IMG/VR virus record: IMGVR_UViG_3300043403_000123
Location: 1 to 39,635 of that record
From: a virus
Taxonomy: Duplodnaviria > Caudoviricetes
Strand: one strand, 5' to 3'
DNA length: 39,635 nt
The notes under the pieces: model-generated
Told to the model about the DNA's origin: nothing
Databases searched by the model: none
Seen by the model: only the letters and a program-made list of their open reading frames with translations
Made by a program: the position numbers and the translations under genes
In this document: in pieces, positions 1 through 39,635 of the stretch
How positions within the stretch are numbered: position 1 is the first letter of the stretch
How the letters are laid out: the number at the start of each line of letters is the position of its first letter

Positions 1-4
1 TATC

Positions 5-172
5 TCATTGGTAAAAGTCAATCAATTTATCTACATTCATTTTAGCTTGCTTTATTCTATCTGCCCGATATCCTTTAAGCAGGTTGGTAAAATATTCAAC
101 CATTTCATTACCATTGCTTTTAGCCTTGCCTATCTTTATCCTTAGCCCCCTTTCAAATGATGTTAATTTCAT
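5..172 (-). CDS. Small hypothetical protein (55 aa, MKLTSFERG...)
   Basis: The ORF track gives 5..244. The ATG at 172 overlaps the TGA of the upstream gene (ATGA coupling at 169-172), so it is the likelier start. A further ATGA overlap at 5-8 suggests another gene runs off the window edge. Confidence 0.55.
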   Translation of the reverse strand: MKLTSFERGLRIKIGKAKSNGNEMVEYFTNLLKGYRADRIKQAKMNVDKLIDFYQ

Positions 173-660
173 CTTATATTTCTCACTCCATTTTGCCTTA
201 TAGCCGTTGCTATCTTCACATTGCTGTCCAAAAGTTTCATCCAATAATCGTACTCCCCCATACAGGGCGTTGTAAGGTCATACAAGCCATTCGGTAACTT
301 TGCGAATGAATCGGCAACAGGCTTACCGTAAAGGGCTAAAACCTTACTCAAATCGCCAACAAACACACCTGTGCTGCTTACCACATAGTTATTATTCGTT
401 ATTGAAGTGCTTACCCCATATCCCGCCAATGTTTTTAAATCAACCTGCCCAATATTGCCAAACCTTATAAACCATTGCAGGGTAATTTGTTGAATCCTTT
501 GGTTGTATATCATGGCTTCAAATGTTGCCCTTCGTGTGAATGTGTAATTACCCTCTGTTGAATCGGTCAATGGAAAACGGATCTGTCCATTATAGGCTGA
601 ATCCTGTCCGAAAGAATTAATGGCAAAAAGTAGGAAAAAAATTGAAAGTAGTTTTTTCAT
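169..660 (-). CDS. Hypothetical exported protein with Sec signal peptide
   Basis: N-terminus MKKLLSIFFLLFAINSFG/Q has a basic n-region, a hydrophobic h-region and a cleavage site before Gln, typical of Bacteroidota SPI substrates. Confidence 0.7.
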   Translation of the reverse strand: MKKLLSIFFLLFAINSFGQDSAYNGQIRFPLTDSTEGNYTFTRRATFEAMIYNQRIQQITLQWFIRFGNIGQVDLKTLAGYGVSTSITNNNYVVSSTGVFVGDLSKVLALYGKPVADSFAKLPNGLYDLTTPCMGEYDYWMKLLDSNVKIATAIRQNGVRNIR

Positions 661-671
661 GGTTGTATTTT

Positions 672-3284
672 TTAATATAAAACAAGGCTTCTGATTTGTG
701 CGTTAGTTGCGGCTCCACTTATCGTTATTGAACTTGGCGCTGTTGTTTGGCTTGCCAATTGAAACGACTCTCTAAATGTGCTTATTAAAGAACCGCCTGC
801 ATTAACCAATGTAATACCTCCCACCGTTGGGGCTGTTGTTTGCGCCGATTGACAATAAAGCATACAGCCATAATAAAGGCCCCTTGTAAGTGCCACCGTA
901 CTTGCAAAAGGAGCCGTTGCCCATGCGTTAGCCGTTGTAGTCCACAATGCGCTGCTATTGGCTGTTTCGGCTATCTTGGTTGCCGTTCCACTTGACATGC
1001 TGTACAATGATATGCTATTTGTGTTATTGGCTGTAAATACGCCCGCCGTACCTAAGTAATACCTAAGCCCTGTAATGATGGTATCACCTTCCATTAATAC
1101 AGCAGTACATTGCATTGTTTGGTTGCCTAAAGCCGTTGCGGATGTTGGTGTAGTTGGGTTGGAAATACTCCCACCGTAAGCGGAAATTCCGAAATCCCTT
1201 GCTAATTTAATCGGTACTGAATAGGGTTGCCCTAACCTACCCCAAATGGTAGCAGTATAAATCATTGTGGCCTTTAAATCAGTATCATACACTATTAACC
1301 CTTCGGCAGGGCTGCTAATTGCATTACGCTGCGAAGTGGTCATTCTTGGGGTTAACAATCCCTGTGTAGTGCTTGTAAGGTCAAGGATGGATGAAGCAGC
1401 CGGGGAATAGTTGCCAATTCCTACCGAACCTGTATTATCAATTGTCATTCGCCTATTAGTAGTTGCCGCCCCATTTGTAAGAAAAACTATTTTCCCCGTT
1501 CCAATCGTTCCAATTATTAACTCACCTGCCGAAGATTGATTTAATAAGCCTACCGAATTTGCGCCTAATGCCCCGCTTGAATAAGTAGTGCTACCCGCTA
1601 TCAATTGACCTGTTACCGAACCATTCGTATAAAGATTAAAAGCCCCAAATACGTTACCTGATGGCACCCTTACATCAATTCCATTTGTAGTGCCACCTGT
1701 TGAATTTAAACGTAATGTTTTAGCCGCAGCCGTCCCCCCTGTTGAACTTGCACCTATAATTATGCTTTCATTTGCTACAATTCCAATATTATTTAAAAGT
1801 AAATAATCTGTATTATTATAACCAAGTCGTGTTGATATTGCATTTAAACTCCCTAAATAGTTACTTGGTGATGTAACAGTATTACCTGACAAACCCCAAA
1901 ACCTACTTGTTAAATCCGTTCTTTGCACCCTTGCAGCCGTTCCGCCTGCTGTGTCAATTGTAAGGGCAAAAATGTTACTCGTTGTTATCGGTACTGAATC
2001 TTTATTCAGCGTTAAAGAGGTTAATGAATTTCGTGTGGTAAAAAAGTTGTGAGTATTTAAAGCAGCGTATTGGGCAGCCGTTCTTTGCCTGCTTATTACA
2101 GTTGCATTTGCCGTGTCAAGGCTTACCGTTCCGCTTGTTGTAATCGTTCCACCTGTAAGCCCTAATCCTGTTGCAACGCTTGTAACTGTACCGCTGCCTT
2201 TGCCATTAAATGTATTCCAATCGGTTGACGTTAACAGCCCTGTCGTGCTTGTGCTTGCCGTTGGTATTGCCGTTTGGCTTGATGCTGTGATTAAGCCCTT
2301 ACCGTTTACGGTATATGTTGGCACGGTGGTACTATTACCGAATGTACCCACATTGCTGTTAACGGTGGCTAAGGTTGCCGCAACGATACCCGAACCGCTT
2401 GCCGTTACGTCACCTGTTAAGGCTGTAATGCCCGAACTACCCCCTAAGCTATCAGGGCTAATAGTTACAAGTGCGCCTGTGATACTATCCATTAAGACGG
2501 CTTTATACTTCGTTTTGGAATTGGTGGAAGGGCTGTAAATTGCGCCACCATCATAAGCTAATTTAATCGAATCACCATTAATAAAAGCCGCATCTTTTGT
2601 GGTCTTTACATTTGATGATTTTGCCCCGCTTACACCCGATAATTCAGCCCTATTATCACCTATCACTAATCTGCCAGTTCCCGAACCGCCAATATATTCA
2701 ATATTATTACCATACTCATTAATGGTAAAACTTGTATTACCAAAAATTGCATCCTCTTTGTATATCCCAAAAATACTCCCTCCCAAAAACCTAAGGTTTG
2801 TATTGCCTAATGTGTCAGCCCAACGTATTGCCGAACCATCTATCTTAATGCCGTTTCCCGCTGATAGTAATGGTTGGTATGTATTTGTCGCCCTTGTTTT
2901 ACTCATTAGTACCCCTGCTGTATCAGCCCTTACCGTATATGCCCTACCCGCGCTATCAACCAAAATACCTGTACCTCCTATAACGTACTCAATTGATCCG
3001 CTACTGTTTACTGCAATGCTATCCCAAGTAGTGCCATTCCATACCTTTAGTTTTCTGTTGCAGGTATCATATACTACCGCCCCCTTGCTTTTACTATAAC
3101 TCAGGTCTAACAGTTTTGGGGTGCCTGCAGGTGTACCGCAAACCCTTGGTACTCTAAACCCTAATTCATATACGCCCCTCGGAAACTGAAAGTTACTTGG
3201 ATTTACCTGCATTACGCCCGGTGCATCCTGTGCTGCTGCCTGTAAGCCTACCAAAAAAAATAAACAATAAAAAATGCTTTTCAT
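672..3284 (-). CDS. Tail-fibre/adhesin-like Gly-Thr-Ser-rich protein with N-terminal signal peptide (about 870 aa)
   Basis: Probable start is MKSIFYCLFFLVGLQAAAQ at 3284 (the track extends to 3332, overlapping the previous gene). Fibre-type segments include LTGDVTASGSG..ATLATVNSNVGTFG, GTVTSVATGLGLTGGTITTSGT and STTQGLLTPRMTTSQRNAISSPAEGLIVYDTD. It lies at the distal end of the virion operon. Confidence 0.7.
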   Translation of the reverse strand: MKSIFYCLFFLVGLQAAAQDAPGVMQVNPSNFQFPRGVYELGFRVPRVCGTPAGTPKLLDLSYSKSKGAVVYDTCNRKLKVWNGTTWDSIAVNSSGSIEYVIGGTGILVDSAGRAYTVRADTAGVLMSKTRATNTYQPLLSAGNGIKIDGSAIRWADTLGNTNLRFLGGSIFGIYKEDAIFGNTSFTINEYGNNIEYIGGSGTGRLVIGDNRAELSGVSGAKSSNVKTTKDAAFINGDSIKLAYDGGAIYSPSTNSKTKYKAVLMDSITGALVTISPDSLGGSSGITALTGDVTASGSGIVAATLATVNSNVGTFGNSTTVPTYTVNGKGLITASSQTAIPTASTSTTGLLTSTDWNTFNGKGSGTVTSVATGLGLTGGTITTSGTVSLDTANATVISRQRTAAQYAALNTHNFFTTRNSLTSLTLNKDSVPITTSNIFALTIDTAGGTAARVQRTDLTSRFWGLSGNTVTSPSNYLGSLNAISTRLGYNNTDYLLLNNIGIVANESIIIGASSTGGTAAAKTLRLNSTGGTTNGIDVRVPSGNVFGAFNLYTNGSVTGQLIAGSTTYSSGALGANSVGLLNQSSAGELIIGTIGTGKIVFLTNGAATTNRRMTIDNTGSVGIGNYSPAASSILDLTSTTQGLLTPRMTTSQRNAISSPAEGLIVYDTDLKATMIYTATIWGRLGQPYSVPIKLARDFGISAYGGSISNPTTPTSATALGNQTMQCTAVLMEGDTIITGLRYYLGTAGVFTANNTNSISLYSMSSGTATKIAETANSSALWTTTANAWATAPFASTVALTRGLYYGCMLYCQSAQTTAPTVGGITLVNAGGSLISTFRESFQLASQTTAPSSITISGAATNAQIRSLVLY

Positions 3285-3285
3285 A

Positions 3286-3648
3286 TCAATAATTTTCAAT
3301 GCTTGTATATTCCACATCTGTCCACACATCACCGCTAACCACTAAATCAAAACCATTTGTGGTTCTGCTCCATGCCGTGGCCTTCATCTTTATCCCGTTC
3401 CTGAATACCCTTATTCTTTTTCCTATCCATCCTGCCGGTAGGGTTAAGCTGCCTCCGTACAAATCCATCCCGGTATCCCCTACATTCATTTCCAAATCAT
3501 CAAGCATAATGCTTGGCTGTCCGGGCCCTTCGTATATCACAAAAGCCACGCTGCTCAGTTCGTTTATTTCAAGTAGCGTTTGGTTCGTTTCCTCGGTTAT
3601 AAGCAATTGTACCGCGCTTCCTTCCGTTATGGTAAATTGTAAATCCAT
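3286..3648 (-). CDS. Hypothetical structural protein (120 aa)
   Basis: Tightly packed in the operon. The beta-rich C-terminal half (IRVFRNGIKM..WSRTTNGFDL) resembles small virion/tail domains. Confidence 0.55.
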   Translation of the reverse strand: MDLQFTITEGSAVQLLITEETNQTLLEINELSSVAFVIYEGPGQPSIMLDDLEMNVGDTGMDLYGGSLTLPAGWIGKRIRVFRNGIKMKATAWSRTTNGFDLVVSGDVWTDVEYTSIENY

Positions 3649-3654
3649 ATTGCT

Positions 3655-4020
3655 TTATAACTCTATTATCGGCCACACACCTACAATCCTGTGGTGTATG
3701 TTGCCATCACCATCAGTTAATATTATCCGGTAATCATAATCACCTGCTTCCAGGTCTTGCGTAAATGGCAGTACTTTAAATATCCCATTCACCGCATCAA
3801 GTATCGTAATCTTGCTATTTGCTACAGTCAAGGTTTTGCTTGGTGTGTTGTTGCCAGGCTGCTCCACTATCATTACAATGGCATATCCGGTAATATCAAT
3901 CACTGCCCATGGATCTGTTTCCAAATCCCTGTACTTGGCCTGTATGGTCACGCCATTCCATGTGTCGCCCTTTATGCTTGGCCGTAAATTGTATGTTGCT
4001 ACTATATTGCTCATGCCCAT
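3655..4020 (-). CDS. BppU-like Ig-fold tail/baseplate attachment protein
   Basis: Pattern KGDTW...IDITGY.I.M....ITILDAVNGIF....DLEAGDYDYRI.LTD.DG.....V.G matches BppU N-terminal-like domains found next to fibre genes. Confidence 0.6.
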   Translation of the reverse strand: MGMSNIVATYNLRPSIKGDTWNGVTIQAKYRDLETDPWAVIDITGYAIVMIVEQPGNNTPSKTLTVANSKITILDAVNGIFKVLPFTQDLEAGDYDYRIILTDGDGNIHHRIVGVWPIIEL

Positions 4021-5306
4021 GTGTATGCCGCCAACTCGCTACCATCAGGCACCGGAGGCGTGTATAAATCAGTTGTGTCCAATTCTTCAATCAAAGCTAT
4101 TATCCTTTCATAAAGCTCAAATATGGCATTCAACTCACCATTTGCGCCTTGCGTTCTAAATAGCCAGAATATGCTTACAAGATGGTTCCATTTAACGGTA
4201 CCGCTATCTACATTGCGCTCCGTATCGTACCATCCCTGCAATAGCAACGCTTCTACCAGGTCGGTAATCTCCTGAAATGTCATAGGTGCGGTTGCCGTTG
4301 TATCTGCCGTACCCGTTACGCGGGTAATCAGGGTTACATAGGTTGCTTCCGTTAGCTGATAAGTAAGGTTTGCTACCAGGGTTGCCTCGTAATTGGCAAA
4401 ATAATATTCCCCACCGCTTATCATATCAAACTGCGCCACATTACCTGCGGTTGGCGTTGCCACATCTTCTATGACACCTATCCAACTTCGGGTACTGCTC
4501 TGCAGGGTTACACCCGTTTGGGAATATACCGTTGCATCTGTCATTCGTATGCTTGGGGTAAATACGTCTGTGGTAGGGGTTATTACTGCTGTTGGTTTGT
4601 CAAATGCTACCGTAAACTGCTTGGTAAGGGTCGTATCATCGTATCCATCGGCTGCTATATTATAAATAATGGTGTACTGCCCTTTTTGAAAATTACCATC
4701 AATGGCAGTCCTTAGTGTCCAGCTTGCTGCCGTCAAGGTGCCTTCTAAATCCTCTACTGCGGGGGCCAACGCGCTGCCCATATCAATGGTTATGCCATCC
4801 GGCTGCGTTACCCTAAACCACCCTTTAATATCCGTTTGTACAGATGTGCCGGGTATTTCAGTTACCCCACCACTAAAAGTCGTGCTCGAATAATTAAATG
4901 GCGCCCATGCAAAACCAAGTTTTAACCCGTTTATCCCTGCACCAGATCCGGTAGGTGCTGATACCCTTAAAATACCAGCCCCCATATCAGTAGCTACGCA
5001 TCCTATAACATTCCCACTTATGGCAGTTACAAGCCTTGGGGTTAAAATTACCCATGTGTTATCCCCTGTTTGCGTTGTGTATGTGGCAATGGTGGTAAAT
5101 TCATCTTCGGGGTTTTCAACTGTAATAGTTATTTCTGTTCCTGTTGATATACCTGTAAGAGAGTTTACATTATAGTTTGCTATTGCCTTTGTTTCCGGCA
5201 CTGCCGGAGTGCTTGGATATTCACCGGTATCCGTCAACGTAATTGTTGCCGGTATTACGGTATTATTTAAAGCTACCCCAAAATCTATACCGGTTATCGC
5301 TGCCAT
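4011..5306 (-). CDS. Putative virion structural protein (431 aa, Thr-rich, beta-rich)
   Basis: Composition, and position two genes downstream of the MCP. No catalytic motif recognised. Confidence 0.55.
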   Translation of the reverse strand: MAAITGIDFGVALNNTVIPATITLTDTGEYPSTPAVPETKAIANYNVNSLTGISTGTEITITVENPEDEFTTIATYTTQTGDNTWVILTPRLVTAISGNVIGCVATDMGAGILRVSAPTGSGAGINGLKLGFAWAPFNYSSTTFSGGVTEIPGTSVQTDIKGWFRVTQPDGITIDMGSALAPAVEDLEGTLTAASWTLRTAIDGNFQKGQYTIIYNIAADGYDDTTLTKQFTVAFDKPTAVITPTTDVFTPSIRMTDATVYSQTGVTLQSSTRSWIGVIEDVATPTAGNVAQFDMISGGEYYFANYEATLVANLTYQLTEATYVTLITRVTGTADTTATAPMTFQEITDLVEALLLQGWYDTERNVDSGTVKWNHLVSIFWLFRTQGANGELNAIFELYERIIALIEELDTTDLYTPPVPDGSELAAYTWA

Positions 5307-5321
5307 CTTATTATGTATTTA

Positions 5322-6206
5322 TCAGGCGCTTTTTGCTACTTTCTGAGTAGCATCAGCCTCCTTTTGCATTTTTTCAAAAATTTTGATACCGTTTGGTGCT
5401 GTTACCACCCACTTGCTCCACTCGTCCAAGTATGTTTTGCCTACTTCCGGATCACCCAATTTGGCTATCGGGGCATCCTGATAGTACACCGTATTGTCGT
5501 TGGCGTTGTAACTTGCAAGGCCCTTGGTAATGGCCCTTTTAAGTACGCTCTTGTGTTCAATGGTAAAATCTTCCACCAGGCTTAAAAACAGTCCGGGGGT
5601 GTTTTCTACCATAGCCCCAATCTGATCTTTCAGTATAATGGGGTCGTTTGTTTCATCCCATCCCATCGCTGCAGCAAACTGTACTACTTCCTTATCATCC
5701 ATTCTGCGCTGCCGTATCAATGCGTCTGCCTTTTCATCCCTTGCCATCGTTCTCATTTTGGCTTCAAGGGTTTCATCATGTATGCCTACAATTGGTTCGT
5801 TTCGCTTGCTGCGGTTAGTGTTCTCTTTCAGGTAGCTGCTTGCATACAAAAATTCAAGCCACTTTCTGCCTTCGCTGTCGGTGTTGCTAAAACTGAAAAA
5901 ACCACCGCTTTCGTTAAAAACATTTTTCTGCAGGAAAACAGGGGTATCGTTATCATCATAATGGCTTATGGCCGCTATGCTTACGCTCTCTTTGCTTATG
6001 GGGTCAATTACGCTGTCACGGCTCGGCAATCCATACGAAGCAGGAAACATGACTACCATCTGAAAGGTGCCATCAGGCAGTGCTTTTTTAAATGGTTTGC
6101 CTATCAGTAACTTGAAAGTATGTGTTTCTTTCAGGTTAATAAGTTTGTCAATCTGCTTTTTGTAATCGGCACTCAGGTTGTTAAGTGCTGCCTTTTCTCT
6201 TGCCAT
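5322..6206 (-). CDS. Conserved hypothetical protein downstream of MCP (294 aa)
   Basis: Long ORF directly after the capsid gene. crAss-like Bacteroidota phages carry a similarly sized uncharacterised gene here (inference from synteny). Confidence 0.6.
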   Translation of the reverse strand: MAREKAALNNLSADYKKQIDKLINLKETHTFKLLIGKPFKKALPDGTFQMVVMFPASYGLPSRDSVIDPISKESVSIAAISHYDDNDTPVFLQKNVFNESGGFFSFSNTDSEGRKWLEFLYASSYLKENTNRSKRNEPIVGIHDETLEAKMRTMARDEKADALIRQRRMDDKEVVQFAAAMGWDETNDPIILKDQIGAMVENTPGLFLSLVEDFTIEHKSVLKRAITKGLASYNANDNTVYYQDAPIAKLGDPEVGKTYLDEWSKWVVTAPNGIKIFEKMQKEADATQKVAKSA

Positions 6207-6235
6207 GTTTTGTTTTTTAAGTTATTAAATACCAA

Positions 6236-6268
6236 AAGTGTAGCCACCATTTTCAGGTAGCTACACTT
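6236..6268 (-). terminator. Rho-independent terminator/stabilising hairpin after the major capsid gene
   Basis: AAGTGTAGCCACC-7 nt-GGTAGCTACACTT inverted repeat (12/13 pairs), ending in TTTT on the minus strand, just downstream of the MCP stop. Confidence 0.7.
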
Positions 6269-6279
6269 ATTAGTTATGC

Positions 6280-7632
6280 TTATGCACTTACAGTTTTCTC
6301 TTTGTAAAAGTGCTGTGCTCCGGCACATTCAAGCGCCTGATAGCTTACCCAGTTCCCTTCAAGGGTACGATCTGTACCGGTTGGGTTGGGGGCAAGGCCT
6401 CCGGTAATGGTTTCGCGAATCAGATCGCTCCACTTCACGTTTGGACCGCTGCTCTTAATGTGAGCCATTTGGTCCAGGTAGCGAATGCGGAAACGCTCTG
6501 CAGTACCACCGCCTTCAACGTTCACGTTGTCTTTTGGCAGGTAATACAAACACTGTCCAATATCGGTTACACCGGCTTCTACGGGGTACATATTTGGATC
6601 GTTGAAAGTGTTACATGGCATGAACTCATAAGTAAATCCACCGGGGCGGGTCCAACTTTGTACGCTCATGTTCACTTCGCGGCCATCAATGTTCATCCTT
6701 ACGCTTGTTATGCCCGAACTGCCAAGGTTAAGCAAGTAGGCGCTGTACGGACGCATTGCCCGGATACTGCCCATTACCACCAGGTTCTTGTTTACCAGCT
6801 TCTTGGCAATCATGGCATCTTCGCGGGTGTCCATATCGGCAATTACTACAGTACCCAAGGTAGTCAATGCGCGGTAGCCTCCGTATGTGGTTGCGTACTG
6901 GTCAAGTCCCATGCTGGTCTGTATGCCGTAACCGGCTGCATCAGCAAGTGCGGGGCTCGCATCGCTAAAACGGGTGGTGCTTATCTGTCCACCAATCATC
7001 ATGCCGCTTATGGCTTTCTGCAAGCGCAATACTGCGTCTGCGTGTTGCCTTACGGTATAGGTACTGCCTTCGGGTGCTTCAATCAGTGTCAGATTGCTTA
7101 TGTCAGTGCTTTTTTCACTTTCGGTAAGTATCTGAATGTGGTTGTAGTACGCCTCAGTTTTATGGCGAAGGTTTTCCCTTTGGCCGCCACCTTCTGCACC
7201 CGCGTTGCTGCTCCATACAATTTTACCACCTGTGGCAAAAGTAATGTTGCTGCCATCTACGCTATGCAATACAAGGGTATCCTTGCCGCTGCTGGTAGTT
7301 TTACTGTAAACGCGAGCGTTTTTAAGGCCAAGTTTTACTACGTCACCTACACGGAACTGCAAACTTGTTGCGGCTGTGGTGGTGGCTGTAATGGTAGAGG
7401 TACCTGTCCCGGTTACTGTTTCCCCGGTAGTATCGCCAATACCAATCAGGCTTTCATTTGTATGCAGGTAAAACCAAGGCACTTTTGCTGGTTTAGCCCG
7501 GCCAAGCATCTTAATGTTTTCCACAAAACTTCTTTCACCGGCAATGTCAATTACCCTGCCGTCAATGTCGCGCTGATCCTGTAAGGTCAGGGCGCTTACG
7601 TATTTTTTATCTAATGTACCTACGGTAGCCAT
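6280..7632 (-). CDS. Major capsid protein (HK97 fold expected, 450 aa)
   Basis: Follows portal and scaffold. Size, biased codon use, YYNHIQIL-type and C-terminal SYQALECAGAQHF capsid-like motifs, and a terminator directly after it all fit. Confidence 0.8.
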   Translation of the reverse strand: MATVGTLDKKYVSALTLQDQRDIDGRVIDIAGERSFVENIKMLGRAKPAKVPWFYLHTNESLIGIGDTTGETVTGTGTSTITATTTAATSLQFRVGDVVKLGLKNARVYSKTTSSGKDTLVLHSVDGSNITFATGGKIVWSSNAGAEGGGQRENLRHKTEAYYNHIQILTESEKSTDISNLTLIEAPEGSTYTVRQHADAVLRLQKAISGMMIGGQISTTRFSDASPALADAAGYGIQTSMGLDQYATTYGGYRALTTLGTVVIADMDTREDAMIAKKLVNKNLVVMGSIRAMRPYSAYLLNLGSSGITSVRMNIDGREVNMSVQSWTRPGGFTYEFMPCNTFNDPNMYPVEAGVTDIGQCLYYLPKDNVNVEGGGTAERFRIRYLDQMAHIKSSGPNVKWSDLIRETITGGLAPNPTGTDRTLEGNWVSYQALECAGAQHFYKEKTVSA

Positions 7633-7676
7633 AGTTGTAATTTTTTGTTGTTTTTAATGTTGTTTACTGCTGTGTG

Positions 7677-7706
7677 TGTGCCTTGGTTCGTGTCTCCACG
7701 AACCAA
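7677..7706 (-). repeat. GNRA-tetraloop hairpin, copy A of a 29-bp direct repeat (between scaffold and MCP)
   Basis: Minus strand TTGGTTCGTG-GAGA-CACGAACCAA is a perfect 10-bp stem. 7677-7705 is 27/29 identical to 8602-8630. Confidence 0.8.
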
Positions 7707-7713
7707 TTCGAAC

Positions 7714-8688
7714 TTACCCAAATACCATCCGGGCTAACTCGCTGTTGGGGTTTGTTGCGCCTGCACCGGCAGCTATCCCGGTTCCTGCGCCTTGTTCGTT
7801 GCCAAAATCTTTGGCAAGCCCAAGTCTTTCCAATTTCCGGCCATGGGCAATCAGCTTGGCTTCAAAGGCTGCAGGGTCAATAGCATAAGCTGCTGCCCGC
7901 AAATCTTTAGCCGGATCGGGTTTGCCATCGGTGCCACTGTGGGCTTTGGCATACGCATCCATGTCTGTCAGGTAGCTTATTACGGCTTCCTTGTCCACGT
8001 CCATTTTAAAAGCATCCGCACCGTTACCTACCTGAATCACTCCGGCTTCGCTTAATCCTTTGTAGATGTCGCTTGCCTTTAGGCTTTCGGCGTACGCCTT
8101 TATATCATCAGCATTTGGGTCTGTTCCGGCTGCTTTGCGCTGCGCAGTGGCTTTTGTAAAAGCCTGATCCATTTGCTGCTGCTTCAATTTTTCTTTAAAC
8201 TCATGCAGGTCGGCCTTTAGCCTTACACTGCCTTTCCTCATTTCTGCTTCATCATACAGGTCTGCATCCTGCTTGTAGCGGTTCTTTTCATCCTCGTACA
8301 GGTCTGCCCTTTCTTCGGGGCTCAGTTGGCTGTACCTTTCATCAATCATTTCTTTAAGCAGGTCCACTTCGGGAATGGTATCAATATCCCTGGATATGCC
8401 TTTTATAAACTCGTTCAGGTCGCCACCGTTTTCTATCAAGTCAAGCAGTTTAACCCTCTTTTCGTCCGTTATGCCTTTTTGTTTAGCAAAATCGGCAAAG
8501 GTTTCCGGTACTATGGGTTGTGCTTGTTCGGCTGCTGGCGCTTGTGTAGTGGTCACTTCCGCTGCCTGCGCTGCCGCCTCTTGTCCTGCGGACGCTTGTT
8601 CTGTGCCTTGGTTCGTGTTTCCACTAACCACTTCCGCTGCGGGTGCTTCCATTGCCGTAAGGCCTGCCATTAATTCATTTTCATTCAT
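7714..8688 (-). CDS. Capsid scaffolding protein (324 aa)
   Basis: Acidic, low-complexity N-terminus and helical/coiled-coil body, lying between portal and MCP. Confidence 0.7.
   Translation of the reverse strand: MNENELMAGLTAMEAPAAEVVSGNTNQGTEQASAGQEAAAQAAEVTTTQAPAAEQAQPIVPETFADFAKQKGITDEKRVKLLDLIENGGDLNEFIKGISRDIDTIPEVDLLKEMIDERYSQLSPEERADLYEDEKNRYKQDADLYDEAEMRKGSVRLKADLHEFKEKLKQQQMDQAFTKATAQRKAAGTDPNADDIKAYAESLKASDIYKGLSEAGVIQVGNGADAFKMDVDKEAVISYLTDMDAYAKAHSGTDGKPDPAKDLRAAAYAIDPAAFEAKLIAHGRKLERLGLAKDFGNEQGAGTGIAAGAGATNPNSELARMVFG
8602..8630 (-). repeat. GNRA-tetraloop hairpin, copy B, inside the 5' coding region of the scaffold gene
   Basis: Minus strand TGGTTAGTG-GAAA-CACGAACCA, a direct repeat of 7677-7705 with 2 mismatches. 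Confidence 0.75.
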
Positions 8689-8759
8689 ATTACTTGTTTA
8701 GGTAAAAAATTTGGCTCTGTAAAAAAAAACACTAAGTAAGTAACTAAAAAATATTTTTA

Positions 8760-8774
8760 GTTAAATAGTTTAAC
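8760..8774. promoter_or_regulatory. Palindromic operator-like site GTTAAA-TAG-TTTAAC
   Basis: Perfect copy of the 6-3-6 palindrome, intergenic, upstream of the scaffold/MCP genes. Confidence 0.75.
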
Positions 8775-11066
8775 TTATGCCGCATCTTCCATCATTTCAG
8801 GCATCATGGCCCCACTTTCGGCTTCCTGCTTTAAAGTGGTGTCGGTTAGTTTTCCATCCACTTCCAGTCCTTTTATCCTTTCCCGGCTATCTACATCCAT
8901 TTGCTTTACAGCAAGTAACCGCCTGGTAATCTCCTGTTCCAATTGCATTTTAAAGCCAAATTCAACCTGCATGGTTTTCCGCTTTTCTTCTTCTGCCTGC
9001 ATATTGCTCATGCGTTGTTCTTCCCCGTTTACCTTTTGCATCTGCATGGCTTCCTGCTGCTTTTGCTCCCTGCGCTTTTCTACTTTGTAGGCAAGCATCT
9101 GTTGGGCTTGTTTCAGGTTGTAAGTAGTCAGGATGGTAAATATCTCCGTTGGGTCAATAAATCCCTGCTCAATGCTGCTTTGCATTTGGCTTATCAATAG
9201 CTGCTTCTGTTCATCATTTGGCCGGGCCTCAATCATTATATCATAATCCCTTTCAGTAATCTTGTTATCCATTTCCACAAACTGCAGGCTTGTGCCGTTC
9301 ACGCCGGGAGCATAACCAAAATACTTCCCCTTTGCCCTTACCGTTTGTTGCACCCTTATCAGCATGCGTTTGCTTAGGGTTTCAATAATGTATTTATCGC
9401 ATCGCATGAGTGGCCTAAGTGCCGTATTGGTGCTTTGTTCAGCCATGCTTGCCACCCCGTTTAGCATCCTGTCGCTTGGGGTACTGCCATCTGTCACTTC
9501 ATTCAGGCCAAGTACATCACGCATTTCCTGTTTAATAAGTTGTAACTGGTCGTAAAGCCTCAAAAATTCGCCAAACGATTGGTTTTGCATAAATTCAATG
9601 GGCTTAGCGTTCCCGTTGCTTTGCCCGCTTATCTGGCTGCCACGGTACACTAATATGCCGCGCTTAATGAATAGTCTTATTTTGGCTTCCTTATCCATGC
9701 CTACCCCGTTAAAAACAAGGTCGCTATCTTCAAGCGCATCTTCGTTTATGGCCCATCCGTTTGGTACCATTTCGTTCCGTACATTCTGAATGTTTACCCT
9801 GGCAAGTATGTAATCATCGGCCAATGGTATAAGCCTGTCAATGTAGCTTGCTACTATCATGTTATGAATATCATCTGCTACTCCCCAATAGTTCAACTTG
9901 GTTTTTATCATCTTTTCGGGAGTGGCATAATTTCTTGCCATGTTTTTTATAGGGCCAAAATCATAAATAAGGTCGGTACCTACCACCCATTTGCCCCCGT
10001 AAACCATATCAACCTGCTTGCTGATCTTGTTCTCCGATTTTTTACCGGCTTTGCCCCAATACTTTTTTACCTGCGGGTTACCGTACTTACTTACCCCTTC
10101 TTCTACATTCAGGGTGTCATGTGTCATAAATTCAAAATCAAACACAAGTGCTTCGCCTCTATCCCTGTCCTCAATATTTTGGCTTTGGTAGGCAGGGTAT
10201 TGCATCCCAATTTTGTTGAAAGGGTTTGGGCTGTTTGCCTGGCTTTTTACAACCTGCATTTCTTCGGTATTAAAATAGTTGCTCAGGGTGGCAAGGGTTA
10301 CTTTAAAAAATTCACCGGCAAACCTTAAATCTTCAAACCTTTCGCTTTCGCTTTTGCTGCTTACAAAGTTTCTCAGGTTTACTTTCCTCCATGCAGGGCG
10401 CTTGTTATCGTCCAGGTAGTCTTTAAACATGGCTACTCCATGGTACACCAAATCCTTTACCCAATCCGGGCGCTGCACCCATGTGTTTGTTTCATGCAGT
10501 ACGGCACTAATAACCAGTTCAGCATCCATGGCACGGTTAAACTGATCGGGGAAGCCGTTGCGCATTTGTAATTCCTGTATGTCCTGCGGTTCGCCGGGTG
10601 CTGGCTGCAGTACCGGGCTTTGTGCGCTTTCGGGGTCAACCTTTGCCATCATTTCGCGCATCATCAGCTTGCTCTTTATCTCGGCAATTTTCTTGTTATT
10701 TTCATCACGACTCAGCATATCAATGGGTGTGCATACCGGGCCGTACTCAGCTATCAATACTTTTTCCACTGCCATTTTTATATACTTTGGCAAGGGGCCG
10801 GTTGGGGTAAGGTCAGCATTCATAAAGCTTCTATCCTGCTGATCGCTGATATTCAGCAACTTCATGTACTTTTCAATGGGCTGCTTATTCATGCCGTACA
10901 ATCGCTGCAGGTCGTACTTCATAGCATTACCGGCAAATATCCTGTACTCGCCGTTGTTTACCTCGCTTGCTATGGCCTTGGCCCAATCAATGCAATACTT
11001 TTTTTGCCCACCGCTTTTGGTGTCGTATTTGCGTACATCATCATGATCAGGAAATAATGCTTTCAT
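8775..11066 (-). CDS. Portal protein (763 aa, crAss-like size)
   Basis: Directly downstream of TerL. Helical, with portal-type segments (VLGLNEVTDGSTP, RDYDIMIEARP) and a Gln-rich C-terminal barrel-like coil. Confidence 0.85.
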   Translation of the reverse strand: MKALFPDHDDVRKYDTKSGGQKKYCIDWAKAIASEVNNGEYRIFAGNAMKYDLQRLYGMNKQPIEKYMKLLNISDQQDRSFMNADLTPTGPLPKYIKMAVEKVLIAEYGPVCTPIDMLSRDENNKKIAEIKSKLMMREMMAKVDPESAQSPVLQPAPGEPQDIQELQMRNGFPDQFNRAMDAELVISAVLHETNTWVQRPDWVKDLVYHGVAMFKDYLDDNKRPAWRKVNLRNFVSSKSESERFEDLRFAGEFFKVTLATLSNYFNTEEMQVVKSQANSPNPFNKIGMQYPAYQSQNIEDRDRGEALVFDFEFMTHDTLNVEEGVSKYGNPQVKKYWGKAGKKSENKISKQVDMVYGGKWVVGTDLIYDFGPIKNMARNYATPEKMIKTKLNYWGVADDIHNMIVASYIDRLIPLADDYILARVNIQNVRNEMVPNGWAINEDALEDSDLVFNGVGMDKEAKIRLFIKRGILVYRGSQISGQSNGNAKPIEFMQNQSFGEFLRLYDQLQLIKQEMRDVLGLNEVTDGSTPSDRMLNGVASMAEQSTNTALRPLMRCDKYIIETLSKRMLIRVQQTVRAKGKYFGYAPGVNGTSLQFVEMDNKITERDYDIMIEARPNDEQKQLLISQMQSSIEQGFIDPTEIFTILTTYNLKQAQQMLAYKVEKRREQKQQEAMQMQKVNGEEQRMSNMQAEEEKRKTMQVEFGFKMQLEQEITRRLLAVKQMDVDSRERIKGLEVDGKLTDTTLKQEAESGAMMPEMMEDAA

Positions 11067-11077
11067 GTTATTTTCGT

Positions 11078-13135
11078 TTAATCGTTTCCGTTGTGTATAT
11101 AGCCCCTTACAAAACTTTCTACCCTTGTGCTTGTTCTGCCTGCTGTTCTTAATGCTCTTATCTGGTTGCGCCGGTCTGCCATCAGCGTGTACATGGCTGC
11201 CATAGCAAGGTCATATTTGGTTCGGTTCTTAAATTCAAACCTCAGCCATTGGTTAATCAGCGTTTTAAAGAATACCTTATTTATATTGGTGTTTATAAAC
11301 TCCTCAGTCATATCCACCCCTGTTTCAGCGTTCTTGTCATTTCCGGGTATCCCATACCCTTCGTATTGGTCCAACTTCATCAGAAATCTTTCGTACCCGC
11401 GTATCTTAAAGTACTCTTCCCAATTGTTTTTGTTGTTTTCAAATAGTATTTGGCATCCAAAATAGTAGCAGGTTTTTATCATATCCTCATGAAAAATGGT
11501 TGGGCTTGCAGGACGGCTATGGTACATCATTATAAAACCATCATTAAGCGGATCGTTGCTGCCGGGGTTATTCTTCATCTTTACAAATGCTCCGGCAAGG
11601 CTCTTTCTCCCTTCATCCTGGACAACTGCATGGCTAAAAGGGTCGCATCCTATTACAAATTCAAGTTTGTTTTCGGGCTCAAAATAAGCACCCCTTTTTT
11701 GTACCATGTTTGGCTGTGGCCCATTTGCCTTAAAATCCCAGCATCTTGTCCACCTGCCGTCTCTGTTGGGTAGCCATACTACTTCTGTATCTGCAAACCC
11801 GTCCTTCCAAACCAGGTTGCCGCGTTCAATCATCTTGCCTGCCAATTCAAGGGCATCAATCCTGTTGTTAAGCAACTCGGCATCATACATGCAATCGCCT
11901 TCTCCGGTAAAGCGAAGTGCCCAATCTTCGTTTAATGGAAGTTTGCGCATCCACCCATATTTGTCTGCCAATGTTTCCTGGCTTTCAATTAAAATCCTAA
12001 TGCGCCTTTCGTTTTCTATAACATTGGTAAACCCGTATTTATTAAAGTCGCCTTCATATTCGGCTGCGGATGTAAAAATTTTGTATAATCCGCTTCTTGT
12101 TCTATTCAGTTCGTTTCGCTCTTTGTAGTTGCTATCCTTTACAAGTTTTCTGAATTTGCCGCCACCATCATCAATATCCTCCACGGTAGTAGTATAATAC
12201 TGCTTACCTATAATCCTGCCGCGTTCCATGCTACATGGCGCAACTATCTGGTGCCTTTTTGTAATATCATGAAGTTCTAATTTCCCGCACTCGTCACTTA
12301 CATACCTGTGTATTGCCCATCCATCTACCGCTACCGGCTTTGCAGAAAAATATCTTATCTGGCTTTTCAGGCTGTTTTCTTGCTTGTCCTTGGCGCTCCT
12401 ACGGCCACGCCTGCTGCGGCCCATAAAAAACATACCATTTTCAGGCTTATCGCCTTTATCGGTGTTAAAGGTTGGCTTAAAAAATTCTGGTAGTTCTGTC
12501 CATGGTTCAAGTACGGCACGGATATATAAATCCCCTGCGTCCTTGTCGTTTTTGCTTTGAATAATGCCGTTTACCTGCCTGTTCCGGGTAATGTATTCAA
12601 ATATCCATACACCGCTGCGGTAGCTTTTACCGCTTCGTCTGCTGGTAAATTCAAGCATACCAAGGCAATCAGGATCTTCCAAACAGAATTGGAGTGCGTA
12701 AAAAACCCGCCTATCAACGTCCCGGTAATCAGGGTAACCACCGTTTATGTACCACCAATTCAGGTAGAAATAATGCAGGCCGGTTATGTAGGTTGCTTTC
12801 CCATTATTCCAAAACCATACGCCTTTCATTCTCCGTCCCCACTCCTGCTGCCTGAACGCTTCAAGAACAGAATCTACAAAATCAGGGTTTTTTCGGGCAA
12901 CTCTTTCTTCTTCTTCATCTTCAAATAATTCATCCCAATTATCCGGCAATGGTGTCCGTTCCCAATATTGATCTTCCTGCTTCTTGCTGCGCTTTATTAC
13001 GTCCGTTGGCTCTACCAAATAACTATGACTTTTATCAGGGTTACGCAATTCCCTTACACCATACCCCACGGGGGGGATGTGGCAGGTGAAATCGTACACC
13101 TTTTCAGTAGTTCCGTTTGGTATTGGTGCGTACAC
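11078..13135 (-). CDS. terL: Terminase large subunit
   Basis: YITGLHYFYLNW adenine-binding region, Walker A-like SRRSGKS, Walker B YVSDECGK, and RNase H-like nuclease motifs IGCDPF, ILFENN and KYDLAMA. GTG start. Confidence 0.92.
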   Translation of the reverse strand: MYAPIPNGTTEKVYDFTCHIPPVGYGVRELRNPDKSHSYLVEPTDVIKRSKKQEDQYWERTPLPDNWDELFEDEEEERVARKNPDFVDSVLEAFRQQEWGRRMKGVWFWNNGKATYITGLHYFYLNWWYINGGYPDYRDVDRRVFYALQFCLEDPDCLGMLEFTSRRSGKSYRSGVWIFEYITRNRQVNGIIQSKNDKDAGDLYIRAVLEPWTELPEFFKPTFNTDKGDKPENGMFFMGRSRRGRRSAKDKQENSLKSQIRYFSAKPVAVDGWAIHRYVSDECGKLELHDITKRHQIVAPCSMERGRIIGKQYYTTTVEDIDDGGGKFRKLVKDSNYKERNELNRTRSGLYKIFTSAAEYEGDFNKYGFTNVIENERRIRILIESQETLADKYGWMRKLPLNEDWALRFTGEGDCMYDAELLNNRIDALELAGKMIERGNLVWKDGFADTEVVWLPNRDGRWTRCWDFKANGPQPNMVQKRGAYFEPENKLEFVIGCDPFSHAVVQDEGRKSLAGAFVKMKNNPGSNDPLNDGFIMMYHSRPASPTIFHEDMIKTCYYFGCQILFENNKNNWEEYFKIRGYERFLMKLDQYEGYGIPGNDKNAETGVDMTEEFINTNINKVFFKTLINQWLRFEFKNRTKYDLAMAAMYTLMADRRNQIRALRTAGRTSTRVESFVRGYIHNGND

Positions 13136-13366
13136 TTACTTTTTGGCCTTGGCTTTTTTGGGTGAAAAAATTACCGGGATAACCGGTGCGGGCTCCGGTG
13201 GTGCCGGTGCTGCGGCTTCTTCCTTTTGCACCTTCCCTTCGTACAATTGGTTGGCCTGCGCCACCACTGCTTCCTGATTGCCCTGGCTTACAGGTGCTAC
13301 TTTTTGCTGCCTTAAAAAATCGTAGGCTAATAAAAACCCCTTGTAATCACTGCTAAACTGTGCCAT
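13136..13366 (-). CDS. Small hypothetical protein (76 aa, basic C-terminus KKAKAKK)
   Basis: ATG at 13366 (MAQFSSDY) is preferred because the longer track start (13423) runs through an operator palindrome. Confidence 0.6.
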   Translation of the reverse strand: MAQFSSDYKGFLLAYDFLRQQKVAPVSQGNQEAVVAQANQLYEGKVQKEEAAAPAPPEPAPVIPVIFSPKKAKAKK

Positions 13367-13382
13367 AATCGTGTATTTAATA

Positions 13383-13397
13383 GTTAAACCATTTAAC
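13383..13397. promoter_or_regulatory. Palindromic operator-like site GTTAAA-CCA-TTTAAC
   Basis: Perfect copy, 16 nt upstream of the ATG at 13366 that heads the terminase-portal block. Confidence 0.75.
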
Positions 13398-13440
13398 TTT
13401 TTTAAACAAAAAAAATCAATCAACCACTACCTATTGGGCA

Positions 13441-13473
13441 CCCCTCTCTTTTGGAGAGGGGCTGGGGGTGAGG
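13441..13473. repeat. REP-like GC-rich palindrome CCCCTCTC-TTTTG-GAGAGGGG-CTGGGGGTGAGG
   Basis: 8-bp perfect stem plus GGGGTGAGG tail, in an intergenic gap. It resembles a widespread bacterial chromosomal REP-like family (recalled, not searched) and may also act as a terminator. Confidence 0.65.
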
Positions 13474-13475
13474 TA

Positions 13476-14111
13476 CTAACCCAATCCTGCCATCATCTCC
13501 GGGGTGTACCTCAGCTTGTTCTTCTTTACCAATTGATCGTCATTGGCAAATAGCTGCTTGTAGTATCCATCCAATGCTGCCCCAATTGCATCAAGTTCTT
13601 CCCTCAGCTTACCTTTAATGGTGTATGCTGTCAGTTCGTCCTTCTCCTGTACAATCATACCCTTTTTAATGGTAGCTCCATCATCCCCGGATATGGAAAC
13701 ATTGTTGCTGCTGCGTACCGGTTGCATCAGCCTTTTGCAATATTCCTCGTACAATTGCTCATTCACCACTACCCTTTGCCATAGTCTGCTGTTGGTAAAG
13801 TTAAACAGATAAACTATAATAGCTTGTACATGAATATCATTGGTTAATTCCTTTAGTTCCTCCGGCAAGGTATTGTGCATCATCAGGTCGGCCAATATCA
13901 GTGCGCGGTTCTTCCTTTTGTCCAATGCCGGTTCTGCCTGAATTAATGGGCTGCCGGGGTCATACATCATTATTATGTACCTGATCACTCTTTCGTCGGC
14001 CACCAATCCACCCATGATCGCTTCCAGCTTTGGGTAACTGTCGTACAACTCAGCCTTCATGGGGTTGAATGCACATGCTTTAAAATCCTGTTCGGTGAAG
14101 TCGTTCATCAT
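13476..14111 (-). CDS. Hypothetical protein, candidate terminase small subunit (211 aa)
   Basis: Helical protein with a YIIMMYDPGSP motif, two genes upstream of TerL. The function is inferred from position only. Confidence 0.45.
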   Translation of the reverse strand: MMNDFTEQDFKACAFNPMKAELYDSYPKLEAIMGGLVADERVIRYIIMMYDPGSPLIQAEPALDKRKNRALILADLMMHNTLPEELKELTNDIHVQAIIVYLFNFTNSRLWQRVVVNEQLYEEYCKRLMQPVRSSNNVSISGDDGATIKKGMIVQEKDELTAYTIKGKLREELDAIGAALDGYYKQLFANDDQLVKKNKLRYTPEMMAGLG

Positions 14112-17100
14112 TGCTTTGCTGCCTTTATGGTTGTTTTGTCGTATTTGCTAAATTCCATCATGTTTTTAACTATCTTATTCATTTCAGATTCGTTTACGCC
14201 CAATACCGCTGCATGCTGCTTCATGGTGGCAATATCATCCCCAAGTGCTACCTGTGCATCTTTAATGGCCTGCTTCTCGGCAAAATAGGCATCATCGGTT
14301 ATGTCACCTTTATCATGCTTGTACTTGTTTTCCCACTCGCGCTTTTTAATGGCATCAGCATCTTTTAGCCTGTCGCGTACATAGGTTTTAAAGTTGCGTA
14401 ACGGATCTACCCTGTATGGCCTTATGCCTATCAATTGCCTTGGGTCAAAATCTACATCAAGGCCTTGCATTTCGGTAAATATATCGTTCCAATCAGCCAT
14501 CCTGCCATCTTCCTTTTTAAACATGCGCTGTACAAAGGGCACGGCACTTGGCATCAGGTCGTGCGCAATAGTAGCCATCTTATCAATTGGACCATACACT
14601 TCCCTGCCCATGGCATCCTTTTCACCAATCAGGGTGCGAGAGAAGCTATTTACAATCATATCCGGCTCTGCGTATGGTACCACCAATTCGGTAAGGGCTG
14701 CAAGTGCGCCGGGGTTATCTACCAATTCATTGCCATTGGTAAATGCGTTGGGGATTTTAAATACCACACTCATTGGTTCAAGTGCATTCAGGTTGTACAC
14801 TTCCCAGGTGCCATCTTCGTTCTGCGTCATGTATTTATCCATCGTACGCATGTATGGCCTGCCAATGGCGTTAATGGCTGCAAGGCGCTTTTTCTTTTCT
14901 TCATCATCATCATTCCACAAGCTATATAGGCCACTCATTGCCATGCCGCCAATGGCTCCCAATCCTTTCAGGATGGCTCCCCTTAGTGTTAAATACCCTG
15001 CTATTCCTACAAGCCTGCGGGTACCCATCAGCACTTCCCTTGCATTGCCGTTCTTCTTCCCTTCCTTTATATCATGCAGTGCATAGTGTACCACGTTTCT
15101 TGCACATCGGATGGCTTCAATCTGGAAGGTTATAAAGTTGCCGAATATCGCAAAGTTCTTGCTTAACCACAATGCGCCACGGTATGCCCTTTGACCGGTT
15201 GGTTGGGTATTCTTCACCCGTTCTGCTGCCTCTTTCTCTATTGCTTCCTTTTCGGTTGCGCTCAGATCATCATAATCCTTGTTATGCCGTACCCATGCAA
15301 GGGCTTCACTTTCTTTTCTCCATCCTACAAATTTACTTGCAGCATCAGCCATGGCATAGCTGCGGGTAATTACGTTGTCGCGCAAACCGCTTTTAAGTTT
15401 ATCACCCCATGCCTGGGCAATGTTGCTCTGCGCCTGTATCATAATGGCATCAGCGTCCCCTTCGGCAAACATATTCTTTAGGTCCTGCATGGTTACGCTG
15501 CCATCAAATAACCCCAATTGAATCATGCGTTGGTTCCAGTAGTCGGTAGCCTTGCTATTGGCAAATACATTGGTAAACCAAAGTTTGGTAGTACGGGCCA
15601 AATCTTTTGCCTGTGTAACCGGGTTGCTCAGATAGTACCCGTTGGCAATATACCAGGCTGCGTTGCTAAACAAGTTAATGGCCTGTGTAACCGGGCTGTA
15701 AACCGTTTTGCCTGCCTTTACGGTACCTGCGAATTTCCGGTAAGCATTTAAAAACTTGTTGCTTGCTTCATGGCCTTCGTTAATGTACTGCGCCACTTCG
15801 GGGGTGGCATACAATCCGCTTAGTGGTGCCCATGATGGGCTGCCATCTGCTGCCACCAATTCAGTAGCCCTTGGGTCGGCGCTTGGATCGTTCTTTGCCC
15901 AAAATACTTTACCCATACCCATATTGAAAATATCGGTAAGGTATTTGGCCTGCATGCGTAATGATGCAAGTTTGGCCACGGTCATTATAAATTGCTCTGC
16001 CGGGTCTGTGTACTCACCATATAGTTTCCTGATTGGTGCCGGTACGTCCTGCCTGCGTTTCAGTATGCCTTTATCCATGCCAAATTCGGTAGTCTTAAAG
16101 CCAAACTTATCGCCTTCGGCTGCAGCAAGTAGCCTTTTCAATTCAAGCTGTGCCAATCTTTCTGCCTCTACATTGTTCTGGAAGCCTGGATTATTCGGGC
16201 TGTCATGGGCAAATATTCCTTCCTTCAAAAAGTTGAGTGCTTCTACCTTAACATTCTCAGGTATCTTTTTTTCCCAATCTTTTTCATTAAATATCCGGTA
16301 GCTTCTGTTCAGGTAGCTGCCCATATTTTCAAGTAGGGTTTGCGCCTGCAGCGGGGTTACCCATCCGTTTACTATAAACTCATTGGTAAGCCTGTCAATA
16401 TGCTGCCGGTACTCGCTTGCAAGGCGCTTGTGCTCAGGTGTTAATGCATCCACGTTGGCGCTTGCTGCGGTTTTATCCGCAATCAGTTCTGCAAAACCCT
16501 GCTGCTGTGCGGGTGTCATTTTCTTAAAAGCAGGTGTTAATTGCTGCTTTAAAAAGTTTTCAGCCTTGCGTACTATCCATTGGCTTTCACCCCTTGCATA
16601 GTCGGCAAGTTCTTTAAACCATGTTGGCATGCCTTCGCTGCTGGTAAAGTTGCGTTTCAGGAAGTCCCATGTTTTTCTTGCAATGCTTTTTTCATTATCC
16701 TGCACCTGTGTTGCAGGTATTAATGGACTGCCCGGCTGTGGGTTGCTGTACAATTGCTTTTGGTAGTTTACCTTGGCTCTTGCCAAAATATTGTCGGCAA
16801 GTAGCGGGTCAAGCCCCTTTATTGCCATTGCTGCCCGTATTATTGGAAGCATTTGTGCATCAGTCATACCCCGGCTTATCAATGGATAAACCTTTTGGTA
16901 AATGTTGGAGAAGTCGGAAGCAATGGGGGTTGGTTGGTTGGGGGCTGCCATGAAATTAGCAGAATCGCTGGTAACAGCTCTTATTTGCAAAGGGTCAATG
17001 GAAACATACGTTACATTGCTTCCTTTGCTTCCATAATTACTGTCATTCATAATTATGCCATCATAACCCGCTTCAATTAACTTTTGATGGAACTGTCCGT

Positions 17101-20100
17101 TATCCGACCTGAAAAATTCCCATGGCAATATTTCTGTCCTGGTAAATTTAGACTGAGCATAAGAAGATAAAAACGTATCTGCCTGATCTGTCAATAGGTT
17201 GTTATCATTCAGCCATTCCCTCCATTCAGTTGGCGTTTTTCGCATTCCAACTAAATCAAGCGGGTTCTTTATTGATAGGTAGAATACCCTTGGTGTAGCT
17301 TTTTCTATCCCTGCAAAGTATTTTGCAAAGGCTTTGGGCCAATTTTTATCTTGTGCAAAATAGAAAAATGAATGATTGCCAAACGTGCCCATGTTCTTGG
17401 GCTTAAACCCGGTAAAGTCATTATCACCATAAACGTTATAATGGTAAACAGGATTGGTAACCTTACTCCCTTCAAACCATTGCTTAAATTGCTCTGTATT
17501 GGGTGCGGCTGCCATGAAGGATGGTTGGGTGGCAATCTGTTTTCCCAACTCGTCTGCTGCAGCCATTTTTTTTCCCCACTTAACGGGTTGCCCTGGTCTT
17601 TCAATATGGCTGTAATTCCACTCGCTTCTTTTTTTGCTGTTGTTGGTAGTAATAATTATATCATTACTTGCCCGAAACTCTTTTATATCAATGTAATTGG
17701 CTGCACGTTCTTTTTCTTTCCGTTCCTCGTCTGCTTGCCTATATTCCTTATTGCCTCTTACTACACTCCAATAATTATCCCTTATAAGCTGATTAAAAAA
17801 TCCGTAATCATCGCTTGGTAATCCTACTTCTTCCCTTATTTTGGAATAATTATTATCAGTCCCATTTTCAATATTTGCAATCAAGGTGGATTTTACTAAC
17901 TCATAAACAGAATCGTTTACGCTTTCGTCCCCAATATACTTTTCGGCTAACTCGTAAATGTTTTGAATGTCTTTTAGGGTGTAATCATCTGCCCCGGTAT
18001 CAATAGTAATAGTTGCTGCTGAAACCTGTAAGCCTTCTGCACTATTTGCATCGCTAACGGCTCTTGTGTGGTCACTTATGCGTATGTCGTAACTTACTCC
18101 GCTTGGGCTGTCAAATTCTACATATTTACTATTTGTTGTCCGGCTTTGGTTGTAATTATCGGGGTTTACGCTAATCTTTTCAAGCCAATTTAATACGCCT
18201 TTATACGTCTGTGCAGGGTTGGCTTTTTTAAATTTAATTTCCAATCCGCTTCTGCCCAATCGTTTCACATCACCTGCTGCCATAAAACGAATATCGGGAT
18301 TACCCGCCATAAACATCGCTACATTTCCGCTTTCATCCTCCCTTTCCTCAATAGTATCAGCTAAATGCTTGTAAGCCTTATTTATTTCTACTGCTTCCTC
18401 CTTTGTTGGGTACGGAAAGTTTTCAAGGGTAAAACCGCTATCCTCTACCCATTGGCTCATTTCCTTAAAGTTAGCCAAATAGTCGTTCTTCTCCCCGGTT
18501 TCGGCAAGTTTGTTTATTATGAAGTTTTCAAATGTCCTTGCTGTCATTTCAACTGGATCACTCCAATACCGGTTCGACCTTGTTTTATCAAGTTCCAAAC
18601 TCCGCTGAGGTAGTTCCGTTGCATTTATGGCATCTACCAATGCTTTGTATGCCTGCATTACTTCCGGCCTTATCCTTTCATCCTTCACCCATTTCCCGGT
18701 GCTGTCTTTCACCAGTCCTGCCCTTGGGCTTGCTGTTACAAATCCTTCGGTGGTGCCGCGCATACGGCTGAAATAGTTATCCATGGCGTGCCACCACTCA
18801 TGGGCCAGGCTTCCGGCTCCTTTGGTTTTGGTAAGGTTAATTACCACCTTCTGCGCTTCAAAGTGTGCGTTGGCTTTGCCGCTACCCCTTGCGCCAAATG
18901 CAAGTCCTAATTTCCCATTCAGGCTAATAGCCTTGGGGTTAAGTCCCATCACTCCGGAAAGGTCCATCAGGGCATCATAAGCCTCGTTTATACTTACCTG
19001 CCTTTCGCCCTGGTTTACCCAATTTCCAAATTCAATACCACGGAAACCAAATTGCTTTGCAAATTCCTCTGCGGTAATATCCTTCCCCTTGCGCCAATTG
19101 CGCCCGTTTCTTGGGGTGTTGGCATCCGGCCTTTCTTCCGGGTTCAGCTTCATGCCATACCATTGTTCTTCAAGCTGTGCCTGATTTTCTTTAAGGTAGG
19201 CAAAGGTGTCTTTGGCGCTGGTAAAGCCTCCTATCATTCTTACATTATCGGTTCCTGTGGCCTTGGCAATAAAGTATTCAAGTGTTTTTCTATCCTGATA
19301 TACGCCAAACTTTACAGCCTTTTTGCTTGCCGTTTCTTTGGTGGCATTTATCATATTCACAAGCCCCCTGGCTGCTGCTTCTATGGTATCAAAGTCCTTT
19401 ATAATAATGCTGCCTTTTACTATGCTTACCCTGGCACCGTCCTTGCTGCTTGTCCATTTTTTTATTTCATACCCTCCTAACTTTGGGTTTACATTGGGAA
19501 AATCAAAGGCATCCATTACCTTGCTGTAAATCTCGTATGCATTGGCAAGGTAGGAATCTGTTTTTTGCCTTATAGAATCGCTCCAAACGGTATCAAGGTA
19601 TTTTGGATCTTCCACAATGCTTTTCACCATATCAATACCTTCCTGAACCCTGTTTACCCAATTTCGAAGCAAGTAAGGCTTCCGGGGTTTGGCAGGAATA
19701 TTCTGATACAGATATTTTATAAACTTGGCACCTTCCTTGCTTATAATCTTATCATCCACCAATTGCTTGTAATCCGGCTCCGGAAAACTTTTGCTTAATG
19801 GCTGGTTTATAATATCTTCTTGGGTAATGTCATTCAGCTTCCTTGCAAGGTCTTTCTTGGCTCCACCAATCTTTTCACCGTAATCTTCAATTTTTTCTTT
19901 TGGTGGGGCTTGTACCTGCTGCACCTGTTCTTTTGTCTGTGGCTTCAAGGCTTCGGGCACAATGGGTTCCATATTTGCCCCAAACATGCTTAGCTGCGCA
20001 GGGTTTACTTTCCCCCCGGCCATTAGCTTTGCTTCTTCGGGTACCATTTCGGCTGCGTATGTATTCATCGCATCCATTAATACAATCTGATCTTCACGCC

Positions 20101-23100
20101 TTACGTCCTCGGTTTCCTGCAATAAGGTTTGCCTGCGCTTATCAGCATTCATGTACATGCGCTTTTGCACGTTACGGCTTTCTACTTCTCCGGCAAGACG
20201 GCGGTAGGCTTCAAATGGAGTTATTCCCTTACCCGTTGCGCTAATTGCAGTAAGTACCCATTCGTCAACCTTATTTTCTTCTACTGCTTTTTTGTAGGAA
20301 GGGAGGTCTGAATATTCCCTTTCAATTATTTTTTTGCTTTCTTCAAAGGCAATTTTTTTAGTCATGTTGTCATTTCCACCTTTGGCAAATCCTTCTTCAT
20401 GCTGTATGGCATGCTGTAATTCATGGAGTAGAGTAGATAATACAACTTGATCCACCCCCTTTATATCCTCCGAAATCTGTATGTTTTTGGTTTTGTAGTT
20501 GTACTGTCCATTTACACTTTCTGGCAGGTAAGCAAACCCAATCTTTATTTCATTCATCAGGTTAGGATATGCCTGCGCAAATTCACCTTCAATAATTCTT
20601 TTTATTGGTGCTTCATAAGAATTTGAATCGTTGGTTTCTTCGGTTATACGTTTGGTTAGGCTTGTAATAGGCAAGGCTTCTATATCGTTTGCCTTTAATG
20701 CTGCCATTACCTGTTGCATTAAATCCTTTTGGTACCTTGGCAATCCAAGTTCCTTATCCAATGCTTCGAGGTCTTTAATTGCTTTTTCCCTCCCGCCTTT
20801 TGTAAAATCTTCGTTAGGGTCGTTTTCAGCATTAAGTTTATCAATCAATAGCCTTGCCCTTACTGCCTCGTTAAACACTGCTTTATTTACGCCACGCCTT
20901 ACGGTTATATCCGGTATTTCGTACTTCCATCGTGAATCTGCTCCCTTTTCCCATCCGGTTGCCAAACGAATATTAAGCGGGTCTTTACCTGCCTGCCCCA
21001 TATCCTTTGCCACCTTTAAATCACTCAGTATCTTTTCAGCGTTCTGCATCCTTGCGGCTCCGGTGGGGCCTGCAATCATAAAGCGGATATCGTTGCTTTC
21101 TTTGCTGAATGTGCCACGGTTGCCGGTGGCAGATTTTACTTGGTTGGGGTTTGCTACATAGTAAACGGTTCCTGAATCCTGATAATCTTCATCATCAATC
21201 CATGAATCTTTTATGTTATTAAATATCACTCCATCGTACCTGTCTGTGTCAAGGTTTGCAGTTATTTCCCTTGTACTGTTCCCAAATTTACTGCCAATGT
21301 TGTCCCATTTTCTGCCCCTTGCATTAATGATTAATGGATTTTCTAATTTTAAATAAACCTCCATTACATTATCGCCACCTGCATATCCATCAGCATTCAT
21401 ATAGTCGTCTGTGAAAAATGCGCCTCCTGCAAATTCAGTAAATTCAGTCATTGTCCCATGATACACCACCATCGGGCTACCATCAGGATTAACCACCTTG
21501 CTATCCCCAAACCACTTTTTAAAGGCTTCGCTGTTGGTGAGGGGTGCTGCCATAAATTTAACATTCCCAGAATCAGGTATGCTTGGATTTTCAAAATCCT
21601 GCACTATCTTTGTGGCCTGCTCAATGAGCTTAACCACCTCGGCGGAATGGGACTGCCGTTGGTTAAGCCATTCGGGCAGATTTGTTTTATCAGCATATTC
21701 AAGCAGGTTATCTTCCACTATCCAAAGTAGCATTTCCCTTTCATTATCCTTCGGGTAAAGGCTGCGAATGTCGTTTATCTTCGCTTTTTTGCCGTCAATA
21801 TCAAGGTGTAAGGCCACCACATAATTAGTATTACCCTTCTGCATTTCGGTAAGGATCAGCTTGGCATTACCCCTTGTTTTGCTTTGGAATACTGCCAATG
21901 GCCTTGCTATTGCACCTGGCAAGTCGGTAATTTCAAATAGCTTAATATCGTGCTTGTCCTGCTTTTTGCTTAGTTGGGTGCTTGCCATTTCAATAGGCAA
22001 ATCCGGTACTCCGGTACTCAAAAGTATTTCGGATGGCGGGCCAAGTTCAAATACTTTAAACTGTCTGTCTTTTGCGTACTTCAATAAATCAGCCTCAAAT
22101 TTCTGTTCGGCTGCTTTTTGCGCCTGCCTGCGGGTGGGGTAATTGGTACCGCCAACCATGAAAAGGGTCATTTGCTTACTCGCTTCCTTCTCCATACCTT
22201 GGTACTTACCATATAGCCTGTTGGTTTCGGCTGCCGCTTTATCCATCCTTGTTTTAAACGGCTGCAGGGCTTTTTCGGCTGCTTTCAATTGTGGCTTTTC
22301 ATCAAACAGCTTTTGCATACCGCCACGTTCTTCCGGCGTTTGCCCAAACAGATCCACCACTCCCTGCTTGTAGCTTTTCATCAGTTCGGCTTTCTTCTTT
22401 TCGTATGCGCCCTTGGCCGCATCATACTCAGCCTTTGCAGCATCAAGTAGCTTGCGGGTTTCCTTTTGCTCAGGTGTGGTAGGGGTGTAAAGGGTTGCGC
22501 CTGCCATGAAACGGGTATCACCGCTTTCGCTTATGGGTGTCCTTGCCCTTTCCGAATCACTCATACCACTACGTATGGCACTATTCCGCGCTTCTATTTC
22601 GCCCGGTACATCAAGGTATGTTTCGTATGCTTCGCGGTAAATTTCTTGCGCAATGGGATTGGTAGCACGGTCTGCTATTACCTTATCTGCATCAAGGGGA
22701 ATTATGTAAGCTAATACCTGTGCATTTGCAGGGTTTGCTTCTTGCATAATTGATCTGTACCTTTCTGCAATAGTTGCGTCAATTACGTTTTTTAGGTTAG
22801 CCCCTGGCTGCCATTTTTCTTTTTTCTGAACGTAATGTTGAATTTCGTGGGTGATAAGTTGGGTCAGTAGCTTGGACAGCAACTCCGGTCGTTCAAGTTG
22901 TGCCATGATGTCCCCACGGCTACCCATCCCGGATCTTCCGGTGTCCACACCTGGGCGATTTCCTTTAAAGTAACCGCTTGTGAAATAACGTCCGGCCACA
23001 CTTTTGCTGCCATTGACAAATATCGTTGGCGCAATTTCCTTTTGAGGTAATCCTCTTTGCTCTCTTTGTGCATATCGTGCATAATCTGTTTCAAATTGGC

Positions 23101-26100
23101 TGGTGTAAAAATCCAAATATACATCCTTCAATTCAGGATACAAATCGGCAAGTTCCCCCAAATCCACCATATCCCCCAGCTTGCCGGTTCGTACTTCCCC
23201 ATCTAACGCATCCTTAAATGCTTTTATTGTTTCATCAGGAATTTGTATGGGTTGCGTATCTCTTACTAATCTTCCGTCTGGCAATTCTTCTACTCCGGTT
23301 GCTGCCCATAATTTGCGCTTGTCGGTTATGGTTTTAGCCATATCCTCGTAATTTTCCTGCATTTTACTGCCTGCAGGTACAATCATCATCCTGGCTTCTC
23401 CTTCCTGTTCTGCTAAATTACCCTTCAAGCCCTTCCCACTCAATATCCTTCCAGCTACCGCCCCGGCTAATTCATCCATGCTCATTGCCGCCACCTGCTC
23501 CGGTGTAGCATTTTCAAAATCCTTTGCTGCCTTAGCTGCACTCCACCTTGCCCCAATACCCGTTTTACGCTCAATAGCATACCCGCTTGCCCATGCTGCC
23601 AATTCCTCTGTATTGCGGATGGTAACGCCCAATATGGCATCCTTAATGTTCTGCCACATGGTAACCAAATCATCCTTAAATGAACGGCTCATGCGGTTGC
23701 CCTGTGCGCCCACTGCCCATGCAAGGGCTTCATCGGCTATTACTGCATTGCTCTTACCTGCATAGTTCGGGTTGGCCCTTACCTGTGCTTCCCAATAGCT
23801 GCCCTTGGTTTTAGCCATCATGGCATCATGCAAAGTCTTGTTATTGGCCTTAAGCCATTTTATAAATACATGGCTTGCTTCGTGTACCGGCGTATTGGCA
23901 TTAAAGTATTTATCGTTTAAAAGTATTTTACCTGTGTCGGGGTGTACAAATCCATACACATTCCCTTCCCGATTGGTATAGGTTTCTGTTTCGTCCTTGG
24001 CTACGGAATCAACGGCTTTGGCGAAATTGGCCTCAGTCATTACTTCAATGCCTTTAAAATTTGGTACCCCTGCAAACAGATTTTTAATAACCTTAATTAT
24101 ATTTTTAGACCTTTTGCTATCGCTATCAATGGCATCAATATCACTCCCAAAAAATGTTTTCTGTTTAGCAGGGTTCAACCGGGCTTCTTTGCCTATGGGT
24201 GCAGCATCCTTGCTCTCTCCCATAAATGGTGCATCTTCCAAATCATCAAGGTTGGTATCTTCCCCAAAAGGGTTGTCTGGCAAGTTGGCAATAAAATCAT
24301 CATTGGCGGCTGTGTTGCCTGCGGCTTCTGCATCAATAATACGTTTTTGTTCTTCGGGATTAAGTAACCCACCTGCTGTAATATCTGTATCTATATCATC
24401 CTGCGTTTCACCTTCCTGCTCATACGCGGGTAATCTGCCATTGTACCATTCCACTACTTCTTCATCACTCTTTTCAAGTTTTCCAGCAAGGTCTTTTGCC
24501 ATTTGGGCCGTACTTGAATAGTCGTTTAGTACTTTTTCAACGGCTTCCCTAAAATCCTGATCGGTGTATTTATCCCTTGTACCATCCGGTATTTCTGCCC
24601 ATATTCGTTCCGCAAGCTCCTTTATGCCCGGACCATTTTTATCCATTATACCAATACGTGCCTGCCTTTCGGCTGTTACTGCCTTATCGGCTACGCCAGT
24701 ATTTAATGCTAAATTGCCCCCCCCAAATAAGTCTTGTATTGCCTGCGCTGAAATTTTACCGCCACCTATAAAGTAGCGCATTACCCTTGTTAAAGGTGTA
24801 AAATCATCCTCAGTACCTTCCATAGCCTTCCGGCTTATGGGGTTGCTTAGTTGCTTTGCTTTCCTTGGCTGGCTTGCTGTTGCCTGCGGTACCGGGCTAA
24901 CGCCTGCGTTAGTAGTGTTATTTCCTGCGGTTTCAGGCTGTTCCAAACCGGACTGTACTTGCGCTTGTTGGGCTGTTGCGCCGGTGGCTGTTGTGGTTGC
25001 TGCTGCTTGTCCATTACTTTGTAACGTTTTTATTATTGGTTTATTGCCCTGCTGCTGCATTTTTATTGCCGCTTCTTGTGCAACTTGTTTTGCAGCATCC
25101 AATTGGGTGTAGGTTAATACTGCCCCACGCTCGTTGGTTATGGGCTTTGGCTTACCATTGGTGCCGGGGGTATAAACGGTAAATACCCCATTGCGCCCCG
25201 GCTCAACGGTTGCCATGGTATTGCCATCCTTATCCTGCAGGCTTACTATTGCCTTACTGTTATCCTCGGTATCGGCCCATGTGCCGTTATCAATTTCAAT
25301 GGCAGGGGCTTTTGTTGCTACCCCTGTCGCTCCCATATCTTCGGTAAGTGCCCCCGCTAATTGATTTGCTATGGCCTGTTCTTCGGGGGTTAAATCTTCC
25401 GGTGTTGAAGTAGTAACGCCCGTAACTGCTTGTTGTGCGGCCTGTTGCTGCTGTTTAGCTTGTTCCAATATTTCTTCGGGAGCTTGTAAATCCATGTAGT
25501 CATTTACAATCAATTTATTATCTACAAGCCTATTTCTCCCATCCTGACTTTCCTTAATTTCTTTTAAAATTTGGGCTTTTATTACTGGGTCTTTTGTGGC
25601 TTCGGCCTTTTGGTACAATACCTTTTCATTGGCTGCCATCAATACCCACTTATCCAGCTTTTTTGCCGAAAGGTTAAGGGTGGATGGATCGATATTGGTA
25701 AGTTCCTTGTTTACCTGCTGAATATAGGCAATGCTGCTCAGCTTGTCCTTTGCTTCGTCCGGGGTGTATAAGGTTCCGGTATTATCCTGCACATGCCGTA
25801 TAAGGCTGTTGGTAAGGGTAGCATCCCTGCCTATTTGTGCCAATTGTGGAATAAGAAAATCAGCACTTTTGCGCCTGCCTGTACGGTATGCCCCGTAAAT
25901 ACTCATGGGCAAAAACCCTAATCCGGTGGCTATGGCTACATCCTTGCTGTTTTTAATGGTCTGTACAATATCAGCTTCCTCTGGTGCCATCAGGCTTTTT
26001 TCTATAAAATCAGCCCATTCAATAATCACTTCTTCACTTATTTCGCCTACCGTTCCCATGCCTGCATTCAGGGCAGTATTCCATGCTCCTTTCAATACGC

Positions 26101-28258
26101 CTTTTAGCTGGCTGTTAAATGTGCTGCGGGTTACCCCCTTTTTCCCCATGGCCTGTACTAATTCGGCCAATCCCCCGCTTACCTGCTTATTAAACATATC
26201 CAGGTATCTGGTATCTGGTATTATTAATTCACTTACACCTTCAAATAATGCCATCGTGTTTGCATACAATGGGGTTTTCCATGCTGCTCCTTCCTTACCT
26301 TCAAACATGGCTTCGCTTTTTGCCTGGTATCCTGGTAGGCTCATAGTGTACCCGGCTGTAATAAGGCCAATGGCATCGGCTGTACTTTTACCCATTTTTA
26401 ATCCTACGCCGGCCATCATGTTTTCGGCTATGCCTGCTGCGCCTGCTACTTTACCGGCCTTTATCGCCGTTGGTGCAAGGCCTGCTATGCGTAATCCTGC
26501 ATTGGTTGTACCGCTTATTGCTCCACCTATAACCCTTCCTAATGCCCCAAACATATATGCCTGCGAAATGGCATCCCCGGCAAAACCTATAAACTTTTCA
26601 TACCCCTTTCTGGTATCTACATACTGTTTTAATTCGGCAAACTTTACTTTATCTTCTGGCGTAAATGTGCCATCTTTTTCTTTTTGTGCCAATTGCTCAA
26701 ATTGCTGCATCAGTACTGGGCTTTCCCCTACATTTTGCAACATAGCGGTATATGAGCTATCAAGGCGGTCAATTGCTCTGGCTTGTTTATCAAACCCGAA
26801 TGGCATTGCTAAAAACTTTACTACCTCGGTGGCTGTACCCATAAAGCCATCTGCAACCCGCCCGGTCAAGTCCTGGCTTGGCAGGCTCATAATGCCGCCA
26901 ATATTGTTTTTTTCTTCGTTCTCCAATATTGGCCTTACATGCTTGTAGTAAAATGCCTTGTCGGTACTATTGAATTGGTTTGCGTATTTATCGGTTTCTA
27001 CCAGCTTGGCGTTGCTCTTGCCAATGTTTTCCCATACTGTATTGCCCCTGTTATGCTCGGCAGATAGCTTGTGCATAATGGTGCCAATCTTTTCGTCCGG
27101 GTGCCTGTCGTCAATGGTCTGCATTTGTTCTTCTGCTGCCATCATACGGTCTTGTTCCCCGGTAAGCATATCAGCCTGCAGCCCTAACATTTCGGCCTCG
27201 CGGTTTACCTTCCGGCTTCCACCTTTGGCAAGTTTGGCATCTGGATTATTCTTTTCCATTACCTTCCGGCCAATTTCCTGTGGGCTTGCGTTTGGCATTC
27301 TTAGCCTTAATTGGTATGCTTCAAGCAAATCAAGTTGCTGTGTGGCTTGGGTAAATTCGCTTTCAATAGCTTTTCTGTGGGAGCTTTCATACTCCATCAT
27401 TTTTACGGCACCCATCACCATTGGGTTTGCACCAAAAGCCATTCCCGCATTGTTGCCTGTTTTGCGTTCTATTTCAATCTTGGCCTGATTTATATTTTGC
27501 TTATGCTTTTCCGCTACTGCCTGCCTTACCTGCTGCAAATAATCAGGATCAGCAATGGCCTTGTTCATATCTACTTCACCTACCCATTGGGTCAGGTTAT
27601 CGGCAATATTCTTTTTTTGTGTTTCGCCAAATTGCTTAATGGCATCGTCCTTTTCTTTTTTGGCCCCGCTGCGTATAAGGTTTACCAAACCGGCTGCATC
27701 GGTTCTGCCCTTGGTTTGTGGTGCATAGTGGTTGGCTAATTGCGCTGCTACCTTTGGTGCTGTGGTTTTTACATACTGCCAATCGCTATCGCTCAGTGCG
27801 TCCCTTTTGCTTACAATATCGGCAATTTTTGCAGGGGCATCCTGCAGGTAGTTGTACAAATCCTTTCTGCCTTTCCATTGGTCGGTATGGTTGCTTGAAT
27901 TTTTAAGGCTATCAAAGTTTGCGCGTTGTTGCTTGTCAAATTCAAACAATCCATCTATATCCATTTCAGAAACAGTTGCCTTATGTTTGGCTCCTACTTC
28001 TTTTGGCGTAATGGCCAATACCCCTACCCCTGGCTTTTTTGCAGGAATAGGCTTTGGTGCACTATATTCAGGGTAAATTTGGTTCAGCATTTCTTCCGGT
28101 TCTTTCGCAACCGATTTCGCATACCAATATGCTTTTGCACGTTTTGCTTTGTTCAGGTCGAACCCCACTGCTTTTCCCATTTCCGGATCGGAAATAATAT
28201 CCTGCGGGGTTTTACCTGCTGCGTAGGCTGCTAAAATTTTTTCTAATATTGGATCCAT
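14108..28258 (-). CDS. Giant polyvalent virion/ejection protein (4716 aa): zincin peptidases x4, ART x2, MuF-C RNase-like, LPD23/LPD5/LPD1-like domains, helical LPD38-like C-terminus
   Basis: Uninterrupted 14.15-kb ORF following two ejection-type genes. It contains the HExxH motifs HEASH, HEIQH, HELQH and HEWWH, two FKxWF..SKV..YH..GYDG ART-type domains, KIEDYGEKIGGAKKD (LPD5-like), ATGWEKGADSRWKYEI (LPD23-like), YWSDPVEMTARTFE..YP (LPD1-like) and Gly/Ala-rich membrane-like stretches. Confidence 0.88.
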   Translation of the reverse strand: MDPILEKILAAYAAGKTPQDIISDPEMGKAVGFDLNKAKRAKAYWYAKSVAKEPEEMLNQIYPEYSAPKPIPAKKPGVGVLAITPKEVGAKHKATVSEMDIDGLFEFDKQQRANFDSLKNSSNHTDQWKGRKDLYNYLQDAPAKIADIVSKRDALSDSDWQYVKTTAPKVAAQLANHYAPQTKGRTDAAGLVNLIRSGAKKEKDDAIKQFGETQKKNIADNLTQWVGEVDMNKAIADPDYLQQVRQAVAEKHKQNINQAKIEIERKTGNNAGMAFGANPMVMGAVKMMEYESSHRKAIESEFTQATQQLDLLEAYQLRLRMPNASPQEIGRKVMEKNNPDAKLAKGGSRKVNREAEMLGLQADMLTGEQDRMMAAEEQMQTIDDRHPDEKIGTIMHKLSAEHNRGNTVWENIGKSNAKLVETDKYANQFNSTDKAFYYKHVRPILENEEKNNIGGIMSLPSQDLTGRVADGFMGTATEVVKFLAMPFGFDKQARAIDRLDSSYTAMLQNVGESPVLMQQFEQLAQKEKDGTFTPEDKVKFAELKQYVDTRKGYEKFIGFAGDAISQAYMFGALGRVIGGAISGTTNAGLRIAGLAPTAIKAGKVAGAAGIAENMMAGVGLKMGKSTADAIGLITAGYTMSLPGYQAKSEAMFEGKEGAAWKTPLYANTMALFEGVSELIIPDTRYLDMFNKQVSGGLAELVQAMGKKGVTRSTFNSQLKGVLKGAWNTALNAGMGTVGEISEEVIIEWADFIEKSLMAPEEADIVQTIKNSKDVAIATGLGFLPMSIYGAYRTGRRKSADFLIPQLAQIGRDATLTNSLIRHVQDNTGTLYTPDEAKDKLSSIAYIQQVNKELTNIDPSTLNLSAKKLDKWVLMAANEKVLYQKAEATKDPVIKAQILKEIKESQDGRNRLVDNKLIVNDYMDLQAPEEILEQAKQQQQAAQQAVTGVTTSTPEDLTPEEQAIANQLAGALTEDMGATGVATKAPAIEIDNGTWADTEDNSKAIVSLQDKDGNTMATVEPGRNGVFTVYTPGTNGKPKPITNERGAVLTYTQLDAAKQVAQEAAIKMQQQGNKPIIKTLQSNGQAAATTTATGATAQQAQVQSGLEQPETAGNNTTNAGVSPVPQATASQPRKAKQLSNPISRKAMEGTEDDFTPLTRVMRYFIGGGKISAQAIQDLFGGGNLALNTGVADKAVTAERQARIGIMDKNGPGIKELAERIWAEIPDGTRDKYTDQDFREAVEKVLNDYSSTAQMAKDLAGKLEKSDEEVVEWYNGRLPAYEQEGETQDDIDTDITAGGLLNPEEQKRIIDAEAAGNTAANDDFIANLPDNPFGEDTNLDDLEDAPFMGESKDAAPIGKEARLNPAKQKTFFGSDIDAIDSDSKRSKNIIKVIKNLFAGVPNFKGIEVMTEANFAKAVDSVAKDETETYTNREGNVYGFVHPDTGKILLNDKYFNANTPVHEASHVFIKWLKANNKTLHDAMMAKTKGSYWEAQVRANPNYAGKSNAVIADEALAWAVGAQGNRMSRSFKDDLVTMWQNIKDAILGVTIRNTEELAAWASGYAIERKTGIGARWSAAKAAKDFENATPEQVAAMSMDELAGAVAGRILSGKGLKGNLAEQEGEARMMIVPAGSKMQENYEDMAKTITDKRKLWAATGVEELPDGRLVRDTQPIQIPDETIKAFKDALDGEVRTGKLGDMVDLGELADLYPELKDVYLDFYTSQFETDYARYAQREQRGLPQKEIAPTIFVNGSKSVAGRYFTSGYFKGNRPGVDTGRSGMGSRGDIMAQLERPELLSKLLTQLITHEIQHYVQKKEKWQPGANLKNVIDATIAERYRSIMQEANPANAQVLAYIIPLDADKVIADRATNPIAQEIYREAYETYLDVPGEIEARNSAIRSGMSDSERARTPISESGDTRFMAGATLYTPTTPEQKETRKLLDAAKAEYDAAKGAYEKKKAELMKSYKQGVVDLFGQTPEERGGMQKLFDEKPQLKAAEKALQPFKTRMDKAAAETNRLYGKYQGMEKEASKQMTLFMVGGTNYPTRRQAQKAAEQKFEADLLKYAKDRQFKVFELGPPSEILLSTGVPDLPIEMASTQLSKKQDKHDIKLFEITDLPGAIARPLAVFQSKTRGNAKLILTEMQKGNTNYVVALHLDIDGKKAKINDIRSLYPKDNEREMLLWIVEDNLLEYADKTNLPEWLNQRQSHSAEVVKLIEQATKIVQDFENPSIPDSGNVKFMAAPLTNSEAFKKWFGDSKVVNPDGSPMVVYHGTMTEFTEFAGGAFFTDDYMNADGYAGGDNVMEVYLKLENPLIINARGRKWDNIGSKFGNSTREITANLDTDRYDGVIFNNIKDSWIDDEDYQDSGTVYYVANPNQVKSATGNRGTFSKESNDIRFMIAGPTGAARMQNAEKILSDLKVAKDMGQAGKDPLNIRLATGWEKGADSRWKYEIPDITVRRGVNKAVFNEAVRARLLIDKLNAENDPNEDFTKGGREKAIKDLEALDKELGLPRYQKDLMQQVMAALKANDIEALPITSLTKRITEETNDSNSYEAPIKRIIEGEFAQAYPNLMNEIKIGFAYLPESVNGQYNYKTKNIQISEDIKGVDQVVLSTLLHELQHAIQHEEGFAKGGNDNMTKKIAFEESKKIIEREYSDLPSYKKAVEENKVDEWVLTAISATGKGITPFEAYRRLAGEVESRNVQKRMYMNADKRRQTLLQETEDVRREDQIVLMDAMNTYAAEMVPEEAKLMAGGKVNPAQLSMFGANMEPIVPEALKPQTKEQVQQVQAPPKEKIEDYGEKIGGAKKDLARKLNDITQEDIINQPLSKSFPEPDYKQLVDDKIISKEGAKFIKYLYQNIPAKPRKPYLLRNWVNRVQEGIDMVKSIVEDPKYLDTVWSDSIRQKTDSYLANAYEIYSKVMDAFDFPNVNPKLGGYEIKKWTSSKDGARVSIVKGSIIIKDFDTIEAAARGLVNMINATKETASKKAVKFGVYQDRKTLEYFIAKATGTDNVRMIGGFTSAKDTFAYLKENQAQLEEQWYGMKLNPEERPDANTPRNGRNWRKGKDITAEEFAKQFGFRGIEFGNWVNQGERQVSINEAYDALMDLSGVMGLNPKAISLNGKLGLAFGARGSGKANAHFEAQKVVINLTKTKGAGSLAHEWWHAMDNYFSRMRGTTEGFVTASPRAGLVKDSTGKWVKDERIRPEVMQAYKALVDAINATELPQRSLELDKTRSNRYWSDPVEMTARTFENFIINKLAETGEKNDYLANFKEMSQWVEDSGFTLENFPYPTKEEAVEINKAYKHLADTIEEREDESGNVAMFMAGNPDIRFMAAGDVKRLGRSGLEIKFKKANPAQTYKGVLNWLEKISVNPDNYNQSRTTNSKYVEFDSPSGVSYDIRISDHTRAVSDANSAEGLQVSAATITIDTGADDYTLKDIQNIYELAEKYIGDESVNDSVYELVKSTLIANIENGTDNNYSKIREEVGLPSDDYGFFNQLIRDNYWSVVRGNKEYRQADEERKEKERAANYIDIKEFRASNDIIITTNNSKKRSEWNYSHIERPGQPVKWGKKMAAADELGKQIATQPSFMAAAPNTEQFKQWFEGSKVTNPVYHYNVYGDNDFTGFKPKNMGTFGNHSFFYFAQDKNWPKAFAKYFAGIEKATPRVFYLSIKNPLDLVGMRKTPTEWREWLNDNNLLTDQADTFLSSYAQSKFTRTEILPWEFFRSDNGQFHQKLIEAGYDGIIMNDSNYGSKGSNVTYVSIDPLQIRAVTSDSANFMAAPNQPTPIASDFSNIYQKVYPLISRGMTDAQMLPIIRAAMAIKGLDPLLADNILARAKVNYQKQLYSNPQPGSPLIPATQVQDNEKSIARKTWDFLKRNFTSSEGMPTWFKELADYARGESQWIVRKAENFLKQQLTPAFKKMTPAQQQGFAELIADKTAASANVDALTPEHKRLASEYRQHIDRLTNEFIVNGWVTPLQAQTLLENMGSYLNRSYRIFNEKDWEKKIPENVKVEALNFLKEGIFAHDSPNNPGFQNNVEAERLAQLELKRLLAAAEGDKFGFKTTEFGMDKGILKRRQDVPAPIRKLYGEYTDPAEQFIMTVAKLASLRMQAKYLTDIFNMGMGKVFWAKNDPSADPRATELVAADGSPSWAPLSGLYATPEVAQYINEGHEASNKFLNAYRKFAGTVKAGKTVYSPVTQAINLFSNAAWYIANGYYLSNPVTQAKDLARTTKLWFTNVFANSKATDYWNQRMIQLGLFDGSVTMQDLKNMFAEGDADAIMIQAQSNIAQAWGDKLKSGLRDNVITRSYAMADAASKFVGWRKESEALAWVRHNKDYDDLSATEKEAIEKEAAERVKNTQPTGQRAYRGALWLSKNFAIFGNFITFQIEAIRCARNVVHYALHDIKEGKKNGNAREVLMGTRRLVGIAGYLTLRGAILKGLGAIGGMAMSGLYSLWNDDDEEKKKRLAAINAIGRPYMRTMDKYMTQNEDGTWEVYNLNALEPMSVVFKIPNAFTNGNELVDNPGALAALTELVVPYAEPDMIVNSFSRTLIGEKDAMGREVYGPIDKMATIAHDLMPSAVPFVQRMFKKEDGRMADWNDIFTEMQGLDVDFDPRQLIGIRPYRVDPLRNFKTYVRDRLKDADAIKKREWENKYKHDKGDITDDAYFAEKQAIKDAQVALGDDIATMKQHAAVLGVNESEMNKIVKNMMEFSKYDKTTIKAAKQ
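16955..17512 (-). other. Domain within giant protein: ADP-ribosyltransferase-like (ART-PolyVal) copy 2
   Basis: TEQFKQWFEGSKV..VYHY..FFYFA..FYLSIKNPL..AGYDGII..YVSIDPLQIR. Confidence 0.75.
18314..20020 (-). other. Domains within giant protein: LPD5-like + zincin metallopeptidase (HEWWH, 18788-18802) + LPD1-like
   Basis: KIEDYGEKIGGAKKD; FGFRGIEFGNWV..LGLAFGARG..AH..INLTK..GAGSLAHEWWHAMD; YWSDPVEMTARTFE..YPTKEE. Confidence 0.75.
20027..21076 (-). other. Domains within giant protein: LPD23-like + zincin metallopeptidase (HELQH, 20411-20425)
   Basis: IRLATGWEKGADSRWKYEIPD..AYPNL..STLLHELQHAIQHEEGFAKGG..YRRLAGEVESRNVQKR. Confidence 0.75.
21083..21550 (-). other. Domain within giant protein: ADP-ribosyltransferase-like (ART-PolyVal) copy 1
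   Basis: AFKKWFGDSKVVNPDGSPMVVYHGT..FFT..VMEVYLKLENP..YDGVIF..PNQVKSATGNRGTF..NDIR. Confidence 0.8.
21557..22156 (-). other. Domain within giant protein: MuF C-terminal (BECR-fold RNase-like) domain
   Basis: LGPPSEILLSTGVPDLPIEM..KH..LPGAIARPLAVFQS..LILTE..VVAL..INDIRSLYPKD. Confidence 0.65.
22511..23383 (-). other. Domains within giant protein: diverged LPD23-like + zincin metallopeptidase (HEIQH, 22835-22849)
   Basis: LWAATGVEELPDGRL..LYPELKD..THEIQHYVQKKE..YLDVPGEIEAR; paralogous to the 20027-21076 module. Confidence 0.7.
23390..24220 (-). other. Domain within giant protein: zincin metallopeptidase (HEASH, 23870-23884)
   Basis: VYGFV..GKILLN..NTPVHEASH..DEALA (third-ligand Glu region). 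Confidence 0.7.
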
Positions 28259-29808
28259 TATTTGCGTTTAAAGAAATCGCTAATACCTTGTATAACTCTG
28301 TTTGTATTTTGCAAAAAAGATGGTACAGCATTAATATTTTGCTTATCAGCTTCGTATTGCTTTTTTGCATCTTCCGTACTTGCCTGCTTGTTTAAGTCGG
28401 CTGTAACTTTGTCAAACTTTTTCCAATCGCCACCGTTGGCTTCGCTGTATTTTTTGAAAAAGTTAATTGCTGCTGTACCGGAATACTCTGTAACATTCCC
28501 GCTATCATCTTGCAGGTAAACAGTATTCTTTTTACCAGGTACTACAATTATCTCGCCGTACTTGTCTTTACCCATCCTAAATGCGCCACCGTTAAACAGG
28601 TGGCTTATATTTACAGCATCTTGATCTGCACCATTTACGTTTATTTTGGTAGGTGTTCCGCTACCATCAATCGTTCCTTCTTCTTGTAGGTAAATTTTTT
28701 GAACTGTGCCTGTATAGTTATCTGCCTTTACTTCTGTTTCTGTTTTTTGCCTTGGCGTTCTGCCACTATTGCTGCCACCCGTGTTTACCGATACTGCAGG
28801 GGCTTCTTTTACAGCATCTCTGCTATACTCACTCAGTATCTTGTACCCAAGGCTGCGCATCATCAGGTTTTGGCTTACCGGCCCCATTTCCATTGGCTTG
28901 CCGGTTTGCTGCTCATAATCATCCTGCAAGGCTCTTGTTCTTGCCTCCAATACAAACCGGGTTCTATCATCTTGCATCAGGTTTGCAAATTCATCTTCGC
29001 TCAACAACTTAACTGCGCCTGTTTTATCTTTCGGTAAAACGTCCTGCAGGTATGAATGGGTTTTTACTTCGGGTTGGCTTGCTGGCCGTCCGGTAATTTG
29101 TTGGGTAGGAATATCAAGTTTAATGGTGGTATGCTTTACATCGGGAGTATCGCCGTACATTTCCATATAGTCAGGAATTTTCCAGCTTTCCTTTTTGCTT
29201 GTGGTTACCTGGTGAATGCCGCGTTTCATTGCATAATCCTGCACTCCTTCGTTGGTGGTAATTACTTTGTGAAGATTGCGCTGCAATGCCTGGTTAAGTT
29301 TATCAGGATCAGTTACAAGGTTTTTTACATCTCCGTTGCCAAAATATGCCTTATTTAAAAGCATCTCTGCTTCCTTCATGTTAAATCCGGGTATCTTGTC
29401 ATATTGGCTTAATATGCTTGCCTTGCTTTCTTTAAACTGTTTTTCGCTGTTGCTGTATTGGGCAATTTCGTTGGCCTTTGGGAAATATTTTGCGTACAGA
29501 TCAGCCGTACTCATGTTTGGATTTTTTTGCAAGTCAACGCTCCCTGCGTTTACAAGTTCAAAAACTTTTTGATTTCTTACTTGTTGCAGCCTTACATCAT
29601 CTGGCAATGGGGCTGCATCATTTGCCATTTTATTCAAAAAATTAAACCCCTGCTCCTGCTGCTTCCGTTCCTGTTCCTGTTGTTGCTGTGCTGCGGATAA
29701 CGCATTGTTTTTCTCCTTTGCTCTTGCTGCCATACGCTGCCCATAGATACTTAAAAAGTTATCTACCCCGCCCGGTGCTTGTGGAAGTATGGCTGCTATC
29801 TCTGGCAT
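28258..29808 (-). CDS. Putative ejection/internal virion protein (516 aa)
   Basis: Gln-rich helical N-terminus; middle gene of the small-medium-giant triad typical of podovirus ejection proteins. Confidence 0.6.
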   Translation of the reverse strand: MPEIAAILPQAPGGVDNFLSIYGQRMAARAKEKNNALSAAQQQQEQERKQQEQGFNFLNKMANDAAPLPDDVRLQQVRNQKVFELVNAGSVDLQKNPNMSTADLYAKYFPKANEIAQYSNSEKQFKESKASILSQYDKIPGFNMKEAEMLLNKAYFGNGDVKNLVTDPDKLNQALQRNLHKVITTNEGVQDYAMKRGIHQVTTSKKESWKIPDYMEMYGDTPDVKHTTIKLDIPTQQITGRPASQPEVKTHSYLQDVLPKDKTGAVKLLSEDEFANLMQDDRTRFVLEARTRALQDDYEQQTGKPMEMGPVSQNLMMRSLGYKILSEYSRDAVKEAPAVSVNTGGSNSGRTPRQKTETEVKADNYTGTVQKIYLQEEGTIDGSGTPTKINVNGADQDAVNISHLFNGGAFRMGKDKYGEIIVVPGKKNTVYLQDDSGNVTEYSGTAAINFFKKYSEANGGDWKKFDKVTADLNKQASTEDAKKQYEADKQNINAVPSFLQNTNRVIQGISDFFKRK

Positions 29809-29820
29809 ATTACTTGTTTT

Positions 29821-30372
29821 TTACTTTTTGCTTAAAAATCCTCCTGCTCCAAGCCCTGCGCCCAATACGCCACCAATGGCTGCATCCATACCATCAAAGG
29901 CTGTTGCCTTATTCATTTGCGAAGCCATCTTAAATGCATCCTTCCTTTTTAGCTGTTCCTGCCTCCGCATCTCGGCGCTATTGTACATCTTATCCCCTTC
30001 GCCCATCATTACCCCTTGCGCCTGCTGCAGTTGGCCGTCCATTTGCATCTGATTATGCGCCTCAGCCATTTGCAGGTTATTCAGTGCATCGTTGGTACTT
30101 GCCTGGCTTGCCATTGCTGCACTTATGGCCGTTGCTCCATCTGTGGCATTGCGCCCTACACTGCCCATAGTGTTAGCCTGGTTCTGAAATACATTGCGCT
30201 CGTACATTCCTGCGCCTGCCATCCGTGCATTTTGCCGGGTACGGGCCAACCCCAGCATTTCCTTTGCATACGGGCTCGTTTGGTACTGCTGCCACTCAGG
30301 CACTTTGGTATCCCTTGCTTGCTTGTTCTGCTGCCCGGCTGTTACTAACTGGCTTATGGCTCCAAATATCAT
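29821..30372 (-). CDS. Putative ejection/DNA pilot protein (183 aa)
   Basis: Ala/Gln/Met-rich helix with Gly-rich hydrophobic ends (AAIGGVLGAGLGAGG), directly after the nozzle gene, as for T7 gp14 or P22 gp7. Confidence 0.65.
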   Translation of the reverse strand: MIFGAISQLVTAGQQNKQARDTKVPEWQQYQTSPYAKEMLGLARTRQNARMAGAGMYERNVFQNQANTMGSVGRNATDGATAISAAMASQASTNDALNNLQMAEAHNQMQMDGQLQQAQGVMMGEGDKMYNSAEMRRQEQLKRKDAFKMASQMNKATAFDGMDAAIGGVLGAGLGAGGFLSKK

Positions 30373-30415
30373 GGCTGTAAATTTAATTGTCTATACAAAA
30401 TAACAAATTTTGTAA

Positions 30416-30430
30416 GTTAAATCGCTTAAC
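30416..30430. promoter_or_regulatory. Operator-like site GTTAAA-TCG-CTTAAC (1 mismatch)
   Basis: Intergenic, upstream of the ejection-protein block. Confidence 0.65.
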
Positions 30431-30433
30431 TTT

Positions 30434-33400
30434 TTATACTGTATGTCCTACACTTTCCTGCAGGCCTATAAATGCCCCCGCCAAATCTACCCTGCGGCCT
30501 TCGCCACCTGCCCAATTTATGGTTAGCAGCATTACCCTCCCCCTCATTTCGCGCCCATCAAATACTGCCGTTCCTGCTGCCATCCCCGGTGTCCACATAT
30601 CGCACATAATATCTGCGTACTGCTTCCCCTCAATGGTTTCAAAGTTTGCAGCATATAGTTCTGTGTGCTGCAAGTCGGGGTAGGTAACTTCCATAACTAC
30701 CTTTACCGGCCTTGCCTGGCAAATCAACTCTATCCAGTTATATAGCTTGGTGCTGTATTGGTTGCCACCATTTACGGCAAGGGTAATGGATGGCGTTACA
30801 TGCCTGTCGTATATCCAGCAATAATTAGTTCCATCGTGCGTGTGTGGCTTCCCCTTGTACCAGCTTATCAGCAAGTTATCCCTTACCAATATGGCTTCTG
30901 CGGGTATGTTGCTTGCGTTGCTCCACTTGCTTTCCCCTATCTGGTAGCAGGTCATCCTTTCGGCTTCGCTGTAAAAATCGCCGGTTTTGCATGGTTCATC
31001 GCTCAGCCATGGGGTTTTTATCAGGTATTGTTCGGTTACCACATCAATGCAGGCAGGTATGGGTTCGGTGCTTCCCGTGGCTATATACCTTTTGCACCAT
31101 TTGCGCCAAAAGCTATCTGCCTTGTTCCTGCCTACCGGCTGCAATCCATTGCTTGCATACTGTACTACGGTACCCTTGGCCACATCAAGCCAAATCAATA
31201 GGCCTGCTTCCTGTCCTACACTTTCCGGGTGGTTGGTGCCATAGTTACCCCTCAGTGCATTTACCTGTCCTATTACATTATTGCTTTTAGCTAAAAATAC
31301 CTGCCCGTTTACATCGTTCAATTCCGCTTCGCCTATATAAATACTTACGGTATCGCGGCCTGCTTCGCCCATTGCCATCAGTACGGTGCCTTCTTCCTGC
31401 GGCTTATTGGTAAGGATTAGCTTTCTTACCCTGCTCAGGCTTAATGGTAGTTGATCTTGGTTTAATACTTCAAAACTGCTTAGTCCATTGTTTTTGCTAC
31501 CATATAAATATACGTTGCTGAAACAAATACCAGTTGGTTTGTAGGTTTCGCCAATAGGGTCCACCACCTGCGCCCTGCCCGCGTTGGTTATCCATCGCTT
31601 CCAGTTTTTTACGCTTGGGCTCATGGCTTCGTAGGTGCGGGCTGCACTGTCAAAAGTTTGGCTTAGCAGGTAAACGTCACCAGGCAATATACCGCCCGTA
31701 ACACTATATGCCCTTATATCTGTTCCGGGATTGTTTATTTTATATAGCGTCCCTGTTTCATAATAAAAATCGGTTTGTTGTGCGGGTGTTCTTATTTCAT
31801 AAATACAATAGCGGGTGCTACTAAATGCACCCATGTCTGTAGGCTTTACCAATATGTATTCCCCAATCTGCCCAATGGCTTCTGCCACAAAACTTGCTGT
31901 GCCGGTTTCAAACCATGCATATACAATATCCCCTTCTGAAAATTGGTAACCATACCCGGTAGCGTATAGTTCTTTCAGGCTAATAGCTATGGCATAGGTG
32001 GTGGGTGTGTAAGATTGGTAGGTGGGTGAAAAATCTGCAATCCCGCTGTCTTTGCTTGGTACATACCTTATTTCGTCTGCATAGTGTTGCAAAAAGCTAC
32101 CCGGCGCCTTAGTCATTACAGGCATATAATACGCTGCCCATTCTGGTATCTCTGTTAGTGCATTTGCATTACTCAGCGTCCACGCCACTAATTGCGGGTC
32201 AATGCCTGCGTTTCCATAAGCGTTTCTGGCTGCAGTTATAAGCCTTTCGTTATTGGTTACTACCCCACACTGCCTTAGCCATTTATCGTAAAACACATTA
32301 CCGGCTCCATAAGGCATATTGCTTTTAAGGCTATTTGGTTCAGATGAAAGGCTTACTGTTCTGCGGCCAATAGATATAGTAGTAGGACTTGCTAATATAA
32401 GGTTCCATGATGCCGTGCCACTTTCTTGCCGTATTTCAAAAGTTAAAACTTGCCCTGTATTTATATCTATCGGTGCCGAAAATTCATGTGTAAAGCCTAA
32501 ATAGCTTGTATCGCTGCCTGTATTAATATTGCCAAATTGTGTTTCGGCAACGCTTATACCATCTATAAACATGGTTAGTATAAACGGGCTTACCCTGTCT
32601 TTGGCATAAGATCCTGCTAAGTTAAAGCGAAGCTCCCCGCTTATAATATCCGCCCCGGTTAATGTAAACTGCTTATCAGTTACATCTACTGTAAACCCTG
32701 TAAGTGTTGGTTGATATGGCAACGGGAGTTCAATTGTTTCACCATCGGCTGTGGTATATGTAAAATAGTATGTACCAGCAACCATTACATCTTCAAGCGG
32801 ACCTGCATCGGCACTTGTAATGCTAATATCAAGGCTTGTAGTTCCCGGTGTATCATAGCCAATCAGGTTATCCGATAAAAATAATCTATCCTTAGCAATT
32901 TCATGCGTCCCTGTTTCCCGTGGAACATTATCAAAAGGTTTCACGGCCTGCACCTTATCAATGGCAGGACCTATTTTATCTGCTGCGTAATAGTAGGTAA
33001 GTGCCGTTGTACCATCGTTATGGTCGCTAATTTCGGATACATCGGTTACAGTATCCCATACTTTTATTTCGTTGTAGGTTTCATCGGGCAGTGTTATGGC
33101 AATTAGGCGAAGCTGCTTTACATCTTCTGCAATCTTCTCGGTAAGCGGCACCTTTATTTCCAATATATCTTCCGGTGCGGCATCTACATTATAGCTTACT
33201 ACCTTGCTATGGGGGCTTAGGGTACTTTCTTCATTGTCCTTATATATATATTGTAAGGCAATACGGTAAGCCTTATCATCTACCTGATTACTAAGTAGTA
33301 CAATTGGCGGTGTCAAGTCGGCTGCTACTACTTTTGTGGCCGTTACCGGGTACGCTGGCGGCTTCCTGATTAATGTGTAAACAGGCTCAGCCATGGGCAA

Positions 33401-33865
33401 AGTAAATTCTGCATCAATCAGCCTGCGGTAATTAATCCGGCAAGGGTTGCGGCCTGGTATTGCCCAATAAAGCAGGTCGCCTACGGTATCTATATTATGT
33501 ACCCAATAATCTTCCGTTAAGCCCAAACCGGTTTCAAAATCAGCATCTTCCGCTATTTTGGTTACCGTGCTATCGGTGGAAAGCAGGTATATTCCATGCT
33601 CACCAAGGCTGTTCCATACAAAAAATATGATTTCGTTGGTAAACGGATTCAGGTGGTTGCCCCGGCACTTGTTTGTTCCTGTTGATGGCAAAGCATTGGT
33701 TTCAATAGCCTGGGTACCTTCTATCAGTTGAAGCAGGTTGTACTTGCCACTCCTGCTTACACCAATACGCATGTTACTGAGCGCCACATACTCGTTTGGC
33801 GCAACAAGTTCCGGCGTATCATCTGCATTTAGCAGCCCGTTAAACTGATGTTCGGCTATTGTCAT
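30434..33865 (-). CDS. Tail nozzle/stabilisation protein (crAss muzzle or P22 gp10-like, 1143 aa)
   Basis: N-terminal F.GLLNADDTPELV.PNEY..LSNMRI, beta-propeller-like repeats and C-terminal EGKQYADI..GREMRG. It lies between ring and ejection genes. Confidence 0.75.
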   Translation of the reverse strand: MTIAEHQFNGLLNADDTPELVAPNEYVALSNMRIGVSRSGKYNLLQLIEGTQAIETNALPSTGTNKCRGNHLNPFTNEIIFFVWNSLGEHGIYLLSTDSTVTKIAEDADFETGLGLTEDYWVHNIDTVGDLLYWAIPGRNPCRINYRRLIDAEFTLPMAEPVYTLIRKPPAYPVTATKVVAADLTPPIVLLSNQVDDKAYRIALQYIYKDNEESTLSPHSKVVSYNVDAAPEDILEIKVPLTEKIAEDVKQLRLIAITLPDETYNEIKVWDTVTDVSEISDHNDGTTALTYYYAADKIGPAIDKVQAVKPFDNVPRETGTHEIAKDRLFLSDNLIGYDTPGTTSLDISITSADAGPLEDVMVAGTYYFTYTTADGETIELPLPYQPTLTGFTVDVTDKQFTLTGADIISGELRFNLAGSYAKDRVSPFILTMFIDGISVAETQFGNINTGSDTSYLGFTHEFSAPIDINTGQVLTFEIRQESGTASWNLILASPTTISIGRRTVSLSSEPNSLKSNMPYGAGNVFYDKWLRQCGVVTNNERLITAARNAYGNAGIDPQLVAWTLSNANALTEIPEWAAYYMPVMTKAPGSFLQHYADEIRYVPSKDSGIADFSPTYQSYTPTTYAIAISLKELYATGYGYQFSEGDIVYAWFETGTASFVAEAIGQIGEYILVKPTDMGAFSSTRYCIYEIRTPAQQTDFYYETGTLYKINNPGTDIRAYSVTGGILPGDVYLLSQTFDSAARTYEAMSPSVKNWKRWITNAGRAQVVDPIGETYKPTGICFSNVYLYGSKNNGLSSFEVLNQDQLPLSLSRVRKLILTNKPQEEGTVLMAMGEAGRDTVSIYIGEAELNDVNGQVFLAKSNNVIGQVNALRGNYGTNHPESVGQEAGLLIWLDVAKGTVVQYASNGLQPVGRNKADSFWRKWCKRYIATGSTEPIPACIDVVTEQYLIKTPWLSDEPCKTGDFYSEAERMTCYQIGESKWSNASNIPAEAILVRDNLLISWYKGKPHTHDGTNYCWIYDRHVTPSITLAVNGGNQYSTKLYNWIELICQARPVKVVMEVTYPDLQHTELYAANFETIEGKQYADIMCDMWTPGMAAGTAVFDGREMRGRVMLLTINWAGGEGRRVDLAGAFIGLQESVGHTV

Positions 33866-33871
33866 TTACCG

Positions 33872-34627
33872 TTATGATTTTGCTGTACTGTGGTGCTCTC
33901 TCCTGAATATCCGCAAATAATCTTCGGCACTCATAGGTGTTAATCTTGCCCGTAAATGCCTAAGTTCATTGTAATACATACGTTCTTCGTCCTTGGCCTC
34001 ACCCTTGGAGTAATGCCGGGCATGCTCTTTCATCTGCCAAACTACATACTGTTCTATTGTGGCTTGCGCTGCTGCGGGTATCCTGGTAAGGTTGTTTGGC
34101 TCGTTTACACTTGGTAGGTAATCCATTACAATCCATGATCCGGCACGTTCCGCGCTTACCTGCAGCACATTCCTTTCCTCAATTATTTCAAACACATCTG
34201 TTTCGTACCCGGCACCAAAGCCATATACGCCACCTAAGTTTTCCCCAAACTCGTTGGTATTGGCAAGCCATCCGCTTAACCATCCATAAGGGCCCCCATA
34301 AGTGCCATTTTCAGGAACATATGGTATGGGGTTACCATCGCCGTCCTGCTGCAGCTTCCGGTAAAAGCCTTTTCCCTGCACCATTGGCCTTACATGCTGC
34401 CCGTTTGGTAAGCCTACCCTTAGCCACCTTTCGTAATTGTTGGGTAGCGGTATTTGGCCGTACTCGTCTGCCTGTGCCAATAGGGTATCTACCGTTTTAA
34501 TGGTGTGGTAACTTAGTTCCCTTACGCAATCGGTGGCATACTTCATAAACTGCAGGTACCAATGGTAGCTGTACCCGCGCCTGAGTAGTACGCTGTTTAC
34601 TATGGTATCAATGGTTACGTGCTGCAT
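33872..34627 (-). CDS. Tail ring/adaptor protein (251 aa)
   Basis: Helix-beta-helix adaptor layout (VTIDTIV..LPNNY..VMDY..RIP..AQATIEQY) directly upstream of the nozzle. Confidence 0.65.
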   Translation of the reverse strand: MQHVTIDTIVNSVLLRRGYSYHWYLQFMKYATDCVRELSYHTIKTVDTLLAQADEYGQIPLPNNYERWLRVGLPNGQHVRPMVQGKGFYRKLQQDGDGNPIPYVPENGTYGGPYGWLSGWLANTNEFGENLGGVYGFGAGYETDVFEIIEERNVLQVSAERAGSWIVMDYLPSVNEPNNLTRIPAAAQATIEQYVVWQMKEHARHYSKGEAKDEERMYYNELRHLRARLTPMSAEDYLRIFRREHHSTAKS

Positions 34628-34630
34628 TTA

Positions 34631-35257
34631 TTATACTTTATTATCTGTTAGCAGGTCGTTGTCCTTGTTGGCCGGTATATGTGGCGCAAACCTTTCAAAT
34701 AGTTTATCCACTATGGCCAATTCAATATCCTGTGTAATGGGTATGGGTTCGGTATCGCTTACCCCGCTTATGTCGGCTAAAAACATCTGGCAGGTAAGGG
34801 TATCCTGGGTAATTACCTTTTTAAACTTCACATTCCCACCAATAACCTCAAATACTATAATGGTACCCAAATCGCTTAAAAAGGGTTGGCTGTCAAGCAT
34901 CATCATTTGCCCCGGCAGGGCCGGGATAAACCGCAATAGCGGTTCTGTTTCGTCCATTATGGCGAATACCCCCATACCCCTTGGTAAGCCTATTGGCCTT
35001 GCCGGTAGTTCCGCTGTGCTGGTATTGGCTCCATGTGTAACCGGGATGGTAAAGGTGGCAAGCATCAGCCCATCAGGTATGGTTTCCCCGGTTGGTAAGG
35101 TCTGGTTAAAATAACCCGCCTTCATTTCGGCTGCAGCTATTTGGGGTATCATGGCAATCAGGTCACGAATATCAACCTTTGTGGAAAGGTCGGGCCTGCC
35201 GCCTTTTATCCGCAACAATACCTGTTCTGCTATGCTATATTTAGTTGTGTATGCCAT
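34631..35257 (-). CDS. Tail ring/adaptor protein (208 aa)
   Basis: Adaptor-like layout (AELPARPI.LP..PIPI..ELAIV..DK.ND) in the ring gene cluster. Confidence 0.6.
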   Translation of the reverse strand: MAYTTKYSIAEQVLLRIKGGRPDLSTKVDIRDLIAMIPQIAAAEMKAGYFNQTLPTGETIPDGLMLATFTIPVTHGANTSTAELPARPIGLPRGMGVFAIMDETEPLLRFIPALPGQMMMLDSQPFLSDLGTIIVFEVIGGNVKFKKVITQDTLTCQMFLADISGVSDTEPIPITQDIELAIVDKLFERFAPHIPANKDNDLLTDNKV

Positions 35258-35982
35258 TATGGGTACTGTTTAGCAAGTGCCGGTGCTGCCGTTGCCATTC
35301 CTGCCGGTTTTTTCTTTTTTACCAGGTTGGCAAGTGCTGGAATATTTGTATCTATGTTTAATTCCTTTCCATCGTAAGTCGGGTCATAGTATTGGCCTTT
35401 ATTGTCTTTCCATCCTGCGTTTATGGTTGGTGCCATATCTTCCCATGTAAACTTATCCATGGTTTCGGCACTATTTTCTGAAAGCCCATTATTAAAGTTA
35501 GCCTGCTGCGATCTTACCCTTGTAAAATCTTCGTAGTCCTTGCCAAGTGTAGCCTTTATCTCGTCTTTGCTTAGTCCTATATCCCTGCCATGTTCAAACA
35601 ATACCCTGTGTCTTGCCTGGGAGTTGTTTGTAACTGCGTCTTGCTGCAGGTTTTGTAGCAAGGGTTGAATTTTAGAATAGGCTTCCGGGTTTTTATCTTT
35701 TAGCTTTTCTACCAGCTTACCCCTCCAATAGTTCATTTTTGCCCCATCGTTTATAGGTGCAAACTTTTCTGCCGGGTCGTCCGCTTTAGCGGGTACGGGT
35801 GCCGGCCCTGTAAGTATGCCTGCCAATTTTTGCAAAACCGGGTTATCGCCGCCCTTGCCTGTTTTCACGTAATTATATATAGCATCAAGCACTTCCGGCT
35901 TGTAATCCTTAACCGGTTTGCCTGCATCCATATCTTCTACAATTCTTTTAAATGCCTTGGGTACGTCTTTATTTTCTGGCAT
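35257..35982 (-). CDS. Hypothetical protein inserted among ring genes (241 aa), possibly internal virion cargo
   Basis: Translationally coupled ORF, Lys/Ala/Pro-rich and helical, with no recognised motif. Confidence 0.55.
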   Translation of the reverse strand: MPENKDVPKAFKRIVEDMDAGKPVKDYKPEVLDAIYNYVKTGKGGDNPVLQKLAGILTGPAPVPAKADDPAEKFAPINDGAKMNYWRGKLVEKLKDKNPEAYSKIQPLLQNLQQDAVTNNSQARHRVLFEHGRDIGLSKDEIKATLGKDYEDFTRVRSQQANFNNGLSENSAETMDKFTWEDMAPTINAGWKDNKGQYYDPTYDGKELNIDTNIPALANLVKKKKPAGMATAAPALAKQYP

Positions 35983-35985
35983 GGC

Positions 35986-36657
35986 TTATATTTTTACTGG
36001 TGAAGTTTGATTTTGAACGGTTTTTTCATTGGCATACTGCACTATCTCCGGTTGTTTCAGGTTTACCCCAAGTAATTCAAGTGCTTTCATCAATACCGGG
36101 TTCATGTAGCTATCTGCCCACTGTGGATTCGTGCTTGTATTCGGGTCGTGGGTTTCTACCGTTCCGCTTGCTGTGTAGGAATAAAATGGCTTTACCGGTG
36201 TGCTAAGGTAATTAAGGGTAACCGTGTACACTGCTGTTTTTGGGTACACCTGTATGCCTGCTTTCTTTAAAACGGCAATTGGCTTTTGGTTGGTTACCGG
36301 CCTTACCTGGCTGCTCAGTGCATCGCCCAATTCATCCGATTTGTAAAGTTTGAGTGCCGTAACAAAGTTTTGCAGCAACTCATTATCATAATAGTTAGCC
36401 ATAGCCCCGGTTGCATGCTCGTATCCGGAAGGATAAGCCACATAACCTGTTGCATTGGTGGTTAGGTCAGTTTCCTCCCTGAAAGGCTTTAGCGCCTCAT
36501 GCACATATTGGGTTTGTAAAAATTCGGCAAAATAGGTAGCAAATACCCCTAACTGTGCGTTATGGATAGCAGTGTCCTTCTTCCCCCTGCTGAAAAACCC
36601 TGTCCGGGTTTTCTTTAGCATGAAGTCCAACCAGTCATGTGCTTCCTTTATGGTCAT
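35986..36657 (-). CDS. Head-tail adaptor/ring protein (223 aa)
   Basis: MTIKE.H..L.K...GF....D.AI.NAQ..LKPF..YLSTP.KP..ALELLGVNL is the pattern of Bacteroidota podophage portal-proximal ring proteins. Confidence 0.65.
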   Translation of the reverse strand: MTIKEAHDWLDFMLKKTRTGFFSRGKKDTAIHNAQLGVFATYFAEFLQTQYVHEALKPFREETDLTTNATGYVAYPSGYEHATGAMANYYDNELLQNFVTALKLYKSDELGDALSSQVRPVTNQKPIAVLKKAGIQVYPKTAVYTVTLNYLSTPVKPFYSYTASGTVETHDPNTSTNPQWADSYMNPVLMKALELLGVNLKQPEIVQYANEKTVQNQTSPVKI

Positions 36658-37253
36658 AGCTTACCAATTATATATTTTTCCTTAACCAAACATATATCAT
36701 CCCCGTAATGGCTTTTCAGGTTATAATGCTGTACCAATTCAGGGATCACCAATATCTTATCACCGGGCTTGTATTCGCTTTGTGGGCTTACGTGCAATAT
36801 TTCCAGGATGGTATTGCTTTTTTGGGTAGCAAACTGCTCGGGTACCACCAATATGCTGCTTTTAAATGTTTCAACTTCGGTTCGCTTGGCTATAAGCAAC
36901 CCTTTGGGCACCAGCAAACTACCACCTTTGTCAAGGGCTACTACCTGGTAACCGGCCACAAACCATTCAGTTTTGCCACCCGGTAGCATAATTTCGTTAA
37001 AATGCTTCCGTTGCCCGTCAATGGCATCGCCCTCTGCCACTACATCGTACCGGAAAAACATGGTATCACCTACCTGTGCCCCAAGATCATCATTTTGAGG
37101 TACGAAAGTTATCGTACCTGCAAGGGTTGCCTTTTCCTGGTGTTCTATCCATGTGTCCTGAAATAGTTTTACGCCGCTATCAAACGTAATCGTCTGCTGA
37201 TAGCGGCTTTCTATTCCTACCCGGTATTGATACAGTCGGCCTTCTCTGTCCAT
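36654..37253 (-). CDS. Tandem GroES-like (co-chaperonin) protein (about 199 aa)
   Basis: Two GroES-like repeats: SGVKL..GTITFVP..VGDTMFF and SSILVVP..KPGDKILV..GDDICLVKEKYIIGKL. The start at 37253 (MDREG) is preferred because the longer start crosses an operator site. Confidence 0.6.
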   Translation of the reverse strand: MDREGRLYQYRVGIESRYQQTITFDSGVKLFQDTWIEHQEKATLAGTITFVPQNDDLGAQVGDTMFFRYDVVAEGDAIDGQRKHFNEIMLPGGKTEWFVAGYQVVALDKGGSLLVPKGLLIAKRTEVETFKSSILVVPEQFATQKSNTILEILHVSPQSEYKPGDKILVIPELVQHYNLKSHYGDDICLVKEKYIIGKL

Positions 37254-37259
37254 GGTGTA

Positions 37260-37274
37260 GTTATATGGTTTAAC
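37260..37274. promoter_or_regulatory. Operator-like site GTTATA-TGG-TTTAAC (1 mismatch)
   Basis: 6 nt upstream of the GroES-like ATG at the head of the structural operon. Confidence 0.6.
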
Positions 37275-37316
37275 CAACACCAAAAATAAAACCATTGTAA
37301 GTAATACGGCAAAAAA

Positions 37317-37595
37317 TTATTTTCGGGGGCCTGCACCGTCTAAAAGCCAGGCATAATTAACCCCAAAATGCTTGCGAATCTGCTTTAAAGCGAAAATATT
37401 GGGGGTAAAAGATCGAACTTCAATCTGTTTTATATAACTTTCGGTAAGGGTTAATTTTTCAGCAAACTCCTTTTGGGTTAGTGCAGATTCAAGACGGACA
37501 AGTTTAAACCTATCGCAAATATCAAGGTGCGACATAGGCATTTCGCTGTTCTTTTTGCCCATTCCTGCTGGTTTCTTTGTGGGCTTATTTTCCAT
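37317..37595 (-). CDS. XRE/Cro-CI family helix-turn-helix regulator
   Basis: RFKLVRLESALTQKEFAEKLTLTESYIKQIE..TPN..L..I..HFGVNYAWLLDGAG is a canonical HTH_3 signature. Confidence 0.88.
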   Translation of the reverse strand: MENKPTKKPAGMGKKNSEMPMSHLDICDRFKLVRLESALTQKEFAEKLTLTESYIKQIEVRSFTPNIFALKQIRKHFGVNYAWLLDGAGPRK

Positions 37596-37651
37596 GTTTT
37601 GCGTTTATGTAGCAAACTTGCAACTTTTTTTTATTCTTTTTGTAATATTTA

Positions 37652-37684
37652 TTTGGAAATATCGGGTTAAACCTTTTAACTTTG
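37652..37684 (+). promoter_or_regulatory. Bacteroidota primary-sigma promoter (-33 TTTG, -7 TAACTTTG) overlapped by operator GTTAAA-CCT-TTTAAC (37666-37680)
   Basis: TTTG at 37652-37655, a 21-nt spacer and TAACTTTG at 37677-37684 match the TTTG-N19-21-TAnnTTTG consensus. The ATG at 37689 implies a near-leaderless mRNA. Confidence 0.7.
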
Positions 37685-37688
37685 GTGC

Positions 37689-37910
37689 ATGAAAATAGAA
37701 ATAGAATCTGTTGAAAGGCCATCAACGGAAGCGGGGCTTTCTTTTTGCGGATGGAAAGTTTCGCAAGGTGACAAATGTGCCAACAATCTTAGTTTTGATG
37801 AAATGCTGGGGCTTGTTGCGGCTCTTACAATGCCCGAAATAAAACCACAAATTAACTGGTTAAGAACCGAAAAGCAGCATCGAAGCGATGAATTTACCTT
37901 TGAATTTTAA
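37689..37910 (+). CDS. Hypothetical protein (73 aa)
   Basis: First ORF after the divergent promoter. Confidence 0.6.
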   Translation: MKIEIESVERPSTEAGLSFCGWKVSQGDKCANNLSFDEMLGLVAALTMPEIKPQINWLRTEKQHRSDEFTFEF

Positions 37911-37929
37911 AATAGTTAAACTGTTTAAC
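37895..37929 (+). promoter_or_regulatory. Putative -7 element TACCTTTG (37895-37902) followed by operator GTTAAA-CTG-TTTAAC (37915-37929)
   Basis: Perfect palindrome copy in the 29-nt intergenic gap. The -7 consensus lies just upstream, but there is no clear -33. Confidence 0.6.
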
Positions 37930-37939
37930 CACTATAAAT

Positions 37940-38173
37940 ATGGACTTAAAAAACGATTATCTGGAAGTAGTTATTATCCCGGTCAAAACACCGTCAGGGA
38001 TTGAAATTCCCCACCCCCGGTTTGTAACCTTTTACACCGTCAACGGTCCGGAAGGTATGGTTGGAAACAAATACCTGGCTGAGCCCGGTAACTTGTTTGC
38101 AATGATTGATAAGCATTATATAAAGCTGGATCATGTACTTGGCGAAGTAGAAAACGAAACTGCAGTAAGGTGA
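37940..38173 (+). CDS. Hypothetical protein (77 aa)
   Basis: ORF with an AT-rich leader, coupled (GTGA) to the next gene. Confidence 0.6.
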   Translation: MDLKNDYLEVVIIPVKTPSGIEIPHPRFVTFYTVNGPEGMVGNKYLAEPGNLFAMIDKHYIKLDHVLGEVENETAVR

Positions 38174-38586
38174 AAAAGGGTAATATTTCGGAAGCGGATT
38201 TTATTGAACTGATTAAAAGCAGCAAGGTTGCCCACCTTAATAACCTGGATGGCCTTGCTAAAAAACCGGATAAAAAGAAGCACAAGTTTAAGGCTATTCC
38301 TGTTGAACGGGATGGTATAAAGTTTGACAGCACAAAAGAAGCTAACCGGTACCTGGAATTAAAGTTTATGGAAAAGCATGGGCAAATTACCGATCTGAAA
38401 CTGCAGGTGCCTTTTGAACTTAATGAAGGCGGCAGCCACCCGGTAAAGTACATAGCCGATTTTACTTACAATGATCAGGATGGGGCCTATGTAGTAGAGG
38501 ATAGCAAGGGGTTTAAGACTAGGGAGTATTTGAAAAAGAAAAGGCTGATGGTGAAGATGTGGGGGGTGAAGGTGAAGGAGACGTAG
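38170..38586 (+). CDS. DUF1064-family PD-(D/E)XK-type nuclease
   Basis: DGIKFDSTKEANRY..L.LQVPFEL..KYIADFTY..VVEDSKGFKTREY..KKRLM. Confidence 0.85.
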   Translation: MKKGNISEADFIELIKSSKVAHLNNLDGLAKKPDKKKHKFKAIPVERDGIKFDSTKEANRYLELKFMEKHGQITDLKLQVPFELNEGGSHPVKYIADFTYNDQDGAYVVEDSKGFKTREYLKKKRLMVKMWGVKVKET

Positions 38587-38712
38587 CGGTTCTCGGCTTT
38601 GTGCAAGTGGGGATTTGGAACACGAAAGTTTCAATTCAGCACAAAAGCCGATTAGAATTACTGCTGTTGAATTTAGCACGTCAGCCCCACTTGCGTAAAG
38701 CATTTGTTAGTG
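38581..38712 (+). mobile_element. attC-like recombination site 1 (132 bp)
   Basis: Degenerate R'' ACGTAGC overlapping the DUF1064 stop, inverted arms GCTTTGTGCAAGTGGGG (38596-38612) / CCCCACTTGCGTAAAGC (38685-38701), and R' GTTAGTG (38706-38712). Confidence 0.6.
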
Positions 38713-38769
38713 GCTGCCGTTTTCACGATAAAACTTCTGGGCGGAGTTATAAAACCCACAAATAAAAAA

Positions 38770-39264
38770 ATGAGTGTATCAGTAGAAATGCCAAAGTACA
38801 AAAGCCACAAAGAAGTATGGGCTTTAAAAATTAAATCCATTGTTAGAGATGGGGAAGGTGAAAATCGTGAAAGCGATGGAAGTTCAATTATTACTCCCGA
38901 AGAAAAAGGTTATGCACCTTTTAGAGTTGAGGGTGATTATTTGCATAAGCACAAACCACAAGTAGGAGGTTATTATGTAGTTTACAAAGATGGCTACAAA
39001 TCATTTTCACCTGCCAAAGCATTTGAAGAAGGGAATACTTTGATAAAAGAAAATTCTTTTTTCGACAGGATTCTAATTGAAGCACAAGAGTTGGCGACAA
39101 AAACAAACGCCTTAAATGACTTTATGAGAACACAAAAATTTGTTGACCTTGATAGGCAAAACAAAGATTTACTTTACAAACAGTCAAGATTAATGAACGA
39201 GTATTTACAAGTACTTGGGCAAAGAATTGAGTTACTTGGTGAAAAGTTTTCTTTCAAACAGTAA
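38770..39264 (+). CDS. Two-domain phage protein (GGYYVVYKDGYKSFSP domain + crAss001_48-like helical hairpin), candidate anti-defence protein
   Basis: Start at ATG 38770 after an A-rich leader (the track start at 38704 lies inside the attC-like site). The motifs were recognised from memory and the function is inferred. Confidence 0.6.
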   Translation: MSVSVEMPKYKSHKEVWALKIKSIVRDGEGENRESDGSSIITPEEKGYAPFRVEGDYLHKHKPQVGGYYVVYKDGYKSFSPAKAFEEGNTLIKENSFFDRILIEAQELATKTNALNDFMRTQKFVDLDRQNKDLLYKQSRLMNEYLQVLGQRIELLGEKFSFKQ

Positions 39265-39279
39265 CAATTAATTGTGGCT

Positions 39280-39306
39280 CGTAGGATGGCGGATTGCTGT
39301 CCTACG
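39280..39306 (+). terminator. Hairpin downstream of cassette gene (possible terminator/stabiliser)
   Basis: CGTAGGATGGC-GGATT-GCTGTCCTACG, an 11-bp stem with G-U pairs. There is no strong U tract. Confidence 0.4.
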
Positions 39307-39311
39307 GTTGC

Positions 39312-39443
39312 CACTAACGGAAAAGCATTGGCCGCAGTAGCCGAATTTATTAACCAAAAGTTTAATCACTTAATGAAGCCACATAGTACCATATCGTTCA
39401 ACACATGCACCACATCGGCTATTGAGCCAATGCAGTGTTATAC
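39312..39443 (+). mobile_element. attC-like recombination site 2 (132 bp)
   Basis: R'' CACTAAC (39312-39318), inverted arms GCATTGGCCGCAGTAGCCGA (39325-39344) / TCGGCTATTGAGCCAATGC (39415-39433) with a bulged base, and R' GTTATAC (39437-39443). Confidence 0.7.
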
Positions 39444-39485
39444 GATGTCGTCTGGCGGCTTTCTCAAACCCAAAAAAACCTTGAA

Positions 39486-39635
39486 ATGAAACATGGTAGC
39501 CTTTTTAGTGGGATTGGTGGATTTGACCTTGCAGCCGAATGGATGGGATGGGATAATATTTTTCATTGTGAGTGGAATGAGTTTGGACAAAAGGTTTTGA
39601 AATACTATTGGCCGGAAGCTGAATTATTTACGGAT
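39486..39635 (+). CDS. DNA (cytosine-5)-methyltransferase, N-terminal fragment (truncated by the window edge; absent from the ORF track)
   Basis: Hand translation MKHGSLFSGIGGFDLAAEWMGWDNIFHCEWNEFGQKVLKYYWPEAELFTD contains SAM-binding motif I (FSGIGG) and motif II (CE). Confidence 0.88.
   Translation, partial: MKHGSLFSGIGGFDLAAEWMGWDNIFHCEWNEFGQKVLKYYWPEAELFTD

Follow-up and report, generated by a model that had tools for sequence, protein, structure and literature searches.

The 39,635 nucleotides of viral DNA analysed here (the window) encode a phage polyvalent protein, P0001, in which unrelated modules are joined by a short tag of the form [F/L/M]-M-[A/G/I/V]. We infer a cleavage at this tag, together with its enzyme and timing: the first (core) zincin of P0001 would probably read and cut the Phe-Met tag, likely after injection into the host, and thereby set the cargo modules free. 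Module swapping would employ the same tag as its crossover point, since a recombinant there retains a working tag.

P0001 has 4716 aa and contains unrelated domains in one chain. Pfam finds ART-PolyVal, LPD5, MuF_C, LPD1 and LPD23 above the cut-off, and four intact HExxH motifs are present. The protein is a predicted virion ejection protein: PHROGs assigns a terminase (11078-13135), a portal (8775-11066) and further virion proteins to the same window, and relatives of P0001 are known as virion proteins by annotation or detection. From the cultured relatives and from what is known of the family we infer that it is packaged and injected. The terminase of the window matches those of Flavobacterium and Cellulophaga phages at 29%, and in the comparison with Pachyviridae (Baltivirus and kin) the identity is only 26-29% for the C-terminal body and the terminase. 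The features of P0001 are, from the N- to the C-terminus:

14108..28258 (-): polyvalent protein gene (P0001), from ORF, Pfam, PHROGs and relatives
24227..28258 (-): N-terminal body, aa 1-1344, kept by orthologues, without junction tags
24215..24226 (-): Tag 1 (DAP-FMGE), follows an acidic run; VPFMA and APFMA in orthologues
23390..24226 (-): core (first) zincin, aa 1345-1623, candidate processing enzyme; HExxH at 1459-1463, third ligand Glu1510
23945..23983 (-): core-zincin hairpin TYT-NREGN-VYGFV, unsplit here, reads Thr
23378..23389 (-): Tag 2 (EAR-MMIV)
22511..23389 (-): cargo, divergent LPD23-type zincin (HEIQH at 1804; BLAST)
22499..22510 (-): Tag 3 (DTR-FMAG)
22163..22510 (-): cargo, 116-aa helical module with three xxLF repeats
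22151..22162 (-): Tag 4 (MTL-FMVG)
21557..22162 (-): cargo, MuF_C (PF18819; Pfam)
21545..21556 (-): Tag 5 (NVK-FMAA)
21083..21556 (-): cargo, ART-PolyVal (PF18760; Pfam)
21071..21082 (-): Tag 6 (DIR-FMIA)
20027..21082 (-): cargo, LPD23 and zincin (Pfam; HELQH at 2612)
20015..20026 (-): Tag 7 (EAK-LMAG)
18314..20026 (-): cargo, LPD5, zincin and LPD1 (Pfam; HEWWH at 3153)
18275..18313 (-): Tags 8 and 9, spaced nine residues
17519..18286 (-): cargo, 256-aa module of no known family (Pfam, PHROGs)
17507..17518 (-): Tag 10 (QPS-FMAA)
16955..17518 (-): cargo, divergent ART-like module (BLAST)
16943..16954 (-): Tag 11 (SAN-FMAA)
14108..16954 (-): C-terminal body, 948 aa, kin of virion protein gp127 of Cellulophaga phage phi13:2 (phrog_22602)

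Tag counts and module borders in P0001

All 11 heptamers named in the original prediction are present in P0001 (nine FM, one MM and one LM). Their Met residues are at aa 1346, 1625, 1918, 2034, 2236, 2394, 2746, 3317, 3326, 3582 and 3770; the nucleotide positions given earlier were those of the last base of each ATG. The motif lies above chance, as had been proposed. In 2000 shuffles, and with patterns picked after the motif had been seen, FM[AG] was found 8 times against 0.91 expected, FM[AGIV] 10 times against 1.48 and FM[AGIV][AGV] 8 times against 0.34, and no shuffle reached these counts; bare FM was weaker (10 against 5.2, reached in 3.9% of the shuffles). An unguided enrichment scan returned FMAA as the top motif after HExxH (4 against 0.06). 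Nine of the ten FM of the protein lie within aa 1345-3770, and the tenth, at aa 473, is lost in both orthologues aligned.

The hinges had been placed between domains, and this holds for the domains that Pfam recognises: MuF_C, ART-PolyVal, LPD23 and LPD5 with LPD1 each lie inside one inter-hinge segment, and no Pfam domain of P0001 spans a hinge. Alignment breakpoints also gather at the hinges. When about 280 proteins were fetched blind to the motif, 157 of 941 alignment ends fell within 5 aa of a hinge, against 4.8% expected; across the hinges at 1625, 2236 and 2394, alignments of 27-55 clusters still run through. Two domain labels are weaker than originally given. The first module called LPD23-peptidase has no Pfam match and is so named from its BLAST match to the second (E 1e-6); the second ART module, which Pfam does not recognise when it is run alone, is so named from BLAST matches with E 5e-6 over 31 aa and, to a phage ART, with E 5.5e-5. 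The residues NPDIRF between Tags 8 and 9 match the tail with which ART modules usually end at the C-terminus, and this short stretch is likely what a deletion left behind. The 256-aa and 116-aa modules were looked up in Atlas with nothing usable returned.

Module exchange and tag dialects in relatives

The proposed cassette construction at the hinges is supported by the relatives. The orthologue P0002 has the N-terminal body, the core zincin and the C-terminal body in common with P0001 and differs in its cargo, which includes a C5 methylase and an N6 methylase-SNF2. It carries [FL]M[AI] at eight joints, and [FL]MA[GVL] occurs 7 times against 0.46 in 400 shuffles. The 116-aa module has a 64% identical counterpart in P0002, flanked by the same tags. 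Close relatives of P0001 with DNA were found neither in viral contigs nor in the metagenomes queried with P0043, and a distant gut-phage family was therefore used for the synonymous-site tests. In this family the breakpoints of modules coincide with its own KFS tag. In 29 proteins, 481 of the 1222 block edges of the cargo region, called tag-blind and not mutually independent, lie within 5 aa of [RK][FY]S, against 4.4% expected. At 55 loci, 62 junction types are made from 27 left and 28 right halves. The crossovers fall inside the tag, with the left-to-right module linkage switching at the wobble base of the Ser codon.

The hinge of P0001 is one dialect of a junction tag that is widespread and has the form [RKLP]-[FYL]-X. 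S, Q, R, K, A or M can stand at X, which tends to match within one protein. The end of the ART module and the start of a separate LPD23 module in the same protein share X in 9 of 15 clusters against 4.0 when permuted (p 0.006, inflated by kinship, the clusters having been defined at 5% shared 5-mers), and the dialects are leaky, with X discordant in the other 6 of 15. X was not tied to the nearest homologous module of another cluster (15 of 53 with a chance of 0.23, and 11 of 30 with a chance of 0.30) and is not inherited along with the module. Beyond the gut family, dialects could not be called from the enrichment of [RKL][FY]X over whole proteins, which was too noisy.

The same active-site stretch, NANTPIHEFGHLWN, occurs with X = Q, M, N, L and A. 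The original prediction had spoken of a programmable delivery system, which is overstated because one active-site stretch accompanies several dialects. One clade of the core-zincin tree has M in 9 of its 10 rows, with 4 changes against 10.4 when shuffled. We do not count this as co-evolution, since kin share labels and 26 labels were assigned manually. In addition, some of the M calls are from the internal site, which favours Met in any case, and nine basal rows resemble other zincins.

The core zincin and other candidate readers of the tag

In the core zincin, H134, E135, H138 and E185 (domain numbering) are invariant in 50 sequences. The model contains helices at 130-147 and 179-218 and also strands. 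The HExxH on a helix and the Glu on a helix downstream are gluzincin-type features. Foldseek returned weak zinc-peptidase matches (best E 0.068-0.084), a wide search by structure yielded nothing clear (best Z 4.7), and sequence searches of the PDB found no zincin. Tags 1 and 2, which flank the domain, lie in stretches with pLDDT below 50.

The original prediction suggested a proteolytic site perhaps cut by one of the four encoded zincins. The tag is best read as a probable cleavage site of an encoded zincin, and the evidence favours the first zincin over those of the cargo: all 48 gut-family giants of at least 4200 aa have the motif of the core zincin and 5-10 tags, against a cargo zincin in 24 of 48. 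In proteins with an ART tail, an aromatic tag is found in 106 of 113 (103 with HExxH and 3 with HExxxH), a biased sample since it was drawn partly by zincin queries. The hairpin of the core zincin is an internal cargo-insertion site in relatives, where the tag is present once cargo has been inserted. F, Y or L stands 8 residues before VYGF in 39 of 45 clusters in which the N-subdomain is non-adjacent (split) and in 2 of 23 in which it is adjacent; this was a blind repeat of an earlier test with hand-picked seeds (19 of 22 against 2 of 17). When the catalytic part of the zincin was modelled with zinc and a 31-aa hinge peptide, the complex prediction gave 0.00 and the controls were not folded, which weighs neither way. 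The bond cut is predicted, with low confidence, as x/F-M, the aromatic residue being P1'. Against cleavage, the tag holds little information and FM recurs at aa 473. No report on cleavage of any tag-bearing protein was found in the literature, as far as its texts were available.

A wider reading is conceivable, and we offer it tentatively. The polyvalent proteins of Bacteroidota, Proteobacteria and Bacillus phages might share one processing grammar, in which the core zincin reads an aromatic junction tag whose dialect is specific to the lineage, and modules that come in are rewritten to the dialect of the host protein. The zincin, which can be split by cargo, would bear a copy of the tag position on its own hairpin across the active-site cleft and so be kept inactive until ejection; cuts at x/F-X would then free the effectors.

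Alternatively, the tag could be an uncut signal for binding or handling that has the zincin, the portal or the ejection channel as its docking site and orders the packing, unfolding or threading of a beads-on-a-string protein. The conservation results reveal only a reader at the protein level, and in the split zincin the tag makes up a strand of that domain. A beads-on-a-string ejection model has already been proposed for N4 (PMC13434306), and the vRNAP of N4 is described as packaged whole, although encapsidation requires the MPTase region of the protein (PMC5512222). We regard this as unlikely: a spacer or threading element would not obviously need a copy at every joint, including both sides of the nine-residue remnant, and the tag stands inside the peptidase solely when cargo sits there.

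Cutting of the tag by another enzyme, be it a zincin of the cargo, a prohead protease or one from the host, seems less likely still. Many proteases accept aromatic residues in loose linkers, and P0001 has three further intact HExxH domains. A protease could also be encoded outside the window, as the contig contains no replication genes and is probably partial. However, half of the gut-family proteins that keep the tag (24 of 48) are without a cargo zincin, and Pfam and PHROGs name no protease in the window. In prohead maturation of the T4 or phiKZ type the same site is found in capsid and scaffold proteins, and the prohead protease is encoded. In the window, the presumed capsid and portal contain no [FL]M[AGIV], so that the cleavage during head maturation that had been suggested is without support.

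The original prediction also offered a DNA microhomology (TTYATGGC) used for in-frame swaps. If it drove the swaps, the peptide would be a by-product. In the gut family this fits the switch of linkage within the tag, and some 11-12-mers recur there. The tag codons of that family are biased (TTC 82% against 59%), leaving room there for a contribution of the DNA. In the window, the hinge DNA is identical at 10.8 of 21 nt, where synonymous resampling gives 11.5 ± 0.26, and the longest shared run is 5.6 against 6.2 expected. The hinges are thus no more alike than codon usage would lead one to expect, and microhomology as the sole cause was rejected, being largely refuted by this comparison; the crossovers inside the tag are a by-product. 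The changes in the peptide are conservative (F/L/M; A/V/I/G), the gut family writes its tag in 58 different 12-mers, and the Ser of the tag is written as both TCN and AGY. The constraint at the hinges acts on the peptide and not on the DNA, and we consider a recombination scar improbable.

Internal translation starts at the hinge ATGs, or start codons of captured genes, would fit the Met in all 11 hinges and were rejected as extremely unlikely, since M stands in only 9 of 184 anchored tags of relatives, A is at -3 in 1 of 11 hinge ATGs against 11 of 20 ORF starts of the window (mechanical calls), and the hinge ATGs are without the A-rich leaders of these starts. Effectors beginning near Met-Ala, as had been envisaged, are incidental, because most relatives carry S, Q, R or K at this position.

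The zincin is the commonest domain of polyvalent proteins and has been proposed as their cutter since 2017, in the available text without a site to test (PMC5512222). The tag supplies exact candidate bonds and a candidate enzyme, and with Pseudomonas phage F116 (gp60) and Bacillus phage Dartukuta (gp57) there are cultured phages to examine. It marks module borders directly, also for cargo of unknown family, and accounts for the in-frame shuffling of polyvalent-protein genes. If cleavage by the core zincin is true, one ejection protein would bring several separate early effectors into the host, and the tag would offer a natural entry point at which laboratory phages could be given other cargo.

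Comparison with known systems

The polyvalent proteins described by Iyer et al. 2017 (PMC5512222) resemble P0001 in their MPTase, ART-PolyVal, MuF-C, LPD1, LPD5 and LPD23 domains and in their location in the head/tail gene block. Autoprocessing by the MPTase was predicted there; the embedded MPTase was proposed to release domains and the proteins were likened to RNA-virus polyproteins. The text available names no cleavage motif, does not use the word linker in its main part, and contains no description of the junction tag, the dialects or a zincin split by cargo. The tag was not found described in our literature searches either. As cited by the same authors, DdrB of P1 is an MPTase-bearing head protein that is proteolytically processed (PMC5512222). 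By this description it is like P0001, but one product is reported, processing precedes packaging and the available text defines no site.

The vRNAP of N4, gp50, is likewise a giant ejected protein with an N-terminal domain, an enzyme, an HExxH domain and a large helical C-terminal domain, arranged as beads on a string (PMC13434306). It differs from P0001 in its single fixed cargo. Weighing against cleavage, it is packaged unprocessed despite its HExxH domain, and ArdC and TraC1 travel at full length (PMC5512222); in the 2026 model, too, the vRNAP stays tethered via its linker (PMC13434306). In crAss-like phages, which have a zincin in gp65, fused virion proteins are similarly thought to be split into their components by the zincin-like domain (bioRxiv 10.1101/2020.03.07.982082). 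Their cargo is RNA polymerase, cleavage is only proposed and the text available gives no motif.

The gp47-type ejection protein of phi24B and gp60 of F116 contain LPD5-zincin-LPD1, MuF-C, LPD23 or ART modules, as in P0001. Both are from phages of proteobacterial hosts and have another dialect, the S tag, which reads YSR at 1462, 1693 and 1894 in phi24B and QYSF, AFSR and LFSR in F116. The phi24B protein is found in virions; the available account gives no band size for it. If the core zincin does cut the tag, P0001 would also resemble polyproteins encoded by eukaryotic RNA viruses, which have one chain, repeated short sites and an embedded protease. The two are not homologous, with a cysteine or serine protease there and a metallopeptidase here, and unlike the RNA-virus polyproteins, proteins of the P0001 type have their modules swapped between genomes at the sites.

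The hinge motif in the giant protein

The 4716-aa reading frame and its 11 hinge motifs, as first described, were all found again. Compared with 2000 shuffles of the giant polyvalent protein, FM[AG] occurred 8 times instead of 0.91 and FM[AGIV] 10 times instead of 1.48, both patterns having been picked after the motif was seen, whereas bare FM was raised only mildly (10 vs 5.2). In an unguided enrichment scan of the giant, FMAA ranked top after HExxH. The hinges had been placed between modules, and the Pfam domains of the giant all lie inside inter-hinge segments. Among the alignments with about 280 fetched proteins, 157 of 941 ends fell within 5 aa of a giant hinge, against 4.8% expected. The module labels held in part: for two of them, LPD23-peptidase number one and ART number two, the only basis is weak BLAST similarity. 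The hinge is a real feature of the giant, and the giant is a member of the polyvalent protein family, which was defined by Iyer et al. 2017 (PMC5512222), whose main text also predicts autoprocessing by its zincin-like metallopeptidase domain (MPTase).

The window is a single contig of 39,635 bases with 44% G+C and the following features:

Minus strand: virion gene block with terminase, portal and several virion proteins (PHROGs)
36654-37295, minus strand: GroES-like PHROG match (E 5e-9) among the virion genes
38704-39264, plus strand, opposite to the virion genes: crAss001_48-related protein
6310-7584, plus strand: antisense ORF of 424 aa opposite the presumed capsid gene
25905-26948, plus strand: antisense ORF of 347 aa opposite the giant gene

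Both long antisense ORFs are probably shadows. Replication genes were not recognised in the window, which makes a partial contig probable. The terminase shares about 29% identity with its counterparts in Flavobacterium and Cellulophaga phages, and the C-terminal body (C-body) of the giant has a 26% match to virion proteins of the Cellulophaga phages phi13:2, phi18:3 and phi19:3. The host is likely a member of the Bacteroidota.

Relatives and dialects of the tag

The orthologue P0002 (6263 aa) matches the giant in its N-body, first zincin and C-body (45%), but its cargo is different, with one methylase for cytosine and a methylase-helicase for adenine. [FL]M[AI] was found at eight of its joints, including a 6-aa remnant flanked by two tags. 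A helical module common to both proteins ends with KQMTLF before the M in the giant and with KQMALF before the M in P0002, and the downstream neighbours differ. In four shorter relatives, P0015, P0022, P0030 and P0043, the C-body is directly preceded by QPMAT, AFMAT, NLMAR and SFMAT, respectively.

The 116-aa helical module (22163-22510, minus strand) contains three xxLF repeats (VVDLF, MQKLF and QMTLF), which P0002 retains and P0066 retains in part, and module 7 of the giant opens with QLSMF (19985-20000, minus strand). These resemble the beta-clamp-binding motif QL[SD]LF; over 135 clusters, only 22 beta-clamp-like motifs were counted against 13.5 expected. P0003 and P0004 have the same C-body with apparently another joint motif (IQASAG, VQASLG), and their ART end lacks the aromatic tag. 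The phi13:2 protein gp127 (L057 11308-17280) is a possible natural negative control, since it carries the C-body but neither HExxH nor an evident recurrent tag. In the Pseudoalteromonas phage vB_Pun_Y3 (L056 957-14331), the giant is split into two ORFs; about 68 aa of the C-body, complete in the second ORF, are repeated where the first one ends, as if the C-terminal module had been replaced recently.

ART-module ends were located by a pattern that left the final residues free. The commonest endings were FS (61), FQ (17), YQ (15), FK (14), FR (14), SQ (12) and FA (10); FM was found 5 times. Of 184 anchored sites, counted with the aromatic residue required, 59 had S as the residue X following it, 47 had Q, 28 R, 23 K, and 9 each M and A. 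FM is thus one dialect of a general tag. X was equal at the ART end and at a separate LPD23 start of the same protein in 9 of 15 clusters (4.0 when permuted). It matched the nearest homologous module of another cluster in 15 of 53 and 11 of 30 cases, which is about chance, and among the three closest relatives of the giant's ART, at 60-63% identity, two have Q as the last residue and one has S. Because X sits at the crossover point, it belongs to neither flanking module, and its uniformity in the giant (Met in 11 of 11) needs selection or biased recombination. In the 3-7 kaa proteins P0162-P0173, ART-like modules form tandem arrays of up to ten, and every module closes with DIRF-X or SILSQ.

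The core zincin and the candidate bond

We somewhat favour cleavage at the tag by the core zincin, the first HExxH domain of the giant. In the first-zincin family (479 representatives at E <= 0.001, the best 150 of which were fetched), cargo is frequently inserted 8 residues before the VYGF strand. Split and unsplit zincins were scored by whether the N-terminal subdomain lay directly upstream, with a profile blind to the 15 residues preceding this strand. Where no adjacent subdomain was detected, a class that includes overlooked ones, residue -8 was F, Y or L in 39 of 45 clusters; where the subdomain was adjacent, this held for 2 of 23 (Fisher p 3e-10, inflated by kinship). A homologous position thus adopts the tag form if it serves as a joint and is otherwise unconstrained. 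The giant's own core zincin is unsplit and has Thr at -8.

Fold searches with the core zincin supported its zincin identity weakly. The AlphaFold2 models, taken as secondary structure only, place a strand over positions -8 to -6 in the giant and another, R-Y-L-K, over -9 to -6 in the tag-bearing P0128; in both, a turn leads from it into the VYGF strand. According to PMC9002140, the upper-rim strand binds the substrate of thermolysin-family enzymes as an antiparallel ribbon, the carbonyl of its small residue holds P1', and the flap preceding it stands above the cleft. If VYGF is the upper-rim strand and the turn is of the usual T-P-x-G bulge type, the aromatic residue would pair with the Gly as P1' and the cut would fall between x and F of x-F-M. 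The core-zincin hairpin could be such a flap above the cleft.

That the tag is a handling signal and stays uncut is rather unlikely. N4 vRNAP, ArdC and TraC1 carry an MPTase, yet travel whole according to the main text of PMC5512222, which counts against cleavage, and no cut at the tag is known for tag-bearing proteins in the accessible polyvalent-protein literature. Long proteins ending an ART module in its typical tail numbered 113 in a sample skewed towards zincins; 106 of them bear the aromatic tag, every one together with HExxH or HExxxH. Cutting by another protease is improbable. A second, cargo zincin occurs in only 24 of the 48 gut-phage giants of at least 4200 aa; all 48 keep 5-10 tags and have the zincin motif at a fixed place where the cargo region begins.

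Module exchange at the tag and known systems

Enough close relatives for breakpoint mapping were available in a family of gut phages whose tag reads [KR]FS[LI]. Block edges of 29 proteins were mapped blind to the tag and totalled 1714, many of them redundant; of the 1222 in the cargo region, 481 lay within 5 aa of a tag vs 4.4% expected. In 55 loci, 396 tags joined 27 left halves and 28 right halves in 62 junction types, and base identity ceased to track the left half at the wobble position of the tag's Ser. The tag as a recombination scar is a very improbable reading. The original prediction had offered a DNA microhomology as one option, and this found no support: the 11 hinges of the giant share a mean of 10.8 of 21 bases, whereas their peptides, recoded with the codon usage of the gene, would be expected to share 11.5 +/- 0.26. 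The gut-family tag is spelled by 58 different 12-mers with Ser as both TCN and AGY, and over-uses TTC (82% vs 59%). The constraint on the hinge acts on the peptide, not on the DNA. Internal translation starts at the hinge ATGs can practically be dismissed: position -3 is A at one of the 11 hinges but at 11 of the 20 ORF starts of the window, and the A-rich leaders of those ORF starts are missing at the hinges.

A sharp programmable code is unsupported because the tag is short, the dialects are leaky and several X accompany one active-site stretch. The word 'linker' is absent from the main text of Iyer et al. 2017, and the accessible text of a mainly non-subscription literature, including PMC5512222, PMC13434306, bioRxiv 10.64898/2026.04.10.717836 and bioRxiv 10.1101/2020.03.07.982082, held no description of the tag. 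A gel in bioRxiv 10.64898/2026.04.10.717836 could be informative about how large gp47 is. Cleavage at the tag by the core zincin would turn the autoprocessing proposal of 2017 into named candidate bonds and a named candidate enzyme with simple tests. The giant probably works like a viral polyprotein.

Follow-up and report, generated by a model that had tools for sequence, protein, structure and literature searches.

Bacteria are known to keep resistance and anti-phage genes in integrons. The closest published record to the array analyzed here is the report of Qi et al. 2023 (PMC9892861) on CALINs in phages, which shares with it clusters of attC-like sites without an integrase in virulent phages and methyltransferase cargo. 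Qi et al. called two sites in Polaribacter phage P12002L and took them as ordinary attC; attC1 of that phage, the sole typical site of the present hairpin family tried with IntI1, failed. In contrast, our site detector gave 12 matches to this family on the coding strand of P12002L, attC1 included. The main text of that report, in the portion available, describes no reversed gene polarity, short recombinase, terminal site, or shared shell.

Conserved noncoding elements that mark or shuffle accessory and anti-defense genes have been described as PeSLs in T4 (PMC2839356) and as archaeal anti-defense motifs (PMC11065993). According to the available portions of these papers, those elements are promoter or terminator motifs, whereas the shell described below consists of paired complementary UTRs that enclose an ORF and are nested in a site-specific cassette. 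As for cargo, the described sponges include Sequestin, Tad1, Tad2, Acb2, and Acb4 (10.1101/2025.07.12.664507). In the accessible part of that study, PF21825 is the Sequestin family of 3′cADPR sponges, which inhibit type I Thoeris, 10 of 13 members tested were active, and the word integron does not occur in the main text.

We analyzed an entire virus contig of 39,635 nt (the window), whose CheckV completeness is 54%. On comparative sequence evidence, we consider it probable that its right end holds the promoter-proximal start of an integron-like array of hairpin-then-gene units, served by a short IntI-like recombinase, with a first unit that likely encodes a sponge within a shared shell. The open-access literature that we searched contained no description of the short-recombinase system or of the shell.

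Two fold-back sites behind a promoter motif

The contig encodes a terminase, a portal, virion genes, and, on the minus strand (14108-28258), a 4,716-aa polyvalent protein with ART-PolyVal, MuF_C, LPD1, LPD5, and LPD23 domains. A GroES-like gene (36654-37295, minus strand; phrog_13932) heads the virion operon, and an HTH repressor-like gene (37317-37595, minus strand; PF12844/PF01381 and PHROG repressors) is divergent from the array operon. The motif TTTG-N21-TAnnTTTG, which we take to be the Bacteroidota promoter consensus, has two matches on the plus strand of the window. One of them, at 37652-37684, lies where a promoter upstream of the array had been predicted (37652); the divergent plus-strand operon begins behind it, and it is likely the driver of the array. 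Because of the type of this motif and the relatives of the hairpins, we infer a host among the Bacteroidota. The DUF1064 or Holliday-junction-resolvase-like gene upstream of the first site (38170-38586, plus strand) is not a cassette; its TAG stop sits where the first site would have TAA. Searches for close relatives for an empty-site comparison yielded none by the adaptor gene and a single distant locus by DUF1064.

The two fold-backs of the original prediction, each 132 nt long (38581-38712 and 39312-39443, plus strand), were both found, as was the 13/15 match between 38706-38720 and the reverse complement of 39304-39318. The two GTTs lie 731 bp apart. When 38501-39635 was shuffled 300 times in two-base blocks, a site of at least the quality of site 2 arose in 2 shuffles and a GTT..AAC pair at 13/15 in 3, and the site detector reported 0 sites on either strand of positions 1-38500. 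Both fold-backs and their end complementarity exceed chance. Folding of the whole elements on the plus strand is modest (z of −1.9 for site 1 and −0.9 for site 2), since long loops dilute the arms, which in site 1 are 17 nt long and 88% complementary. The two sites share their length because the commonest AAC-to-GTT length in the hairpin family is 118 nt (73 hairpins). A MITE reading was rejected, as we saw no evident target duplication or terminal-repeat family and the units contain genes. No Rfam family reached its gathering score over 37200-39635 (best E 1.7).

Site 1, which belongs to the gene downstream of it, starts with TAGC, the TAG being the DUF1064 stop. TAAC stands at this place in 11 of 12 relatives of hairpin 1, a type that precedes the same shell in 12 other units (eight cargo families, window included). 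The left crossover core of site 1 has decayed to TAGC, leaving a left cassette end that is probably no longer recombinogenic. Hairpin 1 (38581-38712) also looks chimeric, with left and right arms of different family types, which would explain its arm mismatches and suggests a crossover within the loop. Site 2 retains an intact TAAC core, with a putative crossover at 39317/39318, and belongs to the methyltransferase cassette.

Compared with attC, whose spacers between the R and L boxes are near-symmetric (about 5 and 5-6 nt), the window sites have spacers of 6/3 and 8/4, and the modes of their family are 5/1, 5/2, and 6/2. Their folds contain mismatches and small loops in the arms and no evident pair of extrahelical bases ∼6 nt apart. 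The AAC and GTT cores would re-form the R stem in a circle, with 13/15 pairs in the window and compensatory pairs in 60 shell variants. Measured against a CALIN, defined by at least two attC-like sites that have no integrase nearby, the window holds two sites, one of them decayed, and the contig stops 190 nt past site 2.

Unit polarity and the linked recombinase

Crossover at the coding-strand G^TT, with a circle of 38707-39437, had been proposed for cassette movement, with the complementarity of unit start and end as the hallmark of an integrated cassette; our comparisons do not support this crossover as the main route. This complementarity cannot decide polarity, because both possible circles are 731 bp long and rebuild the same stem. 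Four pairwise comparisons among four cultured Muminvirus genomes gave three distinct clean indels (506, 1581, and 412 bp), which are three events within one phage genus, and one replacement. The break intervals were TAACGTT, TAACGTT, and CTTATAAC, each lying at a hairpin's upstream foot, and every insertion consisted of a hairpin plus a gene. Precise gain and loss of cassettes in relatives was therefore found as expected, only with breaks at TAAC, upstream of the hairpin, instead of at G^TT.

Linkage between hairpins and genes points the same way. The 62 units with the window's shell have 23 upstream arm types vs. 59 downstream; a like-for-like comparison restricted to left arms gave 14 vs. 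23 types in 24 units. Arm mismatches on the TAAC strand were G-T in 456 cases and C-A in 148, and 256 of 264 rebuilt junctions folded better on that strand. These comparative data indicate that the usual crossover would be at the coding-strand TAAC and that each gene carries its upstream hairpin, in contrast with the integron order of a gene followed by its own attC and a crossover at the coding-strand G|TT. With polarity taken from the Muminvirus indels and the hairpin linkage, cassette 1 would comprise hairpin 1, shell, and gene (38587-39317, plus strand; 731 bp). Cassette 2 carries the 5′ part of a C5 DNA methyltransferase gene (39486-39635, plus strand; PF00145, phrog_363) truncated at the contig end. 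Positions 39315-39471, from the site-2 TAAC across the GTT, recur in a contig of another run, so that hairpin 2 appears to travel with the start of the methyltransferase unit. Two scans gave 0 matches to a further copy of the end of this cassette, and the contig of the best run stops at 39633.

Site 1 matches were hairpins of cultured Flavobacterium phages in 16 of 17 cases; the arrays of these phages hold 9 to 13 detector sites within their first 10 kb, and the units between sites mostly have 10-11/12 end complementarity. Comparison of units indicates that hairpins also swap exactly at GTT, less often, and that TAAC is not the sole joint; the circle 38707-39437 may exist as a minor species. 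Contigs from eight runs contained no joint of either circle, an uninformative result as contigs drop rare forms. Between Muminvirus mumin6-2 and mumin6-3 (L065 and L066, unit after record position 5358/4852), a few bases differ at the beginning of one unit. This start is complementary to the unit's end at 11/12 positions in mumin6-3 and at 8/12 in tooticki6-1, and the change looks like stem correction via a folded intermediate.

We assign very little probability to canonical attC cassettes, in which a gene and its downstream hairpin would be moved by a host IntI through coding-strand G^TT crossover. Such cassettes would account for the palindromic AAC..GTT layout with its restored stem and for the hairpin exchanges exactly at GTT, and IntI1 recombined five of six phage attC sites (PMC9892861). 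Against this stand the indel breaks at TAAC, a downstream hairpin that is nearly unique to each copy, family spacers mostly at the modes given above vs. 5/6 in attC-aadA7 (our own reading), the failure of P12002L attC1, and the score of the linked enzyme, which lies under the TIGR02249 cut-off.

A single pattern for the sites matched 65 genome loci, mostly from Bacteroidota. Chromosomal arrays have their genes on the strand opposite to TAAC (L170 10/10, L214 6/6), which is the normal integron layout and the orientation of integron cassettes. In phage-like contigs the genes lie on the TAAC strand (L158 9/9), reversed relative to the chromosomal arrays. Site polarity is thus constant, and it is the phage genes that are flipped. 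A weak match to hairpin 1 (E 0.03) also lies between genes on the Empedobacter brevis plasmid pSE1-3-20kb (L221:7001-7086), which bears resistance genes as well; the hairpin family may bound cassettes on Bacteroidota plasmids.

The absence of an integrase from the window, asserted at the outset, was reproduced by a PF00589 search, which found no tyrosine recombinase in this 54%-complete contig. Six recombinase candidates occurred in genome loci, three of which head arrays (L159, L185, and L197). These three match TIGR02249 in two pieces with 192-226 bits, below the cut-off of 265. The L185 enzyme has 21 residues where VchIntIA has 64 and, on alignment to 2A3V, ∼43 residues fewer; the IntI-specific insertion (alpha-I2 region) is thus missing from L185 as aligned, and the window supplies no enzyme to compare. 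The stretch that is short in L185 holds, in VchIntIA, residues contacting extrahelical bases, according to the accessible part of PMC3053210.

A profile built from the three array-heading enzymes detected the family in 40 of 121 sampled Bacteroidota genomes. A site lay within 1.5 kb of the recombinase in 13 of 30 Bacteroidota loci vs. 1 of 30 shuffles and 0 of 3 XerC/D-like loci. Near 56 viral homologues (the closest of 80 fetched), 133 of 147 sites were upstream on the same strand and 14 were elsewhere. At least two sites were present in 30 of the 38 viral loci with enough flank; for single sites the detector is noisy, as 17 of 56 shuffled viral loci gave one. The recombinase ATG follows the last AAC by 33-87 nt in 24 of 31 viral arrays. 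Homologous arrays end at a nonhairpin site of the TAAC-TATTATATA type ∼50 nt before the recombinase gene, and in viral arrays the last AAC is often followed by TATTATATA. At locus L049, a shell cassette adjoins the recombinase gene. None of eight other array-bearing phage records, Muminvirus mumin6-2 and P12002L among them, encodes a recombinase. By its sequence, the enzyme family is IntI-like, lacks the IntI insertion, and is tied to the sites by position only. The predicted link between the array and a tyrosine recombinase thus reappears in homologous arrays, with an enzyme that is not a canonical IntI.

That many array phages lack the enzyme would also suit a different reading, in which the hairpins would be repeats with a role in RNA processing or regulation, gene movement would rely on homologous or microhomology recombination, like that of the T4 PeSLs, and the neighboring recombinase would be incidental. 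The better-folding strand is the mRNA strand too, and PeSLs, in the portion of PMC2839356 available, shuffle genes and form minicircles by recombination. We think this reading highly unlikely, given breaks confined to 7-8 nt intervals at a fixed motif between unlike hairpins and a recombinase whose distance to a fixed terminal site is constant. Moreover, the genes of the chromosomal arrays L170 and L214 lie on the other strand, so that folding tracks the polarity of the sites instead of the mRNA.

Arrays of this kind share with integrons (IntI, attI, and attC; class 1 and VchIntIA) folded sites of single-strand type with an AAC/GTT core, units of one gene each, a tyrosine recombinase next to an end site that forms no hairpin, and a G-T wobble bias on one strand. 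The attI-type nonhairpin site by the recombinase gene is that of the 24 of 31 homologous arrays; the far end of the window array lies past the contig. They differ in the reversal of phage genes relative to the sites, in a spacer asymmetry of about +3 to +4, and in the short, low-scoring recombinase. The proposed phage-borne cassette system is accordingly real, with sites that are not canonical attC and an enzyme that is not canonical IntI: an integron-like array with reversed genes that falls outside integrons by the IntI and attC criteria tested. Mechanistically, the coding strand would fold and be cut at AA|C, as is the attC bottom strand in integrons. New cassettes would enter at the attI-like far end, which would make cassette 1 the oldest one present. 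Hairpins could be swapped at GTT through occasional use of the other strand or through recombination within the loop, and the enzyme may come from a gene past the contig end, from the host, or from another phage.

The conserved shell and its cargo

The gene of cassette 1 is enclosed by two untranslated halves on the plus strand. The 5′ half (38706-38769) comprises an outer stem arm (38706-38720), a small hairpin (38728-38750), an inner pairing arm (38751-38763), and an A-rich start region; the 3′ half (39262-39318) comprises an inner pairing arm (39270-39279), a hairpin (39280-39306), and the other outer stem arm (39304-39318). We built a DNA pattern of the 3′ UTR on relatives of the window cassette; it matched 33 viral and 86 metagenome loci. 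With the window there were 120 matches, and removing duplicates and seven that lacked a usable ORF left 87 distinct units in 30 protein clusters. The full shell, with a complete 5′ half and a matching GTT start, was present in 61 units in 24 protein clusters. No shell was found in the bacterial genome loci L156-L260 or the recombinase loci L261-L340, and no other multigene shell was found among 302 units, a set biased to the present shell.

On the coding strand, 60 distinct UTR pairs share a fold of one outer stem and two hairpins, in which compensatory and G-U changes occur. The inner pairing that would enclose the ORF is absent from the consensus fold; pairwise it reaches −10.7 kcal/mol vs. 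−9.6 kcal/mol for permuted partners (0/300). The largest cargo clusters are Tad2 (11 units), Sequestin (10, 10, and 3), and Acb2/Tad1-hairpin proteins, and the shell also carries a Tad1-like protein (PDB 8KBB, E 2e-13), so that its contents resemble the known sponges; cluster labels rest on one to three representatives per cluster. Sponge Pfams occur in 8 of 24 shell clusters vs. 1 of 149 other cassette families (Fisher p 4e-7) and, without the two query-related clusters, in 6 of 22 (p 2e-5), but related shells share ancestry, and these tests, like the covariation test, overstate independence. The sole sponge match among the control families, L082, sits in a diverged shell.

The shell may be an expression module: a folded RNA selected for proteins needed in quantity. 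Rare illegitimate events close to the start and the stop would bring genes in, and homologous exchange between shells would then spread them. A dedicated gene-capture device that places bare ORFs between the CCCACAA and TTGTGG arms, whether through an inner recombination site or by an RNA-templated step, is improbable in our judgment. The tight bounding of at least 24 families at start and stop speaks for such a device, as do the narrow UTR lengths (59-71 nt on the 5′ side and 51-59 nt on the 3′ side), the covarying inner arms, and the presence of 7 of the 12 cargo families with two or more units in more than one 5′ shell subtype. No empty shell occurs among 50 units of the main shell cluster, however, the linkers beside start and stop vary in length with no fixed crossover seen, and selection for expression explains the cargo bias equally well.

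Other untranslated flanks recall the shell. The methyltransferase cassette's 5′ UTR (39437-39485) resembles the shell's 5′ half (78% over 23 nt), perhaps as a diverged shell. UTRs that are purine-rich on the 5′ side and pyrimidine-rich on the 3′ side, possibly a second type of shell, occur in L017, L018, L013, and L059, once around a Sequestin gene. In L009 (4559-5322), with similar flanks in L008, L015, L019, L023, and L003, the same Sequestin gene lies between repeated tRNA-like elements, mostly uncalled by ARAGORN, which are possibly a second gene-shuffling or RNA-processing array.

The cassette 1 protein has 164 aa and two domains, both of which occur separately in other phages at 95-99% identity. 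Upstream of its ATG the frame is open through the GTT without a further ATG, and stand-alone homologues use that start codon as well; the translation start was therefore set at 38770. The C-terminal domain (39049-39264, plus strand) belongs to PF21825, the Sequestin family (E 1.5e-14; 54 bits vs. a curated cut-off of 24.8). It has invariant E, Q, and R residues at a pocket-like spacing that looks similar to that of SequestinA. By homology, the cargo protein likely blocks bacterial immune signals, and the expected counter-defense cargo thus takes the form of a Sequestin sponge domain in cassette 1.

In contrast to the known sponges, the 92-aa N-terminal domain (38770-39045, plus strand; phrog_11049) has no Pfam family and is predicted to adopt an OB fold like that of phage L Dec. 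Its model has a pLDDT of 80 and matches a Dec-like fold in Foldseek with an E of 9e-5; against Dec, VIA gave a Z of 7.8, within the range of common arrangements, with an rmsd of 3.2 over 83 aligned residues. Among 120 listed longer homologues of the domain (299 found), 40 carry a known sponge family: PF21825 in 21 (one being the window protein), PF11195 in 13, PF13876 in 6, and PF24729 in 2, with two homologues carrying two families. Sequestin itself was found through this criterion of fusion to known sponge families. A four-copy model of a 93%-identical stand-alone domain scored 0.71 vs. 0.02 for the best control, with a contact agreement of at least 72% and a pLDDT of at least 82. In calibration, which applies only roughly to this case, 20 of 30 solved homodimers and 1 of 23 monomers attained the score mark. 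No sponge structure is among the listed fold matches, and the domain may still be related to sponges. We regard it, from these fusions and models, as a candidate new sponge.

Unassigned shell cargo families include an RyR-domain protein (L059:3627-3986) and three without Pfam (L053:701-916, L036:3739-3987, and L075:1315-1488). A PDB sequence search with four unassigned cargo families, the N-terminal domain included, gave no credible match, and the ESM Atlas gave only unnamed clusters. Shell cargo without an assigned function, the N-terminal domain among it, can be treated as candidate anti-defense proteins.

Phage counter-defense and cassette formation

What is new at this locus is the Sequestin-family cargo and an untranslated shell that recurs around at least 24 protein families. 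A larger claim, which we regard as unlikely, would make the array a counter-defense integron of Bacteroidota phages, with hairpin-first cassettes shuffled by a recombinase that lacks the IntI insertion and a shell that actively captures bare ORFs, offering both a route of cassette birth and a barcode for undiscovered sponges, the Dec-like domain included. The IntI insertion has been called essential (PMC8138268, in the portion available), and a recombinase that acts on folded sites without it would, if confirmed, challenge that requirement. Cassette formation is listed as an open question in the accessible part of PMC8618304; one shell around at least 24 unrelated genes would be a tractable case for it. 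The shell also yields a short list of ∼16 unassigned protein families as candidate inhibitors of Thoeris, CBASS, or Pycsar. If the array is what it appears to be, a phage integron stocked with counter-defense genes would be the other side of the integron arms race.
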